Assembly: GCA_903941095.1 (NCBI GenBank)
Contig: CAJANN010000226.1
Location: 374 to 64,373, forward strand
Source of the DNA: an uncultured Rhodospirillaceae bacterium
GTDB lineage: Bacteria; Pseudomonadota; Alphaproteobacteria; Rhodospirillales; Magnetospirillaceae
Length of the DNA: 64,000 nucleotides
Direction of reading: 5' to 3'
Shown piece after piece: positions 1 through 64,000 of the stretch (positions within the stretch are counted from its first letter, which is position 1; each line of letters starts with the position of its first letter). The notes beneath the pieces were generated by a model, which was not told the DNA's origin, did no database searches, and saw nothing but the letters and a program-made list of their open reading frames with translations. The position numbers were made by a program, and so were the translations under genes.

Positions 1-351
1 CTTGAGAAAGCCGGTCTCGTCGATCACAAGGACGGCGTCGGCGTCGGCCAGCGTTTCGAGGGCGTAAGTACGGACAATATCGCGCAAATCATCGGCGTCC
101 CAACGCCCGCGTCCCAGTATGGCCTGTTGTCGCCATGGCCCCGGATCGCCAGCCGCCTCCGCCCGCATCCAGCCCGTCTTACGGCGCTCTTCGCCCAGCA
201 GGCCATCAAGAAATGAGTTTGCCGATGCTGCGACCCGCTCCTGGCCGAAAAGCGGACGCATCCGCGCCTTTACATCCCGCAACGACGAGGCCCAAATCTC
301 CAGCGTCGTCTCTATTGATGCCCCTGCCATAGCCCATGACCTCCGAATCAT
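1..351 (-). mobile_element. IS701-family transposase, N-terminal part (runs off window edge)
   Basis: Manual translation, absent from the ORF track: MIRRSWAMAGASIETTLEIWASSLRDVKARMRPLF...GEERRKTGWMRAEAAGDPGPWRQQAILGRGRWDADDLR...DAVLVIDETGFLK. IDETGFLK is the first DDE motif of IS701 transposases. Candidate terminal IR gcaactgtaatg at 385-396. Confidence 0.9.
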
Positions 352-396
352 GGTCTCCCATTGATTCAGAGGCCAGCCAAAATCGCAACTGTAATG

Positions 397-1617
397 CTAA
401 ACTCCGCCAGCGTTGGGAACGGTATCCTTGGGCTGCATTTCGCAATATCCCGCCCAATCATCCATCAGCTTGCGCCGTTTCTCGAACAAGTCGCCACGAC
501 GGTAGGCGGCCTCCACCTTGTCGCCAACAGCATGGGCCAGCGCCATTTCGGCGACTTCGTGAGGGAAGTCGGTGCATTCGGCGACCCAGTCGCGGAAGGT
601 GGAGCGGAAGCCGTGGGCGGTGAGGTCGGTGCGCTTCATCCGCCGCAGGGTCATCAGCAGGGCCATGTTGGACAGGGGCTTATCGGCTTTGCCGCCCTTG
701 AACACCGGTCCTTCGCGTCCGTTCAGAGCTTTCAGAACCGCCAGCGCCGTTTCGGACAGCGGCACGCGATGCTCGCGGCCCGCCTTCATGCGTTCCGGTG
801 GAATGACCCACAGGCGCTTTTCCAGGTCGATCTCGGCCCAACTCGCCCCCAGCACCTCGCCGGTACGGGCGGCGGTCAGGATGGCGAATTCCAGGGCGCG
901 GGCGGCTGTGCCGTCCACCGCCCTCAAGGTCTTCATGAAATCGGCCATCTGGTCATAGGGAAGAGCGGCATGATGCCCTGCCTTCTGCACCTTGGCGCGA
1001 GCAGGCAGCAGGTGGTCGAGGTGGCCTTTCCAGCGGGCAGGGTTTTCACCCTCGCGATATTTGCGGACGATGGCCCAATCCAGGATCGCTTCGATCCGTC
1101 CGCGCACCCGGCTGGCGGTTTCGGTCTTGGTGGACCAGATGGGTTCCAGCGCCTTCATCACCAGGCCGGTATCCACCGCTGCCACCGATAGCTCCCCCAT
1201 GACGGGATAGGCATAGCGGTCCAGGGTCGAACTCCATTGCGCCGTGTGCTTGGCGTTCTGCCACCCGGCTTCATGAGCCTTGAGATAGGCTTCGGCGCAT
1301 TGCTTGAAAGTCATGACCTTGGCCGTGGCTGCTCTGGCGGCCAGCCGGGCTTCCTTGCGGCTGTCGATGGGGTCAACGCCCTCACGCACCAACTGGCGGC
1401 AGCGCCGGGCTTCCTCGCGGGCTTCGGCCAGGCTGACCGTGTGCAGGGCACCCAGCCCCATGTCGCGGCGGCGACCCTTCAGCATGAAGCGGTATATCCA
1501 GGTCTTGGCCCCGGCTTCGGTCACTTGCAGGTACAGGCCGCCGCCATCGGCATAGAGTCCGGGCGCGGATTTGCCGCGCACCGCCACCGCCGACAGCTTG
1601 CCGATCTCCCGCGCCAT
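397..1617 (-). CDS. P4-like tyrosine recombinase/integrase with N-terminal arm-DNA-binding domain
   Basis: N-terminus GLYADGGGLYLQV...KTWIYRF; catalytic R (TAARTGE), K (MKAGREHRVPL), HGFR, LAH and AYRRGD. Lies next to a tRNA 3' end. Start placed at MAREIGKLS (1617). Confidence 0.95.
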   Translation of the reverse strand: MAREIGKLSAVAVRGKSAPGLYADGGGLYLQVTEAGAKTWIYRFMLKGRRRDMGLGALHTVSLAEAREEARRCRQLVREGVDPIDSRKEARLAARAATAKVMTFKQCAEAYLKAHEAGWQNAKHTAQWSSTLDRYAYPVMGELSVAAVDTGLVMKALEPIWSTKTETASRVRGRIEAILDWAIVRKYREGENPARWKGHLDHLLPARAKVQKAGHHAALPYDQMADFMKTLRAVDGTAARALEFAILTAARTGEVLGASWAEIDLEKRLWVIPPERMKAGREHRVPLSETALAVLKALNGREGPVFKGGKADKPLSNMALLMTLRRMKRTDLTAHGFRSTFRDWVAECTDFPHEVAEMALAHAVGDKVEAAYRRGDLFEKRRKLMDDWAGYCEMQPKDTVPNAGGV

Positions 1618-1651
1618 GCCTTGCTCCATCACTGAACGATGGGGCAATCCT

Positions 1652-1671
1652 ACCCATCAATCCACCCATCA
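1652..1671. repeat. Candidate integrase arm-type binding sites
   Basis: Direct repeat ACCCATCA at 1652-1659 and 1664-1671, between the integrase start and the tRNA; typical position for P4-type arm sites (inference). Confidence 0.5.
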
Positions 1672-1757
1672 TCAAGATTGGGATGATGGCGAACATCCGC
1701 GCATGCCGACGAACAGCCGAAAGGGCCGAGAATGGCTGAAACGCTGGTGTTGACAGC

Positions 1758-1789
1758 AAAAAAGCCGCGCTTTGATGCGCGGCTTTTTT
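1758..1789. terminator. Bidirectional intrinsic terminator downstream of tRNA-Ser
   Basis: aaaaagccgcgc-tttgat-gcgcggcttttt: perfect stem with A/T tracts on both sides. Confidence 0.85.
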
Positions 1790-1796
1790 GAGTGAA

Positions 1797-1886
<90 letters not shown>

Positions 1887-1925
1887 GCATAGAAAGGAAA
1901 AGCCCCGGTCGGTGGGAAGGCGCGG

Positions 1926-1954
1926 AGACTAGCGCAAAGGCGGGAGGTTCGCAA
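1926..1954 (-). promoter_or_regulatory. Putative sigma70 promoter of tRNA-Ser
   Basis: TTGCGA-N17-TAGTCT on the minus strand upstream of the tRNA. Confidence 0.55.
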
Positions 1955-2097
1955 CCCCCTGCGCGCACGATGCCCACATCGGCCGGGAGCGCCTTGCGCG
2001 GAGGCATCCTTGACACCACGCAGCCCAAGGGAAGAAAATCGCCCCGCTGGCAAGCCGATGTCAAGAAACACAAGCAGACGTCGACATATGGAATCAA

Positions 2098-2559
2098 TTG
2101 ATGCCGGAGATGCGTGGAATGCCGGATGAATCTCAGCTGATCGGGCTGGTCTACATGAGTACTGAGCGCATCCATTTCGATATCGATAAAATACTCGACC
2201 TGATAGAGGTGTCCAGGCGTCGAAATGCCGAGGATCATATCACGGGGCTGCTTTGTCACCACGCCGGGCAATTCATTCAATTCCTGGAGGGCAAGGCCAA
2301 GGATGTCGATGCCCTGATGGAACGTATCTGCCGGGACCAGAGGCACACCACCCCCTATGTCGTTTATCGAAAGCCTATTCTGGACCGGGCATTTCCCGAC
2401 TGGTCGATGGCCTTGCGCCTTTTTGACGACATGACACCGGAACAGCAGAAACATTGCCGCAATATTCTGGCTGTTTCGTTGCAAGAGAACGCATCCGCCT
2501 CACGTTACCGGAGCGATCTCGACGCGCTGCTGGCCTCGTTCACCTATGCCATCAAATAA
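2098..2559 (+). CDS. BLUF-domain blue-light/flavin sensor
   Basis: LVYMS, RNxxxxITGLL, FIQFLEG, DQRH and RAFPDWSM BLUF motifs. The start could be 2101 or 2119. Confidence 0.92.
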   Translation: MMPEMRGMPDESQLIGLVYMSTERIHFDIDKILDLIEVSRRRNAEDHITGLLCHHAGQFIQFLEGKAKDVDALMERICRDQRHTTPYVVYRKPILDRAFPDWSMALRLFDDMTPEQQKHCRNILAVSLQENASASRYRSDLDALLASFTYAIK

Positions 2560-2603
2560 ATCCTGGCCGGGGGGCGCCATCCGCCATTCCCGGCGGGACC
2601 GTC

Positions 2604-3239
2604 TCAGGCCATCTTCACCACGATGTCGTGCAGGGTGTTGGCGCAATGGGCCATGCGGTCGGCGGCATTGGACATGTGGCGGTAGATCTCGCGCCGCTTG
2701 AACATCGAAATGTAATCCTCGCCCTGGAACAGCTGGGCCAGGGCGCGGCGATAGGTCTTTTCGACCTTGCGTTCGGCCTTGCGGGCGATGTCGGCGTCGT
2801 CGGCCGCGGCGGCCGGGCTGGTGGCCAGGCGGGAATAGCCGTTGACCAGGGCGGCGACGCCGTCGCGCAGGTGGCAGGCCATTTCCAGCAGGAACGGATC
2901 TGGGGTCACCCCCAGGGCGCTCATCTCGTTGACCGTGCTTTTGCAGTAATTGACCACCTCGTCGAGATCTGTCACCGAGCGATAGATGTCTTCGCGGTCG
3001 ATGGGGGTTGAAAAGGCCTCGTTCAGAATGTGGATGTTGCGGACCTTGATGGTGTCGGCCTCGTGTTCGTCACGGCGGATCTGCTGGCCGATCTCGGGGT
3101 CGTCGGTCTCCATGAAGCTGACCAGCAGGCTGGCGGTGTGGCCGACCTGGATGCATTGCTCGCTCAGCAGGGCGAAGAAGTCGGGCGTCCGGGGAAACAT
3201 CCGGTCGAACAGGCGGTGAAACAGCGACGGTTCGGGCAT
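2604..3239 (-). CDS. DUF47/PhoU-like phosphate transport regulator
   Basis: EHEAD...FSTPIDREDI motif, helical repeat, directly downstream of a Pit gene. True start is MPEPSLF within the longer track ORF. Confidence 0.9.
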   Translation of the reverse strand: MPEPSLFHRLFDRMFPRTPDFFALLSEQCIQVGHTASLLVSFMETDDPEIGQQIRRDEHEADTIKVRNIHILNEAFSTPIDREDIYRSVTDLDEVVNYCKSTVNEMSALGVTPDPFLLEMACHLRDGVAALVNGYSRLATSPAAAADDADIARKAERKVEKTYRRALAQLFQGEDYISMFKRREIYRHMSNAADRMAHCANTLHDIVVKMA

Positions 3240-3253
3240 GGTCGGCCTTTCTT

Positions 3254-4297
3254 TCAATCCGCCCCGGGCAGGATGCGGTGCAGGGTGAACAGCGCCGCTC
3301 CCAGCAGGGCGGCGCAGGGAATGGTGAAAATCCACGTCGTGGCGATTTCGCCCGCCTTGCCCCAGCGCACCGCCCGGGGGTGTTCCGATGCACCGATCCC
3401 CATGATCGACGTGGCGACCACGTGGGAGGTCGATACCGGCGCACCCAGCAGCGATGCCGCCAGAATCACCGAGGCCGAGGTCAGTTGCGAATCCAGGGCG
3501 TGGACCGGGCGCACCCGATAGATGGCGAAACCCAGGGTGCGCACGATGCGCCAGCCACCCGACAGAACCCCCAGGGTCAGGGCCGCCGAACAGGCCAGCA
3601 TGACCCAGAAGGGAACGGCGAAGGTCGGGATGAAGCCGCCCAGAACCAGGGCCAGGGTCAGGATCCCCATGCTTTTCTGGGCATCGTTGGCGCCGTGCGA
3701 AAAGGCCAGCCCGGCCGAGGTCAGGACCTGCGACCGCCGCAATCTGGCATTGGCCGCCGGCTTGGCGGCGCGCAGCACGGCCATGACGAAGCGGTGCACG
3801 GCGAATCCGGCGGCGAACCCGGCCAGCGGCGACAGAAGCAGGGCCAGCAGCACCTTGGTCACTCCGGTCAAATGTCCCCGGACGACCAGTTCGGCAAAGC
3901 CCCAGACCACGTGGTCGGTTCCGGCGGAGACGCTGACGGCCCCGGCCAGCCCGCCCACCAGGGCGTGCGACGACGAGGACGGGATGCCCCGCCACCATGT
4001 CAGGATGTTCCAGGCAATGGCCCCCAGCAGACCGCACAGCAGGGTGGTCAGCGCGACAAAGGCCTGAAGGTCGCCCAGGGTGACGAAGCCGCCGATGGTG
4101 TTGGCCACCGCCGTTCCCCCCAGCAGCGGCCCGAGGAATTCGAAGAAGGCGACCACCGCCACCGCCTGCGCCGGCGTCATCGCCCGCGAGGCGATCACCG
4201 TGGCGACGATGTTGGCGGCGTCATGGAACCCGTTGGTGTAGTCGAACAGCAGGACGATCACCACGGTCAGAACCGTCAAGGCCAGCAGCAGGTCCAT
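3254..4297 (-). CDS. pit: Inorganic phosphate transporter, PiT family
   Basis: Signatures NGFHDAANIVAT and HGANDAQKSMG; GIPSSSSH; APVSTSH. Confidence 0.95.
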   Translation of the reverse strand: MDLLLALTVLTVVIVLLFDYTNGFHDAANIVATVIASRAMTPAQAVAVVAFFEFLGPLLGGTAVANTIGGFVTLGDLQAFVALTTLLCGLLGAIAWNILTWWRGIPSSSSHALVGGLAGAVSVSAGTDHVVWGFAELVVRGHLTGVTKVLLALLLSPLAGFAAGFAVHRFVMAVLRAAKPAANARLRRSQVLTSAGLAFSHGANDAQKSMGILTLALVLGGFIPTFAVPFWVMLACSAALTLGVLSGGWRIVRTLGFAIYRVRPVHALDSQLTSASVILAASLLGAPVSTSHVVATSIMGIGASEHPRAVRWGKAGEIATTWIFTIPCAALLGAALFTLHRILPGAD

Positions 4298-4445
4298 GCC
4301 CCGTTCCTTATGTTCGCCTGCCGGGCGGCTGTCGCGAAAGTGTCATGGTGCCATACGCTATCACGGTCCGACCGGCCTGGGCAGGGGGCGCCGCCGCTTG
4401 ACCGAAGCCAAGGACGGCGCAGGCCCGGACGGCGATGGTGGGGGC

Positions 4446-4679
4446 ATGAGCAGACTTCTGATTCTGGCCGGCATCGTCCTGATGGGCGTCATCGGCCTTT
4501 CCACCCTGGCCGCCGTCGTCACCGGCGCGGTGCAGTGGGTCGGGCTTGCCGCCCCGGCGGCCGGATGGCCGCCGCAAAGTCTGGTGGTCGGCGGCCTGTT
4601 TCTGGGAATTCCGCTGATCGCGCTGGGTTGGGGGCTGGTCTGGTTCGGCCGCTGGCTGGCCACTCACGGCCCCAGATAA
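4446..4679 (+). CDS. Small two-TM membrane protein, unknown function
   Basis: MSRLLILAGIVLMG...; 77 aa with two hydrophobic segments, fills the gap between genes. Confidence 0.6.
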   Translation: MSRLLILAGIVLMGVIGLSTLAAVVTGAVQWVGLAAPAAGWPPQSLVVGGLFLGIPLIALGWGLVWFGRWLATHGPR

Positions 4680-5254
4680 CCCCGTCGAACCGCTTCGTCC
4701 ACCAGATTCCGGGCATAGGCGCCCAGGGCCGGGGCTCCGTCGCGGATGCGTTCGACCAGGGGGGCGACCTTGCCCGCGTCGACCCCCAAAGGCTTCCAGG
4801 TCCCGCCCTGGGTGGCGAAATTGTTCAGGATCGGCTGCAGGCGGTCCAGGGCGTCGGCATAGCGGGCGGTGGGGGTGACGCGCTCTTCGTATTCGCGCCA
4901 CAGCGCCGCCAGCGCGCCGCCCTGGTCGGCGGGCAGGATTCCGTACAGCCGCTCGGCGGCGGCGTTTTCCCGCTCGGCCTTGGTGGCGTTGCCGGCCTCG
5001 TCGTGGATGAAGGTGTCGCCGGCATCGATTTCCACCACATCGTGGATCAGCAGCATGCGGCAGGCCCGTTCCGGGTCGGCGCCGGGCGGGGCGTATTCGG
5101 CCAGCAGCAGGGCCATCACGGCGACGTGCCATGAATGTTCGGCATCGTTTTCGGCGCGGGAGGAATCGGCCAGCAAAGTGCGGCGGGTCACGCCCTTCAG
5201 GCGGTCCAGTTCCAGCACGAAGGCCAGCTGTCGGGTCAGGCGGTCGGGACTCAT
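4664..5254 (-). CDS. HD-domain phosphohydrolase (YfbR/HDDC2-like)
   Basis: ENDAEHSWH, LIHDVVEIDAGD and ALDRLQP motifs. Confidence 0.9.
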   Translation of the reverse strand: MSPDRLTRQLAFVLELDRLKGVTRRTLLADSSRAENDAEHSWHVAVMALLLAEYAPPGADPERACRMLLIHDVVEIDAGDTFIHDEAGNATKAERENAAAERLYGILPADQGGALAALWREYEERVTPTARYADALDRLQPILNNFATQGGTWKPLGVDAGKVAPLVERIRDGAPALGAYARNLVDEAVRRGYLGP

Positions 5255-5259
5255 CTCTC

Positions 5260-5288
5260 TTGCAAAACATGGTTCGGGGGTGTAGATC
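5260..5288 (+). promoter_or_regulatory. Putative sigma70 promoter of rplY-pth-ychF
   Basis: TTGCAA-N17-TAGATC. Confidence 0.55.
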
Positions 5289-5347
5289 AAGCCCCTTCGC
5301 CGCGGCACCCCTGGAGGCCGCGTTTTTTGCATGAATTGGAGATGACC

Positions 5348-5956
5348 ATGACCGAGATCAGCGCCATCGTTGCCGAGCTGCGCGACCGGGCCGGAAAGGG
5401 GGCCGCCCGAGCCACTCGCCGCGAAGGAAAAGTGCCCGGAGTGATTTACGGCGCCAAGCAGGCCCCCGTCTGCTTCGCCATCGACCCCCGCATCATCTGG
5501 GCCGAACTGCGCAAGCCCGGCTTCAAGACCCGGCTGTTCGACATCGACCTGGGCGCCGGCGGCAAGCATCGCTGCCTGGCCCGCGACGTGCAGTTCAACC
5601 CCGTCACCGACCAGCCGATCCACATCGACATGATGCGCGTCTCGGCCGATGCCGTGGTTCACGTCAAGGTGCCGGTGCACGTGATCAACGCCGACAAGTC
5701 CCCGGGCGTCAAGCGCGGCGGCGTGGTGTCGATCGACCTGCACGAGGTCGAAGTCACCTGCGCTCCGGTCAATATCCCCGCCGACATCACCATCGATCTG
5801 GCGGGCATGGATATCGGTGCCTCGGTTCACGTCAACCAGCTGGGTCTGCCGGCCGGCGTCACCCCCTATCACGTGGGTGCCGCGGCCACCGTGGTCAGCA
5901 TCGCGCCGCCGACCGTGCAGCGCGCCGAGACCGCCGAAGCGCCGGCTGCCGGCTGA
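5348..5956 (+). CDS. rplY: 50S ribosomal protein L25/Ctc
   Basis: [37 protein letters not shown]; linked to pth-ychF. Confidence 0.96.
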
Positions 5957-5961
5957 CGGTC

Positions 5962-6663
5962 GTGTCGGCGGTTCTGGTTGTCGGACTGGGCAATCCCGGT
6001 CCCGAATATGCCGGCAACCGCCACAATATCGGGTATATGGCGGCGGACGCTATGGTCCGCCGCCATTCCTTTTCCCCCTGGCGGGCCAAGTTCCAGGGCG
6101 ACGTGGCCGAAGGCAGCATCGACGGCACCAAGGTGCTGGTGCTCAAGCCCCTGACCTACATGAACCTGTCCGGCCAGTCGGTGGCCGCCGCCGCCCGGTT
6201 TCTGAAAATTCCGGTCGAGCAGGTGGTGGTCATCCACGACGAACTGGATCTGCCCCCCGGCCGCCTGAAGGTCAAGCGCGGCGGCGGAGCCGGGGGCCAT
6301 AACGGGCTGAAATCCATCGACGCCCACCTGGGCCGGGAATACCGCAGGATTCGCCTGGGCATCGGCCATCCCGGCGACAAGGATCTGGTCGCCGGATACG
6401 TTTTGCACGATTTCGCCAAGGCCGACGCGGCCTGGCTGGCTCCGCTGATCGATGCGGTGGCCGACGCCTTCCCGGCGCTGCTGACCGGCGACGAGGCGGG
6501 TTTCATGAACCGGGTGGCGCTGAAAACGGCACCGCCCCGACCGAAGAAAGACAAGCCGGCCGCGGCGTCCGCCGCCGAGCCGGCCTCACCCCCAGCCGCA
6601 CCTGCGCCCGGCGGCGCCCTGGCCGAAGCCTTGCGGGCGGCACTTGCAATGAAGAAGGGATGA
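5962..6663 (+). CDS. pth: Peptidyl-tRNA hydrolase
   Basis: [43 protein letters not shown]. Confidence 0.97.
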
Positions 6664-6667
6664 TCCG

Positions 6668-7771
6668 ATGGGTTTCAATTGCGGCATCGTCGGCCTGCCC
6701 AACGTGGGCAAAAGCACGCTGTTCAACGCCCTGACCCAGACGGCGGCGGCGCAGGCGGCCAACTATCCGTTCTGCACCATCGAGCCCAATGTCGGGCGCG
6801 TCGCCGTCCCCGATCCCCGGCTGGACAAGCTGGTGGTGATCGGCAAAAGCCAGAAGGAAATCCCCACCCAGCTGGAATTCGTCGACATCGCCGGGCTGGT
6901 GCGCGGCGCCTCGAAGGGCGAGGGGCTGGGCAACCAGTTCCTGGCCAATATCCGCGAGGTCGACGCCATCGTCCACGTGCTGCGCTGCTTCGTCGACGAC
7001 GACATCAAGCATGTCGAGGATTCCGTCGATCCGGTCCGTGACGCCGAGATCATCGAGACCGAACTGATGCTGGCCGATCTCGACAGCCTGGAACGGCGCA
7101 TCGTGCCGCTGGAGAAGAAGGCCAAGGGCGGCGACAAGGAATCCAAGGCCCAGGTCGACGTCATGGCGCCGATCCTGGCGGTGCTGCGCGACGGCAAGCC
7201 GGCACGTTCGGTGCGCTTCGACAATGACGAGGACCGGCGCCTGGCCAACCAGATGGGGCTGCTGACCATCAAGCCGGTGGTCTATGCCTGCAATGTCGAG
7301 GAGGCGTCGGCCGCCTCGGGCAACGACCTGTCGCGGCGGGTGTTCGACATGGCCGCCGCCGAGGGCAATTCCGCCGTGGTCATCTCGGCGGCCATCGAGG
7401 CCGAGGTCGCCCAACTGGGCAGCGACGAGGAACGCGTCGAGTTCCTGTCCGCCCTGGGGCTGGAGGAAACCGGGCTGGCCCGGGTCATCCGCGCCGGCTA
7501 CGACCTGCTGCACCTGATCACCTTCTTCACCGTCGGCCCCAAGGAAGCCCGCGCCTGGACCGTGCAGAAGGGGTCGAAGGCGCCGCAGGCCGCGGGTGTC
7601 ATCCATACCGACTTCGAAAAGGGGTTCATTCGCGCCGAAACCATCTCTTACGACGACTTCGTCGCCCTGGGTGGCGAGGCCGGGGCCAAGGAAGCCGGCA
7701 GGATGCGGCTGGAGGGCAAGGAATATGTCGTTCAGGACGGCGACATCTTCCATTTCCGCTTCAACGTTTGA
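6668..7771 (+). CDS. ychF: Redox-regulated ATPase YchF
   Basis: [49 protein letters not shown]. Confidence 0.98.
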
Positions 7772-7843
7772 TCCCGGTTAAGGCGCCGCCGGCATCCCGA
7801 CGCGCATGGTGCCCCCCGGAAACGTGGGCGTCGGGCGGTAGCG

Positions 7844-8260
7844 GTGACAAGCAGGATTGCGTGGAGAGACAGTTTCGCAGTCGGCGATCCGCTGATCGAC
7901 GGGCAGCACCGGGCTTTTTTCTCGGATCTTGATCAGGTCGTCGACGCCGTCGAGGGCGGTGCCCCGCGCGACGAGGTGCTGGGGTCCTTCCGCCGCTTCC
8001 TGTCGGCGCTGTCGCAGCACTTCCGCGACGAGGAAACCTTGCTGGCCCGCTACGCCTATCCCGAGCTGCGCGGTCATTCGGACGAACATACCGCCCTGCT
8101 GGCCAGCGTCACCGCCATCGAAAGCCTGCTGATGGCCAGCAACAGCCCGGTCGAGCTGAACTACGTCATCCGCACCCTGTTCGCCAGCCTGGTCGAACAT
8201 CTGGTCAGCGAGGACATGCGCTACAAATCATGGCTGCTCCGTCATACGAAGCCCGGATGA
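7844..8260 (+). CDS. Single-domain bacteriohemerythrin
   Basis: WxxxFAVGDPLIDGQH, HFRDEE, HSDEH, HLVSED di-iron ligand pattern. Confidence 0.92.
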   Translation: MTSRIAWRDSFAVGDPLIDGQHRAFFSDLDQVVDAVEGGAPRDEVLGSFRRFLSALSQHFRDEETLLARYAYPELRGHSDEHTALLASVTAIESLLMASNSPVELNYVIRTLFASLVEHLVSEDMRYKSWLLRHTKPG

Positions 8261-8366
8261 TTCATTAGGGCTTCGTATCCAGCGCCCATTGGGCGCGGCC
8301 AAGGCCGCGGATGCGGCCGCCCGGCGAGGGCTTGGGAACCCGGATGATTCATTCGGGTTCCGTATC
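8244..8366. repeat. Composite palindromic REP/BIME/MITE-like element
   Basis: Two related hairpins, atacgaagccc-ggatgattcatta-gggcttcgtat (8244-8278) and ggaacccg-gatgattcatt-cgggttcc (8335-8361), flank a GC-rich palindromic core. Confidence 0.7.
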
Positions 8367-8405
8367 ACAGGACGGCGGCGGCGCCCTGACCGCAGCGGCG
8401 GCCGG

Positions 8406-9179
8406 TCAGGCCCCGCGTTCGCGCCGCTCGACCCGCTTCATCGACAGCCCCAGACACAGCGCCGCCCACACCAGGGTCACCGTCAGCGACACCAGATAGG
8501 ACTGGGACCCCAGCAATTGGGCCGGACCGCCGTAAAAGGGGGCGCGGATGATCTCCAGGGCGTGGTGCACCGGGTTGACCAGCATCACCACATTGATCCA
8601 GCCGGCGGCGCCGGAGACCGGGAACAGGGCTCCCGACAGCAGCCACAGCGGCATCAGGAAGACCATCATCACCGCGTGGAAGGCCGAGGTCGAACGCATG
8701 CCCCAGGCCAGCAGGAAGCCCAGGGCGGCGAAGCCGGTGCCGGTCAGGACGAAGGCCAGCAACAGCAGGGCCACGCTGCCCAGGCCCAGGGACAGACCCA
8801 GGAACGGTGCGGCGGCGGTGAACAGCAGCACCTGGACCAGGGCGATCAGCACCGAGCCCATCACCTTGCCCAGGACGATGCCCAGCCGCGAGACCGGCGC
8901 CACCAGGACGCCCTGCAGGAAGCCGGCGTCGCGGTCCTCGATGATGGTGATGCACGAGAAGATGCTGGCGAACAGCATCATCATGACCATCACGCCCGGA
9001 TAGAAATATTCGAGATAGCTGACCTGCTCCATGCCGGGCGGCTTGAAGCTGGTGCCCATGCCGGCGCCCAGGAACAGCCAGAACATCAGGGGCTGGGCCA
9101 CGGCGCCGACGACGCGCTGGGGCTGGCGGGCGAAGCGGGTGAACTCGCGCCGGGCGAGCGAAACGGCGACGCGGATCAT
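8406..9179 (-). CDS. ABC-2 type exporter permease
   Basis: Six-TM ABC-2 pattern: DRDAGFLQGVLVAPVSR, LSGALFP, NPVHH. Confidence 0.9.
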   Translation of the reverse strand: MIRVAVSLARREFTRFARQPQRVVGAVAQPLMFWLFLGAGMGTSFKPPGMEQVSYLEYFYPGVMVMMMLFASIFSCITIIEDRDAGFLQGVLVAPVSRLGIVLGKVMGSVLIALVQVLLFTAAAPFLGLSLGLGSVALLLLAFVLTGTGFAALGFLLAWGMRSTSAFHAVMMVFLMPLWLLSGALFPVSGAAGWINVVMLVNPVHHALEIIRAPFYGGPAQLLGSQSYLVSLTVTLVWAALCLGLSMKRVERRERGA

Positions 9180-10141
9180 CGCGATTCTCCGGATTGGCCG
9201 GCATGGTCCGGCACAGCCCGGCCGGTGACATGGACGAAAACGTCCTCAAGGTCCGGCTGTTTGATGGAAATCGAGCGGATGTCCGGCCGCCAGCGGTTCA
9301 GGATGGTCTCCAGCAGCGGCAACCCCTCGCCGTTTTCGGTTTCCTCCAGGCGCAGCTCGTCGCCGTGGCGGCGCACAGCCACTCCCAGCTCGGCCCGCAG
9401 GACGTCGCCGAAGGTGTCGGGGTCGGTGGGGCGGACCACCACCATCTCGGTGCCGATCATGCCCTTCAGCGCCTCCGGGGTGTCGTAGGCCAGCAGCCGG
9501 CCTTCGCGCATGATGGCGACGCGGTCGACGTCCTCGGCCTCGGCAAAGACGTGGCTGGTCATCAGCACGGTCATGCCGTACCGGCGCTGCAGGCGGTGCA
9601 GGGCGGCCAGGAAGTTGCGCCGCGAGCCGGGGTCCAGGCCGGTGGTCGGCTCGTCCAGCAGAAGTACGCGGGGGCGGGTCATCATCACCTTGGCCAGCTC
9701 CACCTGCCGCGACAGGCCGCCCGACAGGGTGTCGACCCGGTGGTCCAGCCGGTCGGCCAGATCGGTCCAGGCCAGGGCCTCGTCGCGCAGGTGGCCGAAA
9801 TCGCTGTGGTCGATGCCGTACAGGTCGGCGTGGATGCGGATGTTTTCCGCGACCGTCAGGTGCTTGTCCACCGCCGGGCTTTGGAACACCACGCCCATGA
9901 TGCGGCGGACTTCATGCGCCTGGGCGAACAGGTCGAAGCCGCCGATGCCGACACGTCCGCGGCTGGGCATGGTCAGGCCGCACAGGATGCGGAACAGCGT
10001 CGACTTGCCCGAGCCGTTGGGGCCGGACAGGATGACGAATTCGCCGGCATCGACCTGCAGGTTCAGGTCGAACAGCGCCGTGCGCTCGGGCTGTTTGCGG
10101 GCGGCGGGATAGACGTGGCGCAGGGCTTCGATTCGAATCAT
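9176..10141 (-). CDS. ABC exporter ATP-binding subunit (DrrA/NodI-like)
   Basis: GPNGSGKST, LSGG, LLLDEPTTGLD. Confidence 0.93.
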   Translation of the reverse strand: MIRIEALRHVYPAARKQPERTALFDLNLQVDAGEFVILSGPNGSGKSTLFRILCGLTMPSRGRVGIGGFDLFAQAHEVRRIMGVVFQSPAVDKHLTVAENIRIHADLYGIDHSDFGHLRDEALAWTDLADRLDHRVDTLSGGLSRQVELAKVMMTRPRVLLLDEPTTGLDPGSRRNFLAALHRLQRRYGMTVLMTSHVFAEAEDVDRVAIMREGRLLAYDTPEALKGMIGTEMVVVRPTDPDTFGDVLRAELGVAVRRHGDELRLEETENGEGLPLLETILNRWRPDIRSISIKQPDLEDVFVHVTGRAVPDHAGQSGESR

Positions 10142-10218
10142 GGGGCGGTGTTACTTCAGCCGGAAGGGATACGCAAGCTACCCGATGCGGATGGGGCATG
10201 CATCATTTTATAATGATT

Positions 10219-11607
10219 TTAAATTTTCCGTAATGATCGGCAGAACGCGGCGAAACGGGGAGCCCACGGGCTGGCCCCGACGCTGCGCAGATGGGCATAG
10301 GTGGCCAGGATGTTGCGGACCACCAGTCCGTCACGGTTCTGTCCGATGCCGGCGCCGCGCACCACCTCGTAGGCGAAGGTGGGGTCGCCCTCCAGGTTTT
10401 CCAGGCGCGAATAGTGGAATTCGTGGGCCGGCACCACGGCCGGGCCGTCTTCCAGGCGCGGCCAGGGAAAGGCGGCGGTTTCGCGCAGGCGGACATAGCC
10501 GCGGCCCTGCGGGCGGGCGTGCATGACCGCGTCGCCGGGCAGCAGGCCGGCCATCTCGCGGCGTCTGCCCTCCCAGACGATGGCCCGCGACAGGTACATC
10601 AGGCCGCCGCATTCGGCATAGATCGGCAGGCCCGCTTCGCCCTTGCGGCGCAGGTCGGCGCGGAAGGCTTCGTTGGCTTCCAGGGCCTCGGCGGCGGTTT
10701 CCGGGAAGCCGCCGCCGATGAACAGCCCGTCCAGGCCGTCGGGCAGGCTTTGGTCGGTCAGCGCGTTCAGGAACACCAGTTCGGCCCCGCCGGCGCGCAG
10801 GGCGTCGAAATCGTCGGGATAATAAAAGCCGAAGGCGCTGTCTTGCAGCACGCCGATCTTCAGGTCGGCGGGCCGGGCCGGCGGCGGGTCGGCGCAGATC
10901 TCAAGGCCGGGAGCGGTGGCGGCCAGGGCAAGGACGGCATCCAGGTCGACCTGGGCGGCGACGCAGTCGCGCAGGGCGGCGATGGCCGCCTCGGCGGCGG
11001 CGGCCTCGTTGGCCGGGACCAGACCCAGATGGCGTTCCATGATCTCCATCGCCGCGGCGCGGTGGACGGCGCCCAGCACCGGAATGCCGGTATAGTGGGC
11101 CACCACCTCGCGCAGTTTGCGTTCGTGGCGCGGCCCGCCGACCTTGTTCAGGATGATTCCGGCGATGCGGATGGACGGGTCGAAGGCGCGGTAGCCCAGC
11201 AGCAGCGGGGCGATGCCGCGGGTCATGCCCGAGGTGTCGACCACCAGCACCACCGGGGCGTCCAGCCAGGCGGCCAGGCTGGCGCTGGAATTGGCCCCTT
11301 CCAGGTCGACGCCGTCGAACAGGCCCTTGTTGCCTTCGATCAGGCTGATGTCGGCGCCGCGGCCGAACCGCTCGACGCTTTGCCGGATCAGGGCCGGCGG
11401 CTGGGTGTGGAAGTCCAGGTTGCGGCAGCGGCGGCCGGTGGCGGCGCTCAGCCACAGCGGATCGATGTAATCCGGTCCCTTCTTGAACGGCTGCACCGCC
11501 AGCCCGCGGGCGGCCAGGGCGGCGGCCAGCCCGACGGTGACGGTGGTCTTGCCCGAGGATTTGTGGGCCGCCGAGATCAGCAGCCGGGGGGCGGGACGGG
11601 TGGTCAC
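10219..11607 (-). CDS. Cobyrinate a,c-diamide synthase family amidase (CobB/CbiA; DsrN-like)
   Basis: SAAHKSSGKTT, FKKGPDYIDP, IEGNKGLFDG, GGGFPE, YAECGGLMYL, HEFHYS. GTG start overlaps the upstream stop. Confidence 0.88.
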   Translation of the reverse strand: MTTRPAPRLLISAAHKSSGKTTVTVGLAAALAARGLAVQPFKKGPDYIDPLWLSAATGRRCRNLDFHTQPPALIRQSVERFGRGADISLIEGNKGLFDGVDLEGANSSASLAAWLDAPVVLVVDTSGMTRGIAPLLLGYRAFDPSIRIAGIILNKVGGPRHERKLREVVAHYTGIPVLGAVHRAAAMEIMERHLGLVPANEAAAAEAAIAALRDCVAAQVDLDAVLALAATAPGLEICADPPPARPADLKIGVLQDSAFGFYYPDDFDALRAGGAELVFLNALTDQSLPDGLDGLFIGGGFPETAAEALEANEAFRADLRRKGEAGLPIYAECGGLMYLSRAIVWEGRRREMAGLLPGDAVMHARPQGRGYVRLRETAAFPWPRLEDGPAVVPAHEFHYSRLENLEGDPTFAYEVVRGAGIGQNRDGLVVRNILATYAHLRSVGASPWAPRFAAFCRSLRKI

Positions 11608-12632
11608 GCCGCCCCCGGCACCCGGCTCCTGATGCGGTCGCGCCACAGGGCCTGGGCGGCCCCTTCGGCTTCGCCCACCGAGGCGGCCCGTCCGGAATGG
11701 CGCAAGACCACGGCGATGGTGCCGGCGATGGCGGCGGCAGCGGTCTCGTCGCCGTCCTCGCCGGTCCACAGGGCCTTGAGGCGGGCGAGATCCAACCCGT
11801 CTTCCTTGTCGCGGGTGCCGGAAATCAGCGCCGGCCATTCCTCGATTCCCGGCTGGCCATCGGCCAGGAAATGCACGGTGCAATCCTTTTCCGGCCGCCG
11901 TTCCGCCTCGCCGCCATCGCCCTTGAAGGCGGCGGCGAACCGCTCGCCCATCAGGCGCGAGCCTTCCTGGTGCACCGGCAGATAGGGCGGGTGGGTCACG
12001 CCGTTGATGGAAAAGGCCGCCCGGAACGGATTGACCATGCGGGCGACGGTGTGGATCGGCGACCGCAGCCCCAGCAATTGCCGCAGGGCCATCACCCGGT
12101 GCAGCCGCGGCGACAGGTGCTCCAGGGCCATATAGGCGAAATTCGACGCCTTCAGCTGGGCGCAGGCCTGTTCGAGGCTGGTGGCGGCGGGCACGCCCAG
12201 GGCGGCCAGCGCCTCGGACGAATAGACCCGGCCGGCGGTATGGTTCTCGGCGCCGTGCATGAACACCGAGATGCCGTGCTGGGCCAGGGCCAGCGCCGCC
12301 AGCAGGTAATAAGGCAGCTGCCGCGACTTGCCGGCATAGGACGCCCAGTCGACGTCCACCTTGGGGGCACCGGCCGGCAGGACGATGGAATCCTTGATGG
12401 CCAGGGCCAGCCCCGCCGCTTCCTCGGGCAGTTCGGTCTTGACCCGCAGCAGGCACAGGAAGGCCCCCAGCTGGGCGTCCTCGACCTTGTCCTCCATGAT
12501 CATGCGCATGGCGGCGCGGGCCTCGTCCAGGGTCAGCGGCCGCGACAGGTTCGGCCCCTTGCCGAGGATGCGGACATATTGGGCGAACGGATGTTCCTGC
12601 GGCGTAGCGCCGTGGGCACGCGGATGGGACAC
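11604..12632 (-). CDS. Glycosyltransferase family 3/YbiB-like (anthranilate phosphoribosyltransferase fold) protein
   Basis: ILGKG...LTLDEARAAM, AQLGAFLCLLRVK, DWASYAGKSRQLP, LLGLRSPIHT, FKGDGGEAE. Confidence 0.85.
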   Translation of the reverse strand: MSHPRAHGATPQEHPFAQYVRILGKGPNLSRPLTLDEARAAMRMIMEDKVEDAQLGAFLCLLRVKTELPEEAAGLALAIKDSIVLPAGAPKVDVDWASYAGKSRQLPYYLLAALALAQHGISVFMHGAENHTAGRVYSSEALAALGVPAATSLEQACAQLKASNFAYMALEHLSPRLHRVMALRQLLGLRSPIHTVARMVNPFRAAFSINGVTHPPYLPVHQEGSRLMGERFAAAFKGDGGEAERRPEKDCTVHFLADGQPGIEEWPALISGTRDKEDGLDLARLKALWTGEDGDETAAAAIAGTIAVVLRHSGRAASVGEAEGAAQALWRDRIRSRVPGAA

Positions 12633-12727
12633 GAAGCGGCTCCCTTGCTGGGCTGGGGTCGGCGAATACGTTTCAGTTTATCCTGATATGACCGGGGCAG
12701 GGCAAGCGGCTTGAGAAGCCGGACGGC

Positions 12728-12772
12728 TTGACCGCGCTGCTGCGGAGCGGTATAAAACTGAACCGTTCAGTT
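12728..12772 (+). promoter_or_regulatory. sigma70 promoter plus palindromic (TetR-type) operator of emrAB
   Basis: TTGACC-N17-TATAAA (12728-12756), followed by a perfect 8-1-8 palindrome AACTGAAC-C-GTTCAGTT (12756-12772). Confidence 0.75.
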
Positions 12773-12783
12773 CAGAGTTTGCC

Positions 12784-13806
12784 ATGAAAAAGCCCATCCT
12801 GCTCCTGCTGGCCGTCTTCACCCTGGTTGCGGCGGCCGCCACCGGCTGGCGCTGGTACAGCGACTGGCGCTTCGTCGAAAGCACCGACGACGCCTATGTC
12901 GAGGGCGACATCACCCATCTGGCCCCCAAGGTGGCCGGCCACATCGCCGAGGTGGCGGTGACCGACAACCAGCCGGTCAAGGCCGGCGACCTGCTGGTGC
13001 GGCTGGACGATCGCGACCAGCGCGCCCGGCTGGCCGACGCCGTGGCCCTGGTGGCGGCGCGTGCGGCTCAATTCGAGCAGCTGGACGACAAGGTCGCCGT
13101 ACAGCAGGCATTGCTGGTCCAGGCCGGAGCGGGCATTTCGGCGGCTCAGGCCGATCTGGTGCGCAGCCGCGCCGATCTGGAGCGCACCCGCACCCTGGTG
13201 CGCGACGATTATGTCAGCCGGCAGCGGTTCGACACCCAGGCAGCCGACGCCGCCAAGGCCGAGGCCGGCGTTCGCGGCACCAGCGCCCAGGCCAACGCCG
13301 CCCGCCGGCAGATCGCCGTGCTGGAAGCCGACAGGGCCGTCGCCCGTGCCCAGCTGGATCAGGCCCGCGCCCAGCAATCCCTGGCGGAAAGCGACGTGGA
13401 CGCCACCCTGATCCGCGCCCCGGTGGACGGGGTGATCGGCAACCGGGTGGCGCGGGCCGGCATGTATGTCCGCCCCGGCCAGCACCTGCTGTCGGTGGTG
13501 CCGCTGGGGTCGGTGTGGGTCGACGCCAATTTCAAGGAAACCCAACTGGGCCGCCTGCGCCCCGGCCTGGCGGCAGAAATCAGCGTCGATGCCTTTGCCG
13601 GCGCCGTGATCACCGGGCATATCACCGGCTTCTCGCCGGCATCGGGGGCGCGCTTCAGCCTGCTGCCGCCGGAAAACGCCACCGGCAACTTCACCAAGGT
13701 GGTGCAGCGGGTGCCGGTGCGCATCGCCCTGCCGGCCGGCCACCCCCTGTCCGGTCGCCTGCTGCCCGGCCTGTCGGTGGTGGTCCGGGTGCGGACGGCG
13801 CCATGA
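12784..13806 (+). CDS. emrA: HlyD-family membrane fusion protein EmrA
   Basis: STDDAYV, IRAPVDG, VDANFKETQL, LPPENATGNFTKVVQRVPVRI. Confidence 0.93.
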   Translation: MKKPILLLLAVFTLVAAAATGWRWYSDWRFVESTDDAYVEGDITHLAPKVAGHIAEVAVTDNQPVKAGDLLVRLDDRDQRARLADAVALVAARAAQFEQLDDKVAVQQALLVQAGAGISAAQADLVRSRADLERTRTLVRDDYVSRQRFDTQAADAAKAEAGVRGTSAQANAARRQIAVLEADRAVARAQLDQARAQQSLAESDVDATLIRAPVDGVIGNRVARAGMYVRPGQHLLSVVPLGSVWVDANFKETQLGRLRPGLAAEISVDAFAGAVITGHITGFSPASGARFSLLPPENATGNFTKVVQRVPVRIALPAGHPLSGRLLPGLSVVVRVRTAP

Positions 13807-15383
13807 GCGCCGCCGATCCCCGCCTGTCGGTCCGCCCCGAGGACCGGGTGGTGTCGGCGCGCGACTGGATCGGGTTCATGTCGATGGTGCTGGGCATGTT
13901 CATGGCGATCCTGGACATCCAGATCGTCGCCAGCTCGATGTCGCAGATCCAGGCCGGGCTGTCGGCCTCGGCCGACGAGATCAGCTGGGTCCAGACCGCC
14001 TATCTGATCGCCGAGGTGGTGATGATCCCGCTGTCGGGATGGATGGCCAAGGTCTTTTCCACCCGCTGGCTGTTCCTGGTCAGCTGTCTGACCTTCACCC
14101 TTGCGTCCGTCGCCTGCGCCGTGGCGTGGAGCATCGAATCGATGATCGTCTTCCGCGCCATCCAGGGCTTTCTGGGCGGCGCGATGATCCCCACGGTGTT
14201 CGCCACCTCGTACATGATGTTTCCGCCCAGCCGGCAGGCCGGAGTGTCGGTGCTGATCGGCCTGGTGGCGACGATGGCTCCGACCCTGGGGCCGACCCTG
14301 GGCGGCTGGCTGACCGAAACCTGGAGCTGGCACTGGCTGTTCCTGGTCAATGTCGTGCCCGGCCTGCTGGTCGCCGCCCTGGTGGGGGTGTTCGTGCGGG
14401 TCGACCGGCCGCGGCTGGAGATGCTGAAGGGCTTCGACCTGGCCGGGATCGTCCTGGTGGCGGCCTTCCTGGGATCGCTGCAATATATCCTCGAGGAAGG
14501 CCCGGGCGACGACTGGTTCGCCGAACCCAAGATCGTCGTGCTGTCGGGTCTGTGCGCGGTGGCCGGGCTGGGCTTTCTGTGGCGGGAACTGGCAGCCGAG
14601 CATCCGGTGGTGGATCTCAGGGCGTTTTCCGACCGCAATTTCACCGTGGGGTGCCTTTACAGTTTCATCATCGGCATCGGGCTGTACGGGTCGGTCTATG
14701 TGGTGCCGCTGTTCCTGGGGCGGGTGCGCGGCTTCTCGGCGCTGGAAATCGGCCTGACCATGATGGTGACGGGCGCCTTTCAGTTCCTGTCGGCGCCGCT
14801 GGCCGGCAATCTGGCCCGGCACATGGACCTGCGGGTCATGCTGGGGATCGGGCTGGCCCTGTTCGGTGCCGGCCTGTGGCTGAACCACGCGCTGACCAGC
14901 CAATGGGGCTATTGGGAAATGGTCCTGCCCCAGGCGGTGCGCGGCCTGTCGCTGATGTTCTGTTTCGTGCCCATCAACGCGGTGGCGCTGGGGCACCTGC
15001 CGGCAGTGGCGGTGCAGAACGCCTCGGGCCTTTACAACCTGATGCGCAACCTGGGCGGCGCCATCGGTCTGGCGGCCATCACCACCGCGCTGGGCGACCG
15101 CTCGGACCTGCATTTCCTGCGTCTGTCGGAGCGGCTGACCCCGGACAATCTGGAAGCCGTCACCCGGCTGTCCGGCCTGTCGGAACGCATGGCCGCCCTG
15201 ATCCCCGGCGACCCCGACATGGCGGCGCTGAAGGTGCTGCAGTCCATCACCCACCAGCAGGCGCTGACGATGGCCTTCGACGACGTGCTGATGGGGATGA
15301 GCCTGGTGTTCGTCGCCGGCCTGCTGCTGATGCCGCTGGTCCACAAGGTCGGACATCCTTCGGCGGATTCCAGCGGGCACTGA
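13803..15383 (+). CDS. emrB: DHA2-family MFS efflux permease EmrB
   Basis: FMAILDIQIVASS, WVQTAYLIAE, APTLGPTLGGWL; 14-TM pattern. Confidence 0.93.
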   Translation: MSAADPRLSVRPEDRVVSARDWIGFMSMVLGMFMAILDIQIVASSMSQIQAGLSASADEISWVQTAYLIAEVVMIPLSGWMAKVFSTRWLFLVSCLTFTLASVACAVAWSIESMIVFRAIQGFLGGAMIPTVFATSYMMFPPSRQAGVSVLIGLVATMAPTLGPTLGGWLTETWSWHWLFLVNVVPGLLVAALVGVFVRVDRPRLEMLKGFDLAGIVLVAAFLGSLQYILEEGPGDDWFAEPKIVVLSGLCAVAGLGFLWRELAAEHPVVDLRAFSDRNFTVGCLYSFIIGIGLYGSVYVVPLFLGRVRGFSALEIGLTMMVTGAFQFLSAPLAGNLARHMDLRVMLGIGLALFGAGLWLNHALTSQWGYWEMVLPQAVRGLSLMFCFVPINAVALGHLPAVAVQNASGLYNLMRNLGGAIGLAAITTALGDRSDLHFLRLSERLTPDNLEAVTRLSGLSERMAALIPGDPDMAALKVLQSITHQQALTMAFDDVLMGMSLVFVAGLLLMPLVHKVGHPSADSSGH

Positions 15384-15397
15384 CGCCCTTTCGGATC

Positions 15398-15425
15398 TGG
15401 TGGGGATTGCGGGACTTGAACCCGC
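15398..15425 (-). repeat. Duplicated 3' end of tRNA-Leu
   Basis: tggtggggattgcgggacttgaacccgc matches the tRNA 3' end (15480-15507) at 26/28 positions. Confidence 0.85.
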
Positions 15426-15479
15426 CCGCATGCGGAGCATGCTTGTCGGAGCATCCGCCTTGCGGGTTCGTCTGAAAAT

Positions 15480-15563
15480 TGGTGGGGACGGCGGGACTTG
15501 AACCCGCAAGGCCGAAGCCGGGCGATTTTAAGTCGCCGGTGTTTACCGTTTCACCACGTCCCC
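15480..15563 (-). tRNA. tRNA-Leu(TAA)
   Basis: GGGGACGTGGTGAAACGGTAAACACCGGCGACT-TAA-AATCGCC...GGGTTCAAGTCCCGCCGTCCCCACCA. Confidence 0.96.
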
Positions 15564-15679
15564 CATATCGGCCATTCTTCATTCGTACGCTACGCTGTCA
15601 ATGGCTATGCGGGGCTTGATCTCGGATTAAAAAAACGTATGCTCGTTTAAATTCCGTGTTTCAGGGTTGGGAGTGGTCG

Positions 15680-16849
15680 ATGAGCGCCTTCAATGCCAGC
15701 ATGAACTTCGATCTGGGCGAGACTGCCGACATGATGCGCGATCAGGTCGCGGCCTTCGCCGCCGCCGAGATCGCGCCGCGTGCCGCCGACATCGACAGGA
15801 CCAACGAGTTTCCCGACGACCTGTGGCGCAAATTCGGCGACATGGGCCTGCTGGGCATCACCGCCGAGGAGGAATATGGCGGCGCCGGCATGGGCTATCT
15901 GGAACATGTCGTGGCGATGGAGGAAATTTCCCGCGCCTCGGCTTCGGTCGGCCTGTCCTACGGGGCGCATTCCAACCTGTGCGTCAACCAGATCCGCCGC
16001 AACGGCAATGCCGAGCAGAAGCGGAAATACCTGCCCAAGCTGATCTCGGGCGAGCATGTCGGCGCCCTGGCCATGAGCGAGCCCAACGCCGGCTCCGACG
16101 TGGTGTCGATGAAATTGCGGGCCGAGAAGAAGGGCGACCGCTATGTCCTGAACGGCACCAAGATGTGGATCACCAACGGCCCCGACGCCGATACCCTGGT
16201 GGTCTACGCCAAGACCGATCCCGCCGCCGGGCCGAAGGGCATCACCACCTTCATCATCGAGAAGGGGTTCAAGGGGTTTTCGGTGGCGCAGAAGCTGGAC
16301 AAGCTGGGCATGCGCGGCTCCAACACCGGCGAACTGGTGTTCCAGGACTGCGAGGTGCCGGAGGAAAACATCCTGGGCGCCGTCGGCAAGGGCGTCAACG
16401 TGCTGATGAGCGGCCTGGATTACGAGCGCGCCGTGCTGGCCGCCGGGCCGCTGGGCATCATGCGCGCCTGCATGGACGTGGTGGTGCCCTACATCCACGA
16501 ACGCGTCCAGTTCGGCCAGCCCATCGGCGCCTTCCAGCTGATGCAGGGCAAGATCGCCGACATGTACACCACCATGAACGCCTGCCGGGCTTACGCCTAT
16601 GCCGTGGCCCGCGCCTGCGACCGTGGCGAGACCTCGCGCAAGGATGCCGCCGGCGTCATCCTGTACTGCGCCGAGAAGGCCACCTGGATGGCGCTGGAGG
16701 CGATCCAGACCCTGGGCGGCAACGGCTATATCAACGAATTCCCGACCGGACGCCTGCTGCGCGACGCCAAGCTGTACGAGATCGGCGCCGGCACCAGCGA
16801 AATCCGCCGCATGCTGATCGGCCGCGAACTGTTCGAAGAGACCAAATAG
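15680..16849 (+). CDS. liuA: Isovaleryl-CoA dehydrogenase
   Basis: [47 protein letters not shown]. Confidence 0.95.
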
Positions 16850-16851
16850 CC

Positions 16852-18459
<1,608 letters not shown>

Positions 18460-18463
18460 TGCC

Positions 18464-19249
18464 ATGAGCGGATCGCTGCTGACCGCCACCCGCGACCGGG
18501 TGCGCTTCATCACCCTGAACCGGCCCGAGCGCCATAACGCCTTCGACGATTCCCTGATCGCCGAGCTGACCTGCGCCTTCCAGGACGCCGCCGCCGATCC
18601 GGCCGTGCGGGTGGTGGTGCTGGACTCGGTGGGGAAAAGCTTTTCCGCCGGGGCCGATCTCGACTGGATGCGGCGCATGGCCGGCTATGACCACCAGCGC
18701 AACCTGGCCGACGCCCGCGCCCTGGCCGATCTGATGCGGACCATCGAATCCTGCCCCAAGCCGACCATCGCCGTGGTGCAGGGGGCCGCCTATGGCGGCG
18801 GCGTCGGGCTGGTGGCCTGCTGCGACATGGCCGTCGCGTCCGGCCACGCCCTGTTCTGCCTGTCCGAGGTCAAGCTGGGCATCATTCCGGCGGTGATCAG
18901 CCCCTATGTGGTGCGGGCTATCGGCGGGCGGGCGGCCCGGCGCTATTTCCAGACCGCCGAAACCTTCACCGCGTCCAAGGCGGCCGAACTGGGACTGGTG
19001 TCCGAGGTGGCCCCCGCCGACGGACTGATCGAACAGCGCGACCGCTGGATCGCCCAATTGCTGGTCAACGGTCCGCAGGCGATGGCGGCGGCCAAGGATC
19101 TGGCGGTCCAGGCCGCCGAACGGCCGCTGGACGATTCCTTGCGGGGCTGGACAGCCGAACGCATCGCCAGCCTGCGCGCCTCGGACGAGGGCCGCGAAGG
19201 CATCGCCGCCTTTCTGGAACGGCGCAAACCATCCTGGATCGAGGGCTAG
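18464..19249 (+). CDS. liuC: Methylglutaconyl-CoA hydratase (crotonase family)
   Basis: LNRPERHNAFD, FSAGADL, YGGGVGL, LSEVKLGIIPA; operon position. Confidence 0.9.
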   Translation: MSGSLLTATRDRVRFITLNRPERHNAFDDSLIAELTCAFQDAAADPAVRVVVLDSVGKSFSAGADLDWMRRMAGYDHQRNLADARALADLMRTIESCPKPTIAVVQGAAYGGGVGLVACCDMAVASGHALFCLSEVKLGIIPAVISPYVVRAIGGRAARRYFQTAETFTASKAAELGLVSEVAPADGLIEQRDRWIAQLLVNGPQAMAAAKDLAVQAAERPLDDSLRGWTAERIASLRASDEGREGIAAFLERRKPSWIEG

Positions 19250-19253
19250 CCGG

Positions 19254-21260
19254 ATGTTCGACAAAATCCTGATCGCCAATCGCGGCGAAATCGCCTGCCG
19301 GGTCATCCGCACCGCCAGGCGCCTGGGCATCCGCACCGTCGCGGTTTATTCCGAGGCCGACACGAATGCCCTGCATGTGCAGTTGGCCGACGAGGCGCAT
19401 CTGATCGGTCCGGCTCCGGCCGCCGAATCCTATCTGCTGGGGTCCCGCATCATCGAGGCGGCGCGGGCGTCCGGGGCCGGAGCCATTCATCCCGGCTACG
19501 GCTTCCTGTCGGAAAACGCCGCCTTCGCCGAAGCCTGCGCCGCAGCCGGCATCACCTTCATCGGCCCCAAGCCGGCCGCCATCCGGGCGATGGGGTCCAA
19601 GGCGGAATCCAAGCGGCTGATGGAGGCGGCGGGCGTCCCCCTGGTTCCCGGCTATCACGGCGCCGGGCAGGATGACGCGGCGCTGGTCCAGGCGGCCCAG
19701 GCCATCGGCTTTCCGGTGCTGGTCAAGGCGTCGGCCGGCGGTGGCGGCAAGGGCATGCGGGTGGTGCGCGAAGCGGCCGAGCTGGACGGCGCCATCGCCG
19801 GTGCCCGGCGCGAGGCCAAGGCGGCGTTCGGTGACGATTCGCTGCTGCTGGAACGCTATCTCGACCATCCCCGCCACGTCGAGATCCAGGTGTTCTGCGA
19901 CCGTCTGGGCAACGGCGTCTATCTGTTCGAGCGCGATTGCAGCCTGCAGCGCCGCCATCAGAAGGTGATCGAGGAAGCCCCGGCCCCGCTGCTGCCCGAC
20001 GAAATCCGCCGGGCGATGGGCGAGGCGGCGGTGGCGGCGGCCAAGGCGGTCGATTATGAGGGGGCCGGCACCGTCGAGTTCCTGTTCCAGGACGGCCGCT
20101 TCTATTTCATCGAGATGAACACCCGCCTGCAGGTCGAACATCCCGTCACCGAAATGATTTCCGGCCAGGATCTGGTGGAATGGCAACTGGCGGTGGCCGC
20201 CGGCCGGCCGCTGCCGCTGGGCCAGCACGAGCTGGTGCGCAACGGCCACGCCTTCGAGGCCCGTCTTTACGCCGAGGATGCCGGCCGGGATTTCCTGCCG
20301 GCCACCGGCCGTCTGGTGCATTTCCGGCCTCCGGCCGCGACCCGGCACGTCCGCGTCGATACCGGGGTGCAGGAAGGCGACGAGGTCAGCGCCTTCTACG
20401 ATCCGATGATCGCCAAGCTGATCGTCTGGGGCGAGGAGCGCGATTGCGCTCTGCGGCACCTGCGCCGCGCCCTGGCCGACACCGAGGTGGCCGGCCTGAC
20501 CACCAATGTGGGATTTCTGGCGGCCATCGCCGGCCATCCGGCCTTTGCCGCCTTCGAGGTCGACACCGGCTTCATCGACCGTCACCGGGCCACGTTGCTG
20601 CCGCCGCCCCAGACGGTTCCCGATGCGGCGCTGGCCTTCGCCGCCGCCGCCCTGCTGCTGGAACGGGAAGACAACGCGGCGCGGGCGGCGGCACGGTCCG
20701 GCGATCCCCATTCGCCGTGGCACCATACCGGCGGCTGGCGCCTGAACGACGACAACCATCACGACTTCCGCCTGATGGATGGCGATGTGCAACGGCTGGC
20801 GACCGTTCATTTCCGGGCCGAGGGCTGGGACATGGATCTGCCGTCCGGCTCGCTGCGGGTCCGCGGCGCGGTCCGCGACGGCCGGCGCATCACCGCCGAA
20901 GTGGGCGGCGAACGGCGGTCGGCCTCGGTGGTGGTGCAGGGGCTGGATATCGCCGTGCTGCTGGACGGTGCCAGCTGGCGGCTGAAGCTGGACGATCCTT
21001 CGGCCAAGGCCGCCGACCAGGATGGCGGCGGCGGCTCGCTGACGGCGCCGATGACCGGCCGGGTGGTGCAGGTGCTGGTGGCCGCCGGCGACCATGTCGA
21101 ACGCGGCCGGGCGCTGCTGGTGGTCGAGGCCATGAAGATGGAGCACACCATCGCCGCTCCCGCCGACGGCACGGTGGTCGAGGTGTTGTACGCCGTCGGC
21201 GATCAGGTGGCCGACAGTGCCGAGCTGCTGGTCTTCCAGGCGGACGAGGTCAAGGCATGA
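19254..21260 (+). CDS. liuD: Methylcrotonyl-CoA carboxylase alpha (biotin carboxylase + BCCP)
   Basis: [35 protein letters not shown] biotinyl site. Confidence 0.95.
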
Positions 21261-22156
21261 CCCTGCCCGCCAGCGTCCGCATCGTCGAGGTCGGCCCCCG
21301 CGACGGCCTGCAGAACGAATCGCGGCCCGTGCCGCTGGCGGTCAAGGTCGCCCTGGTCGACGCCCTGTCCGAGGCCGGTCTACCCGCCGTCGAGGCCGGC
21401 AGCTTCGTCTCGCCCAAATGGGTGCCGCAAATGGCCGACTCGGCGGCGGTGATGGCGGCCATCCGCCGCTATCCCGGCACCGACTATCCGGTTCTGGTGC
21501 CCAATCTGCAGGGGCTGGAGCAGGCCCTGGCGGCGGAGGCGCGGGAAATCGCCGTCTTCGCCGCGGCGTCGGAAAGCTTCTCACGCAGGAACATCAACTG
21601 TTCCATCGCCGACAGTCTGGACAGGTTCGCCCCGGTGGTCGACAAGGCGCGGGCCGCCGGCCTGCGGGTGCGCGGCTATGTGTCCTGCGTGCTGGGCTGT
21701 CCCTACGAAGGGGACGTCGCCCCGGCGGCGGTGGCCGAAGTGGCGGCGCGGCTGACGGCGATGGGCTGTTACGAGATTTCGCTGGGCGACACCATCGGCA
21801 CCGGCACGCCGGGCAAGGCCCAGTCGCTGGTCGACGCGGTGGCGGCCCGGGTGCCGGTCGAACGGCTGGCGGCGCATTTCCACGACACCTACGGCCAGGC
21901 CCTGGCCAATATCTTCGCCGTCCTGGAAAAAGGCGTGGCCGTGGTGGATGCCTCGGTGGCCGGCCTGGGCGGCTGTCCCTATGCCCGGGGGGCATCGGGC
22001 AACGTCGCCACCGAAGACGTGGTCTACATGCTGAACGGCCTGGGCATCCGCACCGGAATCGACCTGGACCGTCTGGCCGCCGCCGGCGCGGCCATCTGCC
22101 GGGCGCTGGACCGCCCTTCCGGGTCCAAGGTGGCCCGGGCGCTGTCGGCCCGGTAG
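21257..22156 (+). CDS. liuE: Hydroxymethylglutaryl-CoA lyase
   Basis: [31 protein letters not shown]. Confidence 0.96.
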
Positions 22157-22210
22157 AAGAAACCGGCCCCGGCGGCCCCGGCCCCGCCCCGGCCCCAGAC
22201 CATCGCGTTT

Positions 22211-23914
22211 CTAGGCTTCGCGGATGCCGCTCAGGAAGCGGTCGACCTCGGCCCGCAGGTTGGCCGCCTGCATCTGCACCAGTTCCACCGCCTCCAGCAC
22301 CTCGCGGGCGGCTTCGTCGGTCTGGTGGATGGCCCGGCTGACATCGTTGATGTTCTCGTAGACCTGATTGGTGCCGCTGGCGGCATGGTCGATGTTGCGG
22401 GCGATTTCCTGGGTGGCGGCGCCCTGTTCCTCGATGGCGGCGGCGATGGTGGTGGTGATGCCGTCCATGCTGGAAATGGTGGTGCCGATCCCCTGGATGG
22501 CGGTGACCGTCTGGTGGGTTTCCTTCTGGATGGTGGACACCTGGGTGGAAATGTCCTCGGTGGCCTTGACCGTCTGGCGGGCAAGGTTCTTGACCTCGGA
22601 GGCCACCACGGCGAAGCCCTTGCCGGCTTCGCCGGCGCGGGCCGCCTCGACGGTGGCGTTCAGGGCCAGCAGGTTGGTCTGCTCGGCGATGCCGGTGATC
22701 AGTTCGATGATCTCGCCGATCTTGTCGGCGGCTCCGGCCAGCCCGGTGACGCGGACGTTGACGCCGGCCGCCTCGTGCGAGGCGCTGCTGGCCACCTGAT
22801 TGGACATGCCGACCTGCTGGGCGATCTCGGAAATCGAGGTCGACAGCTCTTCCGCGGCTTCGGCGACCATGCGGACGTTTTCATTGGCTTCGTTGGCGTA
22901 CTGGGCCGCCGACTTGGCGTCGTTGGCCGCCGAATCGGCCACGTCGACCAGATGGCGGGTGGTCTTGGTCATCGCCTCGGCCGAGGTGGAAACCGTGTTC
23001 AGTGCGGTGGCGACGGCGCTTTCGAAGCCCTTGATCAGGCTTTCCAGGCGCTGCATCCGCGCTTCGCGGGCGGCGGCGGCCTTGCGGGCCTCTTCCTCCA
23101 TCGCCTGCTTGGCGATGGTGTTTTCCTTGAACACCTGCACGGCGCGGGCGATGTCGCCGACTTCGTCGGGCCGGTCCAGGGATGGCACGTCGATGGATAT
23201 GTCGCCGCCGGCCAGGCCGCCCATGCGCACCGTCATGTCGTGGATGGGCGAGGTGATGACGCTTTTCAGGATCCAGCGCACGCCCAGCACCGCCAGGATG
23301 GCGGCGACGATGCCGCCGATGGTCAGGAAGGTCAGGACCTGACGCAGCTTGGCTTCGGCCTCGGCGGTGGACAGGGACGACGACAGGACGGCGATGACTT
23401 CGCCGCTTTCCATGCCCATGCCGCCGTGGCAGGCGAAGCAGACCTCGTCCTTGGCACCCTCGGTGACGCCCAGGACGATGGGATAGGCATAGCGGTAATA
23501 GCCGCCGACCATGCGGCCGACCGGCTCCTTCAGGGTGAAGGCCTCGACGTCGATGGCGTCCTGCGGCTTCTTCGCCGGCTTGGACGGATCGGTTTCGGCC
23601 ATGTGGGCTGCGACCTTGTCGCCCCAGGCGCTCCACACCTTGCCGGGATAATGGACGTTGCGGCTGCCGAACCAGTTGTTGAAGACCTGGATGCCGATAT
23701 TGTCGCCGTCTTCCGGCCGTTTGGCCATGACGTTGAGAATCAGGGCATGGAGCGAGGTCATCTCGTTGAAGGAAAGCTGCTGGAGCTGCCGCTCCATCTC
23801 GCTTTTCTCGAAACGGGCGATGACCAGGACGACGCTTGCCACCAGGGCAATGACGCCGACGCCGACCCTGATCATGAAGCGGCTGGACAGCCGCAGATTA
23901 CGCCAGGCCTGCAC
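22211..23914 (-). CDS. Methyl-accepting chemotaxis protein with periplasmic CxxCH (heme c) sensor domain and HAMP
   Basis: TM1, CFACH, TM2, HAMP (DEVGDIARA), QTNLLALNATVEAARAGEAGKGFAVVASEVK. Confidence 0.93.
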   Translation of the reverse strand: MQAWRNLRLSSRFMIRVGVGVIALVASVVLVIARFEKSEMERQLQQLSFNEMTSLHALILNVMAKRPEDGDNIGIQVFNNWFGSRNVHYPGKVWSAWGDKVAAHMAETDPSKPAKKPQDAIDVEAFTLKEPVGRMVGGYYRYAYPIVLGVTEGAKDEVCFACHGGMGMESGEVIAVLSSSLSTAEAEAKLRQVLTFLTIGGIVAAILAVLGVRWILKSVITSPIHDMTVRMGGLAGGDISIDVPSLDRPDEVGDIARAVQVFKENTIAKQAMEEEARKAAAAREARMQRLESLIKGFESAVATALNTVSTSAEAMTKTTRHLVDVADSAANDAKSAAQYANEANENVRMVAEAAEELSTSISEIAQQVGMSNQVASSASHEAAGVNVRVTGLAGAADKIGEIIELITGIAEQTNLLALNATVEAARAGEAGKGFAVVASEVKNLARQTVKATEDISTQVSTIQKETHQTVTAIQGIGTTISSMDGITTTIAAAIEEQGAATQEIARNIDHAASGTNQVYENINDVSRAIHQTDEAAREVLEAVELVQMQAANLRAEVDRFLSGIREA

Positions 23915-24057
23915 GAGCCCCGTCCTTTATGTGATGCGCTGGGTGCCATCCCCCCACGGGCGGCCGTCGCGGTGATACTAAACCTGCGCCGAGATTATTA
24001 TGAAAGGCCGGTATTGGGAATACCGGCCTTTCGGAAACGCACAAAAAGTTCTGTGGG

Positions 24058-24933
24058 TTAAGCGCGGACCAGCGCCTCGTAGTCGGCGATCAGCCGCTGC
24101 GAGATATCGCCGGGCGTGAAGGCATAGGGGCCGATTTCGCGCACGGGCGTGACTTCCGCCGCCGTTCCGGTCAGGAAGCATTCGGTGGCCTTGGCCATTT
24201 CTTCCGGGAAGATGGCCCGTTCGACCACCTTGATGCCGCGCTTCTTCGCCAGTTCGATCACCGTCTGGCGGGTGATGCCGTTCAGGAAGCAGTCGGGGGT
24301 CGGGGTATGCAGCTCGCCGTCATAGACGAAGAAGATGTTGGCGCCGGTGGCTTCGGCCACCTGGCCGCGCCAGTCCAGCATCAGGCTGTCCTCGAAGCCC
24401 AGCCCTTCGGCCTTGTGCTTGCTGATGGTGCAGATCATGTAAAGACCGGCGGCCTTCGACGAGGTGGGGGCGGTCTCGGGGTGGGGGCGCTTCCATTCGC
24501 TGATGTTCAGGCGGATGCCGCGCATGCGGGCCTCGGGCGACCAATAGCTGGGCCAGCTCCACACGGCGATGGCCACATGGATGCGGTTGGCCTGCGCGGC
24601 CACGCCCATCATCTCGGAGCCGCGCCACGCCACCGGGCGGACATAGCCGTCGACGATGCCGTTGGCCTTGATGGTCGCGTCGGTGGCCGCGTCGATCTCG
24701 GCGGCACTGTAGGGCACCTTCATGCCCAGGATTTCCCCCGACTTGACCAGACGCTCGGAATGTTCGGTCAGCTTGAACACCTTGCCGCCGTATACCCGTT
24801 CGCCTTCGAAGACGCACGAGCCGTAATGCAGGCCGTGGGTCAGGACGTGGACCTTGGCGTCGCGCCACGGCAACAGCGTGCCGTCGAACCAAATGAAGCC
24901 GTCGCGATCATCGAAGGGAAGGACACCAGCCAT
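24058..24933 (-). CDS. ilvE: Branched-chain amino acid aminotransferase
   Basis: LTHGLHYGSCVFEG, KAAGLY, EATGANIF, EECF-type LTGTAAEVTP. Confidence 0.93.
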   Translation of the reverse strand: MAGVLPFDDRDGFIWFDGTLLPWRDAKVHVLTHGLHYGSCVFEGERVYGGKVFKLTEHSERLVKSGEILGMKVPYSAAEIDAATDATIKANGIVDGYVRPVAWRGSEMMGVAAQANRIHVAIAVWSWPSYWSPEARMRGIRLNISEWKRPHPETAPTSSKAAGLYMICTISKHKAEGLGFEDSLMLDWRGQVAEATGANIFFVYDGELHTPTPDCFLNGITRQTVIELAKKRGIKVVERAIFPEEMAKATECFLTGTAAEVTPVREIGPYAFTPGDISQRLIADYEALVRA

Positions 24934-25014
24934 CGGAGAATCCATTCGCAAGAGGGGAGGTTGAGACATAAAGTTACCGTTCGCACTTGCATTGAGTAAC
25001 ATTTTGAGGCCATA

Positions 25015-25035
25015 TATGTCAACATGACTGACATA
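25015..25035. promoter_or_regulatory. Palindromic operator overlapping the MarR start codon
   Basis: TATGTCA-N7-TGACATA in the divergent ilvE/marR region. Confidence 0.7.
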
Positions 25036-25521
25036 AAGACCGGCATCAATCCCCTCTTCCTTCGCGAGGAGGAGCTGCGGCAGGGCATCGAGCTGCTGTT
25101 CTTCGCCTATCGCGATTTCACGGCCGAGCCCGATGCCATCCTGGCCGAGTACGGATTCGGCCGTGCCCATCATCGGGTCATCTATTTCGTCGGCCGCAAT
25201 CCCGGCATGACCGTGTCCGAATTGCTGGACATCCTGCGCATCACCAAGCAGTCGCTGTCGCGGGTGCTCGGCCAGCTGGTCGATGAAGGCTTCGTCACCC
25301 AGCGGCCCGGCGTCCGCGACCGCCGCCAGCGTCTGCTGGCCCTGACCGAAAAAGGCATCGAGATGGAACGCCTGCTGACGGAGCGCCAGCGCGCCCGCAT
25401 CGCCCGCGCCTATCGCGCCGCCGGGGCCGAAGCGGTCGAGGGATTTCGCAAGGTGATGCTGGGACTGGTCGACGAGGCCGACCATCCGCGCTTCCCCTTG
25501 CGTCTTTCCGTCCGGCGCTGA
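25024..25521 (+). CDS. MarR-family regulator (PetP-like)
   Basis: LLFFAYRDF, GRAHHR, LRITKQSLSRVL, DRRQRLL winged helix. Confidence 0.92.
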   Translation: MTDIKTGINPLFLREEELRQGIELLFFAYRDFTAEPDAILAEYGFGRAHHRVIYFVGRNPGMTVSELLDILRITKQSLSRVLGQLVDEGFVTQRPGVRDRRQRLLALTEKGIEMERLLTERQRARIARAYRAAGAEAVEGFRKVMLGLVDEADHPRFPLRLSVRR

Positions 25522-25535
25522 CGGCAGGGGGCGGC

Positions 25536-26222
25536 ATGGACGACAAGGCGCACATCCTGGTGGTCGACGACGACACGAGGCTGCGCGGCCTGTTGCGCAA
25601 GTATCTGGCCGACAACGGCTATCTGGTCGCCGTGGCCGAGGACGCCGTCGAGGCGCGGGCCAAGCTGGCCGCCCTGGCCTTCGACCTGATCGTGCTGGAT
25701 GTGATGATGCCGGGCGAGGACGGCATCTCGCTGACCCGCGACGTGCGCCGCACCTGCGGCGTGCCCATCCTGCTGCTGACGGCGATGGGCGAGACGCAGG
25801 ACCGCATCGCCGGACTGGAAGCCGGGGCCGACGACTACCTGACCAAGCCTTTCGAACCGCGCGAGTTGCTGCTGCGCATCGCCTCGATCCTGCGCCGCGC
25901 TCCCAAGCCCGGCCCCGAACCCGCCGTCCGGCCGCTGGCCCTGGGCCTGTTCGTCTGGGATCCGGCCAGGGCCGAGTTGCGGCAAGGCGACGAGCCGGTG
26001 CACCTGACCACCGCCGAGCGCGAGCTGATGACCATCCTGGCCGACGCCGCCGGACAGGTGGTGGAGCGCGACGACCTGGCGGCGCGCACCGGCAATGCCG
26101 CCAACGCCCGCGCCGTCGACGTCCAGGTCACCCGGCTGCGCAAGAAGCTGGAGGACGATCCGCGCATGCCGCGTTATCTCCAGACGGTGCGCGGCCAGGG
26201 CTACATGCTGAGGCCGGACTGA
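25536..26222 (+). CDS. OmpR-family response regulator (PetR-like)
   Basis: ILVVDDD, LDVMMPGEDG, GADDYLTKPF, RAVDVQVTRLRKK, TVRGQGY. Confidence 0.95.
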   Translation: MDDKAHILVVDDDTRLRGLLRKYLADNGYLVAVAEDAVEARAKLAALAFDLIVLDVMMPGEDGISLTRDVRRTCGVPILLLTAMGETQDRIAGLEAGADDYLTKPFEPRELLLRIASILRRAPKPGPEPAVRPLALGLFVWDPARAELRQGDEPVHLTTAERELMTILADAAGQVVERDDLAARTGNAANARAVDVQVTRLRKKLEDDPRMPRYLQTVRGQGYMLRPD

Positions 26223-26223
26223 C

Positions 26224-27549
26224 ATGCCGCTGACCGGCGCCTGGCTGAAGCGGTTGGCTCCCCAGGGTTTGCTGGGCCGATCCCTGCTGATCATCGTCAC
26301 GCCGCTGATCGTGGTGCAGCTGGTCAGCACCTACATCTTCTACGCCAGCCATTGGGATACCGTCGCCCGCCGTCTGGCCCTGGGGCTGGCCGGCGACATC
26401 GGCGCGGTCATCGAGACCCAGCGGGCCTTTCCCGATCCCGAAAGCCAGCTGCGCGTCATGCGCATCGCCGCCAACAAGATGGATCTGGACATCCGTTTCC
26501 AGCCCGGCGGCATCCTGCCCAACGTCCCGCCGCCGCCGGGGGTGGGGATGATGGAGGCCGCCCTGTACGATGCCCTGGGCGAGCGGGTGCAGCGCCCCTT
26601 CATGGTCGACGCCACCGGCTTCGAACGCGAGGTGGCGATCCGGGTCCAGCTGTCGGACGGATTGCTGGAAATCTTCGTGCCGCGCAAGCGCCTGTTCTCG
26701 TCCACCACCTACATTTTCGTCCTGTGGATGGTCGGGACGTCGATGCTGCTGCTGGGCATCGCCATCGTCTTCATGCGCAATCAGGTCCGCAGCGTGCGCA
26801 AGCTGGCCACCGCCGCCGACCGCTTCGGCCGCGGACTGGAGGTAGCCAACTTCAAGCCGGAAGGCGCCATCGAGGTGCGCCAGGCCGCCCTGGCCTTCAA
26901 CGTGATGCGCGAGCGTCTGAAGCGGCAGATCCAGCAGCGGACCGAAATGCTGGCCGGGGTGTCGCACGACCTGCGCACGCCGCTGACCCGGATGAAATTG
27001 CAACTGGCGATGATGGGCGACATCGACGGCCGGGCCGAGCTTGAGGAAGACGTGGCCGAGATGGAGCGCATGGTCGAAGGCTATCTGGCCTTCGCCCGCG
27101 GCGAGGGCAGCGAGCCGCCGGCATCGGCCGACCTGGGCGCGCTGGTCGAAGAGGTGGCCGGCCGCTTCCGCCGCGAAGGCCGGGAAATGGACGTCCATGT
27201 CGAGGGACGTCTGCAGATGCCGCTGCGGGTCCATGCCCTGTCGCGGGCCTTGGCCAACCTGATCGGCAACGCCTTCCGCTATGGCGGTCACGTCTGGGTA
27301 CGGGTGGTGCGCCAGGACGACGCCGCCGAGGTGATCGTCGACGATGACGGCCCCGGCATTCCCGCCGACAAGCGCGAGCAGGTGTTCAAGCCGTTCCTGC
27401 GGCTGGAAGGGTCGCGCAACATCGCCACCGGCGGCGTCGGGCTGGGCCTGACCATCGCCCGCGACATCGCCCGCGGCCACGGCGGCGACGTGGTGCTGGA
27501 GGACAGCCCCCTGGGCGGGCTGCGGGCGCGGCTGCGGCTGCCGTTCTAG
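26224..27549 (+). CDS. EnvZ-like sensor histidine kinase
   Basis: Two TMs, HAMP, SHDLRTPLTR H-box, DDDGPGI, GGVGLGL. Confidence 0.95.
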   Translation: MPLTGAWLKRLAPQGLLGRSLLIIVTPLIVVQLVSTYIFYASHWDTVARRLALGLAGDIGAVIETQRAFPDPESQLRVMRIAANKMDLDIRFQPGGILPNVPPPPGVGMMEAALYDALGERVQRPFMVDATGFEREVAIRVQLSDGLLEIFVPRKRLFSSTTYIFVLWMVGTSMLLLGIAIVFMRNQVRSVRKLATAADRFGRGLEVANFKPEGAIEVRQAALAFNVMRERLKRQIQQRTEMLAGVSHDLRTPLTRMKLQLAMMGDIDGRAELEEDVAEMERMVEGYLAFARGEGSEPPASADLGALVEEVAGRFRREGREMDVHVEGRLQMPLRVHALSRALANLIGNAFRYGGHVWVRVVRQDDAAEVIVDDDGPGIPADKREQVFKPFLRLEGSRNIATGGVGLGLTIARDIARGHGGDVVLEDSPLGGLRARLRLPF

Positions 27550-28820
27550 CCGGCCAGGAATTCCAGCTGCCAGATCATCTCGTCCTGGGTCAGCGGGAAG
27601 CCGCCGTCACGGCTCCGCAGGGTCCGGCCCGGCGGCAGCTTCAGCAGGCGGGCCTGCAATTGCAGGCACAGCGCCATCGACAGGCCGGCTTTCCAAGTGA
27701 TGGACACCATGCCCTTGGCGCTTTGGGTTTCCACCGTCTTGCGCACCACCAGCGGCGGCAATCCGGCCAGAACCGCCAGCGACGCGCAGACGAAGGCCAG
27801 ATCGTTGCCGGCCAGGGCGGTGTCGACGGTGCTTTCGTCCAACTGGCCTTGCGCATGCAGATGCCGGGCCCGCATCAGGGCGGTCTCTTCGTCGGCGGCG
27901 CGGCGGGCCTCGGCCTTGGCCGGACCGGAGACTTCCAGTTCGTCCAGCCGCTTGCGGACCACGGCGGCCACCGCCACCGTGGTTTCCTGGTCCAGATCGT
28001 GACGGGCGGCCAGTCCCTGCAGCAGGCCGGCGGCGACGAAACGGGCCAGCCTGAGCGTCGCCCGGGACGACAGGGACGGACGCTGGACCAGGGGAAGGTG
28101 CCAGGCTTCGATGTCGGCGGCGCGATCCACCAGCCGGTCCAGCGTCTCTTCGCGGATCTGGGCCGATTCGTTGCCCAGCAGGACGGCGATGGCATCGATG
28201 TCGTCGGTGGCGGCGATGGCGTCGGCGACCCGGACATTGACCCCCTCGCGCCGGGAAATCGCCGACAGGGCGCCGGGAATGGGGCTGGACCCGATGATGT
28301 CCAGCAGATCCTCGTCGGTCAGGATCGGGGAATATTGCAATACCGGCGCCGCCACGGCGATTTCGGCATCCCGGGCCAGCCGGCCGATCAGCTCGGGCGG
28401 GGCGTCGGCGACGTCCTTCAGGGCCTGGGCCAGGATTTCGCGAACCCTGGGGATCTGGTCGCGGGCCAGGGTTTCCAGCGCATCGTAGGTGCAGCGGCGC
28501 AGGCGGTCCTGTTCGTGGGCCGACAGGCCGGGGGCCAGACGGGCGATCTTGCCGGCCAGGTCCAGGCGGACCCGCTCGTCGCCGTCGCCGGCCAGCAGCA
28601 GGTCGGCCTGGGATGGCGTGCGGGGATTGGCGGCGACCAGACGGCGGACGTCGGGATCGGCATCCTCGGCCAGGAAATACAGGATTTCCGGCCGCATCTC
28701 GGGCGAACCGGCCAGCTTGGCCCGCACCGCGGGGTCGGCATCCGCGGCCAGATCGCGGGCTTCTTCATAGGTCACCTTGCGGTCGCCGCCCAGCAGGCGC
28801 TTCAGCAGTCCCAACACCAT
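27546..28820 (-). CDS. DUF2336-domain protein
   Basis: HEAT-like helical repeats, VAAPVLQYSPILTDEDL; family pattern typical of alphaproteobacteria. Confidence 0.8.
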   Translation of the reverse strand: MVLGLLKRLLGGDRKVTYEEARDLAADADPAVRAKLAGSPEMRPEILYFLAEDADPDVRRLVAANPRTPSQADLLLAGDGDERVRLDLAGKIARLAPGLSAHEQDRLRRCTYDALETLARDQIPRVREILAQALKDVADAPPELIGRLARDAEIAVAAPVLQYSPILTDEDLLDIIGSSPIPGALSAISRREGVNVRVADAIAATDDIDAIAVLLGNESAQIREETLDRLVDRAADIEAWHLPLVQRPSLSSRATLRLARFVAAGLLQGLAARHDLDQETTVAVAAVVRKRLDELEVSGPAKAEARRAADEETALMRARHLHAQGQLDESTVDTALAGNDLAFVCASLAVLAGLPPLVVRKTVETQSAKGMVSITWKAGLSMALCLQLQARLLKLPPGRTLRSRDGGFPLTQDEMIWQLEFLAG

Positions 28821-28829
28821 GACCGCCCC

Positions 28830-30485
28830 TCACGCGCCGTTCGGCGGGGGCGGGGCCAGACGCCAGTGCCCCTTGCCGTCGCGTTTGACCTCGTACATCG
28901 CCTTGTCGGCGCGTGCGATCAGCTCGTCCAGTTCTTCCCGGCTGGTCCCGGCATGGACGGCGACGCCCAGCGACATCGCCAGCGGCTTGTCCGGCGATCC
29001 CGAGAATCGGGCCAGCGGCACGCTGGCCTCCAGTATGGCCGCGCACCGATGGATCGCGGTCTGCTCCTCGGCGCCTTCCAGCCAGATGGCGAATTCGTCG
29101 CCCCCCAGGCGGGCCACCAGATCGGTGGGGCGGGTCGATTGCATCAGCAGGTCGCGCACCGCCAGCAGGGCCTGGTCGCCGGTCTGATGGCCGTGCACGT
29201 CGTTGACCGCCTTGAAATTGTCCAGATCGGCGTAGATCAGGGTTGCCGGGCGTTGTTCCCGGGCCAGACGGTGGAAGCGCCGGGCGATTTCCTCGAAGAA
29301 GGCGCGGCGGTTGAACAGGCCGGTCAGCGAATCGGTCCGCGACAGCCGCAGGATCCGCTCGTGATTGGCGATCTGCTCGTTGGCCAAGCCGACCTGATTG
29401 GCGACGTCGTCGATCAGCAGGCGGTCGTCGTCGCCCCACACCGGGCGGGTCTGGTCGCGCCACAGCAGGACGGCGCCGTTGATCTGGGAATGATAGCGGC
29501 TGACCGTGGCCAGCACCGGCCAGCCGTCGATGCTGCCGTCGAAATGGTCGGACTCGACGAAGCTGTCCAGAATGGCCTGCTCGTCGCGGCCGTCGCCGTA
29601 TTGGGCCGCCAGGGCGAAGTCCGGATCTTCGGGCAGGATGCGGAAAATCTGGCAGCCGGTCGCCCCCAGGGCGCGGGCGGTGGCTTCGGCGGCGGCCCGC
29701 AGCATGTCGGCGGGATCGACCTCGTCGCGGATGGTCCGCACGATGTAGGACAGCAGGCGTTCGCGGCTGTTGGCCCGCGACAGGGCGGCGTCGCGCAGGC
29801 GTTCCTGGGTGACGTCGCGGCAGATGCCGCGGGCGCCCATCCAGGCGTCGTGTTCGCCCAGGATCGGCGTGGCCGACGCCAGCAGGCAGGCTTCCGCCCC
29901 GTCGGCCTGACGGATCCACATCTCGGCATCCTCGACCGGCTCGGCGGTCAGGAACGGCGCCGGCCCGGCCGGATCGGTGGCCGCCGAGAATTCCCGGGGG
30001 TGGCGCCCGACCAGCTCGTCGGCGCTGTAGCCCAGGGCGCCCTTGGGGCTGACGAAGACGAAGCTGCCGTCGGCGCCGACTTCCCAGGCGAAATCCGAAC
30101 TGATTTCGACCAGATCCTTGTAGCGTTGCCGGGATTCCACCAGGGCCGAGCGCAGATTGCGCTCCAGGGTGACGTCGCGTCCCAGGACGATCAGATGGCC
30201 GTCATCCGAAACCAGGGCCGACACTTCGAGAATGATGCTGCCGCCGCCGGCCGCCGGCAGGCTTTCCATCATGCCGCAGGGCTGCCCGCTTTCGGCCGCC
30301 AGCAGGGCCGGCAGGGCCTTCAGCCGCCGTTCGGCGATGGCGGCGCGCAGCAGGTCGGCGCGGGCATTGGCGAACAGGACCGTCCCGTCGCGGCTCATCA
30401 CCAGGGCCGGCCCGGGATAGGCGGCCAGGCCGGCGGAGCCCAGAACAACCGGACGGGGTTGGCTGCTATCCTGACTGGCGCTCAT
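28830..30485 (-). CDS. Diguanylate cyclase with PAS and GAF domains
   Basis: RYKDLVEISSDFAWE (PAS), D-LTGLFNRR, DLDNFKAVND, RPTD I-site, GGDEF. Confidence 0.93.
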   Translation of the reverse strand: MSASQDSSQPRPVVLGSAGLAAYPGPALVMSRDGTVLFANARADLLRAAIAERRLKALPALLAAESGQPCGMMESLPAAGGGSIILEVSALVSDDGHLIVLGRDVTLERNLRSALVESRQRYKDLVEISSDFAWEVGADGSFVFVSPKGALGYSADELVGRHPREFSAATDPAGPAPFLTAEPVEDAEMWIRQADGAEACLLASATPILGEHDAWMGARGICRDVTQERLRDAALSRANSRERLLSYIVRTIRDEVDPADMLRAAAEATARALGATGCQIFRILPEDPDFALAAQYGDGRDEQAILDSFVESDHFDGSIDGWPVLATVSRYHSQINGAVLLWRDQTRPVWGDDDRLLIDDVANQVGLANEQIANHERILRLSRTDSLTGLFNRRAFFEEIARRFHRLAREQRPATLIYADLDNFKAVNDVHGHQTGDQALLAVRDLLMQSTRPTDLVARLGGDEFAIWLEGAEEQTAIHRCAAILEASVPLARFSGSPDKPLAMSLGVAVHAGTSREELDELIARADKAMYEVKRDGKGHWRLAPPPPNGA

Positions 30486-30609
30486 GACGTCTTGTCCTGC
30501 CCATCGTTTCTCCCCCCAGGAACCTTGAGTAGCATACTAATGCCGATGAAACGATCACGGAAAGGCCAAGCCATTGCTTTTGCCGGTCCGGACGCGCTAC
30601 CTGTTGGAA

Positions 30610-31308
30610 ATGACCGCGCCGTGCCCCCTCCACCGGGTCGAGACCTGGGTGTTCGATCTCGACAACACCCTGTATCCGGCCACCGCCAGCCTGTTTCCGC
30701 AGATCGACGTGCGGATGCGCCGCTTCATCGCCGACCGGCTCCACCTGCCGATGGACGAAGCCTTCGCCCTGCAGAAACGCTATTACCGCGAATTCGGCAC
30801 CACCTTGCGCGGCCTGATGCTGGTGCACGGGATGGAACCGTCCGACTTCCTGGACTATGTCCATGACATCGACCATTCCATCCTGGGGCCGGCTCCGGCC
30901 CTGGGGGCGGCGCTGGCCGGGATCGAGGGGCGCAAACTGATCTTCACCAACGGGTCCGAGCGTCACGCCGAGAAAGTGCTGGGCCGCCTGGGCATCGCCG
31001 ACCAGTTCAGCGGCATCTTCGACATCGTCGCCGCCCGCTACGTGCCCAAGCCGCAGCCGGAATGCTACCGGGACATGGTCCGCCGTTTCGCCTTCGACCC
31101 GCGCCGCGCGGCGATGGTGGAAGACCTTCACCGCAATCTGAAGCCGGCCGCCGCCATCGGCATGGCCACGGTGTGGCTGCGCCAGGACGATCATCCCGAT
31201 GCCAAGGTGGTCATGCAAGACGATGACGACCTCAGCCACGTCCATCATGTGGTGGACGACCTGACCGTCTGGCTGCAGAGGTTGGCCCGCCCCGGCCGGC
31301 AGGTCTGA
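30610..31308 (+). CDS. Pyrimidine 5'-nucleotidase (HAD superfamily)
   Basis: WVFDLDNTLY, FTNG, PKP, MVEDLHRNL. Confidence 0.9.
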   Translation: MTAPCPLHRVETWVFDLDNTLYPATASLFPQIDVRMRRFIADRLHLPMDEAFALQKRYYREFGTTLRGLMLVHGMEPSDFLDYVHDIDHSILGPAPALGAALAGIEGRKLIFTNGSERHAEKVLGRLGIADQFSGIFDIVAARYVPKPQPECYRDMVRRFAFDPRRAAMVEDLHRNLKPAAAIGMATVWLRQDDHPDAKVVMQDDDDLSHVHHVVDDLTVWLQRLARPGRQV

Positions 31309-31326
31309 ATTCCATGCGGGCGCGCG

Positions 31327-31354
31327 TTGACTTGGGCGCCCGACGCGCTATGTT
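31327..31354 (+). promoter_or_regulatory. Putative sigma70 promoter of dapD-dapE
   Basis: TTGACT-N16-TATGTT. Confidence 0.55.
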
Positions 31355-31390
31355 TCCCCGACGATTTCCCCGTTGCCCGAAGGACACGCC

Positions 31391-32233
31391 ATGAGCTTCG
31401 CCGACCTGCAAAACGCCATCGACACCGCCTGGGAGGCACGTGACGGCATCAACGCCCAGACCGCCGGGGCGGTCCGCGACGCGGTCGAGACGGCGCTGGG
31501 CATGCTGGATACCGGCCATCTGCGCGTGGCCGAGAAGCTGGACGGCGAATGGCGGGTCAACCAGTGGCTGAAGAAGGCCGTGCTGCTGTCCTTCCGCCTG
31601 AACGATTCGGTTCCGGTGCCCGGCGCCCCCAACGGCTCCACATGGTTCGACAAGGTCCCCACCAAGTTCGAAGGCTGGGACGAAGGCACCTTCAAGGCGC
31701 ACGGCTTCCGCGCCGTTCCCGGCTGCGTGGTGCGCCGCCCGGCCTTCATCGCTCCGGGCGTGGTGCTGATGCCCAGCTTCGTCAATGTCGGCGCCTATGT
31801 CGATTCCGGCACGATGATCGATACCTGGGCCACCGTCGGCAGCTGCGCCCAGATCGGCCGCAACGTCCATATCTCGGGCGGGGCCGGCATCGGCGGCGTG
31901 CTGGAGCCGCTGCAGGCCGGGCCGGTCATCATCGAGGACAACGTCTTCGTCGGCGCCCGCGCCGAAGTGGCCGAAGGCGTCATCGTCGAGGAAGGCGCCG
32001 TGCTCAGCATGGGCGTCTATCTCGGCAAGTCGACCAAGATCGTCGACCGCGCCACCGGCGAGGTGTTCTATGGCCGCGTGCCGGCCTATTCGGTGGTGGT
32101 CTCGGGCTCGATGCCCGGCAAGCCCCTGCCCGACGGCACCCCCGGCCCCAGCCTGTACTGTGCCGTCATCGTCAAGCGGGTCGACGAAAAGACCCGCTCG
32201 AAGGTCTCCATCAACGAGCTGTTGCGGGATTGA
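31391..32233 (+). CDS. dapD: Tetrahydrodipicolinate N-succinyltransferase
   Basis: [42 protein letters not shown]. Confidence 0.97.
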
Positions 32234-33363
32234 TCGCCCTTACCGATCCCGTCGGTCTGGCGGCCGAGCTGATCCGCCGTCCCAGCGTCACCCCCCAGGA
32301 TGCCGGGGCGGTGGCGCTGCTGGCCGGCTGGCTTGACCGGCTGGGCTTCCGCTGCCACGTCATCGAGTCCGCCACCGGCGGCCCGGCGATCAGCAACCTG
32401 TACGCCCGACGGGGGGAAGGCGGACCGAATTTCTGTTTCGCCGGCCACACCGACGTGGTGCCGCCGGGTCCGGGCTGGACCGCCGATCCCTTCGGCGGCG
32501 AGGTGCTGAACGGACGGCTTTACGGCCGCGGCGCCACCGACATGAAGGGGGCCATCGCCGCCTTCGTCGCCGCCGTCGCCCGGCGGGGCGAGGCCCCCGG
32601 TTCGCTCAGCCTGCTGATCACCGGCGACGAGGAAGGGCCGGCGGTGGACGGCACCGTCAAGGTGCTGGACTGGCTGGCCGCCCGCGGCGAGGGGCTGGAC
32701 GCCTGCATCGTCGGCGAACCGACCAACCCCGCCCGCCTGGGCGAGATGCTGAAGATCGGCCGGCGCGGATCGCTGAACGCCCGCATCACCGTATTCGGCA
32801 CCCAGGGCCATGCCGCCTATCCGCATCTGGCCGACAACCCCATTCCGCGATTGCTGGAAATGCTGCGCCGGCTGACCGCCGAGCCGCTGGACCACGGCTC
32901 GCCGCATTTCCAGCCGTCGACCCTGGCCCTGACCACGGTGGATGTCGGCAATCCGGCGACCAACGTCATTCCCGGCGAGGCCCGCGCCGGCCTGAACATC
33001 CGCTTCAACGACCTGCATTCCGGCGCATCGCTGGAAGACTGGATCCGCCGCACCCTGGCCGGTGTCGGCGGCGAGCACGAATGCCGGGTGGAAGTATCGG
33101 GTGAAAGCTTCATCACCGAACCCGGCCCGCTGTCGGCGGCGGTGGCCGACGCGATCCAGGCGGTGACCGGACTGCGCCCGGAATTCTCGACATCGGGCGG
33201 AACGTCGGATGCCCGCTTCATAAAGAACCACTGCCCGGTCCTGGAATTCGGCCTGACCAACCAGACCATGCACAAGGTGGACGAGCATGTCTCCCTGGCC
33301 GATCTGGAACAGTTGACGGTGATCTATCAGGCCGTGCTCGACCGTTTCTTCGGGGCGCGATGA
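32230..33363 (+). CDS. dapE: Succinyl-diaminopimelate desuccinylase
   Basis: [49 protein letters not shown] start overlaps the dapD stop. Confidence 0.95.
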
Positions 33364-33914
33364 TCAGCCGTGCCGAGGTGGCCGCCGGCGTGACCGGCGC
33401 CTGGCGGCTGGCCCGGCGCAATCCGCTGGGCCTGATCTGCTTCGACGCCAGCCCGGACGGGGCCTGGAAGTCGTTCTGGGCCGCCGCCCTGGTGGCTCCG
33501 GCCTTTCTGCTGCTGGACATCCTGGCCGGCAATTTCGACGATCCCGGCCCGCGTCTGCTGGCGGTCAAGGCGATTTCCTACGTCATCGACTGGACCGCGT
33601 TTCCCCTGGTCATGGTCCATATCGCCGACAGCCTGGATCGCCGGCCGTTATGGACCCGCTATGTCGTCGCCTACAACTGGTCGGCGGTGGTGCAGGTCGC
33701 CGTCCTGTTCCCGGCGGCGGTCCTGGCCCTGCTGGTGCCCAGCGCCCCCACCGCCCTGCTGGCCCAGGCCCTGACCATCGTCATGCTGGTCTACCGCGCC
33801 TATGTCGCCCATGTGGCGCTGCGGGTGGCGCTGCCGACCGCCGCGGGCATCGTGCTGCTGGACGTGCTGCTGGCCGGATTGCTGAAAACCGTTTCCGACC
33901 GGCTGGCCGGCTGA
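33360..33914 (+). CDS. Conserved membrane protein, unknown function
   Basis: Multiple TMs; overlaps the dapE stop (ATGA). Confidence 0.75.
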
Positions 33915-33918
33915 GCCC

Positions 33919-34458
33919 ATGTGGCGCCCGCTGACCGCCGCCGATCTGCCGGCCCTGGCGGCCGTCGCCGATATCGTCCACCCCGCCCACCCCGAACGGC
34001 CCGAGGTCTTTGCCGACCGGCTGGCGCTGTTTCCCGCCGGCTGTCTGTGGGCCGAGGCGGACGACGGGTCCCCCCTGGGCTATTGCCTGTCGCATCCCGG
34101 CCGCCTGGGGCAGGTGCCGCCGCTGGATACGGTGCTGGGCCGTCTGCCGCCGGACCCCGACTGCCTGTACCTGCATGATCTGGCCCTGCTGCCGGCGGCC
34201 CGCGGCCGTGGGCTGGGGGCGGCGGCGACCGGGATGCTGGCCGGCGTGGCGGGCCGGGCCGGGCTGGGCTTTCTGGCGCTGACGGCGATCGGGAACTCGC
34301 CGGCCTTCTGGGGGCGTCAGGGGTTCATCGCGCAGGCGGACGGCCCCGCCGATTACGGTGCGGCGGTCTACATGGTGCGGGAGCTTGGCGCGGCGCGCCT
34401 CAGAATTAAGGCGCGACGCTCTCAATCGGCATCACGCAGGCCGTCGTGCCCAGGGTGA
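33919..34458 (+). CDS. GNAT-family acetyltransferase
   Basis: LYLHDLALLPAARGRGLG acetyl-CoA motif A, FWGRQGF. Confidence 0.85.
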   Translation: MWRPLTAADLPALAAVADIVHPAHPERPEVFADRLALFPAGCLWAEADDGSPLGYCLSHPGRLGQVPPLDTVLGRLPPDPDCLYLHDLALLPAARGRGLGAAATGMLAGVAGRAGLGFLALTAIGNSPAFWGRQGFIAQADGPADYGAAVYMVRELGAARLRIKARRSQSASRRPSCPG

Positions 34459-34475
34459 TCGCATTTGGCGTTATT

Positions 34476-34575
34476 TCATGTCCGCTTCAATCGCCGGCGG
34501 GGGGCATCCGCCCCCTTAGGCTTCCTCGCTTTCCCTCCGGGGCTCTGCCTCTCAGGCCGCTGCGGCGCCCGCAAG
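34476..34575. repeat. Dispersed ~95-100 bp intergenic repeat, copy 1
   Basis: Aligns with 63848-63941: the first 30 nt are 28/30 identical and cttcctcgctttccctccggggct is an exact match. Confidence 0.9.
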
Positions 34576-34644
34576 GGGCACAGCCCCCGCCACGCTCGTC
34601 CAAAGGCGATCCCCTGGCGTCGTGCCTCACAAGGCTCGCCGGCC

Positions 34645-35193
34645 TTAAGGGCTGACGATCAGCGATACCGCCCCGCGGACGCGGTCGACGGCATCACGCA
34701 TCTCGGCCTGGAAGCGGGCGCTGACTTCCTTGGCGGTCTGCGCCTGCTGCTGGGACATGGTGCGGAACATCTGCTCGGCCGAGGCCTGGGTGCCGGCCAG
34801 CCCGGCCTCGACGGCGTCGACGGCCTGCCCGGCTTCACGGACCTGAACCGAAGCGCCGGCCAGGGATTGCGGGTCCAGGGCCGACAGCAGATGGCCCAGG
34901 CCGCTGACGGCATTGCGCAACTGGGCGCCGGTCTGCGACACCGGCAGGGCGGCGCCCTGCTCGACGGCATTGTCGTTGAGGGTGCGCACGGCGGCGATCA
35001 TCGTCTGCAATTGTTGCGCGATATCGGCCGGAGAGGCGCTTTGGCGCTGGCGTTCCTGCTCCTGCTGCGGGGACGAGGCTTCGGTCTGGCGCAGGGATTC
35101 CGGCAGCTCGCGATCAGACGCCGCCACCGCCGCCGTAGACTCGGATGCGGGAGACAATGAACTCAGGAACGAGGCGATTCTGCCGATTCCCAT
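34645..35193 (-). CDS. Hypothetical helical/coiled-coil protein
   Basis: Ala/Gln-rich ORF filling the gap downstream of gltB; no recognised motif. Confidence 0.65.
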   Translation of the reverse strand: MGIGRIASFLSSLSPASESTAAVAASDRELPESLRQTEASSPQQEQERQRQSASPADIAQQLQTMIAAVRTLNDNAVEQGAALPVSQTGAQLRNAVSGLGHLLSALDPQSLAGASVQVREAGQAVDAVEAGLAGTQASAEQMFRTMSQQQAQTAKEVSARFQAEMRDAVDRVRGAVSLIVSP

Positions 35194-35316
35194 GAGCAAA
35201 CCCCTACTGCGCGCCCTTTGGGCGCCGGAACCATTCCCCCTTAGAGCATTCAGCTTAACGCAAATGCCAGCCGAATTTCAAGGCCGGCGGAACCGGGACG
35301 GGCTCCGCCGGCCCTC

Positions 35317-38300
35317 TTATTCCGCCGCCACCGCCCGGACCGGCTGCTCCAGGCGGGTCAGCATCTCTTTCGGGACCACCTGGACGAAGCGGGCGCGTTC
35401 CCGCTCCCAGTCGGCCAGCAGTCCCTCGGCCCATTTCGACTGGGTTTCCTGGGCGTGTTCGCGGACCAGTTCTTCCAGAAGATCCTGCCAATAGGCGGTT
35501 TCGACCTTCTGCCAGATCACGCTTTCCGGGTTGACCTGCCGGCGGAAGGTGTCGTCGGCATCGTAGACGAAGGCCATGCCGCCGGTCATGCCGGCGGCGA
35601 AATTGGCGCCGACCGGACCCAGGATGACGGCGGTGCCGCCGGTCATGTATTCGCAGCCGTTCGATCCGCAGCCTTCGATGACCGCGACGGCGCCGGAATT
35701 CCTGACGGCGAACCGTTCCCCGGCCTGGCCGGCGGCGAACAGCCTGCCGGCGGTGGCGCCGTACAGGCAGGTGTTGCCGATGATGGTGTTGAGGTTGGAC
35801 GCCAGGGTCGACGACACCGACGGCCGCACCACGATGGTGCCGCCCGACAGGCCCTTGCCGACATAGTCGTTGGAATCGCCGAACACTTCCAGCTTCAGCC
35901 CCTGCACGGCGAAGGCCCCCAGCGACTGCCCGCACGAGCCGCGCAGGCGCACGGTGATATGGCCGGGATTGAGGCCGGTCATGCCGTACTTGCGGGTGAT
36001 CTTGTGGCTGAGCTTGGTGCCGATGGCCCGCTGGACGTTGCGGACGTTGTAGGCCAGCTGCATCTTCTCGCCGTCTTCCAGGGCCGGGCCGGCATCCTGG
36101 ATCATCTGGGCATCCAGGGTTTCCGGCACCTCGTTGCGTCCCTCCAGGGTGCAGTGGCGGGCGAAGCCGCCGGCATCTGCCTGGGCCAGCAGCGGGTTGA
36201 GGTCCAGGTCGTCCAGATGGGCGGCGCCACGGCTGACCTGCTTCAGCAGGTCGGTGCGGCCGACGATCTCGTCCAGGCTGCGCACCCCCAGCGAGGCCAG
36301 GATCTCGCGCACTTCCTCGGCGATGAAGGTGAACAGGTTGACCACCTTCTCCGGGCTGCCGGTGAACTTCCGGCGCAGGTCCGGGTCCTGGGTGCAGACC
36401 CCGACCGGACAGGTGTTGGAATGGCACTGGCGCACCATGATGCAGCCCAGGGCGATCAGGCTGGTGGTGCCGATGCCGAATTCCTCGGCGCCCAGCATGG
36501 CGGCGATGACGATGTCGCGCCCGGTCTTCAGGCCGCCGTCGGTCCTGAGCTTGACCCGGTGGCGCAGGCGGTTCAGGGTCAGCACCTGATGGGCTTCCGA
36601 CAGGCCCAGTTCCCACGGCAGGCCGGCGAACTTGATCGATGTCTGCGGGCTGGCCCCGGTGCCGCCGACATTGCCGGAAATCAGGATGGTGTCGGCCTTG
36701 GCCTTGGCGACGCCCGCGGCGATGGTGCCGATGCCCGACCGCGACACCAGCTTGACCGTCACCCGGGCTTCGGGGTTGATCTGCTTCAGGTCGTAGATCA
36801 GCTGCGCCAGGTCTTCGATGGAATAGATGTCGTGGTGCGGCGGCGGGCTGATCAGCATGACGCCGGGGGTGGCGTGGCGCAGCCTGGCGATTTCCACCGT
36901 CACCTTGAAGCCGGGCAACTGGCCGCCCTCGCCGGGTTTGGCGCCCTGGGCGACCTTGATCTCGATCTCGCGGCACATGTTCAGATATTCGGCGGTGACG
37001 CCGAAGCGGCCCGAGGCGATCTGCTTGATGGCCGAATTGGCGTTGTCGCCGTTGGGGCGCGGGCGGTAGCGGTCGCGGTCCTCGCCGCCCTCGCCGGACA
37101 CGCTTTTGGCGCCGATGCGGTTCATGGCGATGTTCAATGTGCCGTGCGCCTCGGCGGACAGCGCCCCCAGGCTCATGCCCGGGGTCAGGAACCGCTTGCG
37201 GATCTCGGTGATGGATTCGACCTCGTCCACCGGGATGGCCGCCGCCGCCGGCTGGAAATCCAGCAGGTCGCGGATGGTGATGGGGGCCAGCCGCCGGATG
37301 CCGTCGGAATATTTCTTGTAGGTGGTGTAGGAATCGGTGGACACCGCCGTCTGCAGCAGGTGGATCAGCGTTCCGTCGAAGGCGTGCGCCTCCTGTCCCC
37401 GCCGCACCCGGTAGAAGCCGCCCACCGGCAGGACTGCGGTGGCGGCGACGAAGCCCCTGGCATGCTGGGCGATGGTCTTCTTGGCGATGCCCGACAGGCC
37501 GATGCCCGAGATGCGGCTGGTCATGCCGGGGAAGAATTCCGCCACCGCCGACCGGGACAGGCCGATCGCTTCGAAATTGCAGCCGCCGCGATAGGACGAA
37601 ATGACCGAAATGCCCATCTTGGACATGATCTTCAGCAGGCCCTGGTCGATGGCCTTCTTGTAGTTGCGCACGCACTCTTCCAGGGTCAGGCCCGGAAACA
37701 GGCCGCGCCGCCAGCGGTCGGCGATGGCTTCCTGCGCCAGATAGGCGTTGACGGTGGTGGCGCCGACGCCGACCAGGACGGCGAAGTAATGCACGTCCAG
37801 CGCCTCGCCGGACCGGACGTTCAGCGAGGTCCAGGTGCGCAGGCGCTCGCGCACCAGATGCGAATGGACGCCGCCGGCGGCCAGGATCATCGGCACCGCC
37901 GACCGGCAGGAATCCATGTTCTTGTCCGACAGGATCAGGTGGGTGCAGCCGGCGCGGACCGCTTCCTCCGCCTCGCGGCGGATGCGGGTCAGGGCATCCT
38001 TCAGGGCGTGCTCGCCGGCACCCGGGTCGAAGGTGCAGTCGATTTCGGCGGCGGCGGCGCCCATGTGGCGGCGCATGGCGTCGAACTCGGCGGTGGACAG
38101 GACCGGGCTGTCCAGCGCCAGCACGTCGCACTGGCTTTCATGCTCGTCCAGGATGTTGCCCAGGTTGCCCAGGCGGGTGCGCAGGCTCATCACGCGGGAT
38201 TCGCGCAAGGAATCGATGGGCGGATTGGTGACCTGGCTGAAATTCTGCCGGAAGAAGTGGTGCAGGCCGCGATACTGGTCGGACAGCACCGCCAGGGGGG

Positions 38301-39825
38301 TGTCGTCGCCCATCGATCCCACCGCTTCCTTGGCCTCTTCGACCATCGGCTGCAGGATCAGCTCCATGTCTTCCATCGTCAGGCCATAGGCCAGCTGGCG
38401 GCGCTTCAACTCGTCGGCGGACAGCTCCACCGGCTCGGGGGCGCCGGTCTTGACCAGGCTGTCCAGTTCGGTGATCAGGCGGGTCCAGTCGGCATAGGGG
38501 CGCCTGGCGGCCAGCATGTCCTTCAGGGCGGCGTCGCGGTACAGCCTGCCCTGTTCCAGGTCGACGGCGATGGTCTGGCCGGGGCCGACCCGGCCCTTTT
38601 CGACGATGTCGGATTCGGGCACCCGGACCATGCCGGTTTCCGATCCGACGATCAGCAGGCCGTCGCGGGTGACGGTCACCCGCATCGGGCGCAGGCCGTT
38701 GCGGTCCATGCCGGCGATGACCCAGCGCCCGTCGGTGGCGCAGATGGCCGCCGGCCCGTCCCACGGCTCGATGACCGCGTTGCAATAGCCGAAGAAGGCG
38801 CGGTGCGCCTCGGGCATCAGGGCGTTCGAGCTCAGGGATTCCGGCACCAGCATCTGCTTGACCATCGGCGCGCTGCGCCCGGCGCGGACCATGATCTCGA
38901 AGACGTTGTCCAGCGCCGCGGAATCCGAGCCGCCGGCCTGGATGACCGGCTTGATGTCCTCCATATGGTCGCCGAAGGATTCGTGGCCCATGCGGGGCTC
39001 GTGCGCCTTCATCCAGTTCAGGTTGCCCGACAGGGTGTTGATTTCGCCGTTGTGGGCCAGCATGCGGAAGGGCTGGGCCAGCCGCCAGGTCGGGAAGGTA
39101 TTGGTCGAATAACGCTGGTGGTAGATGGCGAAGCGCGAGACGAAGCGGTCGTCCAGCAGGTCGGGATAGAACGAGGTCAGCTGTTCGGCCAGGAACATCC
39201 CCTTGTAGATGATCGACCGGCACGACAGCGAGCAGATGTAGAAATCGGTGATGTGTTCGGCCAGCACCCGCTTTTCGATGCGCCGGCGCAGGATGTAAAG
39301 GTCGGTCTCGAACCGTTCTTCCGGGGTGCCCCGGGTGTTGGCCACCATGATCTGCTCGATCTCGGGACGGGTGGCGTTGGCCTTCTCGCCGATGATCGAC
39401 ACGTCGACCGGCACCTGGCGCCAGCCGTAGATGGCATGGCCGAAGGACAGGATCTCGGCCTCGACGATGCAGCGGCAGCGTTCCTGGGCGCCCAGGTCGG
39501 CCTTGGGCAGAAAGATCATGCCGACGGCCAGGTTGCCGGGCACCGGCTCGTGGCCGGAATGGCGGATGTGGTCGCGGAAGAAATCCTGCGGCAGCTCGAC
39601 ATGGATGCCGGCGCCGTCGCCGGTCTTGCCGTCGGCGTCGACGGCGCCGCGGTGGAACAGCACCTTCAGTGCCTCGATGCCGGCGACCACCACGTCGCGG
39701 CGGGGGCGGCCGTCCAGGGCGGCCACCATGCCGACGCCGCAGGCGTCGTGCGGCGCGGTGTCGATGCCGGCGGCTTCCAGCGTGGCGGCGTTCTTCAGGT
39801 ACTGGGCTACGAATTGCTCGCTCAT
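35317..39825 (-). CDS. gltB: Glutamate synthase large subunit
   Basis: HDACGVG (mature N-terminal Cys), HQRYSTNT, QGAKPGEGGQLPG, PPPHHDIYSIEDL, EYMTGG. Confidence 0.98.
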   Translation of the reverse strand: MSEQFVAQYLKNAATLEAAGIDTAPHDACGVGMVAALDGRPRRDVVVAGIEALKVLFHRGAVDADGKTGDGAGIHVELPQDFFRDHIRHSGHEPVPGNLAVGMIFLPKADLGAQERCRCIVEAEILSFGHAIYGWRQVPVDVSIIGEKANATRPEIEQIMVANTRGTPEERFETDLYILRRRIEKRVLAEHITDFYICSLSCRSIIYKGMFLAEQLTSFYPDLLDDRFVSRFAIYHQRYSTNTFPTWRLAQPFRMLAHNGEINTLSGNLNWMKAHEPRMGHESFGDHMEDIKPVIQAGGSDSAALDNVFEIMVRAGRSAPMVKQMLVPESLSSNALMPEAHRAFFGYCNAVIEPWDGPAAICATDGRWVIAGMDRNGLRPMRVTVTRDGLLIVGSETGMVRVPESDIVEKGRVGPGQTIAVDLEQGRLYRDAALKDMLAARRPYADWTRLITELDSLVKTGAPEPVELSADELKRRQLAYGLTMEDMELILQPMVEEAKEAVGSMGDDTPLAVLSDQYRGLHHFFRQNFSQVTNPPIDSLRESRVMSLRTRLGNLGNILDEHESQCDVLALDSPVLSTAEFDAMRRHMGAAAAEIDCTFDPGAGEHALKDALTRIRREAEEAVRAGCTHLILSDKNMDSCRSAVPMILAAGGVHSHLVRERLRTWTSLNVRSGEALDVHYFAVLVGVGATTVNAYLAQEAIADRWRRGLFPGLTLEECVRNYKKAIDQGLLKIMSKMGISVISSYRGGCNFEAIGLSRSAVAEFFPGMTSRISGIGLSGIAKKTIAQHARGFVAATAVLPVGGFYRVRRGQEAHAFDGTLIHLLQTAVSTDSYTTYKKYSDGIRRLAPITIRDLLDFQPAAAAIPVDEVESITEIRKRFLTPGMSLGALSAEAHGTLNIAMNRIGAKSVSGEGGEDRDRYRPRPNGDNANSAIKQIASGRFGVTAEYLNMCREIEIKVAQGAKPGEGGQLPGFKVTVEIARLRHATPGVMLISPPPHHDIYSIEDLAQLIYDLKQINPEARVTVKLVSRSGIGTIAAGVAKAKADTILISGNVGGTGASPQTSIKFAGLPWELGLSEAHQVLTLNRLRHRVKLRTDGGLKTGRDIVIAAMLGAEEFGIGTTSLIALGCIMVRQCHSNTCPVGVCTQDPDLRRKFTGSPEKVVNLFTFIAEEVREILASLGVRSLDEIVGRTDLLKQVSRGAAHLDDLDLNPLLAQADAGGFARHCTLEGRNEVPETLDAQMIQDAGPALEDGEKMQLAYNVRNVQRAIGTKLSHKITRKYGMTGLNPGHITVRLRGSCGQSLGAFAVQGLKLEVFGDSNDYVGKGLSGGTIVVRPSVSSTLASNLNTIIGNTCLYGATAGRLFAAGQAGERFAVRNSGAVAVIEGCGSNGCEYMTGGTAVILGPVGANFAAGMTGGMAFVYDADDTFRRQVNPESVIWQKVETAYWQDLLEELVREHAQETQSKWAEGLLADWERERARFVQVVPKEMLTRLEQPVRAVAAE

Positions 39826-39839
39826 GGCTGGCTCCCGGT

Positions 39840-39888
39840 AATCAGGTACGCGTCGCAATCAGGTACGCGCCGCAATCAGGTACGCGTC
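39840..39888. repeat. Three tandem 17-bp repeats between gltD and gltB
   Basis: aatcaggtacgcg(t/c)cgc repeated at 39840, 39857 and 39874 (last copy partial). Confidence 0.9.
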
Positions 39889-39906
39889 AAGGGTCTGGAT
39901 CGAGGC

Positions 39907-41340
39907 TCACTCGGCCGCTTTGCTTCGGGCCTTGGCCTTCAGGTAGGTTCCGATGCTGTCCGCCGCGTCGCGGCCGTCCTTGACGGCCCAGACCACCAGA
40001 CTGGCGCCGCGGACGATGTCGCCGGCGGCGAACACGCCGTCCAGGCTGGTCATCAGGCGGTCGTCGACGGTCAGGGTGCCCCAGCGGCTGGCCGCCAGGT
40101 GCGGCTCGCCGAACAGGGCGGGGACGTCCTCGGGCTCGAAGCCCAGCGCGGTGATGACCATGTCGGCCGGCACGGTGAAGCCGGACCCTTCGATCACCGC
40201 CGGGCTGCGCCGGCCCGAGGCGTCGGGCATGCCCAGATGCATGCGGTGGGCGCGCAGGCCGGTGGCCCGGGTTTCGCCGACCACCGTCTCCGGTGCGGCC
40301 ATCCACACGAATTCGACCCCTTCCTCCTCGGCGTGGGCGACTTCCCGCTGGCTGCCGGGCATGTTGGCGCGGTCGCGGCGATACAGGCACTTGACCGACC
40401 GGGCGCCCTGGCGGACGGCGGTGCGCACGCAATCCATCGCGGTGTCGCCGCCGCCGATGACCACCACGTCCTTGCCCCTGGCGTTCAGGGTGCCGTCGGC
40501 GAAGGCGGCGACCGTGTCGCCCAGATCGACGCGGTTGGCGGCGATCAGGTAATCCAGTGCGGCATGGACCCCGCTCAGGGTGTGGCCGGGGCAGTCCAGC
40601 CCCCTGGCCCGATAGACGCCGGTGGCGATCAGGATGGCGTCGTGGCGCTGGCGCAGTTCGGCGAAGGACAGGTCGCGGCCGATCTCGGTGCCGGTGACCA
40701 GGGTGATGCCGGCCTGGGCCAGCAGGCGGGTGCGGCGCTCGACGACGCTCTTTTCCAGCTTGAAGCCGGGGATGCCGTAGATCAGCAGGCCGCCCATGCG
40801 GTCGTGGCGGTCGTAGACGGTGACCTGATATCCCTGGCGGCGCAGGGCTTCCGCCGCCGCCAGCCCGCCGGGACCGCCGCCGACGATGCCGACCGACTGG
40901 GCGATCTCGCGGGTCGGCTCGGCCGGTTCGACCCAGCCCTGGGTGAAGGCGAATTCGGTGATGTGCTTTTCGATGGCGCCGATGGTGACGCCGCCGTGGC
41001 GGGATTGCTCCAGCACGCAATGGCCTTCGCACAGGCGGTCCTGCGGGCAGATGCGGCCGCAGATTTCCGGGAAGGTGTTGGTCGAGGCGGCCATCTGGTA
41101 GGCCTCCTCCAGGCGGCCGGTGGCCGACAGCATCAGCCAGTCGGGGATGTTGTTTCCCAGCGGGCAGCGGATCTGGCAGAAGGGGATGCCGCATTGTTCG
41201 CAGCGAGACGCCTGATCGATGGCGCTATCGGCTTCAAAGGGGCGGCTGATCTCGCGGAAATCGCCGCGCCGCTCGGCGGCGGGGCGCTTGGCTGGCTGGC
41301 AGGGATCCAGCCGGGTGAATTGCAGCATCTTGCGCGACAT
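39907..41340 (-). CDS. gltD: Glutamate synthase small subunit
   Basis: RCEQCGIPFCQIRCP, GRICPQDRLCEG, GGGPGG, GGGDTAMDC, GASLVVWA. Confidence 0.96.
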   Translation of the reverse strand: MSRKMLQFTRLDPCQPAKRPAAERRGDFREISRPFEADSAIDQASRCEQCGIPFCQIRCPLGNNIPDWLMLSATGRLEEAYQMAASTNTFPEICGRICPQDRLCEGHCVLEQSRHGGVTIGAIEKHITEFAFTQGWVEPAEPTREIAQSVGIVGGGPGGLAAAEALRRQGYQVTVYDRHDRMGGLLIYGIPGFKLEKSVVERRTRLLAQAGITLVTGTEIGRDLSFAELRQRHDAILIATGVYRARGLDCPGHTLSGVHAALDYLIAANRVDLGDTVAAFADGTLNARGKDVVVIGGGDTAMDCVRTAVRQGARSVKCLYRRDRANMPGSQREVAHAEEEGVEFVWMAAPETVVGETRATGLRAHRMHLGMPDASGRRSPAVIEGSGFTVPADMVITALGFEPEDVPALFGEPHLAASRWGTLTVDDRLMTSLDGVFAAGDIVRGASLVVWAVKDGRDAADSIGTYLKAKARSKAAE

Positions 41341-41578
41341 GGCGACGACCCTTGCAGAACTATGGCTGACCATTTGTTTACGACAGAAATGCTGTCCGAT
41401 TCCACAGGTTTCCGCATTTATGACAGTTTTATTGCCATAAATTGGCAAATCTCGGACCCGCAAGGATGGAAAGCCGTTTGCTACGGGTCATATTGGTTCC
41501 GATACGGGACTATATCTGAGATTTCCTCATGTGCGTTTCGAATGGTATATACGGTTGATCCATGCATTGAGGTGTCTC

Positions 41579-42385
41579 GTGTTGTTCCTCGACGTGCTGC
41601 TGGTGGCCCTGATCCACGCTGTCGCCGAAGTGCTGCCGCTTGGCGGGCCGGGGTCGATCGCGCTGTTCACGCGCATGGCGCCCGGTTCGGTCGAGGCCTC
41701 CATGCTGGCCGTCGCGGTGCAGATGGGGATTCTGGCCGCCCTGACCTGCTATTTCTGGCGCGACGTTCTGGGCATGATCGTCGGTGTCGGCCGGCTCCCC
41801 AAGGGGCGGCTGGACCCCGGCGGCCGCCTGGCGCTGCAGCTGGCGCTGGGCAGCCTTCCCGCCCTGGCCCTGGTGGTGTTCGCGCCGGCCTGGGTGAATG
41901 GCGGCATGGGGATGGCCGTGCCGGTCGTGGCCGGTCTGGTCGCATTGTTCGGCCTGCTGCTGCTGCTGGCCGACCATCTGGGGGTCACCGTTCACCGCAT
42001 CGAACATCTGGGCTGGAGGCAGCTGGCCGTGGTCGGCCTGCTGCAGGCTTTCGCCTTGCTGCCGGGCATCGGCCGGGTCGGGCTTGGTGTTACGGCCGCC
42101 CGGCTGCTGGGCTACGAGCGGCGCGATGCCGCCCGGCTGGCCTTGCTGCTGCTGCTGCCGCTGCTGGCGGCGCAGGTCGTCATGACTTTGCGTCTGCTGT
42201 CGGGGGCGGTCGACCTGCATTTTTCTTCGGACATGCTGCTGGTGACGGGCGGAGTCTTCGTCGTCGCCTGGGGGCTGGTCGCCGGAATGATGGGCTGGTT
42301 GCGGCGGCACGGCTTCGGGCCGTTCGGCTGGGCACGGGTCGCCGTGGGCGCGGGATGTGCGGTGTGGATCTTCATCTTTGGTTAA
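41579..42385 (+). CDS. uppP: UppP/BacA-family membrane protein with degenerate catalytic motifs
   Basis: BacA topology, AEVLP, YFWRD, QAFALLPGIGRVG; lies divergent from gltD. Confidence 0.75.
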   Translation: MLFLDVLLVALIHAVAEVLPLGGPGSIALFTRMAPGSVEASMLAVAVQMGILAALTCYFWRDVLGMIVGVGRLPKGRLDPGGRLALQLALGSLPALALVVFAPAWVNGGMGMAVPVVAGLVALFGLLLLLADHLGVTVHRIEHLGWRQLAVVGLLQAFALLPGIGRVGLGVTAARLLGYERRDAARLALLLLLPLLAAQVVMTLRLLSGAVDLHFSSDMLLVTGGVFVVAWGLVAGMMGWLRRHGFGPFGWARVAVGAGCAVWIFIFG

Positions 42386-42486
42386 GGGTTTGCCCGCAAC
42401 CCGATGAGTCTAATCAATTTTCGTGACTTTTTGCCGTGCCGATCCTTAAATGTCCCCCTGACCGATCGTTCAGGAGGGTTGGATTC

Positions 42487-43167
42487 GTGCCGTTGCGTCG
42501 CCTTGCCGTTCTGGTCGTGCTGACCGTCCTGTCCGCCTGCGCCCGCACGCCGCCATCGGCGGTGGTCTTCGGGCCGCCGCCGGCTCCGGCCGTGCTCGAC
42601 CCGGACAGCGCCTGCCTGCAGGAACTGTCCATGATGCGGGTGGCCTATCAGCCGGTCCAGGCCTTCGGCGATCCCGACCAGGGCTGCGGCATCGTCAATC
42701 CGGTCAGCGTCAGCGCCTCGGGGGCGGCGCTGAACCGTCCGGGAATCATGACCTGCAACCTGGCCCGCACGGTGGCCCGGTTCGAGGGCGAGGTGGTGCA
42801 GCCGGCGGCCCGCGCCCGCTTCGGGCAGGCGGTGAAGAAGATCCACCATGCCGGAACCTATGATTGCCGCATGCGCCGCAACGGCACCACGCTGGCCGCC
42901 GCCGGTTCCAGCGCCAGCCGGGGCGGGCGGCTGTCCGAGCACGCCAAGGGGCAGGCCATCGACATCGTCGCCTTCGAGCTGGAGGACGGAACCCAGGTTT
43001 CCGTCAAGAAGGACTGGCGCGGGGCCGGAGTGCGGTCGGCGTTTCTGCAGGACGTGGCGCGGGCGTCCTGCACCTCGTTCAACGTCGTCCTGACCCCCAA
43101 TCACGACCGCCTGCACCAGGACCACCTGCACCTGGATATCGGACCCCATACTTTGTGCGGATATTGA
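42487..43167 (+). CDS. Extensin-like C-terminal domain lipoprotein (peptidase M15-like fold)
   Basis: Lipobox-like LSAC, GTYDCR, SEHAKGQAIDI, HQDHLHLD. Confidence 0.8.
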   Translation: MPLRRLAVLVVLTVLSACARTPPSAVVFGPPPAPAVLDPDSACLQELSMMRVAYQPVQAFGDPDQGCGIVNPVSVSASGAALNRPGIMTCNLARTVARFEGEVVQPAARARFGQAVKKIHHAGTYDCRMRRNGTTLAAAGSSASRGGRLSEHAKGQAIDIVAFELEDGTQVSVKKDWRGAGVRSAFLQDVARASCTSFNVVLTPNHDRLHQDHLHLDIGPHTLCGY

Positions 43168-43324
43168 TGGTGCGTGCCGCCTTGTGCTATCGCCGTCAGG
43201 TGTTATGATTCGCAGCTGTCCGCAACAATAACAAGCCGAAGAACGCGGGCCGGCCAGAACCCTTTTCAGGGGCGGAGGAAAATTTGAGATCGTACTGCGC
43301 GCCGGCCTGTGGCCGGGCGGGGGG

Positions 43325-45340
43325 GTGGCGTTCATGCTGATCGCCAGCGCCCTGCTGTCGTTGCCGTTGCTGTCGCTGTTCGTCATCGCCTTCGGACGAT
43401 GGGGGCGGGCGCATTCCGTCGCCTATGCCGGCTGCTTCGTCGCCGCGGTTTCGCTGTTTTCCGGCGGGCTGGAACATCTGGGCGGGGTGTGGGGGGCGCC
43501 GTCCCTGGTCCTGCCCATCGGATTGCCGTGGCTGAAGGCGCATTTCCGCATCGACAATTTGTCGGCCCTGTTCCTGCTGGTGGTCAATTTCTCGGCGGCC
43601 GTCGCCTCGGCCTTCGCCATCGGCTATTCGGCCCATCTGCCCGAACGGCGCCGGGTGACGCCGTTCTATCCGCTGTTCCTGTTCGGCATGAACACCGTGC
43701 TGGTCGCCGACGACGCCTTCGTCTTCCTGGTGGCCTGGGAGTTCATGTCGCTGGCTTCGTGGCTGATGGTGCTGGCCGATCACCAGAAGGCGGAAAACCG
43801 CCGGGCCGCCGGCATCTATCTGATCATGGCGGTGTTCGGCACCTTCTGTCTGCTGCCGGCCCTGGGCCTGATGGCGGGTCCCGGCGGCGATTATACCTTT
43901 GCCGCCATGCGGCTGCGCGACATGGGCGGCGTGGTCGGGTTCCTGGTGGTGCTGCTGACGGTGCTGGGGACCGGCTCCAAGGCCGGGCTGATGCCGCTGC
44001 ACGTCTGGCTGCCGCTGGCCCATCCCGCCGCGCCCAGCCATGTCTCGGCGCTGATGAGCGGGGTGATGACCAAGGTCGCCCTGTACGGGCTGATCCGCGT
44101 CCTGTTCGACCTGCACGGCGAAGTCGGCTGGCAATGGGGGGCGGCGCTGATGGTGGTGGGCGGCGTTACCGCGGTGATGGGCGTGCTGTACGCGGTCATG
44201 CAGGACGACCTGAAGACCCTGCTGGCCTATTCCACCGTCGAGAATGTCGGCGTGGTGGTCATCGGACTGGGCCTGGCCCTGGCCTTCAAGGCCGACGGCG
44301 AGAACCTGCTGGCGGCGCTGGCGCTGGTGGCCGGGCTTTACCACATCGTCAACCATTCGGTATTCAAGACCCTGCTGTTCCTGGGGGCCGGCGCGGTGAT
44401 CTCGGCGACCGGGCGGCGGTCCATTTCCGCCCTGGGCGGGCTGCTCAACCGCATGCCGTGGACCGGCGCCGCCTTTCTGGTGGCGGCGGCCTCGGCCTCG
44501 GCCCTGCCGCCGCTCAACGGTTTCGTGTCGGAATGGCTGATCCTGCAGACCCTGTTCAAGGGGCCGGGCCTGCCCCACTGGGCGATGAAGTTCGGCGTGC
44601 CGGTGGTCGGCGCCCTGCTGGCCCTGGCGGCCGCCCTGGCCGCCACCTGTTTCGTCCGCGCCTATGGCGTCGCCTTTCTGGGCCGGCCGCGCAGCGACGC
44701 CGCCCGCGAGGCCGGCGACGTCAGCTTCGGCATGCGCATGTCCCTGGTGGTGCTGGCCGTCGCCTGCGTGGTGCTGGGAGTGATTCCGGTCACCGTCACC
44801 GACGCCCTGTCCCATGTGGTCCAGCCGCTGACCGGGGTGTCGTTCGCGGTGTCGGCCGATCTGGGCTGGCCGTGGCTGTCTCCGGTTTCGTCGCATCGCG
44901 GATCTTATTCCGGCACCTTGCTGGTGATGGTCGGGCTGGCGCTGTTCGGGGTGGTGGTGGTGCTGGTGCACCGTTTCGGCACCGAGGCGCTGCGGCGCTC
45001 CGACGCCTGGGATTGCGGCCACCGCGAGGACATCCCCCAGACCCAATATACCGGGCCGTCCTTCTCGCAGCCGCTGCGGCGGGTGTTCGGCGGCACCGTC
45101 TTCCGGGCGCGCGAAAGCGTGCAGATGCCGCCCCCGGGCGACGATTCCCCCGCCCGCCACAGCGTTTCGATGATCGATCCGGTGTGGGACGGCCTGTACG
45201 CCCGCCTGGGGCTGGCGGTGGAATGGGTGGCCGATCAGGTCAACCGCCTGCAGTTCCTGACGGTGCGCGGCTATCTGCTGATGATGTTCTGCACCCTGGT
45301 CTTCATGCTTCTGGTGGTCGCGATGAGGCAGCAATCATGA
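43325..45340 (+). CDS. Ehr/HyfB-like antiporter-type membrane subunit (NuoL/MrpA family)
   Basis: WEFMSLAS, SKAGLMPLHVWLPLAHPAAPSHVSALMSG, LAYSTVENVG, LPPLNGFVSEW. Confidence 0.9.
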   Translation: MAFMLIASALLSLPLLSLFVIAFGRWGRAHSVAYAGCFVAAVSLFSGGLEHLGGVWGAPSLVLPIGLPWLKAHFRIDNLSALFLLVVNFSAAVASAFAIGYSAHLPERRRVTPFYPLFLFGMNTVLVADDAFVFLVAWEFMSLASWLMVLADHQKAENRRAAGIYLIMAVFGTFCLLPALGLMAGPGGDYTFAAMRLRDMGGVVGFLVVLLTVLGTGSKAGLMPLHVWLPLAHPAAPSHVSALMSGVMTKVALYGLIRVLFDLHGEVGWQWGAALMVVGGVTAVMGVLYAVMQDDLKTLLAYSTVENVGVVVIGLGLALAFKADGENLLAALALVAGLYHIVNHSVFKTLLFLGAGAVISATGRRSISALGGLLNRMPWTGAAFLVAAASASALPPLNGFVSEWLILQTLFKGPGLPHWAMKFGVPVVGALLALAAALAATCFVRAYGVAFLGRPRSDAAREAGDVSFGMRMSLVVLAVACVVLGVIPVTVTDALSHVVQPLTGVSFAVSADLGWPWLSPVSSHRGSYSGTLLVMVGLALFGVVVVLVHRFGTEALRRSDAWDCGHREDIPQTQYTGPSFSQPLRRVFGGTVFRARESVQMPPPGDDSPARHSVSMIDPVWDGLYARLGLAVEWVADQVNRLQFLTVRGYLLMMFCTLVFMLLVVAMRQQS

Positions 45341-46284
45341 CGGCGGTCCTGTGGCAGATGGTCCAGGTCGTCCTGGTGGTGGCGCTGGCGCCGCTGGTCA
45401 CCGGCTGGGTGCGCTGGGTCAAGGCGCGGCTGAACGGGCGGCGCGGGGCGTCGCCCTGGCAGCCCTATCGCGATTTCTACCGCCTTTTGCAGAAAGAGGC
45501 GGTGGTCGCGCACTCGGCGTCGTGGGTGTTCCGGGCCGCCCCCTACATCACCTTCGCCTCGGTGTGGCTGGCGGCCTGCATCATTCCGACCTTCACCACC
45601 AACATCTTTCTGGCGCCGGCCGCCGACCTGATCGCCCTGGTCGCCCTTCTGGCCATCGGCCGGTTCTGGACGGCGCTGGCCGGCATGGATGTCGGCACCG
45701 CCTTCGGCGGCCTGGGCGCCAGCCGCGAGATGATGATCGCCTCGCTGGCGGAACCGGCCATGCTGATGGTGTCGTTCTCGCTGTCGCTGGTGTCGGGGAC
45801 CACGCAGCCGGCGCAGATCGTCGCCTTCGTGCTGACCGGCGAAATCGGTATCGAGGTCAGCCTGGGTCTGGCCCTGGCCGCCCTGTTCATGGTGGCCATC
45901 GCCGAAAACGGCCGCATTCCCATCGACAATCCCGCCACCCATCTGGAACTGACGATGGTGCACGAGGCGATGGTGCTGGAATATTCCGGCCGCCATCTGG
46001 CGATGGTCGAAGCGGCGCAGATGGTTCGGCTGACCCTGTTCATGGCGTTGATCGCCTGCCTGTTCGCTCCGTGGGGCATGGCCATGCCCGGGGCCGGGCC
46101 GGTGGGGGTGACGGTGGGCATGCTGGCCTTCCTGGCCAAGATGTTCATCCTGGCCACCGCCCTGGCATGGTTCGAGACCGCCATCGCCAAGATGCGGGTG
46201 TTCCGCTATGCCGACTTCCTGGGCGGCGCGCTGCTGCTGGGGCTGCTGGCCACCATCTTCCTGTACGTGTCCGAGGCGGTGTGA
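45337..46284 (+). CDS. Ehr/HyfC-like subunit (NuoH family)
   Basis: GRRGASPWQPYRD, GGLGASRE, AENGRIPIDNP, MVHEAMVLEYSG. Confidence 0.9.
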   Translation: MTAVLWQMVQVVLVVALAPLVTGWVRWVKARLNGRRGASPWQPYRDFYRLLQKEAVVAHSASWVFRAAPYITFASVWLAACIIPTFTTNIFLAPAADLIALVALLAIGRFWTALAGMDVGTAFGGLGASREMMIASLAEPAMLMVSFSLSLVSGTTQPAQIVAFVLTGEIGIEVSLGLALAALFMVAIAENGRIPIDNPATHLELTMVHEAMVLEYSGRHLAMVEAAQMVRLTLFMALIACLFAPWGMAMPGAGPVGVTVGMLAFLAKMFILATALAWFETAIAKMRVFRYADFLGGALLLGLLATIFLYVSEAV

Positions 46285-46949
46285 TGGCTCAGCAGTTCTC
46301 TTACGATCTTGCCCACCTGATCGGCGCCACCGTGCTGATGGCCGGGATGGGGCTGCTGTATCAGCGCCGCCTGTTCGCCGTGCTCAACACCTTCGCCTTT
46401 CAGGCGGTGGCCCTGGCGGCAGCGGCGGCCTGGCAGGCCCATGTGCAGCATGCGCCGCACCTGTACGCCACCGCCGCCATCGCCCTGATCTTCAAGGCCA
46501 TCGCCGTGCCGTTGGCCCTGCATTGGCTGGTCGAGCGCCTGGGCATTCACCGCACCGTGGAAACGGCCCTGTCCATCGGCTGGACGATGATCGTCGGCGT
46601 CGCCCTGGTGGCGCTGTCGATCATGCTGGTTCTGCCGGTGACGGCCAAGGCGGCGGCGCTGACCCGCGAATCGCTGTCCATCGCCATGAGCGTGGTGCTG
46701 CTGGGCATGCTGATGATGATCACCCGGCGCAACGCCGTCACCCAGGTGGTGGGGTTCATGGCGCTGGAGAACGGCCTGATCCTGGCGGCGGTTTCGGCCA
46801 AGGGCATGCCCCTGGTGGTCGAGATTTCCATCGCCTTTTCGGTTCTGGTGGCGATGACGGTGTTCGGAATCTTCTTCTTCCGCATCCGCGAGCGGTTCGA
46901 CACGCTGGATCTCAATTACCTGGAAACCTACCGGGGAGACCGGCAATGA
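46284..46949 (+). CDS. Ehr/HyfE-like membrane subunit
   Basis: GMLMMITRRNAVTQVVGFMALENG, MPLVVE. Confidence 0.88.
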   Translation: MAQQFSYDLAHLIGATVLMAGMGLLYQRRLFAVLNTFAFQAVALAAAAAWQAHVQHAPHLYATAAIALIFKAIAVPLALHWLVERLGIHRTVETALSIGWTMIVGVALVALSIMLVLPVTAKAAALTRESLSIAMSVVLLGMLMMITRRNAVTQVVGFMALENGLILAAVSAKGMPLVVEISIAFSVLVAMTVFGIFFFRIRERFDTLDLNYLETYRGDRQ

Positions 46950-48442
46950 CCGTGTGGGCGGCCCTGGAGGCCGGAGCGGCCAACCCCTTGATGTGGATTC
47001 TGGCCATTCCCCTGGGATCGGCCGGGTTCCTGGCCGTGCTGCCCCATTGGCGGCTGGCGGCGTGGCTGAACGTCGCGGCGGCGGGGACCACGTTCCTGGC
47101 TTCGCTGGTGCTGTTCCGGCACCGGCCCGAGCCGACGCACCTGCTGTTCATCGATGATTTCAATATCTATCTGGTGGCCCTGACCGCTTTCGTCGGCTTC
47201 ACCACGTCGATCTTCTCGGCCGCCTATATCGGCCGCGAGACACAGGCGGACCGCCTGTCCGACGTGCATCTGCGGTTCTACCACGCGATGTACCAGGCCT
47301 TCCTGTTCACCATGCTGCTGGCCCTGGTGGCCAACAATACCGGGGTGATGTGGGTGGCGGTCGAGGCGGCGACGCTGACCACCGTGCTGATGGTCAGCCT
47401 GTACCGCACGCGCGAGGCCATCGAGGCGGCGTGGAAATATTTCATCCTGTGCTCGGTGGGAATCGGGCTGGCCCTGTTCGGCACCACCCTGGTCTATCTG
47501 GCCGCCCAGCCGGTGATGGGGGACGGCGCCGACGCGATGGCATGGACGCTGCTGATCGGCAAGGCCCATGCCTTCCATCCCGACCTGCTGAATCTGGCCT
47601 TCGTCTTCCTGCTGGTCGGCTACGGCACCAAGGTCGGGCTGGCGCCGCTGCATGCCTGGCTGCCCGACGCCCATGCCGAGGGGCCGACGCCGATCTCGGC
47701 GGTGCTGTCGGGGCTGCTGCTGAATGTGGCCCTGTATGCCCTGCTGCGCTTCAAGATGCTGCTCGCCGCCAACGGCAAGACCCTGGAGCCCGGTCCCCTG
47801 ATGATCATGATGGGGCTGTCCAGCCTGTTCCTGTCGGCGTTCATGCTGTATCGCCGCGGCGACATCAAGCGGCTGTTCGCCTATTCGTCGATCGAGCACA
47901 TGGGGGTCATCACCTTCGCCTTCGGCCTGGGCGGCCCGGTGGCCAACTTCGCCGGGCTGATGCACATGACCATGCATTCGCTGACCAAGTCGGGAATCTT
48001 CTTCGCCGTCGGCATCATCACCCAGAATGCCGGCACCAAGCGTCTGGCCGACATCCGGGGCCTGACCGCCAGCCATCCGGTGCTGGGCTGGGGTTTCGTC
48101 ATCGCCGTGCTGGCCATTGCCGGGCTGCCGCCGATGGGGGTGTTCATGAGCGAGTTCCTGGTGGTGACATCGGCGTTCGCCCGTCAGCCGCTGCTGGCTT
48201 TGCCCCTGGCGGTGGGGCTGCTGCTGGCCTTCGGCGCGCTGGCGATCCGGCTGCAGGGCATGGCCTTCGGCGCGCCGCCGCCGGCGCGGCGCGTCCACAG
48301 TCAGGCCCGGGTCGGACTGATGTCGACGGTGCTGGCCTATGTGCCGCTGTGGCTGCATGTGGCGCTGGTGGTGGTGGCCGGCCTGTGGCTTCCCGGACCG
48401 CTGGTGGCCTGGTTCGAAGCCGTGGCGAAATTGTTGGGGTGA
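46946..48442 (+). CDS. Ehr/HyfF-like antiporter-type subunit
   Basis: WVAVEAATL, EAAWKY, GYGTKVGLAPLHAWLPDAHAEGP, KRLFAYSSIEH. Confidence 0.9.
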   Translation: MTVWAALEAGAANPLMWILAIPLGSAGFLAVLPHWRLAAWLNVAAAGTTFLASLVLFRHRPEPTHLLFIDDFNIYLVALTAFVGFTTSIFSAAYIGRETQADRLSDVHLRFYHAMYQAFLFTMLLALVANNTGVMWVAVEAATLTTVLMVSLYRTREAIEAAWKYFILCSVGIGLALFGTTLVYLAAQPVMGDGADAMAWTLLIGKAHAFHPDLLNLAFVFLLVGYGTKVGLAPLHAWLPDAHAEGPTPISAVLSGLLLNVALYALLRFKMLLAANGKTLEPGPLMIMMGLSSLFLSAFMLYRRGDIKRLFAYSSIEHMGVITFAFGLGGPVANFAGLMHMTMHSLTKSGIFFAVGIITQNAGTKRLADIRGLTASHPVLGWGFVIAVLAIAGLPPMGVFMSEFLVVTSAFARQPLLALPLAVGLLLAFGALAIRLQGMAFGAPPPARRVHSQARVGLMSTVLAYVPLWLHVALVVVAGLWLPGPLVAWFEAVAKLLG

Positions 48443-48448
48443 CGGGTC

Positions 48449-49969
48449 ATGATGGGAAACATCACCCTGATGGAGTTTCTGTCGGCGGGACGCGAGGTGC
48501 CGGGGCACCGGCCGTGGCCGCGCTATCAGCTGGACGCCCGCACCTGGCGCCGTCTGGCCGAGCAGATGACGGTGTCGAACTGGGAGATCCTGGCCGAATG
48601 GGGCGAGCCGGCCGAAGTGCACGTGCTGCTGCGCGGCGAGGATTCAGGGGCCATCGCCGTGGCCTCGCATCCCTGCCCCGACGGCAAGTTCTTCGCCCTG
48701 GGGCAGGCGCGGCCATCGGCGATCCGGCTGGAACGGGCCATCCGCGACCTGTGGGGGCTGGTGCCCGAAGGGCTGGAGGATCAGCGCCCGTGGCTGGATC
48801 ACGGCCGCTGGGGGGTGCGCCACCCGCTGGGAAAGCCGCGCGAGACCGATGGCGTGCCCCATGTCTATCGCTTCCACACCGCCGAGGGCGACGGGCTGCA
48901 CCAGATCCCGGTGGGGCCGGTTCATGCCGGGGTGATCGAACCCGGGCACTTCCGCTTTCACTGCCAGGGCGAGACGGTGGTCCGTCTGGAAGAGCGGCTG
49001 GGCTATGTCCACAAGGGGATCGAGGGTCTGCTGGCCGGCAAGCCGGTGGCCGATGCCGCCCGGATCGTCGCCCGGGTTTCCGGCGATGCGACGGTGGCCT
49101 ATTCCCTGGCCTTCGCCCACGCCGTCGAGGCGGCGCTGGGGCACGAGCCACCGCCGCGGGCGGTCTGGCTGCGGGCGTTGATGGCGGAATGCGAGCGGTT
49201 GGCCAACCATCTGTTCGACATCGGCGCCATCTGCAACGACGCCGCCTTCGCCATCATGCTGTCGCACCTGGGGGCGCTCAGGGAAAAGGTGCTGCGGGCC
49301 AATCAGGCCTGTTTCGGCCATCGCCTGCTGATGGACCGGGTCGTTCCGGGCGGTGTCGCCGCCGACCTGCCCGACGACGGCGTGCCGATCCTGCGGCGCA
49401 TGGCGCACGAGGTCGGCAAGGGCTTCGAACGCGCCATGCAGCTTTACGACAACACGCCGTCCCTGCTGGACCGCACCACCGGCACCGGCGTGCTGACCGG
49501 CGCCCTGGCCCATCGGTTCGGGGCCGGCGGCTTCGTCGGGCGGGCGTCGTCGCGCGGGCTGGATGCCCGGCGCAATCCCGGCTATGCCCCCTATGACGAT
49601 CTGGCCTTCACCATTCCGGTGATGGCCGACGGCGACGTCCATGCCCGCCTGACGGTCCGGGCCGAGGAAATCCGGGCATCGCTGGGGTTGCTGGATCAGA
49701 TCCTGACCGCGTTGCCGGCCGGGCCGGCGGCGGCTCCGCTGGCCCTGCGCGGCGCGGGGGAGGGGTTGGGAATCGTCGAAAGCTTCCGGGGCGAGGTGGT
49801 CGTCTGGGTCCGGGTGTCGGAAAGCGGCAAGGTGGTCCGGTGCCATCCGCATGATCCGTCGTGGTTCCAGTGGCCGCTGCTGGAGGCGGTGATCGAGGGC
49901 AACATCGTGGCCGACTTCCCGCTGTGCAACAAATCGTTCAACTGTTCCTATTCCGGCCAGGATTTGTGA
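48449..49969 (+). CDS. Hydrogenase large-subunit homolog (HyfG/NuoCD-like, EhrL) lacking Ni-binding motifs
   Basis: PVGPVHAGVIEPGHFRF, GYVHKGIE; RVSGD replaces RxCGxC; C-terminus DFPLCNKSFNCSYSGQDL replaces DPCxxC. Confidence 0.9.
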   Translation: MMGNITLMEFLSAGREVPGHRPWPRYQLDARTWRRLAEQMTVSNWEILAEWGEPAEVHVLLRGEDSGAIAVASHPCPDGKFFALGQARPSAIRLERAIRDLWGLVPEGLEDQRPWLDHGRWGVRHPLGKPRETDGVPHVYRFHTAEGDGLHQIPVGPVHAGVIEPGHFRFHCQGETVVRLEERLGYVHKGIEGLLAGKPVADAARIVARVSGDATVAYSLAFAHAVEAALGHEPPPRAVWLRALMAECERLANHLFDIGAICNDAAFAIMLSHLGALREKVLRANQACFGHRLLMDRVVPGGVAADLPDDGVPILRRMAHEVGKGFERAMQLYDNTPSLLDRTTGTGVLTGALAHRFGAGGFVGRASSRGLDARRNPGYAPYDDLAFTIPVMADGDVHARLTVRAEEIRASLGLLDQILTALPAGPAAAPLALRGAGEGLGIVESFRGEVVVWVRVSESGKVVRCHPHDPSWFQWPLLEAVIEGNIVADFPLCNKSFNCSYSGQDL

Positions 49970-49970
49970 C

Positions 49971-50513
49971 ATGCCCCTGATCCCGCCCATCGCCCGGATC
50001 ATCGCCCGCCACCTGCTGAAGGGGCCGCTGACCATGAAGGGCGCCCCCGAGCCCGACCCTGCCGGTCTGGTGGAACTGGGCGACGCCCTGGGGTTGGAAA
50101 GCCGGGTCCGCCTGGGGCGCTCGCTGTCGATCCGCGCGGTCGATGCCGGCAGCTGCAACGGATGCGAACTGGAAATCCATGCGGTCAACAATCCGGTCTA
50201 CGACCTGGAACGCTTCGGCATCCGTTTCGTCGCCAGCCCGCGCCACGCCGACGTGCTGCTGGTGACCGGGCCGGTCAGCTGGAACATGGCCGAGGCGTTG
50301 CGCCGCACCTACGACGCCACGCCGGCGCCGCGCTGGGTGGTGGCGATGGGCGATTGCGGCAAGGATGGCGGCTGCTTCGCCGGTTCCTACGCCGTGGCCG
50401 GCGGTGCATCGGCCGTCATTCCGGTGGACCTGCACATCCCCGGTTGCCCGCCGACGCCGACCGCGCTGCTGTCGGGGCTGCTGGCCCTGCTGCAGACGGT
50501 GTCGGCGAAATAG
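49971..50513 (+). CDS. NuoB/HyfI-like Fe-S small subunit (EhrS)
   Basis: GSCNGCELE, SPRHADVLLVTG, GDC, IPGCPP. Confidence 0.92.
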   Translation: MPLIPPIARIIARHLLKGPLTMKGAPEPDPAGLVELGDALGLESRVRLGRSLSIRAVDAGSCNGCELEIHAVNNPVYDLERFGIRFVASPRHADVLLVTGPVSWNMAEALRRTYDATPAPRWVVAMGDCGKDGGCFAGSYAVAGGASAVIPVDLHIPGCPPTPTALLSGLLALLQTVSAK

Positions 50514-50519
50514 CGCGGA

Positions 50520-51542
50520 TCAGATGGCGAAGGCCCGTTCCGCCTGACGGATCTGGCCGATTCCCTGGATCATTTCCGAGGCCATGAAGTCGGCGCGCTT
50601 GACCGGGCCGCCCATGTTGGGGTGCGGGAACATCCGGGCGAACGAGTTCATCTTCACCGTCAGGCCGCACAGCACCGACCCGATGGTGACGTGATAGCGT
50701 TCGATCATCGTCTTGACCTGACGGAATTCTTCCTGGCTCAGGTTGCCCCACATCTCGCGGGTGCGGCGTTCGAAGATCTCCAGCCGGCCGGTGATGGCCG
50801 CCGACATGTTGTTGATGGTGTCCTCGATGGTGTCGCAGGTCTTCATCAGGCCGGGATCCTGCTTCAGCTGGAAATGCGTGCGGATCGGCTTCAGCGATTC
50901 GACGCAGGCGGTGAAATAAGGTTCCAGCCGGTCCAGGCAATGGCGGAAATAGGACAGCGACAGGAAGGTGTCGCCGTAATCCTCAAGGAAGCGGGGGACC
51001 TCGAAAATCTCGATGTTCAGGCTGGCGGCCATCTGTTCCAGCCGCTGGCGGGCCTTGCGCACGTCGGGATCGCGGAACAGGTGCAGCAGGTCCTCGTAGG
51101 TGTCGATGTTCACCGCTTCGTCGGCATAGATCAGCTTCAGCAGCGGCCGGGTAAACAGCATCATGTACTTGGTCAGCTCGGTGGCTTTTTCCGGCGACAG
51201 CTTCAGGGCCGAATAATCGTTCACCGGAATGCCGTGCTCGCGCAGGCTGATGCGCAGGGAATAGACGTCGTAGCTGGGCAGCAGGGCCAGGCGGCGCAGG
51301 ACGGCGTGGTCGGGATGCAGTTCCATGTCCGGCCAGTTGAACATGCGCGGCAAGCTGTCGATGTCGACCTGACCCGAGCCGGTCTGGGCATCCTGAAAGA
51401 TTTCGATCACGCTTTTCAGGCGCACGTTCTTGATGAGTTTGGCGCTTTGCAGCGCAGGAGTTTGCAGCGGTATGATCGAAAGCGGCAGGACGAACATGGA
51501 ATCCATGTCGCTGTCTGCTATCGGACTCAGCTCGTCGTCCAT
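50520..51542 (-). CDS. Conserved-looking hypothetical protein (340 aa)
   Basis: Long ORF with host-like codon usage and balanced composition; no motif recognised. Confidence 0.8.
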   Translation of the reverse strand: MDDELSPIADSDMDSMFVLPLSIIPLQTPALQSAKLIKNVRLKSVIEIFQDAQTGSGQVDIDSLPRMFNWPDMELHPDHAVLRRLALLPSYDVYSLRISLREHGIPVNDYSALKLSPEKATELTKYMMLFTRPLLKLIYADEAVNIDTYEDLLHLFRDPDVRKARQRLEQMAASLNIEIFEVPRFLEDYGDTFLSLSYFRHCLDRLEPYFTACVESLKPIRTHFQLKQDPGLMKTCDTIEDTINNMSAAITGRLEIFERRTREMWGNLSQEEFRQVKTMIERYHVTIGSVLCGLTVKMNSFARMFPHPNMGGPVKRADFMASEMIQGIGQIRQAERAFAI

Positions 51543-51690
51543 CGAACCCCGGTGCCCCCATCAATTGCGCGGCCATATTGCCGTGAAAAATCCCGGCGGG
51601 AAACCGGGAAGTTTCAGTATTGAATAAGGGCAAAACCGGATGGCCGGCGGTGCCGGGCCGGACCGGCGCCTCGGCATCCGGCCGGGGCGG

Positions 51691-52134
51691 CTATGCGGCG
51701 TGCTGGCGTTTGGCGGCGCGGGCCCGTTCGGCGTCTTCGGGGGAATAGGCCTTGCCCTGCCACAGCAGGTGATAGCCGGTTTCCTCGTTGCCGTTCTCGC
51801 ACAGGGCCAGAACGTCGGCGAACAAGGGCTGGAAGGTTTCCGAGCGGTGCGATTCCTCGTGTTCAGCGAAGCTGCGCCAGAAGGTGACGATCAGGGCCTC
51901 GCGGTCCTTCAGCGGCGATTCCACCGTCTGGCCGATGGTCGATCCCTCGTTCGAGATGAAGCCGGCATTCAGGCAGACGAACCCGCCGACGAACCCGGTG
52001 TCGGAATGGTAGGTCTTGACGTTCTCACACAGCAGGGCGACCCGCTCCTGCAGGTCGTCGGTGTCGAATCCGGGCTTCAGCAGGACGCGGTTGACGGTGA
52101 TGACGCCATCGGCGGGAAATCCGGAAATCAGCAT
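51691..52134 (-). CDS. Small sulfur oxygenase reductase (SOR)-like/ABM-fold protein
   Basis: GFVG, TFW-x5-HEESHR, E-x-x-Y and C36 align by eye with SOR Cys31/His86/His90/Glu114. Confidence 0.65.
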   Translation of the reverse strand: MLISGFPADGVITVNRVLLKPGFDTDDLQERVALLCENVKTYHSDTGFVGGFVCLNAGFISNEGSTIGQTVESPLKDREALIVTFWRSFAEHEESHRSETFQPLFADVLALCENGNEETGYHLLWQGKAYSPEDAERARAAKRQHAA

Positions 52135-52149
52135 GGCGGGCTCCTTAAA

Positions 52150-52192
52150 AAGAATTGTCTAATATATTTAAGAAACTAATTCTTATTGTCAA
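52150..52192 (-). promoter_or_regulatory. AT-rich promoter/operator upstream of the SOR-like gene
   Basis: Minus-strand TTGACA at 52187-52192; palindrome TAAGAA-N5-TTCTTA (52169-52185); outer aagaatt...aattctt repeat. Confidence 0.6.
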
Positions 52193-52261
52193 GTCGGCGG
52201 CCAACTCTCCCTTGCACCCTGGGGGCGGGGATAGGAAAATGACCGGGCAAGGGGGGAATAC

Positions 52262-53653
52262 GTGAGCGATACCGCAAATGCCAATATCCGCCTCGACGCG
52301 GGACGGGCCCTGGCCGATGGGGCGCGGGCGTGGGGTGACGGCAATATCGACGCGGCGCTGAACGCCTTTGCCCGGGCGGCGCAGCTGGCGCCGTCCATGC
52401 CGCTGGCCCACATGAATCTGGGGGTGGCGCTGCGGCGGCAGGGCCGGGTCGCGGCGGCCATCGCCAGCCATCGCCGCGCCCTGGCCTTGGGCGGGGCGGA
52501 TGCGGCGCTGCATTCCAACCTCGGCAACGCCCTGCGCGAGGCCGGGCATCTGGCCGAGGCGGAAACGCATCTGCGCAAGGCGGTCGAGGCGCAGCCGGAC
52601 AATGCCTCTTTCATCTACAATCTGGCCCTGCTGCTGCGCGACCGCCGCGACCATGCGCGATGCCACGAACTGCTGACCGCCCTGGTCCGCCGCTTTCCCG
52701 ACAATGGCGATTACGCCTGGGATCTGGCGCTGTCCGACCTGTACCGGGGGGATTATGCCGCCGGTTTCGCCGGCTATGAGGCGCGCTGGCGGCTGGCGCG
52801 CTCGCCGGAACGGCCGTTTCCCGGGCCACGCTGGCGGTCCGGAGACGAGATCGCCGGCAAGACGCTGCTGATCGCCGCCGAACAGGGCTTCGGCGACGCC
52901 CTGCAGTTCGCCCGCTTCCTGCCGCTGCTGGTGCGGCGGGGGGCGCGGCTGGTGGTGGAATGTCTGCCCGAACAGCGGGACCTGTTCGCCGCCATCGACG
53001 GCGTCGGCCAAGTGATCGCCAAGGGCGAGACGCCGCCGCCTTTCCATCTGTGGGCGCCGGTCATGAGCCTGGCCGGGCTGCTGGGCACGACCATCGACGC
53101 CATTCCCGACCGGGTTCCCTATCTGCGGGCGCCGAAGGCGCTGTCGCGGCCCCTGGGGCGACCGCCGGGAACGGTGCTGAACGTGGGCCTGATCTGGGCC
53201 GGCAAGACCACGCCGCGCGATCGGTCATGGCCGCTGGAGCGGCTGCTGCCGCTGATGGTCGACCCGCGCATCGCCTGGTGGAGCCTGCAGATGGGTCCCC
53301 GGGTCGCCGACCTGGCGGCCAGCGGGGTCGGGCATCTGGTGCGCGACCTGTCGCCGGCCATCGGCAGTTTCGGCGATACCGCGGCACTGATGGCAGACCT
53401 GGACCTGATCGTCACCATCGACACCTCGGCGGCCCACTTGGCCGGCGGCCTGGGAAAGCCGGTGTGGGTCCTGTTGCGGTACGTATCGGACTGGCGATGG
53501 CAGGATGACGGCGAGGGCTGCCCCTGGTATCCGACCATGCGGCTGTTCCGCCAGTCCGATCCTTTCGATTATGACGGGCCGGTGGCCCGCATGGCGGACG
53601 AGCTGAGCCGTGCCGCCGACCGGCCGGCGGGACCCTGGAGCAACGCGCCTTGA
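52262..53653 (+). CDS. TPR-repeat protein with C-terminal GT9-like glycosyltransferase domain
   Basis: N-terminal TPRs (AHMNLGVAL, LHSNLGNAL), AEQGFGDALQFARF, DLIVTIDTSAAHLAGGLGKP, DWRW, PWYPTMRLFRQ. Confidence 0.88.
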   Translation: MSDTANANIRLDAGRALADGARAWGDGNIDAALNAFARAAQLAPSMPLAHMNLGVALRRQGRVAAAIASHRRALALGGADAALHSNLGNALREAGHLAEAETHLRKAVEAQPDNASFIYNLALLLRDRRDHARCHELLTALVRRFPDNGDYAWDLALSDLYRGDYAAGFAGYEARWRLARSPERPFPGPRWRSGDEIAGKTLLIAAEQGFGDALQFARFLPLLVRRGARLVVECLPEQRDLFAAIDGVGQVIAKGETPPPFHLWAPVMSLAGLLGTTIDAIPDRVPYLRAPKALSRPLGRPPGTVLNVGLIWAGKTTPRDRSWPLERLLPLMVDPRIAWWSLQMGPRVADLAASGVGHLVRDLSPAIGSFGDTAALMADLDLIVTIDTSAAHLAGGLGKPVWVLLRYVSDWRWQDDGEGCPWYPTMRLFRQSDPFDYDGPVARMADELSRAADRPAGPWSNAP

Positions 53654-53735
53654 ACAAGGGGCGCGCCGCTCCAGTGCCCGCCGCGGGCAAAACATAAGGT
53701 CGGGCCGGCATGCGTCATATCCGGCGCACGGCGGT

Positions 53736-54230
53736 CTAGCCGGTCTGCCGGGCCTTGTCCTGGCTGCGCTTGACCACGGCGACCCCCAGCACGCCCAGGG
53801 CGATGCCCCAGATCGGCGCGGTGTTGACCAAGGCTGCGATGATGGCCGGAGCCTGGGCCGGTTCGGCGACGATGGCCCACGAGACGGCGATCATGGTGGC
53901 GGTCCAGGTCAGGGCGACGGCATAGCCGAAGGTCGGCCGCCAGCGCCTGACATAGACGTCGTCCGAGCGGATTTCTGCCCGCAGCGAGGAATTGACCTGG
54001 GCCAGGGTGGCTCTGGTTTCGGCGCTGTCCAGATCGGTCATGCGTTCCAGGTGGCGGTTGGCCTCGGCGACCTGTTCGGGGGGAATGGCCTGTTCGCCCA
54101 GGGCCTTGCCGACCTGGGTCAAGGCCCCGGCCGCCGCCCTGGCGGCGGGGTGGTCGACCGATTCCAGGGCCTGCCCCACCGCCTTGACCAGCAGCGGCAG
54201 GCCGATCGAGGCCAGAAAAGCGGGAAGCAT
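53736..54230 (-). CDS. Putative holin (GTA 3TM-holin-like)
   Basis: D-x-YVRRWRPTFGY followed by two TMs; last gene of the phage-like operon, next to a cell-wall hydrolase. Confidence 0.7.
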   Translation of the reverse strand: MLPAFLASIGLPLLVKAVGQALESVDHPAARAAAGALTQVGKALGEQAIPPEQVAEANRHLERMTDLDSAETRATLAQVNSSLRAEIRSDDVYVRRWRPTFGYAVALTWTATMIAVSWAIVAEPAQAPAIIAALVNTAPIWGIALGVLGVAVVKRSQDKARQTG

Positions 54231-54235
54231 GGCGG

Positions 54236-54715
54236 TTACTCCACGTCGTTGTAGAACAGGTGGTGGCCGATCTCGGCCGAAGGGTCTACCCGTCTGGCCC
54301 AGGCCGGCAGGCTGCCCCGGCGGTGATAGTGGGTGGCGCCGCCGGTGGGGTCGTCCAGGCTGCCGCCGATGGCGCGGCGGGCGATGCGGATGCAGATGCG
54401 GAACTGGCGGTCGGCCGGTCCGACCTGCCGCAGCTTGGCGGCATTGGGGTCGGTGTCGTTCCAGCACGAGAACTGCCAGGGCTTGCGGCATACCGTTTCG
54501 ACCGAATTTCCCCACCAGTACTGGCCGTTGCGCTCCTTGGCCCGGGCGACGCGGTTCAGCACCACGGCGGCCACGGCTTCCTTGCCGCGCACCGGCTCGC
54601 CGCGGGCTTCTCCCCACAGGGTGCGGGCCAGGATGTCCACCGCCGATCCCGGTGCGGGGGCGGTTTCCTGGGATTCGCGGTCGGGTTCGACGGCGATGTC
54701 GACGATCGGGTTCAT
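54236..54715 (-). CDS. Cell-wall hydrolase (SleB/Hydrolase_2 family), putative endolysin
   Basis: LARTLWGEARGE (catalytic Glu), VVLNR, WQFSCWN, GATHYH, IGHHLFY. Confidence 0.88.
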   Translation of the reverse strand: MNPIVDIAVEPDRESQETAPAPGSAVDILARTLWGEARGEPVRGKEAVAAVVLNRVARAKERNGQYWWGNSVETVCRKPWQFSCWNDTDPNAAKLRQVGPADRQFRICIRIARRAIGGSLDDPTGGATHYHRRGSLPAWARRVDPSAEIGHHLFYNDVE

Positions 54716-55017
54716 CCGCGCCCCCCGCCGCCCTGGGCGGCGTCCAGCTTGGCTTCGATCCGCACCAGATGTTCGGTCAGCCGGCGTTCGACATCCTTCA
54801 GATAGCCGGTGGTGGCATAGCTTTTCGCCACTTCCAGCTTATAGGCGGCCAGGGCTTCGCGCAGTTGCGCCAGTCCCGAGGCCAGCCTGTCCTCGATCAG
54901 GTCGTCGCGGCCGTCGCAGCTTTGGCGGTTGGTCCACACCAGCCACAGCAGGCCGCCCAGGGCCGGCAGTTCGACGGCGCTGACCCACCACATCAAATCG
55001 GCGCTCCAGTGGTCCAT
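54712..55017 (-). CDS. Small TM + coiled-coil protein, lysis-module associated
   Basis: N-terminal hydrophobic helix followed by a heptad pattern; stop overlaps the hydrolase start. Confidence 0.7.
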   Translation of the reverse strand: MDHWSADLMWWVSAVELPALGGLLWLVWTNRQSCDGRDDLIEDRLASGLAQLREALAAYKLEVAKSYATTGYLKDVERRLTEHLVRIEAKLDAAQGGGGRG

Positions 55018-55042
55018 CGCGGTTTCTCCTTGAGGATTGGGG

Positions 55043-56533
55043 TTACGGTGTGAAATCGCTGTCGGCCACCACGCCGCCGCCGCCCGGACGCCAGTCCCGC
55101 CGGTCGGCGCTGCCGGCCGGGGGGAGCCGGCCCAGGCGGACCGGCTGGGACAGCAGGCAGCCGGCGACGGCGTCCAGACCGTCGTCGCGGCACTTGCCGC
55201 CGGGCTGCCATTCGCGCATTTCGGCGACGAACGGCGTATCCCAGACCGAGCGATGGGCGTTCAGGGCTCCGGCGGCCAGGACGGCGTCGAAGGCGTCGAC
55301 GATGCGCTGGTCCTTGGCCTTGCGGCTGGCGACCTCGATCACCGCGCACGGGACCCCCTGGGCGGCCAGCTCGCGGCGCAGCAGGCCGGGCAGGAAGCGG
55401 CCCAGGCCGTTGGTTTCCAGCGTCACCGAGGGCAGGAACAGGTCGCGGGCGAATTCCGCCACCTGACGGCACAGCTGGCTGGCTTCGTCGGTGTCGGCGC
55501 GGGCCGGGTCGTGGGTCAGATAGCGGACGCGATGCAGCCAATAACCGCCCTGTTCGTCGGTGAAGACGGCGGCCACCACGCTGGAATCGCCCTTGCCGGG
55601 GGCGCCGTAGGCCGGATCCCACCAGCACGACACCGATACCAGCCGCGTTTCGCCCAGCGACAGGACCGGCAGGCGGTTGCCTTCGGCATAGGCCAGTTCG
55701 GTCTCGTACAGTTTCAGGCGGTCGGGATCCAGGCGGCCGTCGGCGATGTTGACCGGGCGCAGCATCATCTGGCTGTCGAACTTGTTGGGGCCGGTACGCC
55801 GCCGGATGCCGGCGATCCTGTCGGCGGGGAATCGTTCGGGCCAGGCCGACCGGCCCTTGCCGTCCAGCAGCGGGATTTCCAGCCGGTCGAAGCCGTCCAG
55901 GAACGGGCGCTGCTCGCCGGCCTCCAGCCGGGCCGCGGCGGCGTAGATGGTATAGAAGGAATGCGGGGTGCCGACGTAAAGCTGCAGGCCGCCCGGCACC
56001 AGGACATATTCGGTCTCGCCCAGCCGTTCGCGCAAATCCACCCGCTTGGGGGCGCTGTCGCAGGTGTTGGGGACCTCGACATCGTCGCAGATCAGGATGT
56101 CGGCGCGGCTGCCGGTGATGTTGGCGCCGATGCCCTTGGCGATCATCGACGGGTCGCGCAATTCTCCCGGCCGGTTGACGGTGAACTGGTCCGACGCCCA
56201 TTGCTCGCGCCGGGGCGGCTTCAGCCCCTGCGTCAGCGGGTGGCGTTCGACGATGCGCTTGACGTTGCGGACCATCTTCTTGGCCAGGGCGAAGTCGGCG
56301 GCCAGGACCATGATGCGCAGGTTGGGCTCGGCCATCAGCACCCAGGCGCAGAACAGGCCGACGATGGTGGACTTGCCGGAATTGCGGAAGGCCATCAGCA
56401 GCAGTTCGCGGTGGCGCCCGCGCCAGCGCGCCGCCAGCCAGCGGGCCATGCGCAAATGGTGGCGCGGCGTCGGCAGACCCACCTTCTCGTTCCAGATCCA
56501 GACGAATTCGGGAAAGTCGACGCCGTTCATCAT
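55043..56533 (-). CDS. Phage terminase large subunit (T7 gp19-like)
   Basis: Walker A LMAFRNSGKS, Walker B ILICDDVE, YVGTPH coupling motif, WWDPA and DDGLDA nuclease motifs. Confidence 0.92.
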   Translation of the reverse strand: MMNGVDFPEFVWIWNEKVGLPTPRHHLRMARWLAARWRGRHRELLLMAFRNSGKSTIVGLFCAWVLMAEPNLRIMVLAADFALAKKMVRNVKRIVERHPLTQGLKPPRREQWASDQFTVNRPGELRDPSMIAKGIGANITGSRADILICDDVEVPNTCDSAPKRVDLRERLGETEYVLVPGGLQLYVGTPHSFYTIYAAAARLEAGEQRPFLDGFDRLEIPLLDGKGRSAWPERFPADRIAGIRRRTGPNKFDSQMMLRPVNIADGRLDPDRLKLYETELAYAEGNRLPVLSLGETRLVSVSCWWDPAYGAPGKGDSSVVAAVFTDEQGGYWLHRVRYLTHDPARADTDEASQLCRQVAEFARDLFLPSVTLETNGLGRFLPGLLRRELAAQGVPCAVIEVASRKAKDQRIVDAFDAVLAAGALNAHRSVWDTPFVAEMREWQPGGKCRDDGLDAVAGCLLSQPVRLGRLPPAGSADRRDWRPGGGGVVADSDFTP

Positions 56534-56856
56534 TCATCCTCCTGAGGGTCGTCGTCGAACTCGGTCAAGGCCGCCCGGGCCTGGGCCAGCAGACGGTCGA
56601 TGCCGGTCTCGGCCGGGTCGGCGGTCTCGGCGCGGCCTTCCGCCCAGCGGACCAGCTTGAGCAGCAGTTCGACATGGGCCAGGGCGGCCTTGGCGGCGGC
56701 GTGCCAGGCGGCGAAGCCCTTGGCGTCGGCCGGCGGTTCGTCGCCGGTGAAACGTTCGTAACCGTCGAGCGCCATGCGGACGCGGGCCGGCAAGGCCCCC
56801 CGCAGGCCGGACCGCAGGGTCTCGATGTCGTCGGGCGACCATTGTTCGTCAGCCAT
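56530..56856 (-). CDS. Hypothetical protein, candidate terminase small subunit
   Basis: 108-aa helical protein with acidic tail; stop overlaps the large terminase ATG. Confidence 0.55.
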   Translation of the reverse strand: MADEQWSPDDIETLRSGLRGALPARVRMALDGYERFTGDEPPADAKGFAAWHAAAKAALAHVELLLKLVRWAEGRAETADPAETGIDRLLAQARAALTEFDDDPQEDE

Positions 56857-57115
56857 GCAACGTCCCCCGCAGCATGGCGATCCGGGCATCCACGTCGGCC
56901 AGCCACGCCTTGCCCGCTTCGGTCAGCGCGGCTTCCCGCAGACGGCGGTTGGTGACGGTGGCCTCCAGGGCGGCGATTTCCGCCAGGATGGCCCTGCGGG
57001 CGGCCTCGGCCGCCAAGGCGGGGCGGGCCGCTTCGATCTCGGCCAGTTCCGCCCCGGTCAACGGCACCTGACGCGCGTCTCCGGTTTCGGCATTCACTTC
57101 GATACGGAAGGTCAT
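56849..57115 (-). CDS. Small phage protein, candidate tail-fibre chaperone
   Basis: 88 aa immediately after the tail fibre gene and coupled to the next gene; assignment by position only. Confidence 0.5.
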   Translation of the reverse strand: MTFRIEVNAETGDARQVPLTGAELAEIEAARPALAAEAARRAILAEIAALEATVTNRRLREAALTEAGKAWLADVDARIAMLRGTLHG

Positions 57116-57117
57116 GA

Positions 57118-58944
57118 TCAGGCGCTCCTCTTGCCGCGATACAGGATGAACGTGCCGCTCACACCCGTTCCCCCGGCGTCATGAAACCGGACGGCCACAA
57201 GAACTTCCTGGGTAGAGCGGTAGCCGGAAAAAGTATCATTGCGCAATTCGCCGGTAGGGCCGTGTCTTGATGCGGTCATTCCGTATATCTTGTGGTACGC
57301 ATTGGCGGATGGGTTCGGGATGAAGACATGACCGACATAGCCGTCAGCCGTGGATGCCACGTTTGATCCATTGTTTGACAGTTTCAGCGTGGACAGACCG
57401 GAGCCGCTGTTGCCGGAACCGGGGGAAGAGCTGCTGGCCATCGCGACCATTGCTTCCTGATATCCGGATGTCTGATAGGCAGGCCCGGCAGTGCCAAAGC
57501 GGAACCCCAGCTCTTGACCTGATCCGGTATAGACGCCGTCGAAAACCACCATGTAATCGTAGCCGGAAACCAGTCCGGTGAAGTCCACGGTCGCCGCCCC
57601 GCTTGCCGTCGTGCTGCTGACGAATTCCCATGCCCCGGCACTGACAGCGGCCCAGGTCTGATCGCCGCGCAGATAGGTCGACGAACCGGCCGATCCGGAC
57701 CCGAGCCGGGCCGTGGCAATGGTCCCAGAGGCGATGTCGGCGGCGGTGTGGGTGTGCACGGCGGGTGCGGCGCCGTCCGCCTTGGCGCCCTGGGCCGCCG
57801 TGGCGTAATCCGATGCCGCCGTTGTCGCCGCCGTGCCCAGTCCCAGGCTGGTGCGGGCGGTCGCCGCGCTGGACAGGTCGGACAGATTGTTGGCCGCCGC
57901 CAGATAGCCGGCGCCCGAGACATAGGCCGCGACCCAGGCCGATCCGGTATGGACCTTCATGGCCCCGGAAGCGGTGTTGAAATAGATCGAGCCGGCCACC
58001 AGGGCGTTGCCGTCGTTGTCGACGACGGGGTCGGACGCCTGGGCGCCCAGATAGCGGTCGTCGAAGCTGTCGAAGGCGGCCAGGGTGCTGTCCCGTGCGG
58101 CCTCGGCGGCGATCTTGGCGGACGCGGCGTCGGCGGCAGACGTGGAAGCCTCGCCGGCCTTGGTGGCCGCAATGCCGGCCTGGGTGGTCGCCGTGGCCGC
58201 CGAAGCGGCAGCGGCGGTCTCGGACAGTCCAGCAGCGGTTTCTGAAGCCAGGGCGGCGCCGGCGCTGGCTTCGGCGTCCACAGCCTTGGCGGTGGTGATC
58301 CCGGCTTGCGTGGTGGCGATGGCGGCGGCGGCGCTGACGGTCGAGGCGCTGGCCGAGGCAGCGGACGCAGATGCGGACGCGGACGCCGCCGAGCCCGAGG
58401 CGGACGCGGCCGATCCGGAAGCGGCGGCGGCAGCGGCATCGACCGCGGCCAGGGTGACGGCGAATTCCGCCGGGTCGTTGGTCAGGCCCGATCCGTCTGC
58501 GTTCCAGCCGATGGCCTTGCCGGGGGCCGGCTCGGGCAGGGTCAGGTCGGCATTCGAGGCGCTGGTGGGGGCACGGGCGACGGCGCGGGCGGCATCCTCG
58601 GCCACCTGCTGGATGGCGGCGGTCTGGATGTCGAATTCATCGTTCAGGGTCTTGGCGCGGATCACGCCGTCGGCCTGGAAATCGGTGGTGCGGCCCACCG
58701 CCATGCGCCGGCGCAGGGTGATGCGGGCGCCGGCGGCCGGCGGAACGGAAAACAGCACCGAGCCGCCGGCCGAGATGCCGGCCCCCGATACCGAAAAGCC
58801 GGTCTCCCGGCGGACCGAATCCTGCCAGACTTCCATGTCCTCGGGGCGGAAGATGGGGAAGGGATAGGTGAAGGCGGCCTGCACCCCGTCGGCGACATAG
58901 GCGATGCGCGGGGCGACGGCACTGATCTGGATATGTTCTGTCAT
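57118..58944 (-). CDS. Podovirus-type tail fibre protein (608 aa)
   Basis: T7-gp17-like N-terminal anchor (YVADGVQAAFTYPFPIF...RTTDF), Ala/Ser linker, FDDRYLGA..DP..DNDGNAL motif, NNLSDL..ATARTSLGLG, HTH fibre repeat, beta-rich tip. Confidence 0.88.
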   Translation of the reverse strand: MTEHIQISAVAPRIAYVADGVQAAFTYPFPIFRPEDMEVWQDSVRRETGFSVSGAGISAGGSVLFSVPPAAGARITLRRRMAVGRTTDFQADGVIRAKTLNDEFDIQTAAIQQVAEDAARAVARAPTSASNADLTLPEPAPGKAIGWNADGSGLTNDPAEFAVTLAAVDAAAAAASGSAASASGSAASASASASAASASASTVSAAAAIATTQAGITTAKAVDAEASAGAALASETAAGLSETAAAASAATATTQAGIAATKAGEASTSAADAASAKIAAEAARDSTLAAFDSFDDRYLGAQASDPVVDNDGNALVAGSIYFNTASGAMKVHTGSAWVAAYVSGAGYLAAANNLSDLSSAATARTSLGLGTAATTAASDYATAAQGAKADGAAPAVHTHTAADIASGTIATARLGSGSAGSSTYLRGDQTWAAVSAGAWEFVSSTTASGAATVDFTGLVSGYDYMVVFDGVYTGSGQELGFRFGTAGPAYQTSGYQEAMVAMASSSSPGSGNSGSGLSTLKLSNNGSNVASTADGYVGHVFIPNPSANAYHKIYGMTASRHGPTGELRNDTFSGYRSTQEVLVAVRFHDAGGTGVSGTFILYRGKRSA

Positions 58945-58955
58945 GGTCGGGTCCC

Positions 58956-60887
58956 CTATTCCGAGAGCTTCATTTCGGTGGCGACCGCCAGCACCGTGCA
59001 GGGCAGCGGCACGTCCTGACGGATCCGCCACAGCGGCTTCAGGGCGTCGCGGGTCCAGCCGATGGCGCGGATCTTGACGTCGCCGGAAAAGACCGGCGGT
59101 GCGGCATCCAGGACATCGCGGCCATAGCGGCGGAACGGGATGGCGGTCAGGCCGCGGCCGGTGTCGATGTATAGGGCCTGGGTGTCGAGCAGGCGGAAGT
59201 TGGCGGCGACCAGCCGCACCACCGCGCCCGGCCCGGCTCCGCCGGCTCCCTGCACCACCGGCGGCAGCGGTTCGACGACATGGGCGAAGGGCAGGCCGGC
59301 ATGGATGTTGCGGGCCGGCTCCGCCAGGGTCACTGCGCCGTCGGCCACCACATGGTCGCTGATGGCGCCGTGGTCGGCCAGGACGCGGACATTGCATCCG
59401 TTCAGGTGGTCCAGACCGCTCCAGGTGGTTTTGGCGGTGGCGCTGCCGCCGGTCAGGGCGCTGTCCAGCGACAGGGATTCGTCGAAGCATTCGATGAATG
59501 TCTCGCCGCCGCGTTCGACCAGCAGATAGACCACCCCTTCCACCACCGCCACCGCCCGGAAACGGCCGTCGGTGGCATGTCCGGTCCAGGCGGTTACTTT
59601 CTCGGCGCGATAGATGGTGACGGTCGACAGGCTGCCGTCGGCCATCACCACATGGAACAGCCGGCGTCCGGGGTCGTAATCCTGGTCGACGGCGCCGTTC
59701 AGCATGTGCTTGGCGAACATCGACAGGTCCGAGGCCTGGTAGGCCTGCTCGACATCGGCGAACAGGAACTCGCGCAGGTCGCGGCCGTTGCGGGACACGA
59801 ACAAGGTGGCCCCGTCGACGTCGCGCGGCGGCACCGAGCGGTCGACGGGCGATCCCACCCGGGTCTGCCGGGTCAGCTGGATCTTGGTCGGCGTCAGCGG
59901 GTCGCCGGACACCATCCATTCGGCGCCCGAGGTGAAGACCTGCAGGTGCCGGCCGGAAAACACGGCGCGGATGGCGTTGACCTGATCGGACAGCAGGGCG
60001 AATTCGATGGACTCGTCGTCCAGCCCCTCGCCCAGGTCGAAATTGAACAGGTCCGACGATTTCGACAGCCACAGCCGGTTGGGCAGGTCGCGGCTGCCGC
60101 CGATCACCAGCCGGTCCTGATGGAAGCAGACCGAAACCGGCCAGCCGCGCACCGCCGACAGGGCCTGTTCCTCCCAGTCCTTGCTGGTGGCGGCGTTGAC
60201 CAGCGGCTGCCTGGTGGTGGCCGTCGCCTGGGTGGGCGACAGGATGGCGGCGATCTCGACCTCTTTGCCCTGCAGGCGAAAGCGCAGACCGGCATGGCCG
60301 GCGGCGAACAGCGCCGCCGAGGCGGTCAGGGTGACGGTGCCCGATGTGGCCGACGGGGTCAGCGTCACGTCGTCGGGGGCGAACTTGTGGTAGGGCTGGC
60401 GGATCACCCCGACATCGTCGACATCGTCGTCTTCGTCGGAATCGTCCTGGTAGAAGGTCCAGGGAACGATGGTCCAGGCACTGTGCGAGGTTCGGGTGAT
60501 CTTGCGCGGCGCCACGTCGGGATGGACCACCAGCAGCGTGTCGGCGGTCTGGGTCCAGTTGATCTGCCGGATCTGCGCCGCGCTCCACGGCGTGGCGAAG
60601 TCGGCGACCTTGACGCCGTCGGCATAGACGTCGGCATGCAGGTCGGTCAGCACCAGCAGATAGGTCTGTTCGGTGTTGAACTCGAAGGCGACCAGCCGGC
60701 CGGGGCCGCGGGCCCGGTCGACGAAGCGGGTGCCGGGCCGGCGGCTGACGCCGCCGATGGGGGCGATGACGACGTTGCGCAGGGTCATGGCGCCGTTGGC
60801 ATAGGCCGACAGGTCGCCGCGGCCCAGCATGTCCATGCTCAGTTCGCCGGCGGTGAAATTGGTTTTGGCCAGGGTGATCAGGCTCAT
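58956..60887 (-). CDS. Tail tubular protein B/nozzle (T7 gp12/P22 gp10-like)
   Basis: TNFTAGELS...GG-x-SRRPGTRFV, FEFNTEQTYLL, WPVSVCFHQDRL; 643 aa. Confidence 0.85.
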   Translation of the reverse strand: MSLITLAKTNFTAGELSMDMLGRGDLSAYANGAMTLRNVVIAPIGGVSRRPGTRFVDRARGPGRLVAFEFNTEQTYLLVLTDLHADVYADGVKVADFATPWSAAQIRQINWTQTADTLLVVHPDVAPRKITRTSHSAWTIVPWTFYQDDSDEDDDVDDVGVIRQPYHKFAPDDVTLTPSATSGTVTLTASAALFAAGHAGLRFRLQGKEVEIAAILSPTQATATTRQPLVNAATSKDWEEQALSAVRGWPVSVCFHQDRLVIGGSRDLPNRLWLSKSSDLFNFDLGEGLDDESIEFALLSDQVNAIRAVFSGRHLQVFTSGAEWMVSGDPLTPTKIQLTRQTRVGSPVDRSVPPRDVDGATLFVSRNGRDLREFLFADVEQAYQASDLSMFAKHMLNGAVDQDYDPGRRLFHVVMADGSLSTVTIYRAEKVTAWTGHATDGRFRAVAVVEGVVYLLVERGGETFIECFDESLSLDSALTGGSATAKTTWSGLDHLNGCNVRVLADHGAISDHVVADGAVTLAEPARNIHAGLPFAHVVEPLPPVVQGAGGAGPGAVVRLVAANFRLLDTQALYIDTGRGLTAIPFRRYGRDVLDAAPPVFSGDVKIRAIGWTRDALKPLWRIRQDVPLPCTVLAVATEMKLSE

Positions 60888-61456
60888 GACCGCACCTCGA
60901 CCAGGGGGAAGCTGGTGATGGAGGACGGCACGTCCTGCTGGCCGTCGATCAGCTTGGCGCGGCGGAACTCGTCTTCGGCCAGCCGGTGCAGGAACTCGGT
61001 GCGGCTGGTGCTTTCGGTCAGCGGGATGCAGAACTCGGCGGCCATGCGGGCGATCAGCGCCTGGTCGAAGAAGGGCGGGAACGACAGTTCGTCGGGGCGG
61101 AAGACATAGGTCAGCACCACGCCGTCCTCGACGTTGCAGTGCAGCCGCGAGGCGGCGATGCGGTAATCCAGGCCGAAGCCGCGTTCACCGACGCCGGCCG
61201 ACAGGGCGCGCAGGAAGTCGGCCGGCAACTGGTAGGCGGCGCTGTAATCGGCCACCGGCTGGGCGGCCAGACGCGGCAAGGTGACCTGCCCGGTGGCGAA
61301 GTTCCACGGATGCGACGACAGCAGGGCGTCGCGCAGGGCCGGATAAAGATTGGCGCAGACCTCGGACTCGGCGGTTCCCTCGTCGAACGAGGCGATGGTC
61401 GAGGCCCCCAGTTTCAGCAGGGCGCGCGAACACAGCGCAATGGCGGACAGGGCCAT
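60884..61456 (-). CDS. Tail tubular protein A/adaptor (T7 gp11/P22 gp4-like)
   Basis: CSRALLKLGA, LLSSHPWNFA, YQLPADFLR, PPFFDQALIARMAAE. Confidence 0.85.
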   Translation of the reverse strand: MALSAIALCSRALLKLGASTIASFDEGTAESEVCANLYPALRDALLSSHPWNFATGQVTLPRLAAQPVADYSAAYQLPADFLRALSAGVGERGFGLDYRIAASRLHCNVEDGVVLTYVFRPDELSFPPFFDQALIARMAAEFCIPLTESTSRTEFLHRLAEDEFRRAKLIDGQQDVPSSITSFPLVEVRS

Positions 61457-61520
61457 GACGGCACTCCTTGTCGGAAGAAGGCTCCGGCGGGACGGTCGGC
61501 CCCGCCGGAGGATGGATGGA

Positions 61521-61790
61521 TCAGTCGCTGTCGGCGGCGCCGACCTGGGTCATGTCGTTGACGTCGACGGATCCCGCGGCGGCGGTCGAGACGAAGAACA
61601 GGCCGCCCTTGGGGGTGGCCGCCGTCTCGGTGTTGGCGATGATGATGTCGCCGGCCCGCAGCATGTCGGCCGCCGCGTTGAAGTAACCGGCGGTGTCGCC
61701 GGCGGCGGCGGCATCGGCGGTGGTGTAGTGCCACAGGGTGAAGCCGTTGGCATAGGCCAGCACGCTGAGATCCTTGGACAGGTAAGCCAT
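61521..61790 (-). CDS. Small capsid-associated (decoration/cement-like) protein
   Basis: 89 aa, beta-rich (GFTLWHY...GYFN...LRAGDII), directly after the capsid gene; function assigned by position. Confidence 0.6.
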   Translation of the reverse strand: MAYLSKDLSVLAYANGFTLWHYTTADAAAAGDTAGYFNAAADMLRAGDIIIANTETAATPKGGLFFVSTAAAGSVDVNDMTQVGAADSD

Positions 61791-61804
61791 TGTCCGATCC
61801 TCCT

Positions 61805-62623
61805 TCAGGCTTCCAGGCAGCGCAGGGACACCACGCCGACCGGATCGACGAGCGCGGCGCCCTGGCTCATCATGTTGTTGCAGAACCAGGCGGCGCGATC
61901 GCCGTGATAGGTGATCTCGCTCTTGACCTCGGCGCCCACCGCATGGGCCACCGCGGTCTTGTGGTACCAGTAGCAGTGACGGACGCCGCCGGACTTGGTC
62001 AGGCCGGAATGGGGCATCCACAGGGTGCCCAGCCAGTGCTTGGCCTGGGTGCCCTTCCACGGCAGGTCGTCGTTGCCGATATAGTCGGAATCGGCGAACT
62101 CGGGGATCTGCAGCAGGTCCGACCATTGCTTCCAGCCGACCACGGCGGTGCGCTCGCCGTCGTCGGGAACGTCGGCCTCGCCCAGCATCTCGAAGGCGGC
62201 CAGCACCTTGTCCTTGGTCAGGGCGGTGCTGCCGTCCAGGGCGTAGTTGGTGGATTTGTCCAGCTCGGCGATGATCAGTTCGTCGGTCTTGCGGCCCAGG
62301 GCATAGGCGCCGGCATTGACCAGGACGGCGCGCTCGTCGTGTTCGACCTTCAGGTCGTCCAGCTTGTCCAGCCAGTCGCCGGCGTAATAATCGTACAGCT
62401 GGCATTCGACCGAGGCGTGGTCGACGTTCATCACCGGCACCTTGCCGTGGCGGGCCTTGGTGCTGGCGGCGCCTTTGCCGACCTTCGAGAAGACGGCGAT
62501 GGCGCCGGTGACGTTGTTGCGGCTGCGCACGGTGTTGCGCAGCTTGGTGCCCTGCCGCTGATAGGCGGCGTGGACCTGGGCTCCGTAATCCTTGGAATAG
62601 GTGCTGATGACGGATGTGGACAT
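61805..62623 (-). CDS. Major capsid protein (BPP-1/podovirus-like, HK97 fold)
   Basis: MSTSVISTYSKDYGAQVHAAYQRQGTKLRNTV, AYALGRKTDELII, WLGTLWMPHSGL; RBS aaagg upstream of ATG 62623. Confidence 0.85.
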   Translation of the reverse strand: MSTSVISTYSKDYGAQVHAAYQRQGTKLRNTVRSRNNVTGAIAVFSKVGKGAASTKARHGKVPVMNVDHASVECQLYDYYAGDWLDKLDDLKVEHDERAVLVNAGAYALGRKTDELIIAELDKSTNYALDGSTALTKDKVLAAFEMLGEADVPDDGERTAVVGWKQWSDLLQIPEFADSDYIGNDDLPWKGTQAKHWLGTLWMPHSGLTKSGGVRHCYWYHKTAVAHAVGAEVKSEITYHGDRAAWFCNNMMSQGAALVDPVGVVSLRCLEA

Positions 62624-63002
62624 GTCGGTTTCCTTTGCGACGATGACGACGTGACGCCCGCTTCGGGCGGTTGCGGCCGGGGTCCCGGGTGATCCGGGCC
62701 GCCGTCCGGAGGCGGGCGGGCAGCCGCCGCCGGGCCGGGACGATGCCTGCGGGCATCGGTCCTGCGGTTGTCCGGCAGGCGGAATCGGGTGCGGTCCAGG
62801 CTCCCGCCCCGTGCGGAAGGGAGACGCACAGGGCGGGAGCGGCCGGCGCTCGACGGACGCACAAGGTGGCCCGGAGCTGCCGGACCTCGCGGACAGAGGG
62901 ATTTCAGCGAAAATTCTCTCTGTCGCGAGCCGGGAAAACGGATATGATCGGATATCGGGCGAGGGTCGCCCGCGGGCCACTCAGGGAAGCAGCGATACGG
63001 TC

Positions 63003-63695
63003 ATGAATCAGGTCGAAACAGCGGTGCGCATTTCCGGCACTCAACGCACCGAACGCATCGAGGCACGGGCCAACGCCCTGCTCGGCGATTGCCGGCGGGC
63101 TTTCCACGCGTTCGGCGAACTCGACGAACTGGCTGAAAACCTGCGCATCCTGTCCCTGAACGCCGAACTGGCGGCCGGCCGTGCCGGCGACAAGGGCCGG
63201 GCCGTGCGGGCTCTGACCCAGTACACCCGCGAGCTGGTCAACCGTCTGGCCCAGATCCGCGGCGAGATGAACCAGCTGCGTCTGCGCACCGACACCCTGT
63301 CGGAAAAGATCGAGGACGAGCTGAAGCAGCTGCGCGCCCTGGAGGAATCCTCGGCCGGCGGTTCGGAAAGCGCCGCCTTCGCCGAAATGATGCGGTCGCT
63401 GGTCGACAAGCTCGACGATCTGTCGACCAACGTCGAGGAACTGTCGCGCCGTGCGCACGGCGTCGAGGAGGTGGTCAGCCAGTCGGACTCGATCGCCACC
63501 AACATCGCCATCGAGGCCGCCGCCGCTGGCGTCCACGAAAAAGAATTCCGTACGGTGTCCGATACCATGCGCCGCTATGTCGACAATCTGCGGACCATGA
63601 TCGACGACGCTTCGGACGCCGTCCGCCGGGCCCTGGAAAAGGTCGATTCCCTGCGCCGTCTGGGCATCGAGAACCTGCAAAGCCTGCGCGGCTGA
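63003..63695 (+). CDS. Soluble MCP-signalling-domain-like coiled-coil protein
   Basis: LSLNAELAAGRAGDKGRA and IATNIAIEAAAAG...EFRTVS, two MCP hairpin-tip-like motifs; no TM. Confidence 0.75.
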   Translation: MNQVETAVRISGTQRTERIEARANALLGDCRRAFHAFGELDELAENLRILSLNAELAAGRAGDKGRAVRALTQYTRELVNRLAQIRGEMNQLRLRTDTLSEKIEDELKQLRALEESSAGGSESAAFAEMMRSLVDKLDDLSTNVEELSRRAHGVEEVVSQSDSIATNIAIEAAAAGVHEKEFRTVSDTMRRYVDNLRTMIDDASDAVRRALEKVDSLRRLGIENLQSLRG

Positions 63696-63717
63696 TCCGT
63701 TGCCGCAAGAGGGAACG

Positions 63718-63753
63718 GCAAACGGCCCCGGAAGATTTTCCGGGGCCGTTTGC
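63718..63753. terminator. Strong hairpin/probable intrinsic terminator
   Basis: gcaaacggccccggaa-gatt-ttccggggccgtttgc, 16-bp perfect stem. Confidence 0.8.
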
Positions 63754-63789
63754 TTGCCCGGACGGCGGGCGCAGCCAGGGTAGTGATAA

Positions 63790-63823
63790 GAACGTATATA
63801 GAACATTTTCCCGCCGCCGTCAA
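63790..63823 (-). promoter_or_regulatory. sigma70 promoter overlapped by an alphaproteobacterial LexA (SOS) box
   Basis: Minus strand TTGACG-N17-TATATA (63823-63795); GAAC-N7-GAAC (GAACGTATATAGAAC, 63790-63804) covers the -10. Confidence 0.75.
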
Positions 63824-63847
63824 GGCCTCGAATCACCCTGGCTTATG

Positions 63848-63941
63848 TCATGTCGGCCTCAATCGCCGGCGGGGGGCCGCCGCCGCCTTCCTCGCTTTCC
63901 CTCCGGGGCTCCGCCCCTCCGGCCGCGGCGGCGCCCTCAAG
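63848..63941. repeat. Dispersed ~95-100 bp intergenic repeat, copy 2
   Basis: Homologous to 34476-34575. Confidence 0.9.
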
Positions 63942-63952
63942 CGGCGGGGCGG

Positions 63953-64000
63953 TCAGTCGCCGTAGATCCGGCGGACGCCGGCCGAGACCTTGTCGATGAA
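63953..64000 (-). CDS. C-terminal end of a gene entering the window; candidate capsid scaffolding protein
   Basis: ...FIDKVSAGVRRIYGD-stop; resembles the C-terminal capsid-binding helix of podoviral scaffolds. Only 15 residues are visible. Confidence 0.4.
   Translation of the reverse strand, partial: FIDKVSAGVRRIYGD

What the first reader, a model, noticed from the sequence alone, without database searches (positions are those of the whole stretch)
51691..52192. Half-size sulfur oxygenase reductase-like protein retaining the Fe triad and persulfide Cys
Seen: C36, GFVG, TFW...H92-EES-H96 and E118-x-x-Y. Established: archaeal SOR uses Cys31-persulfide plus a His86/His90/Glu114 iron site, with GFVG and TFWKDWKDHEEMHR in its N-terminal half. 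The residue offsets (+5, +6, +6, +4) are consistent. The gene has its own AT-rich promoter with a palindromic operator. Inference: a minimal non-heme-iron sulfur/persulfide enzyme under dedicated repression, possibly linked to the DsrN-like gene.
Basis: partly seen in the sequence, partly recalled or inferred. Interest (0 to 1): 0.6.

Follow-up and report, generated by a model that had tools for sequence, protein, structure and literature searches.

The report
Half-size sulfur oxygenase reductase relative
This small, stand-alone gene encodes a one-domain relative of the catalytic half of the sulfur-oxidising enzyme SOR; it keeps SOR's iron-binding and key cysteine residues and occurs almost only in bacteria that carry both the Sox and Dsr sulfur-oxidation systems, so it is an untested candidate for a new sulfur enzyme.

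Summary
Window 51694-52134 (-) encodes a 147-aa protein with C36, GFVG47-50, TFW84-86, H92-x3-H96, C112 and E118-x2-Y121.

- **Homology:** profile-profile comparison aligns these residues with SOR C31, GFVG, TFW, H86, H90, C101, E114 and Y117 (prob 93.8 %, E 1.7e-7, 127 columns). A family profile searched against PDB sequences returns SOR as the nine best matches (tenth E 1.8).
- **Fold:** a single ABM/DABB ferredoxin-like domain, pLDDT 91.7, predicted to form the usual homodimeric barrel.
- **Position among relatives:** the family resembles each SOR half and generic ABM proteins more than these resemble each other. This fits a pre-duplication-like form of SOR.
- **Conservation:** the two His are lost only together.
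- **Distribution:** rare (8 of 301 sampled genomes of the phylum). All 8 carry DsrA and 7 carry SoxB. Within the window's genus the 10 carriers are exactly the 10 genomes with both.
- **Gene unit:** monocistronic, with its own promoter-like region and terminator.

Not supported: a conserved palindromic operator, and linkage to the DsrN/CobB-like gene, which lies 40 kb away. Iron binding and activity are inferred only.

No paper on this family was found. The scan reached the same reading on three other genomes.

The parts
51691..52134 (-). CDS (147 aa plus stop) of the half-size SOR relative; C36, H92, H96, C112, E118
   Evidence: 4405 homologues at E<=1e-3; hhalign to the SOR N-half prob 93.8 %; AF2 pLDDT 91.7
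52141..52146 (-). Shine-Dalgarno AAGGAG, 6 nt before the ATG
   Evidence: read directly from the sequence
52161..52192 (-). Promoter-like region: TTGACA (52192-52187) and TATATT (52166-52161). The spacing is 20 nt, so the pairing is uncertain; AAATAT lies at 17 nt. TTGAC(A/T)...(A/T)ATTAG recurs upstream of orthologues in other classes
   Evidence: the strict sigma-70 scan found no site
52147..52187 (-). Inverted repeat AATAAGAATT / AATTCTTTTT (10-nt arms, 9 paired, 21-nt loop) between the -35-like box and the SD; possible operator, weakly supported
   Evidence: 13 of 300 shuffles reach it; not conserved in L006/L008/L015
51591..51609 (-). Intrinsic-terminator-like hairpin followed by a T run, 82 nt after the stop; makes the gene monocistronic
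   Evidence: 1 site found; 1.2 expected in shuffles, so position rather than count is the argument

Best explanation
The gene encodes a cytoplasmic, single-domain member of the ABM/DABB (dimeric alpha+beta barrel) superfamily that is specifically homologous to the catalytic N-terminal half of sulfur oxygenase reductase. Two copies are predicted to pair through strands beta2 and beta4 into one barrel, the equivalent of one two-domain SOR subunit, giving two symmetric active sites. Inferred mechanism: H92 and H96 (one face of helix 89-96) and E118 (start of strand 118-122) form a 2-His-1-carboxylate mononuclear non-heme iron site. C36 on helix 1 carries sulfane sulfur as a persulfide or polysulfide, and iron-bound O2 oxidises that sulfur to sulfite, with or without SOR-like disproportionation. 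C112 (SOR C101) is auxiliary. The setting is Sox + reverse-Dsr sulfur oxidisers, which pass zero-valent sulfur into the cytoplasm as persulfide. There the enzyme would be an O2-dependent side route or safety valve for sulfane sulfur. Shown here: homology, fold, residue conservation, co-occurrence, gene unit. Inferred: metal, substrate, chemistry, physiological role.
For: - **Single-sequence searches.** In Pfam and PDB every listed hit is SOR; in NCBIfam SOR is the best of two. All are sub-threshold.
- **Family profile against PDB.** The nine best hits are all SOR, E 0.0015-0.075; the only other match is at E 1.8.
- **hhalign.** Family vs SOR N-half: prob 93.8 %, E 1.7e-7, 127 columns, pairing C36-C31, H92-H86, H96-H90, C112-C101, E118-E114 and Y121-Y117 (whole SOR 89.7 %). 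Control against 14 generic ABM proteins: only 65.7 %, 83 columns, without the HxxxH pairing.
- **Bridging members.** P0193 passes Pfam's own SOR cut-off (28.2 vs 25 bits). P0123 (59 % identical to this protein) hits SOR at E 9.5e-5.
- **Role of these residues in SOR.** His86, His90 and Glu114 bind the iron, and Cys31 is essential (PMC7398979).
- **Conservation in 24 diverse members.** C36 21, H92 19, H96 19, E118 22, C112 20, W86 24. H92 and H96 are lost only together (5 sequences), and E118 only with them.
- **Model.** pLDDT 91.7, beta-alpha-beta-beta-alpha-beta. ABM folds reach Z up to 14.2. SOR 2cb2 scores Z 11.4, rmsd 2.4, and covers more of the model (124 residues) than the ABM entries (86-121 aligned).
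- **Homodimer.** ipSAE 0.92, best of 3 controls 0.01. That mark was reached by 20 of 30 proteins solved as pairs of one chain and 1 of 23 solved as single chains. Runs agree in at least 97 % of contacts; partner pLDDT at least 91. My own alignment and the riding Fe differ from the calibration, and solved ABM dimers exist, so the pass may reflect likeness only.
- **Distribution.** 8 of 301 sampled genomes of the phylum carry the gene. All 8 have DsrA (55 of 301 overall) and 7 have SoxB over cut-off (40 of 301). 7 of the 13 Sox+Dsr genomes carry it against 1 of 288 others (Fisher 3e-10). In the genus, the 10 carriers of 22 are exactly the 10 genomes with both.
- **Sulfur neighbours where neighbours exist.** A divergent ArsR+rhodanese regulator in two Thioalkalivibrio species. 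TusA and a SoxA-like cytochrome in the P0141 clade.
- **Constraint.** Cross-class identity is 66-73 %, against 53-57 % for DsrA and 54-59 % for SoxB in the same genome pairs.
Against: - No activity, metal content or structure has been measured for any member.
- This protein itself scores far below the SOR cut-offs (11 vs 25 bits in Pfam; 12.9 vs 400 in NCBIfam).
- Structural aligners place the model on the C-terminal, non-catalytic half of SOR (residues 124-301), and generic ABM enzymes score higher (Z 14.2 vs 11.4). Fold alone therefore does not single out SOR.
- I had no model coordinates, so the geometry of H92/H96/E118/C36 was not measured.
- SOR C104 has no counterpart.
- The hollow 24-mer that encloses SOR chemistry is not shown here.
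- Six of 13 Sox+Dsr genomes lack the gene, so it is not a core pathway part.
- Genomes in the co-occurrence counts are kin. The within-genus pattern may be a single gain or loss.
- In the P0141 clade the gene is translationally coupled to a HemN/HemW/ChuW-like radical SAM gene, which hints at haem.
Confidence: 0.55

Rival explanations
1. It is a sulfane-sulfur binding, carrier or sensing protein rather than an oxygenase. C36 (and C112) take up persulfide sulfur in the cytoplasmic relay (rhodanese/TusA/DsrE type), and the His/Glu site is structural or a sensor metal site.
For: C36 and C112 are conserved. TusA lies directly downstream in the P0141 clade. A rhodanese-fused regulator is adjacent in Thioalkalivibrio. 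Occurrence is tied to the rDsr pathway, which depends on persulfide relays.
Against: The strict co-conservation of H92, H96 and E118, a classical catalytic facial triad in SOR, is unexplained by a pure carrier. Known sulfur carriers have other folds (established knowledge of the TusA, DsrE and rhodanese families).
Confidence: 0.15
2. It is an ABM-family enzyme unrelated to sulfur chemistry: an IsdG/MhuD-like haem-binding or haem-degrading protein, or a cofactor-independent monooxygenase acting on a quinol or polyketide-like substrate. The SOR-like residues are then superfamily heritage.
For: The best structural matches are SnoaB-type and other ABM oxygenases (Z 12-14), and IsdG/IsdI appear among the Foldseek hits. 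Seven of 24 family members hit Pfam ABM. N15, W86 and H96 sit where I recall the IsdG Asn/Trp/His triad (W-to-H spacing 10); this is recalled, not tested. A HemN/HemW/ChuW-like radical SAM gene overlaps the gene start in the P0141 clade.
Against: The sequence-profile signal goes to SOR, not to IsdG or other ABM structures. hhalign to generic ABM is weaker and does not pair HxxxH. H92, E118 and C36 are not needed in IsdG-type enzymes yet are conserved here. The distribution follows Sox+Dsr rather than haem uptake or antibiotic clusters. The main-clade genes have no haem or polyketide neighbours.
Confidence: 0.15
3. It is a degenerate relic or fragment of a full-length SOR gene with no function of its own.
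For: It has half the length of SOR, and its similarity is confined mainly to the N-half.
Against: There are 4405 homologues of the same length. Cross-class identity is 66-73 %, above DsrA and SoxB in the same genomes. The start, SD and terminator are intact. It is single copy and uninterrupted in every genome hit. No full SOR was found in 301 genomes of the phylum. The model is confident as a complete domain.
Confidence: 0.02

Closest known systems
Sulfur oxygenase reductase (SOR; EC 1.13.11.55; Pfam PF07682, NCBIfam NF047630; PDB 2cb2, 6m35, 6qpa, 7x9w)
   Same: Profile homology over the whole N-terminal catalytic half. Equivalents of Cys31, His86, His90, Glu114, Cys101, Tyr117 and the GFVG and TFW motifs are kept. 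It shares the ferredoxin-like alpha+beta barrel building block, and also the beta2-loop motif of the SOR C-half.
   Different: Half the size: one domain, predicted to form a homodimer in place of SOR's fused pseudo-dimer. There is no Cys104 equivalent. It scores far below the family cut-offs. It occurs in neutrophilic or alkaliphilic Sox+Dsr bacteria rather than thermoacidophiles. A 24-mer cage is not shown and activity is unknown.
ABM / dimeric alpha+beta barrel monooxygenases (Pfam PF03992; e.g. SnoaB 3kg0, ActVA-Orf6 1lq9)
   Same: Same fold (Z 14.2, rmsd 1.5 over 97 residues for SnoaB) and the same predicted beta-sheet-mediated homodimer.
   Different: Carries a conserved 20-residue loop (56-78), a C-terminal helix (132-145), the HxxxH...E triad and conserved Cys that typical cofactor-free ABM enzymes lack. 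This protein gives no Pfam ABM hit.
IsdG/IsdI/MhuD haem oxygenases (ABM superfamily)
   Same: Same fold. Asn, Trp and His lie at topologically similar positions (N15, W86, H96), judged from recalled IsdG numbering.
   Different: No sequence-level match. It has an extra His, Glu and Cys conserved, a different taxonomic and genomic setting, and no haem-uptake neighbours in the main clade.
Persulfide dioxygenase (ETHE1/PDO, Blh; metallo-beta-lactamase fold)
   Same: Functional analogue of the proposed chemistry: a mononuclear non-heme Fe on a 2-His-1-carboxylate site oxidising persulfide sulfur to sulfite (established knowledge). An MBL-fold gene lies in the same regulator-flanked cluster in Thioalkalivibrio K90mix.
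   Different: Unrelated fold and no homology.

Membership tests
SOR (PF07682 / NF047630) | Score above the curated family cut-off | tested here: not met
   Pfam 11 bits vs 25; NCBIfam 12.9 vs 400. One divergent family member, P0193, passes Pfam's cut-off (28.2 bits).
SOR (PF07682 / NF047630) | Two-domain subunit of about 300-318 residues (fused pseudo-dimeric barrel) | tested here: not met
   147 aa, one beta-alpha-beta-beta-alpha-beta domain. No fused forms of 332 aa or more were found, which is weak evidence.
SOR (PF07682 / NF047630) | Iron ligands His86, His90, Glu114 | tested here: met
   hhalign pairs H92, H96 and E118 with them. They are conserved in 19, 19 and 22 of 24 members, and the two His are lost only together. 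This was tested by alignment only; the geometry was not measured.
SOR (PF07682 / NF047630) | Essential Cys31 and auxiliary Cys101/Cys104 | tested here: inconclusive
   C36 pairs with C31 (21 of 24) and C112 with C101 (20 of 24). There is no counterpart of C104.
SOR (PF07682 / NF047630) | Hollow 24-subunit sphere | not tested
   Only a dimer was modelled.
SOR (PF07682 / NF047630) | O2-dependent sulfur oxygenase/disproportionation activity | not testable with these tools
   Needs biochemistry.
ABM / dimeric alpha+beta barrel superfamily | Ferredoxin-like beta-alpha-beta-beta-alpha-beta fold | tested here: met
   AF2 pLDDT 91.7; SnoaB Z 14.2, rmsd 1.5 over 97 residues; 57 chains at Z of 8 or more.
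ABM / dimeric alpha+beta barrel superfamily | Homodimer joined through the beta sheets | tested here: met
   Prediction only: ipSAE 0.92 vs best control 0.01, with beta2 (48-57) against beta4' (118-129). May be recalled from solved ABM dimers.
ABM (Pfam PF03992) | Score above Pfam's gathering cut-off | tested here: not met
   No ABM hit for this protein at E up to 10. Seven of 24 family members hit at E of 1 or less; P0193 scores 35.3 bits.
IsdG-type haem oxygenase | Asn/Trp/His catalytic triad and haem pocket | tested here: inconclusive
   N15, W86 and H96 exist and W86 is invariant, but their equivalence to the IsdG triad rests on recalled numbering. IsdG/IsdI appear only as fold matches and not in the sequence-profile search.

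The most novel reading that the evidence does not exclude
The family is the living single-domain form from which two-domain SOR arose by tandem duplication. It is also a working homodimeric non-heme-iron sulfane-sulfur oxygenase: a so far unrecognised cytoplasmic, O2-dependent enzyme of Sox + reverse-Dsr sulfur oxidisers, present in Alpha-, Beta- and Gammaproteobacteria and Aquificota.
Probability: 0.3. Interest if true: 0.8.

Novelty: new variant of a known kind. Interest (0 to 1): 0.62.

Why it matters
SOR has been the only known enzyme of its kind, confined mainly to thermoacidophiles, and its origin is unexplained. This is a strongly conserved half-size relative with thousands of members and no Pfam family. 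Database names are wrong or uninformative ('ligand-binding protein SH3', 'hypothetical protein') or generic (ABM). It keeps the SOR active-site residues and tracks Sox+Dsr sulfur oxidisers. If active, it would add an oxygen-dependent step to mainstream bacterial sulfur oxidation. It would also give a simple model for SOR chemistry without the 24-mer cage, and show how SOR evolved from an ABM-type dimer. It can be tested directly in genetically tractable Magnetospirillum.

Tried and rejected
- **Full-length SOR in the phylum.** NF047630 found nothing in 301 genomes or in the 14 control genomes. I therefore seeded SOR sequences from a 78-residue stretch printed.
- **Fused or longer forms of the family.** None at 332 aa or more (weak evidence, and SOR-length proteins were below that search's length window).
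- **Structure search as a discriminator.** It confirms the ABM fold but aligns SOR through its C-terminal half, so it neither supports nor refutes the N-half relationship.
- **Fe position in the complex job.** The output lists H92, H96, E118 and C36 among residues touching 'other chains' but does not say whether that is the iron or the second subunit. Not used as evidence.
- **Conserved operator.** The window's inverted repeat is marginal (13 of 300 shuffles) and absent from the closest orthologous promoters. Other lineages have their own repeats (L019/L021, L010), so no common operator emerged.
- **Link to the DsrN-like gene.** Rejected on distance: about 40 kb, with unrelated genes between.
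- **Conserved operon partners.** None in the main clade across 9 contexts.
- **Literature.** Six searches by accession, by the database name and by topic found no paper on this family. Alvin_1688 (ABM) in PMC11267869 could not be tied to the family.
- **Identity comparison.** The G136 DsrA values (24-44 %) look like a wrong-frame ORF picked by my script and were ignored.

Full report
**1. What is there**

The finding covers one gene unit.

- The ORF 51691-52134 on the minus strand gives a 147-residue protein.
- An AAGGAG ribosome-binding site lies 6 nt before the ATG.
- GC3 is 0.85, like its neighbours.
- A hairpin followed by a T run lies 82 nt after the stop (51609-51591).
There is also C112.
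- The N-terminus has no signal-peptide-like hydrophobic stretch, so the product is probably cytoplasmic (read from the sequence).

**2. Is the SOR likeness more than chance?**

- **Single-sequence searches are sub-threshold but point to SOR.** Pfam SOR E 0.19 (the only hit), NCBIfam sulfur oxygenase/reductase E 0.042 (best of two), and six PDB hits that are all SOR.
- **The protein belongs to a large, tight family.** There are 4405 proteins at E<=1e-3, and the listed ones are 147-158 aa. No Pfam domain is on record for any of the 120 listed. Sources name them 'ligand-binding protein SH3' or 'hypothetical protein', and UniRef labels some as ABM.
- **An exhaustive search adds only about 150 clusters at 50 % identity,** most of them fragments.
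- **A profile of 24 diverse members (A2), searched against all PDB sequences, returns nine SOR sequences as its nine best hits** (E 0.0015-0.075). The only other match is a GlnK protein at E 1.8. No other ABM structure appears, although dozens exist.
- **hhalign of A2 against 12 SORs** gives prob 89.7 % over 127 columns. Against the SOR N-terminal half alone it gives prob 93.8 %, E 1.7e-7.
- **That alignment pairs** N15-N9, C36-C31, GFVG-GFVG, TFW-TFW, H92-H86, H96-H90, C112-C101, E118-E114 and Y121-Y117.
- **In SOR,** His86, His90 and Glu114 ligate the mononuclear iron and Cys31 is essential. C101A and C104A lower activity about ten-fold (PMC7398979).
- **Bridging members exist.** P0193 (35 % identical) scores 28.2 bits on Pfam SOR, above the 25-bit cut-off, and also passes ABM. 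P0123 from Thermocrinis (59 % identical) hits SOR at E 9.5e-5.

**3. Controls and position among relatives**

| Comparison (hhalign) | Prob | E-value | Columns |
|---|---|---|---|
| Family vs SOR N-half | 93.8 % | 1.7e-7 | 127 |
| Family vs SOR C-half | 80.2 % | 1.4e-5 | 59 |
| Family vs 14 generic ABM proteins | 65.7 % | 5.8e-5 | 83 |
| SOR N-half vs SOR C-half | 16.8 % | 0.0015 | 27 |
| SOR N-half vs generic ABM | 8.5 % | 0.004 | 45 |

- The generic ABM proteins were taken from related genomes. That comparison does not pair the HxxxH motif.
- The match to the SOR C-half runs through the GF(V/L)GG-beta2-loop region.
- The family therefore sits between generic ABM proteins and both SOR halves. 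This is what a form close to the pre-duplication ancestor of SOR would look like.
- This is an inference from small alignments with low diversity, not a phylogeny.

**4. Fold and assembly**

- AlphaFold2 with the family alignment gives pLDDT 91.7 and a beta-alpha-beta-beta-alpha-beta domain: strands 11-19, 48-55, 79-86 and 118-122; helices 25-43, 89-96 and 101-109. A C-terminal helix spans 132-145.
- Fold searches put it firmly in the ABM/DABB superfamily: SnoaB Z 14.2, rmsd 1.5, 97 residues.
- SOR (2cb2, 6qpa) scores Z 11.4 and aligns more of the model (120-124 residues) than the ABM entries (86-121 aligned). The aligner chose the C-terminal half of SOR (124-301). Fold comparison is therefore neutral on the N-half relationship.
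- H92 and H96 lie one turn apart on one helix, and E118 opens the last strand. This is consistent with a facial triad, but I could not measure distances.
- A two-copy prediction with Fe riding along scored ipSAE 0.92 against 0.01 for the best of three controls. In the calibration, 20 of 30 proteins solved as pairs of one chain and 1 of 23 solved as single chains reached that mark.
- The three runs agree in at least 97 % of contacts, and the partner pLDDT is at least 91. My own alignment and the ligand differ from the calibration.
- The interface is beta2 (48-57) against beta4' (118-129), the classical ABM dimer. The pass may therefore reflect likeness to solved dimers.

**5. Conservation**

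- In the 24 diverse members W86 is invariant. C36 is kept in 21, H92 in 19, H96 in 19, E118 in 22, C112 in 20 and Y121 in 21.
- The five sequences that lack H92 also lack H96. The two that lack E118 lack both His. No sequence lacks just one His. This is the pattern expected for a joint metal site.
- Between this alphaproteobacterium and carriers from other families of the phylum the protein is 66-73 % identical. DsrA is 53-57 % and SoxB 54-59 % identical in the same genome pairs.

**6. Who has it, and with what**

- Named carriers are Magnetospirillum, Thioalkalivibrio, Burkholderiales, Sulfurisoma and Thermocrinis.
- In an even sample of 301 genomes of the phylum the gene occurs once each in 8 genomes from 6 families.
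- All 8 have DsrA over cut-off (55 of 301 overall). Seven have SoxB over cut-off (40 of 301). The eighth is 90 % complete.
- Thirteen genomes have both markers, and 7 of them carry the gene, against 1 of the other 288 (Fisher 3e-10).
- In the window's own genus, 10 of 22 genomes carry it. These are exactly the 10 that have both DsrA and SoxB.
- Kin are not independent, and the within-genus pattern may be one event. Even so, the association recurs across classes.
- The window's genome itself has SoxB and DsrA on other contigs.

**7. Genomic context**

- In nine main-clade contexts the gene stands alone, with 150-260 nt of flanking spacer and no shared neighbours.
- Here it lies between an unassigned 340-aa gene and a divergent TPR gene. 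A complex-I/hydrogenase-like cluster is on one side and a phage/GTA-like cluster on the other.
- Two contexts are informative:
  - In two Thioalkalivibrio species it is divergent from an ArsR-type regulator fused to a rhodanese domain. That regulator has weak similarity to the sulfite-sensing BigR, and in one species an MBL-fold gene is next to it.
  - In the divergent P0141 clade (38 % identical, with C36, H92, H96 and E118 kept) the order is: HemN/HemW/ChuW-like radical SAM, then this gene (4-nt overlap), then TusA, a SoxA-like cytochrome c and a SulP transporter.
- The radical SAM neighbour is the one hint toward haem.

**8. Promoter**

- The upstream region is AT-rich in a GC-rich genome. 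It holds TTGACA (52192-52187) and TATATT (52166-52161), 20 nt apart.
- A similar TTGAC(A/T)...(A/T)ATTAG arrangement recurs upstream of several orthologues from other genomes, with spacing of about 15-20 nt. The strict sigma-70 scan finds nothing.
It is reached by 13 of 300 shuffles and is not conserved in the nearest orthologous promoters.
- Dedicated repression is therefore possible but not supported.
- The only CobB/DsrN-family gene in the window is about 40 kb away.

**9. Verdict**

- The SOR relationship is real at the level of homology and active-site residues.
- Membership in SOR proper is not met, on length, architecture and cut-offs. The protein is best filed as an unnamed single-domain SOR-related family within the ABM/DABB superfamily.
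- The most likely function is a homodimeric non-heme-iron enzyme acting on cysteine-bound sulfane sulfur in Sox+Dsr sulfur oxidisers (confidence about 0.55).
- A sulfur carrier or sensor, and a haem or other ABM oxygenase, are the main rivals.
- Six literature searches found no description of the family.
- Earlier notes of this scan on three other genomes reached the same reading. These are not independent evidence. The checks reported here were run afresh.

Noticed in passing
window 50520-51542 (-): A 340-aa ORF directly downstream, with gene-like codon bias (GC3 0.85, GC2 0.36) but no Pfam or NCBIfam family. It is not next to the SOR-like gene in related genomes.
   Followed up: partly
window 43325-50513 (+): A complex-I / group-4-hydrogenase-like cluster: two Proton_antipo_M subunits, a Complex1_49kDa/NiFeSe-like large subunit and an Oxidored_q6 small subunit.
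   Followed up: partly
window 53736-62980 (-): A phage/GTA-like block: GTA_holin_3TM holin, Hydrolase_2 cell-wall hydrolase, 496-aa and 643-aa proteins without a Pfam hit, and a Phage_capsid_2 capsid gene.
   Followed up: partly
It lies about 40 kb from the finding. A second copy lies on another contig.
   Followed up: partly
L013:4496-9647: The divergent clade of the family (P0141) sits in an operon: HemN/HemW/ChuW-like radical SAM, SOR-like gene (4-nt overlap), TusA, SoxA-like cytochrome c, SulP transporter.
   Followed up: partly
L001:5129-5797 and L058:3047-3745: In two Thioalkalivibrio species an ArsR-type HTH fused to a rhodanese domain is divergently transcribed from the SOR-like gene. 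It is a candidate sulfur-sensing regulator. K90mix also has an MBL-fold gene beside it.
   Followed up: partly
upstream of the SOR-like gene in L019 and L021: A shared inverted repeat CTATATTA-N8-TAATATAG over the -10-like region in two genomes of one family, with a changed spacer. It is a better operator candidate than the window's own repeat.
   Followed up: no
L010:5958-5983: The Thermocrinis orthologue has an 11-of-12 inverted repeat TATAAGAATATT/AATATCCTTATA just upstream (4 of 300 shuffles). It shares the ATAAGAAT core with the window's repeat arm.
   Followed up: no
window 35317-41463 (-): Glutamate synthase large (1513 aa) and small (518 aa) subunit genes, which are ordinary housekeeping genes.
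   Followed up: no

Follow-up and report, generated by a model that had tools for sequence, protein, structure and literature searches.

A podovirus-derived particle gene cluster of Rhodospirillales that may be a new kind of gene transfer agent

The window analysed here is a stretch of 64,000 nucleotides from an uncultured Rhodospirillaceae bacterium, and towards its right end it carries a run of phage head, tail, packaging and lysis genes. The question that this locus raises is whether these genes are the late arm of a prophage cut by the window edge, or particle genes that the host has domesticated and maintains in the manner of a gene transfer agent (GTA), as a sequence-only reading had proposed. 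Very few independent domestications of phages into GTAs are known, the best studied being the siphovirus-derived RcGTA type. No publication describing the present element was found.

Gene content within and beyond the window

The late operon comprises 11 intact, co-oriented and translationally coupled genes on the minus strand (positions 53736-62623), with 4-base overlaps at four of the gene junctions; all of the genes that the sequence-only reading had listed are present and most have family matches (Table 1). The capsid has 3779 relatives at E<=1e-60. The identity of the putative TerS, which is fast evolving (dN/dS 0.5-0.7), rests on position alone, the 89-aa protein is inferred to be head-associated, and a role of the 101-aa transmembrane protein, whose function is unknown, as a holin partner or spanin-like protein is only an inference. 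Next to the holin gene on its left is a TPR/GT9-like host gene, beyond which lies a hydrogenase/complex-I-like cluster.

Table 1. Features of the late operon and of the adjoining region up to the window edge
Feature	Position	Strand	Evidence
Holin-like membrane protein, last late-operon gene	53736-54239	-	PF11351 GTA_holin_3TM 7.7e-16; phrog_3427 holin, phrog_1544; 4-base overlap with endolysin gene
Endolysin, SleB-type cell-wall hydrolase	54236-54715	-	PF07486 Hydrolase_2 1.6e-21; phrog_938 endolysin
101-aa TM protein, kept with lysis cassette	54712-55017	-	phrog_29007 1e-35; adjoins TerL in ~40 relatives
TerL, T7 type	55043-56533	-	NF033889 termin_lrg_T7 1.7e-134 (above cutoff); phrog_38 5e-79
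Putative TerS	56530-56889	-	phrog_31793 (function unknown) 4e-31; stop overlaps TerL start
88-aa protein, function unknown	56849-57115	-	No family match; 52 % identity in closest relative
Tail fibre	57118-58950	-	phrog_1640 and other tail-fibre families, residues 10-125
Tail nozzle, tail tubular protein B-like	58956-60887	-	phrog_376 3.7e-145; PDB 8ck1 'Tail Nozzle' 5e-61; PDB 9efk 5.5e-33
Head-tail adaptor, tail tubular protein A-like	60884-61456	-	phrog_394 2.4e-46; phrog_9239 tail tubular protein
89-aa protein	61521-61790	-	phrog_18004 1e-21; after capsid gene in nearly every relative
Major capsid protein, first late-operon gene	61805-62623	-	PF19821 Phage_capsid_2 4e-87; PDB 9eg4 4e-20
43-nt conserved element, capsid/MCP-like intergenic region	62907-62949	.	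GATCATA..TTTTCCC..GACAG..GGAATTTT; GC-rich inverted repeat between T/A runs
230-aa soluble MCP-signalling-domain protein	63003-63695	+	PF00015 MCPsignal 1.5e-10, under Pfam cutoff
Scaffold gene, last 16 codons	63952-64000	-	FIDKVSAGVRRIYGD (stop), matching the C-terminal end of the scaffold protein from L001 (PF05396 2.3e-16)

The cluster does not begin at the capsid gene, as had been supposed, since the end of a scaffold gene is present at the window edge and more genes lie past it. Between scaffold and capsid is an insertion hot spot that here holds the MCP-signal-like gene, whose product is 66-96 % identical in relatives (dN/dS 0.05-0.28). The 43-nt element, a candidate regulatory site or terminator, is kept in 11 of 12 Magnetospirillum-group loci, split capsid halves included.

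The region past the edge is covered by a metagenomic contig (L001) that is 99.6 % identical over 5.7 kb and encodes the scaffold, a Bbp19-like protein (PF25181), a portal of the T7-type family PF12236 (PDB 6r21/3j4a match, 1e-13), three small ORFs and, in divergent orientation, a LexA/CI-type S24 repressor. Scaffold and portal had been named as genes to look for to the right of the window and both are found there; an integrase, replication genes or att sites just past the edge would have refuted the proposal, and instead the portal-side unit and S24 are followed, in relatives, by host genes. Replication, repressor and RNA polymerase genes had been described as lacking from the window; no polymerase occurs among the ORFs from S24 to holin, and a repressor is found shortly past the window edge. 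The complete element is ~14.6 kb long, of which the window holds the late two-thirds, and is organized as two units, one divergent from S24 (three small ORFs, portal, Bbp19-like protein, scaffold) and one running from capsid through holin.

The S24 protein retains a LexA-type cleavage site (Ala-Gly) and a Ser/Lys dyad, and between its gene and the first small ORF lies a conserved promoter (TTGAC) with motifs on its flanks. S24 persists as a host gene where the element is absent and co-diverges with its flanks; this conservation and co-divergence suggest host-level control of production, in the absence of regulation data, and the element is predicted, from its sequence, to be probably under SOS control. 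A CI-like S24 repressor with SOS-type control is also typical of ordinary temperate phages. RNA-seq contig depths are merely suggestive as regards the control of production.

The claim that codon usage is host-like save at the fibre tip holds, as the cluster genes have GC3 values of 0.82-0.92, like the flanking host genes, with only this tip excepted. The fibre is laid out as a conserved N-terminal anchor, an Ala/Ser-rich repeat region and a C-terminal tip (57118-57720), in which GC3 is 0.68 as against 0.85-0.87 in the remainder of the gene. The tip is a recent horizontal exchange, and strain differences within the fibre appear in metagenomes as a 21-nt indel and clustered SNPs. Metagenomic depth is equal inside and outside the element.

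Chromosomal site, inheritance and selection

No integrase or replication module was found in or beside the element in relatives with readable flanks, and no att-like repeats beyond chance were seen at its boundaries in the loci of seven relatives, in keeping with the earlier description of a left end that meets a housekeeping-type gene without either. The element has no excisionase gene either. The flank beyond S24 in the window's genome is inferred only from relatives with an S24 protein 83-88 % identical. In 80 genomes the extra ORFs that lie within the element form 123 clusters, among which the mobility-type ones are one resolvase and one IS transposase, the remainder being tailspikes, peptidoglycan-binding virion proteins and host-like genes (GGDEF-EAL, ODP lactamase, GST). 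The flanks of genome and metagenome loci are housekeeping genes, and the closest relatives with long contigs have host genes past the element (orf95 and FabI, or PAS-GGDEF, aminotransferase and phasin).

Many genera share one site, in the order pyrD-DUF952, element, S24-aminotransferase IV (AT4)-LysRS-UbiD; it is occupied in Azospirillum, Telmatospirillum, Oleisolibacter, Caenispirillum, Roseospirillum, Terasakiella and MAGs. The element in the window is located away from this canonical site. Empty sites, in which the pyrD-DUF952-S24-AT4-LysRS backbone lacks phage genes, occur in related contigs, and the lineages that have them form separate host clades. Presence of the element follows clades and is not patchy among strains, a patchy, strain-specific distribution being another observation that would have counted against domestication.

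Protein distances within the element follow those of neighbouring host genes, with r of 0.93-0.98 for the better-sampled sets: capsid versus pyrD, Pearson 0.98 and Spearman 0.94; portal versus AT4, 0.93 and 0.78; and TerL versus AT4, 0.94 and 0.79, respectively. The capsid has diverged less than pyrD, LysRS and AT4 (mean distance 0.17 versus 0.26 for pyrD, and 0.22 versus 0.32 for LysRS). Neutral dN/dS would also have refuted the proposal, and the values for the element are instead about 0.1-0.4 (capsid, 0.12-0.26 against the closest relatives and up to 0.49 against Magnetospirillum sp. SS-4; TerL, 0.19-0.32; nozzle, 0.22-0.39). Throughout Rhodospirillales the element has diverged together with its hosts while under purifying selection, and it appears to have been passed on with the chromosome. 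Some relatives are mosaic in the manner of phages: L047, a phage-like relative with a similar capsid on a 38.7-kb contig, and L056 have capsids that are 74-82 % identical but portals and nozzles that are only 32-37 % identical, and the element therefore swaps genes with real phages. UT-4 carries two capsid genes.

Most of 80 species-level relatives have intact reading frames, and disrupted copies, with portal or capsid truncated, are found in L013, L016 and L018. The element is contiguous in the window's strain, as it is in 39 of the 59 loci with enough upstream sequence; 17 of the others have the capsid half only and 3 show rearrangements. Magnetospirillum sp. SS-4 has both halves, each intact, on separate contigs amid host genes, and a single half (portal-side or capsid-side) is present in XM-1, MSR-1, LM-5 and the Azospirillum lipoferum clade, which bears out the split architecture that had been invoked by analogy with known GTAs. 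The portal half is followed by host genes in XM-1, MSR-1, A. oryzae, L207, L131 and L132, and in ten A. lipoferum-type species the capsid half lies between Fur and pyrD, the halves being intact. In split-locus genomes one particle is unable to carry both halves, a conclusion reached without data on particle DNA.

A proposed particle system and its alternatives

We interpret the element as a domesticated particle system of the GTA/PBSX type, of independent podovirus origin and fixed in the chromosome. We hold this to be probable, if far from certain, as the functional steps are inferred and neither particle nor transfer has been observed. The S24 repressor would hold both units off until DNA damage (by way of self-cleavage, stimulated by RecA, at the conserved Ala-Gly site) or some other host signal derepressed them in a fraction of the cells. 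Short-tailed particles would then assemble, and the terminase would pack chromosomal DNA into them, as is inferred from the inability of the locus to excise or replicate; holin and endolysin would lyse the producer cell, and the fibre, with its horizontally exchanged tip, would direct the particles to related cells. The window's element lacks large internal or ejection proteins, so that DNA delivery may be impaired.

That the genes are the late part of an ordinary temperate podophage which extends past the window edge and can excise, replicate and infect is largely refuted and in our judgement very improbable. Portal, scaffold and a CI-like repressor do lie just past the edge, relatives of the element are labelled Provirus in IMG/VR and the phage-like L047 has a similar capsid, but an ordinary prophage is unlikely because integrase, replication genes and att repeats are absent (in relatives with readable flanks), one site is used across genera with distances that follow host genes, and the separated SS-4 halves are intact; equal read depth inside and outside and the host-like GC3 apart from the fibre tip also oppose it. 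The definition of a functional temperate prophage (Caudoviricetes) with integrase or transposase, att sites and replication genes is not met, the region beyond S24 being judged from relatives that are 83-88 % identical. No more can be said for a non-functional remnant in slow decay, kept by chance or since the repressor could not be lost before the lysis genes, to which we give very little credence: intact frames in the window and in most relatives, the dN/dS values, a capsid that evolves more slowly than pyrD, LysRS and AT4, and halves still intact across ten Azospirillum species outweigh the disrupted copies, the many lineages that retain S24 alone and the missing ejection proteins. Just as improbable is a helper-dependent, satellite-like mobile element that targets a position beside the S24 gene and for which a co-resident phage supplies integration and replication. 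Phages of the L047/L056 type do share capsid and adaptor at 74-82 % identity in the same hosts, UT-4 has its two capsid genes and S24 persists at sites without the element; against this, there is a full virion, packaging and lysis set without the usual satellite genes (integrase, primase/replicase), the element co-diverges with flanking genes and is clade-structured in its presence, and split halves are unable to move as a single unit.

The particles might instead kill competitors or lyse their producer in the style of PBSX or a phage-derived bacteriocin, with host DNA packed as a by-product and not productively delivered, a possibility that we think unlikely without dismissing it. The SOS-type repressor is in accord with killing, as are the exchange of the fibre tip and strain-level fibre variation, which suggest selection on target recognition, and the absence in the window's element of the large internal/ejection proteins that Hodr (see below) and some relatives have between nozzle and fibre. 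Portal, TerS and TerL are under purifying selection, which would speak for transfer, although PBSX retains these as well, so their retention does not separate the two functions, and the sequence holds nothing that tells killing from transfer.

With the domesticated particle system as the preferred interpretation, the element is a strong contender for a GTA of a new kind, DNA packaging and transfer not having been shown. We suggest more tentatively, and with less confidence than doubt, that Rhodospirillales carry an ancient, unrecognized family of podovirus-derived GTAs, a viriform lineage independent of RcGTA with two separable operons and a LexA-like S24 switch that is now a resident host gene outliving lost particle genes. 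If true, this would be a further independent domestication, order-wide, vertically inherited and podovirus-derived, a second system in Alphaproteobacteria in which to study how phage particles come to be kept by cells and why, and a mechanism of gene exchange both in magnetotactic bacteria and in plant-associated Azospirillum. Provirus predictors (IMG/VR) give these loci prophage labels, and prophage counts in Rhodospirillales are inflated as a result. The system is open to direct test, since cultured strains of Rhodospirillales, among them Azospirillum brasilense and Magnetospirillum gryphiswaldense MSR-1, carry relatives of the element or at least its portal half; both species are genetically tractable.

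Comparison with known systems

Judged by criteria for GTAs in the viriform sense (Kogay et al., 2022; PMC9662315), the element has structural, packaging and lysis genes in a cellular genome without autonomous replication or integration (flanks read in relatives), and it is vertically inherited (shared site, r 0.93-0.98, clade structure), with the caveat that some genes have been exchanged with phages. Should the capsid be T=7, as in its phage relatives of 32-41 kb, the contiguous 14.6-kb cluster would fit one head, and the criterion that a GTA cannot package its own genes would then not be fulfilled by size alone.

The T7/BPP-1 derivation that had been proposed stands in so far as portal, TerL and scaffold are T7-type, but the closest cultured relatives are alphaproteobacterial podophages of the HTVC010P/'Hodr' type and not BPP-1. 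Hodr (Pelagibacter phage EXVC031P) has homologues of the capsid (44 % identity), portal (36 %), nozzle (30-36 %), adaptor (32 %) and endolysin (42 %), while its scaffold matches only along a short 40-residue stretch; the closest cultured phage capsid is merely 44 % identical. Phages of the Hodr/HTVC010P type have portal, scaffold, capsid, adaptor and nozzle genes arranged in the same order, but their genomes of 32-41 kb include ~20 kb of early/replication genes and large internal virion proteins that the ~14.6-kb element lacks. The element resembles BPP-1 and T7 in the Bbp19-like protein (PF25181) that adjoins its portal and in its T7-type portal, scaffold family (PF05396) and TerL. Its portal is only 27 % identical to a BPP-1-like Bordetella portal, no match to the BPP-1 capsid was found at E<=1e-5, and it differs from both phages in lacking a phage RNA polymerase, DNA polymerase, diversity-generating retroelement and integrase. 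Assignment to T7-like phages (Autographiviridae) was rejected, every ORF from S24 to holin being accounted for with no polymerase, and none among the extra ORFs of relatives; a cf-PICI-type satellite was rejected on the presence of adaptor, nozzle and fibre and the absence of integrase and replication genes.

RcGTA-type agents (Rhodogtaviriformidae) belong to Rhodobacterales, Caulobacterales and Rhizobiales. Large RcGTA-like clusters are missing from deep-branching Rhodospirillales (PMC5721377). The element is like RcGTA in being a phage-derived cluster for head, tail and packaging that lacks genes of replication and integration and may be spread over several loci, in its vertical inheritance, slow evolution and host-like composition, and in a holin of the same Pfam family (PF11351). 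It differs in its podovirus ancestor (portal PF12236, T7-type TerL, adaptor and nozzle), which upholds the earlier inference that it is distinct from RcGTA, in its host clade (Rhodospirillales) and in being apparently under a LexA/CI-type repressor, as opposed to CtrA/GafA. Families of prohead protease, tape measure and siphovirus tail proteins were not found in it, and membership of Rhodogtaviriformidae was rejected, only the PF11351 holin being shared beside otherwise podoviral parts.

PBSX and PBSZ of Bacillus are chromosomally fixed and non-replicating, are SOS-inducible via a repressor, package host DNA and lyse the producer. The element is like them in its chromosomal fixation and lack of replication genes, and is predicted to be like them in repressor-SOS control, packaging of host DNA and lysis, whereas PBSX is myovirus-like, belongs to Firmicutes and is unrelated to it in sequence. 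The gene sets and hosts of BaGTA (Bartonella) and VSH-1 (Brachyspira) are also unrelated to those of the element, and nothing comparable to the run-off replication origin to which BaGTA is coupled was seen here. VSH-1 too has its genes split between loci (cited in PMC3899980). The likeness of the element to BaGTA and VSH-1 lies in the independent domestication of tailed phages into particle systems kept by their hosts.

Gene content and regulation of the element

The sequence-only reading had described the capsid-to-holin genes as 11 co-oriented, intact genes with host-like codon usage except at the tip of the fibre. All 11 are on the minus strand with intact reading frames, and family matches were obtained (see table). 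Four-base stop/start overlaps occur at several junctions of this late operon, and its GC3 (0.82–0.92) equals that of the neighbouring host genes, with the exception of the final 200 fibre codons (0.68). Gene content, overlaps and GC3 therefore confirm that description in every testable point.

The exact capsid protein is present on several metagenome contigs, and one of these, the near-identical contig L001, which is 99.6 % identical to window positions 58329–64000, extends 4.6 kb further and carries the portal side of the element. From holin to repressor the element spans approximately 14.6 kb. The window comes from a lake-water bacterium that is uncultured and Magnetospirillum-like. Two of the small ORFs next to the repressor (156 and 121 aa) are without match in Pfam, PHROG or NCBIfam, and no named family matches the S24 repressor. 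The assemblies of the source contig, L001 and L201, all of the same strain, appear to have their ends no more than approximately 700 bases apart, at or close to the S24 gene (window-equivalent 67.9–68.6 kb, estimated by coordinate arithmetic), which suggests that a repeat or strain heterogeneity breaks the assembly there.

Features of the element in the window and on the overlapping metagenome contig L001
Feature	Position	Strand	Match or remark
Major capsid protein, first in transcription order	61805–62623	-	PF19821, 4e-87
89-aa protein	61521–61790	-	phrog_18004
Adaptor	60884–61456	-	phrog_394
Nozzle	58956–60887	-	phrog_376, 4e-145; PDB 8ck1 'Tail Nozzle', 5e-61
Tail fibre	57118–58950	-	
88-aa protein	56849–57115	-	
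Putative small terminase	56530–56889	-	phrog_31793, family function unknown
T7-type large terminase (TerL)	55043–56533	-	NF033889, 1.7e-134
101-aa membrane protein	54712–55017	-	
SleB-type endolysin	54236–54715	-	PF07486
Holin	53736–54239	-	PF11351 'GTA_holin_3TM', 8e-16
MCP-signalling-domain-like gene, 230 aa	63003–63695	+ (opposite to capsid)	Fragment-like MCP signalling domain
Scaffold	Last 16 codons at 63952–64000; rest beyond window, on L001		PF05396
Bbp19-like protein	Beyond window, on L001, after scaffold going outward		PF25181
Portal	Beyond window, on L001, after Bbp19-like protein		PF12236, 1e-152
Three small ORFs, 67, 156 and 121 aa in outward order	Beyond window, on L001		No family match
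Repressor, 211 aa	Beyond window, on L001	Divergently transcribed	Cro/C1 HTH and S24 peptidase domain

The regulation of the element is partly shown and mostly inferred. The 120-nt intergenic region between the S24 gene and the first small ORF contains a TTGAC −35 box, with AGGAA and TTCC motifs either side, that is conserved across genera. Upstream of the capsid gene, at 62907–62949, is a 43-nt element with a GC-rich inverted repeat, whose conservation in the Magnetospirillum group extends to split capsid halves. In two RNA-seq runs from an Azospirillum culture (X26 and X27) the contigs with structural genes have a word depth of 8–50 and the contig with S24 and its host-side neighbours a depth of 1364–1762; two further runs (X20 and X24) show a flat, DNA-like depth and are uninformative on expression. 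This evidence is weak, since expression is only poorly reflected in the depth of contigs.

Two other segments of the window are recorded here. A hydrogenase-4/complex-I-like cluster at 41400–50500 on the plus strand (Proton_antipo_M, NADHdh, Complex1_49kDa and Oxidored_q6) has an unusually strongly negative AT skew (−0.15 to −0.35), and between it and a TPR/GT9-like gene lie two adjacent minus-strand genes (50520–52134) encoding 340 and 147 aa, which have a lower overall GC (0.60–0.64) and no Pfam match; every near-identical strain seen carries both.

Chromosomal position and split loci

Once the portal, scaffold and S24 repressor had been seen on L001, the element was at first read as an ordinary prophage of the BPP-1 kind, truncated by the edge of the window, a reading that was rejected because the flanks in relatives are housekeeping genes and because split loci exist. 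A capsid-profile scan of species-representative genomes yielded at least 578 loci, the best 80 of which (66–91 % identity) are nearly all from Rhodospirillales, including Magnetospirillum, Azospirillum, Caenispirillum, Telmatospirillum, Roseospira, Terasakiella and Thalassospiraceae. Gene order is conserved among these relatives, whose genes were called with a simple GC3-based caller. Past the lysis genes are DUF952 and dihydroorotate dehydrogenase (pyrD), and past the repressor are a class IV aminotransferase, a class I lysyl-tRNA synthetase (LysRS) and UbiD; in the Magnetospirillum group a 95-aa ORF and FabI adjoin on this side. Of the 73 loci with sequence past the repressor, 40 have LysRS and 31 have the aminotransferase. 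These repressor-side flanks are those of relatives and do not include the window genome's own sequence past S24.

In the elements of the 80 genomes, the 'extra' ORFs group into 123 clusters, which include tailspikes, peptidoglycan-binding virion proteins and host-like GGDEF-EAL, ODP lactamase, GST and Sel1 proteins. Only one resolvase and one IS transposase are among the clusters listed, and neither a tyrosine integrase nor a replication family is among the matches listed for these genomes, in which only representative ORFs were annotated. Att-like direct repeats at the element boundaries were not found above shuffled controls in seven relatives, and metagenome contigs aligned to the window gave no excision or deletion joints other than spurious ones of 20–25 nt in GC-rich sequence. 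In lake metagenomes the contig depth is 24.8 across the left junction and 24.7 inside the element. The lack of integrase, att repeats and replication genes noted within the window thus holds past its end in those relatives whose flanks could be read, with their housekeeping genes and no repeats above chance.

Where at least 9 kb of sequence is available upstream of the capsid gene, the portal module is there in 39 of 59 loci, absent in 17 and rearranged in three. Ten species of the Azospirillum lipoferum type have the capsid-to-TM half between atpAGDC...SodC-Fur and pyrD. In A. oryzae, which we take to belong to this clade, the S24-to-scaffold half occupies the aminotransferase site, and a GGDEF-EAL gene separates it from the host genes that come next; a PLSDB search found no Azospirillum portal on chromids, and the portal half was found on the chromosome instead. 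In Magnetospirillum sp. SS-4 the S24-to-scaffold half, on contig LR746531.1, adjoins MscS, ArsC and atpBEFF', and the capsid-to-holin half is on a different contig. The portal half is followed directly by host genes in Magnetospirillum sp. XM-1, M. gryphiswaldense MSR-1 and four metagenome contigs (L207, L208, L131 and L132). The architecture split over loci, as in known GTAs, that the sequence-only reading had invoked is thus seen in SS-4, the only single genome in which both halves were verified, with single halves seen elsewhere.

The breaks fall between scaffold and capsid, the same spot as the host-like insertions in contiguous copies. Their exact points vary from lineage to lineage, so the splits arose independently. 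Such a split is not survivable for a virus but tolerable for a host-maintained system.

The spot between scaffold and capsid has varied occupants. In the A. brasilense group (loci L103, L108 and L210) a full-length PAS-GGDEF-EAL protein of approximately 790 aa is encoded between the two operons, and its gene remains with the portal half in A. oryzae; other lineages have ODP lactamase, Sel1 or GST instead. In the window the occupant is the 230-aa MCP-like protein, which is soluble and consists solely of an MCP signalling-domain-like coiled coil. It is more strongly conserved than the capsid (96 versus 91 % identity with strain LM-5; dN/dS 0.05–0.28), and in split genomes its gene accompanies either half, the capsid in LM-5 and SS-4 and the scaffold in XM-1.

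Inheritance, empty sites and contact with phages

Pairwise protein distances of the element's genes follow those of neighbouring host genes: capsid versus pyrD (Pearson 0.98, Spearman 0.94, n=12), portal versus aminotransferase (0.93 and 0.78, n=17) and TerL versus aminotransferase (0.94 and 0.79, n=11); for capsid versus LysRS, where the set was more divergent, the correlation is weaker (0.56). Clade structure inflates these values. Divergence is slower in the capsid than in its housekeeping neighbours (0.17 versus 0.26 for pyrD; 0.22 versus 0.32 for LysRS). The dN/dS values against the closest relatives are 0.12–0.26 for the capsid, 0.19–0.32 for TerL and 0.22–0.39 for the nozzle, and are biased upward because strong GC3 bias compresses dS; neutrality, which would have counted against a maintained particle, is not what these genes display.

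With the repressor as query, at least 500 metagenome loci were recovered, many of which have a pyrD-DUF952-S24-aminotransferase-LysRS backbone without any phage gene. The presence or absence of the particle genes is therefore an insertion/deletion polymorphism whose position is precisely the DUF952–S24 junction; profile HMM searches did not find the first two small ORFs (121 and 156 aa) in empty sites. When loci were clustered by host LysRS, the empty sites (14 loci) fell in clades of their own and the occupied sites in others, with one nested exception. Presence is therefore clade-structured rather than patchy, the latter being an outcome that would have refuted the sequence-only reading.

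S24 persists where the particle genes are absent, and the LexA-type Ala-Gly site and the catalytic Ser and Lys residues are kept in occupied and empty loci. Its family is also larger than that of the capsid (at least 7997 proteins at E≤1e-40, versus 3779 at E≤1e-60). S24 may have a host role of its own. The protein (HTH and Peptidase_S24, approximately 210 aa, 64–70 % identical everywhere) has a conserved place in the locus between pyrD-DUF952 and aminotransferase IV-LysRS, and phage-free lineages with it include metagenome loci L124, L127, L129, L149, L169, L176, L186 and L190.

Two loci, L047 (a 38.7-kb contig of Magnetospirillum moscoviense BB-1) and L056, encode a capsid and adaptor 74–82 % identical to those of the element, with portal and nozzle just 32–37 % identical; in L047 the terminase also differs, and the nozzle is followed by two proteins of approximately 770 aa. 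This type is probably a separate true podophage that exchanges head genes with the domesticated cluster. UT-4 has two capsid genes. The low GC3 of the fibre tip together with strain-level variation indicates horizontal replacement of the receptor-binding end. Metagenome strains have a cluster of SNPs at the fibre tip (57229–57754), and one has a 21-nt in-frame insertion after 58387, in the fibre gene, whose 58085–58460 segment (minus strand) is an Ala/Ser-rich low-complexity repeat region.

Some isolate copies are broken, with the portal cut at residue 309 in L013 and L018 and the capsid at residue 207 in L016. In these IMG/VR isolates the interrupted gene, portal or capsid, contains other DNA, and the 'provirus' predicted there reaches 34–57 kb; other mobile elements may have inserted secondarily.

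Nature of the inferred particle and comparison with known systems

The explanation that fits the cluster best is a particle system derived from a podovirus, domesticated and fixed in the chromosome. As judged from sequence comparisons, the element lacks mobility and replication genes, is conserved in position, tolerates a two-locus split and co-diverges with its hosts under purifying selection, the distance correlations being support and not proof. We infer that derepression of the SOS-type repressor would lead to DNA-filled particles, that these would package chromosomal DNA and that the producer cell would be lysed. Sequence alone does not tell whether such a particle would transfer genes, as a GTA, or would serve killing or lysis in the manner of PBSX.

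We found no published description of the element in literature searches. Large RcGTA-like clusters are reported to be absent from Rhodospirillales (PMC5721377). A 2012 Azospirillum paper (PMC3899980) notes a 'phage-related lysozyme' that is core and whose context is conserved; this is probably the endolysin of the element, though the identity was not verified.

Of the T7/BPP-1 derivation proposed at the outset, the T7 part stands but is distant (portal 1e-13 to T7 structures, with T7-type TerL and scaffold families), and the BPP-1 part does not extend beyond a portal of 27 % identity and the Bbp19-like protein. Among cultured phages the closest is Pelagibacter phage 'Hodr' (34 kb), with 44 % identity to the element in the capsid, 36 % in the portal, 30–36 % in the nozzle, 32 % in the adaptor and 42 % in the endolysin; HTVC010P-type phages are near 28 %. 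Hodr has large internal/ejection proteins whereas the element in the window is without them, and some other element lineages carry M23 or peptidoglycan-binding proteins of 540–690 aa. Capsid identity is at most 60 % for every phage in the collection, compared with at least 66 % for the elements across the order (best 80 of at least 578 loci).

Follow-up and report, generated by a model that had tools for sequence, protein, structure and literature searches.

Direct control of phage late genes by the host SOS repressor is known from the Bacillus phage GIL01, where the late promoter P3, which serves the virion and lysis operon, contains boxes for host LexA and is repressed by LexA-gp7. GIL01 has no dedicated repressor and relies on the co-repressor gp7, a LexA-like activator, gp6, and a palindromic box of the Gram-positive type. 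Host LexA also acts alongside a phage repressor at coliphage 186 tum and CTXphi rstA, and in R. capsulatus LexA is required for RcGTA production, acting indirectly by repressing cckA. Control by antitermination has been shown for the Caulobacter GTA (CcGTA), where it depends on GafZ (GafYZ), and has been proposed for promoter P_bgtA-K of the Bartonella BaGTA via the Q21-like BrrG; the latter combines a near-consensus promoter with a long attenuating leader and a -10-like element. For Alphaproteobacteria, the direct repeat GTTC-N7-GTTC has been published as the LexA motif. Direct LexA control of a late promoter, the joint action of LexA and a phage repressor, and antitermination of GTA clusters are therefore already known, whereas their combination, the repeated module and the podovirus-type, sometimes split GTA-like carrier in Rhodospirillales reported below appear new; literature searches returned no description of such an element.

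A further relevant layout is the lambda PR'-qut-tR' region (6S RNA), in which a strong promoter and a terminator give rise to a short RNA and the Q antiterminator opens the way into one long late operon. PR' has no LexA operator.

The site analyzed here sits in a 64-kb window, by which we mean the whole stretch of DNA under study. It belongs to a podovirus-type module and has the scaffold gene on one side and the capsid gene on the other, with a methyl-accepting-chemotaxis-like (MCP-like) gene inserted between these two on the opposite strand. From right to left, the relevant features are:

63955-64000, minus strand: 3' end of a T7-type scaffold gene (242 aa; Pfam Phage_T7_Capsid)
63836-63912, no strand: copy A of a 77-nt direct repeat (repeat search on L001, a longer contig introduced below)
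63817-63822, minus strand: -35 hexamer TTGACG (cTTGAC), from sequence; TTGAC is the best-conserved block among 63 distinct module copies
63799-63794, or 63800-63795, minus strand: -10 region, TATATA or CTATAT, from sequence; cTAtA core kept across module copies
63790-63804, minus strand: LexA-type SOS box GTTCTATATACGTTC, an exact GTTC-N7-GTTC overlapping the -10
63764-63789, minus strand: conserved initial transcribed box (ttATCACTACCCTGGCTGCGCCCGCC), from the alignment of module copies
63756-63770, minus strand: small 5-bp hairpin GCCCG/CGGGC in the leader, from folding
63718-63753, no strand: GC-rich 16-bp hairpin with AAA and TTT at its flanks, from sequence and folding
63003-63695, plus strand: MCP-like cargo gene for a 230-aa soluble protein whose signaling domain is of the methyl-accepting chemotaxis type (Pfam MCPsignal, E = 1.5e-10)
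62624-63002, minus strand: capsid leader and divergent intergenic region, from the alignment of 21 loci
61805-62623, minus strand: major capsid protein gene, 272 aa (Pfam Phage_capsid_2, E = 4e-87)
54236-61790, minus strand: remainder of the late operon (codon-position GC, Pfam/PHROG), made up of the seven entries that follow
next after the capsid gene, minus strand: 89-aa gene
60884-61456, minus strand: tail tubular A-like gene
58956-60887, minus strand: tail tubular B-like gene
late operon, minus strand: fiber gene, then two small genes
55043-56533, minus strand: large terminase gene
late operon, minus strand: 101-aa holin-like gene
54236-54715, minus strand: cell-wall hydrolase gene

Left of 54236, the window contains ordinary chromosomal DNA of the host. 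On the right, the scaffold gene is the last of an upstream operon (p121-p156-p67-portal-Bbp19-scaffold) that runs past the window end, and its stop codon lies 133 nt upstream of the -35.

Compared with the systems above, the locus shares with GIL01 P3 the direct gating of late genes by SOS, here predicted from sequence. It differs in that the element encodes a CI-like repressor and uses the direct-repeat box, and no gp6 or gp7 homologue was detected in it. As in lambda PR'-tR', a promoter, a conserved promoter-proximal region and a terminator precede one long late operon, and in relatives the small gene p156 lies immediately upstream of the module, as Q does in lambda; in contrast to lambda, no Q-like protein was found in the element by sequence or fold, and the module is repeated within one element. 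BaGTA and CcGTA resemble it in having a near-consensus sigma-70 promoter well ahead of the capsid genes, a long attenuating leader with a terminator, a -10-like element after the start (TATCAC at the site) and a control that coordinates separate loci in an alphaproteobacterium. They are, however, siphovirus-derived, the studies describing them report no LexA boxes at these promoters, and their antiterminators BrrG and GafZ have no detectable counterpart in the element. LexA boxes at small-gene promoters beside a repressor gene are shared with 186 and CTXphi (in our relatives, a 93-aa gene is boxed), but LexA controls an antirepressor or early genes there and not a capsid-operon promoter. The original prediction had also invoked RcGTA, an analogy that holds only loosely: an SOS regulator is linked to a phage-like particle in an alphaproteobacterium and LexA affects its production, yet LexA is needed there and works indirectly through cckA, while in our case the element's own promoters carry the boxes, from which repression is to be expected.

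TTGACG and TATATA lie on the minus strand with a 17-nt spacer between them. The box GTTCTATATACGTTC, or GAAC-N7-GAAC when read on the plus strand, extends over both the -10 and the predicted start near 63786-63789. This agrees with the arrangement originally described. The 16-bp hairpin begins ~35 nt from the box. The lack of an ATG-initiated ORF in this interval had been noted, and no ATG, GTG or TTG start occurs there. Folding gave -48.9 kcal/mol for the hairpin (z = -5.2 vs shuffles), and the tail after the stem on the minus strand, UUUGCCGUUCCC, is the poor U-tract that had been noted; in the minus direction the GC-rich stem is followed by a weak tail (UUUGCCGUU), and the terminator scan made no call. 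A strict, E. coli-style generic sigma-70 scan did not call a promoter at the site because TATATA lacks a T at its last position. Shifted one base to the left, the site reads cTTGAC-N17-CTATAT, which corresponds to the rhizobial housekeeping promoter consensus, and in both registers (TTGACG-17-TATATA or cTTGAC-17-CTATAT) the two elements are placed within the 16-18-nt spacing of sigma-70-type promoters. The bare GTTC-N7-GTTC motif occurs once in the 64-kb window against 1.17 matches expected, and 74 of 100 shuffled windows contain at least one, so its frequency is at chance level. The significance of the site is accordingly judged here from conservation and context and not from the bare motif, and it is the comparison with relatives that indicates a functional promoter-box block. 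A minus-strand ORF covering the site (62904-63836, 310 aa) was rejected on codon-position GC as an antisense artifact of a GC-rich genome, and an Rfam search of 62400-64000 at permissive thresholds returned sub-threshold chance matches only.

Relatives of the capsid protein were found at 226 loci in Rhodospirillales genomes, including Magnetospirillum, Phaeospirillum, Terasakiella, Caenispirillum and Azospirillum, and 80 of these loci were examined. Motif conservation upstream of orthologous capsid genes had been proposed as a check. An exact GTTC-N7-GTTC occupies the homologous position in L004, L005, L007, L008, L010, L055, L060, L061, L090 and L101, and homologous sites in relatives share with the window the -35, its spacing, the two GTTC half-sites and the ~25 bases transcribed first. 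The first five, which belong to the Magnetospirillum clade, read TTGAC-N14/15-GTTC-N7-GTTC followed by c(t)ATCAcCGCCACAcTTGCGTCC. Their similarity to the window starts exactly at the -35, with unrelated host sequence upstream of it, and the block, conserved on through GTTC-c(t)ATCACCGCCACAcTTGCGTCC, is succeeded by a hairpin, a convergent MCP-like gene and the capsid gene. The other five have no MCP-like gene, and their boxed promoter precedes the capsid ATG by 245-255 nt in the same orientation. Where the capsid half of the element stands alone beside host genes (L005, L007, L008, L010), the boxed module forms its left boundary and is the only recognizable promoter. Relatives also carry a hairpin at a relative position equivalent to that of the 5-bp leader hairpin of the window. 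These data agree with the view that the promoter fires toward the capsid operon, given the homologous promoter ~250 nt upstream of capsid in relatives, and argue against its description as a promoter that lacks a gene: it serves the capsid operon, and the MCP-like gene looks like cargo.

The identification of the box as an alphaproteobacterial SOS box is supported by the match to the published motif, by its overlap with the core promoter and by the conservation of the half-sites with a variable spacer in at least eight other loci. Among 12 distinct boxed capsid-proximal sequences both GTTC half-sites are fixed and 7 different spacers occur. This spacer also holds the -10, so its variation is partly constrained. 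As the capsid-to-lysis genes lie downstream of a conserved LexA-boxed promoter, it is probable that the host SOS response directly governs particle production. Neither lexA nor recA homologues were found in the window or in 1.5 Mb of related loci.

To describe the block more generally, a module profile was built from a 15-sequence seed and searched with nhmmer; 137 loci yielded 72 copies. Of these, 40 capsid-proximal copies precede the capsid gene by ~210-295 nt, or by more if cargo is interposed, and 27 portal-proximal ones precede the portal gene by ~300-350 nt. Each copy shares the strand of the operon that follows it. The consensus can be written as aGGAAaaaa..cTTGAC-17/18-cTAtA-(7)-aTCAACgCCagA..TGCGtCC. 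In the alignment of 63 distinct copies the transcribed box is as conserved as the -35, with TATCAa/c ~7 nt after the -10, followed by CgCC....TGCG. A canonical intrinsic terminator was present within ~30 nt in 24 of the 26 distinct portal-proximal copies, ending 60-75 nt after the predicted start. The capsid leaders of Azospirillum, Terasakiella and L090 have a strong intrinsic terminator ~75-130 nt downstream of the start, whose loop holds a conserved GGAnAACC motif, and the window and Magnetospirillum capsid leaders retain the leader hairpin with no U-run. Loci whose scaffold gene abuts the MCP-like gene (L011-L019, L024, L102-L104) carry the portal-proximal module only, with a strong hairpin between the two genes, and the window lineage carries the capsid-proximal module only; across loci the two positions appear largely complementary. 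An exact LexA box is found in 12 of the 37 distinct capsid-proximal copies, the others being in part one base off the box and in several cases clearly without it. Because about two thirds of these copies lack the exact box, LexA control of the module would be lineage-specific. No convincing conserved RNA hairpin or compensatory pairing was found in the initial transcribed box, and a candidate small hairpin was discarded since different clades need different pairing registers for it. In the relatives, the leader opens with 11 nt (TATCACCGCCA) identical to the lambda OL1/OR1 half-site; we regard this likeness as coincidence, the second half-site being absent.

The MCP-like gene deserves separate consideration, as it lies antisense to the predicted transcript of the boxed promoter. 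The 16-bp hairpin is located just 3' of its stop codon and would be its plus-strand terminator, as also suggested by the equivalent hairpins in L007, L008 and L010, which have a better T-run on the MCP-gene side. Its probable -10 is TATGAT on the plus strand at about 62943-62949. The intergenic region 62624-63002 contains a partial duplicate of the leader 5' end (ccaccTTGTGCGTCCGTCGAGCG) together with the conserved leader elements GCCGGACAACCG...CGGCCCGGCGG and GGCCGCAACCG, and the 380 nt from the MCP-like start to the capsid ATG align with the distal part of uninterrupted leaders. In the window lineage the gene thus looks like cargo inside the leader. It adjoins the capsid gene in 38 of the 80 related genome loci and is absent from more distant ones; in L022, L028, L031 and L040 it is found upstream of the module instead of downstream, and in Azospirillum the scaffold-capsid cargo consists of a GGDEF-EAL protein and a PRC protein. 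As other lineages hold the MCP-like gene on the other side of the module or hold different cargo, we read the scaffold-capsid junction as a hot spot for cargo. Public sequencing runs that contain the window are metagenomic. Two metatranscriptomes gave no contig over the promoter; one unstranded 256-nt contig (62975-63229) covers the 5' part of the MCP-like gene, which therefore appears to be expressed in nature.

The metagenome contig L001 shares 99.6% identity with the window and continues 4.6 kb beyond its right end. Its gene order in this direction is scaffold, Bbp19, portal, small genes of 67, 156 and 121 aa and a divergent repressor gene. The original prediction had placed the particle under host control without a phage repressor, which does not hold: 5.4 kb to the right of the site, outside the window, the element encodes a CI-like repressor of 211 aa (HTH_26 and Peptidase_S24; phrog_4, transcriptional repressor), and the GIL01 situation of an element with no dedicated repressor does not apply. 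Between the repressor gene and the 121-aa gene lies a second promoter with GTTCGCCTGATGTTC directly after its -10. An exact box just after the -10 of this early promoter occurs in 27 of 58 distinct CI-p121 intergenic regions, the window lineage included, with many different spacers, and many of the other regions are one mismatch away. Several Magnetospirillum loci have another boxed promoter before a conserved ~93-aa gene downstream of the repressor gene. Other sites in the element that miss the box by one base were all located in coding sequence, e.g. at 58924-58938 in the first fiber codons (MTEHIQI), and were dismissed.

From the observed sequence features with their conservation and synteny, the homology of the modules, the second box and the repressor gene, we infer LexA binding, a start site, read-through and antitermination at the site. 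The reading that we favor, with a probability of roughly 0.55, is that of a late promoter under SOS control, from which transcription reaches the capsid gene by passing the hairpin and crossing the antisense MCP-like gene. In this view, a ~18-kb element would use the module to drive its late operons (head, tail, lysis), and the site is the capsid-proximal copy. In undamaged cells host LexA bound to the -10 operator would shut the promoter, and RecA* would trigger LexA self-cleavage and open it. Minus-strand transcripts would then begin near 63786-63789 and meet the 16-bp hairpin shared with the convergent MCP-like gene, where some would stop as an RNA of roughly 70 nt, a by-product. Productive transcripts would read through the hairpin, run antisense across the MCP-like gene and continue via the conserved capsid leader into the capsid, tail, terminase and lysis genes. 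The MCP-like gene with its terminator and promoter would be cargo inside a 250-nt leader that is uninterrupted elsewhere. Between the two outcomes that the original prediction had left side by side, a small RNA or a read-through transcript, the position of the relatives' promoter ~250 nt before the capsid gene favors read-through.

Judging from lambda PR'-tR' and the GTAs of Caulobacter and Bartonella, read-through probably depends on an element-encoded antiterminator, which would be loaded at the conserved initial transcribed box. Processive antitermination is suggested by the terminators built into the modules and by the complementary module positions: loci of the L011 type keep the portal-proximal copy only, although a strong hairpin and an antisense gene separate their scaffold and capsid genes. 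Between promoter and late genes lie the hairpin in the window and terminators in the leaders of relatives. Searches for a Q-lambda, Q21/BrrG or GafZ-type antiterminator in the element found none, and p121 and p156 had no Pfam or PHROG match. Although their models are confident (pLDDT 84 and 82, respectively), Foldseek against the PDB gave no match with E below 0.7; p156 homologues share an invariant H-C...C-E pattern with faint hints of a cysteine peptidase only. LexA control would be layered on that of the CI-like repressor at the other end of the element, where the neighboring early promoter is boxed as well. If confirmed, this would constitute a direct, sequence-readable link from the SOS regulator to the structural-gene promoter of an alphaproteobacterial phage-like particle, a link that is only indirect in RcGTA, and would reveal a compact regulatory unit of promoter, transcribed box and terminator reused before each late operon of the ~18-kb element.

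The same layout of promoter, conserved 5' sequence and hairpin is typical of sRNA genes, and the module might instead encode a damage-induced RNA of ~70 nt acting in trans, as antisense RNA or as a decoy, with the capsid gene transcribed from elsewhere. The canonical terminators 60-75 nt after the start of the portal-proximal copies fit this idea, as do RNA data from Azospirillum cultures, in which contigs span the module to ~50-70 nt past the predicted start, break over the leader terminator and resume beyond it at about half depth through the capsid gene, although these contigs are unstranded and termination and an assembly gap are inseparable in them. An independent sRNA gene, however, need not sit directly upstream of a late operon on the same strand, as every copy does; the conserved box has neither an Rfam match nor a conserved secondary structure or compensatory pattern, and the U-tract of the hairpin is weak in the minus direction in the window, L007 and L008. 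We consider this explanation unlikely. A role mainly in silencing the MCP-like gene on DNA damage, with the reach into the capsid gene incidental, would explain why promoter and MCP-like gene converge on one hairpin in six lineages (the window and the five Magnetospirillum-clade loci) and fits a cargo gene that appears to be expressed in nature. It is very unlikely in view of L055, L060, L061 and L090, where the boxed promoter lies directly upstream of the capsid gene without an MCP-like gene, and of the four loci with the MCP-like gene upstream of the module (L022, L028, L031, L040), where no antisense relation exists.

Whether the boxes serve host LexA at all may be questioned, as an HTH and S24 repressor is encoded beside one boxed promoter and GTTC-N7-GTTC could be the operator of this CI-like or another element-encoded protein. 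Repressors with Cro/C1-type HTH domains normally bind inverted repeats, though, and the motif is a direct repeat that matches exactly the published alphaproteobacterial LexA motif; at several promoters it is found in either orientation, and the hosts that carry it have CI proteins sharing just 50-70% identity, which leaves an element-encoded binder with little probability. About as improbable is a relic promoter of little present function, with capsid transcription continuing from the scaffold operon or starting at an unrecognized promoter within the 380 nt that separate the MCP-like and capsid genes. In its favor, the -35 follows the end of the scaffold operon by a mere 133 nt, and upstream transcription could therefore make the boxed promoter redundant; the capsid gene must be expressible without the capsid-proximal module, because many relatives of the L011 type share the intergenic region and lack that module; and the bare motif is at chance level in the window. 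Against this, an intact -35, both half-sites and the leader have been kept in loci whose upstream sequences differ throughout, the module is the only recognizable promoter where the capsid half stands alone, and the portal-proximal module has been lost in the window lineage, so the capsid-proximal copy is the only one left. The SOS-gated late promoter with read-through into the capsid operon accordingly remains our preferred reading.

The ~18-kb element, with podovirus-type head, tail and lysis genes, is widespread in Rhodospirillales, occurring in hundreds of genomes including cultured Magnetospirillum, Azospirillum and Terasakiella. Among cultured strains, the boxed module is carried by Magnetospirillum sulfuroxidans J10, M. 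moscoviense BB-1, Magnetospirillum sp. LM-5 and Terasakiella pusilla DSM 6293. Element maps comprise CI, two small genes and then head, tail and lysis genes only; contigs of the window lineage break at CI, and IMG/VR provirus calls stop right after it. In M. sulfuroxidans J10 the element is split, with CI through scaffold on JAGTUF010000006 and the capsid half on JAGTUF010000003, both flanked by host genes; the repressor-to-scaffold half carries three boxes, and the capsid half begins with a boxed module. This dispersal over several chromosomal loci in one isolate is GTA-like. A possible, still tentative extension is that the element represents a podovirus-derived GTA-like family whose loci, which can be dispersed, are coordinated by copies of the module. 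Particle production would be a direct SOS output owing to the LexA boxes on these copies and on the early promoter, and transcription past the module terminators and the cargo in the leader would need an antiterminator of a new family (p121, p156 or another small protein). Co-regulation of split loci, antitermination as a general GTA principle and the tolerance of cargo in a leader are thereby questions now testable in culture. Finally, copy B of the 77-nt direct repeat is found 4.5 kb rightward of copy A, after the CI-like stop codon; the two are 74% identical overall, and their first 40 nt are nearly identical.

In the cultured isolate M. sulfuroxidans, the phage-like element is divided between two chromosomal loci, L141 (JAGTUF010000006) and L007 (JAGTUF010000003), with host genes flanking each half and LexA-type boxes (GTTC-N7-GTTC) on both. 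This two-locus split is a GTA-like trait. The window encodes a tyrosine integrase, which lies at a distance of 53 kb from the element and presumably belongs to another island:

Window 397-1656, minus strand: tyrosine integrase with the domains Arm-DNA-bind_3, Phage_int_M and Phage_integrase.

In L001, a metagenome contig that extends the window to the right, the 4.5-kb segment from the CI-like repressor gene to the scaffold gene is flanked on both sides by copies of a 77-nt direct repeat, which are nearly identical over their first 40 nt. The break point of every contig of the window lineage was found at or within the CI gene. The two repeat copies and the gene of an early small protein, p156, are located as follows:

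Window 63836-63912: 77-nt direct repeat, copy one, in the interval separating the boxed promoter from the scaffold stop codon.
L001 10001-10077: 77-nt direct repeat, copy two, directly past the CI-like gene's stop codon.
L001 8409-8879: gene of the 156-aa early protein p156.

The 174 homologues of p156, none of them named, are all from Rhodospirillales, including Azospirillum, and their alignment features the invariant motifs F-R-H-C, C-V-E and TPWQLYR. A search of the confident structural model against solved folds gave no match. A regulator or a cysteine peptidase of a new kind may be represented by p156.

The distance separating scaffold from capsid varies between ~150 nt and >4 kb (L006, L021, L047, L050, L052, L057, L067, L073, L078, L090, L142). 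In the loci examined for its content, this gap holds signalling-type cargo: Magnetospirillum has an MCP-like gene there, and Azospirillum has GGDEF-EAL and PRC genes. A 256-nt contig (97% identical) covering window 62975-63229 was detected in two lake metatranscriptomes; it begins 28 nt ahead of the start codon (ATG) of the MCP-like gene, which fits a start downstream of a conserved TATGAT (~62943-62949). Capsid leaders share the motifs GCCGGAnAACCG...CGGCCCGGCGG and GGCCAGAACCG family-wide:

Window 62650-62800, minus strand: capsid leader motifs (counterpart L142 15714-15768).

In Azospirillum, Terasakiella and L090, a strong intrinsic terminator has its stem and loop made up by the first of these motifs; the window leader has lost the U-run.

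In the repressor-p121 intergenic region of the Azospirillum lineage (L105-L116, L131, L133, L142), the early promoter lacks the direct-repeat box and carries GTACATAACGTGAACATGTGTTCG, including a palindrome, GAAC-N4-GTTC, like the Gram-positive type of LexA box. An additional boxed promoter (GTTCGCATTATGTTCTAAT) was observed ~30-60 nt past the CI stop in L011, L013-L017 and L024, and also at L141 6850. Downstream of the repressor gene, this promoter is followed by a conserved ~93-aa gene (motif RRYDGPIPPADP), whose location and predicted control by the box are reminiscent of LexA-regulated antirepressors, e.g. Tum of phage 186. One more copy of the promoter-leader-terminator module resides within the structural region of L008 (8090-8165), with the box in opposite orientation (GAACAAATCACGAAC) between -35 and -10 and a terminator 3' of the leader.
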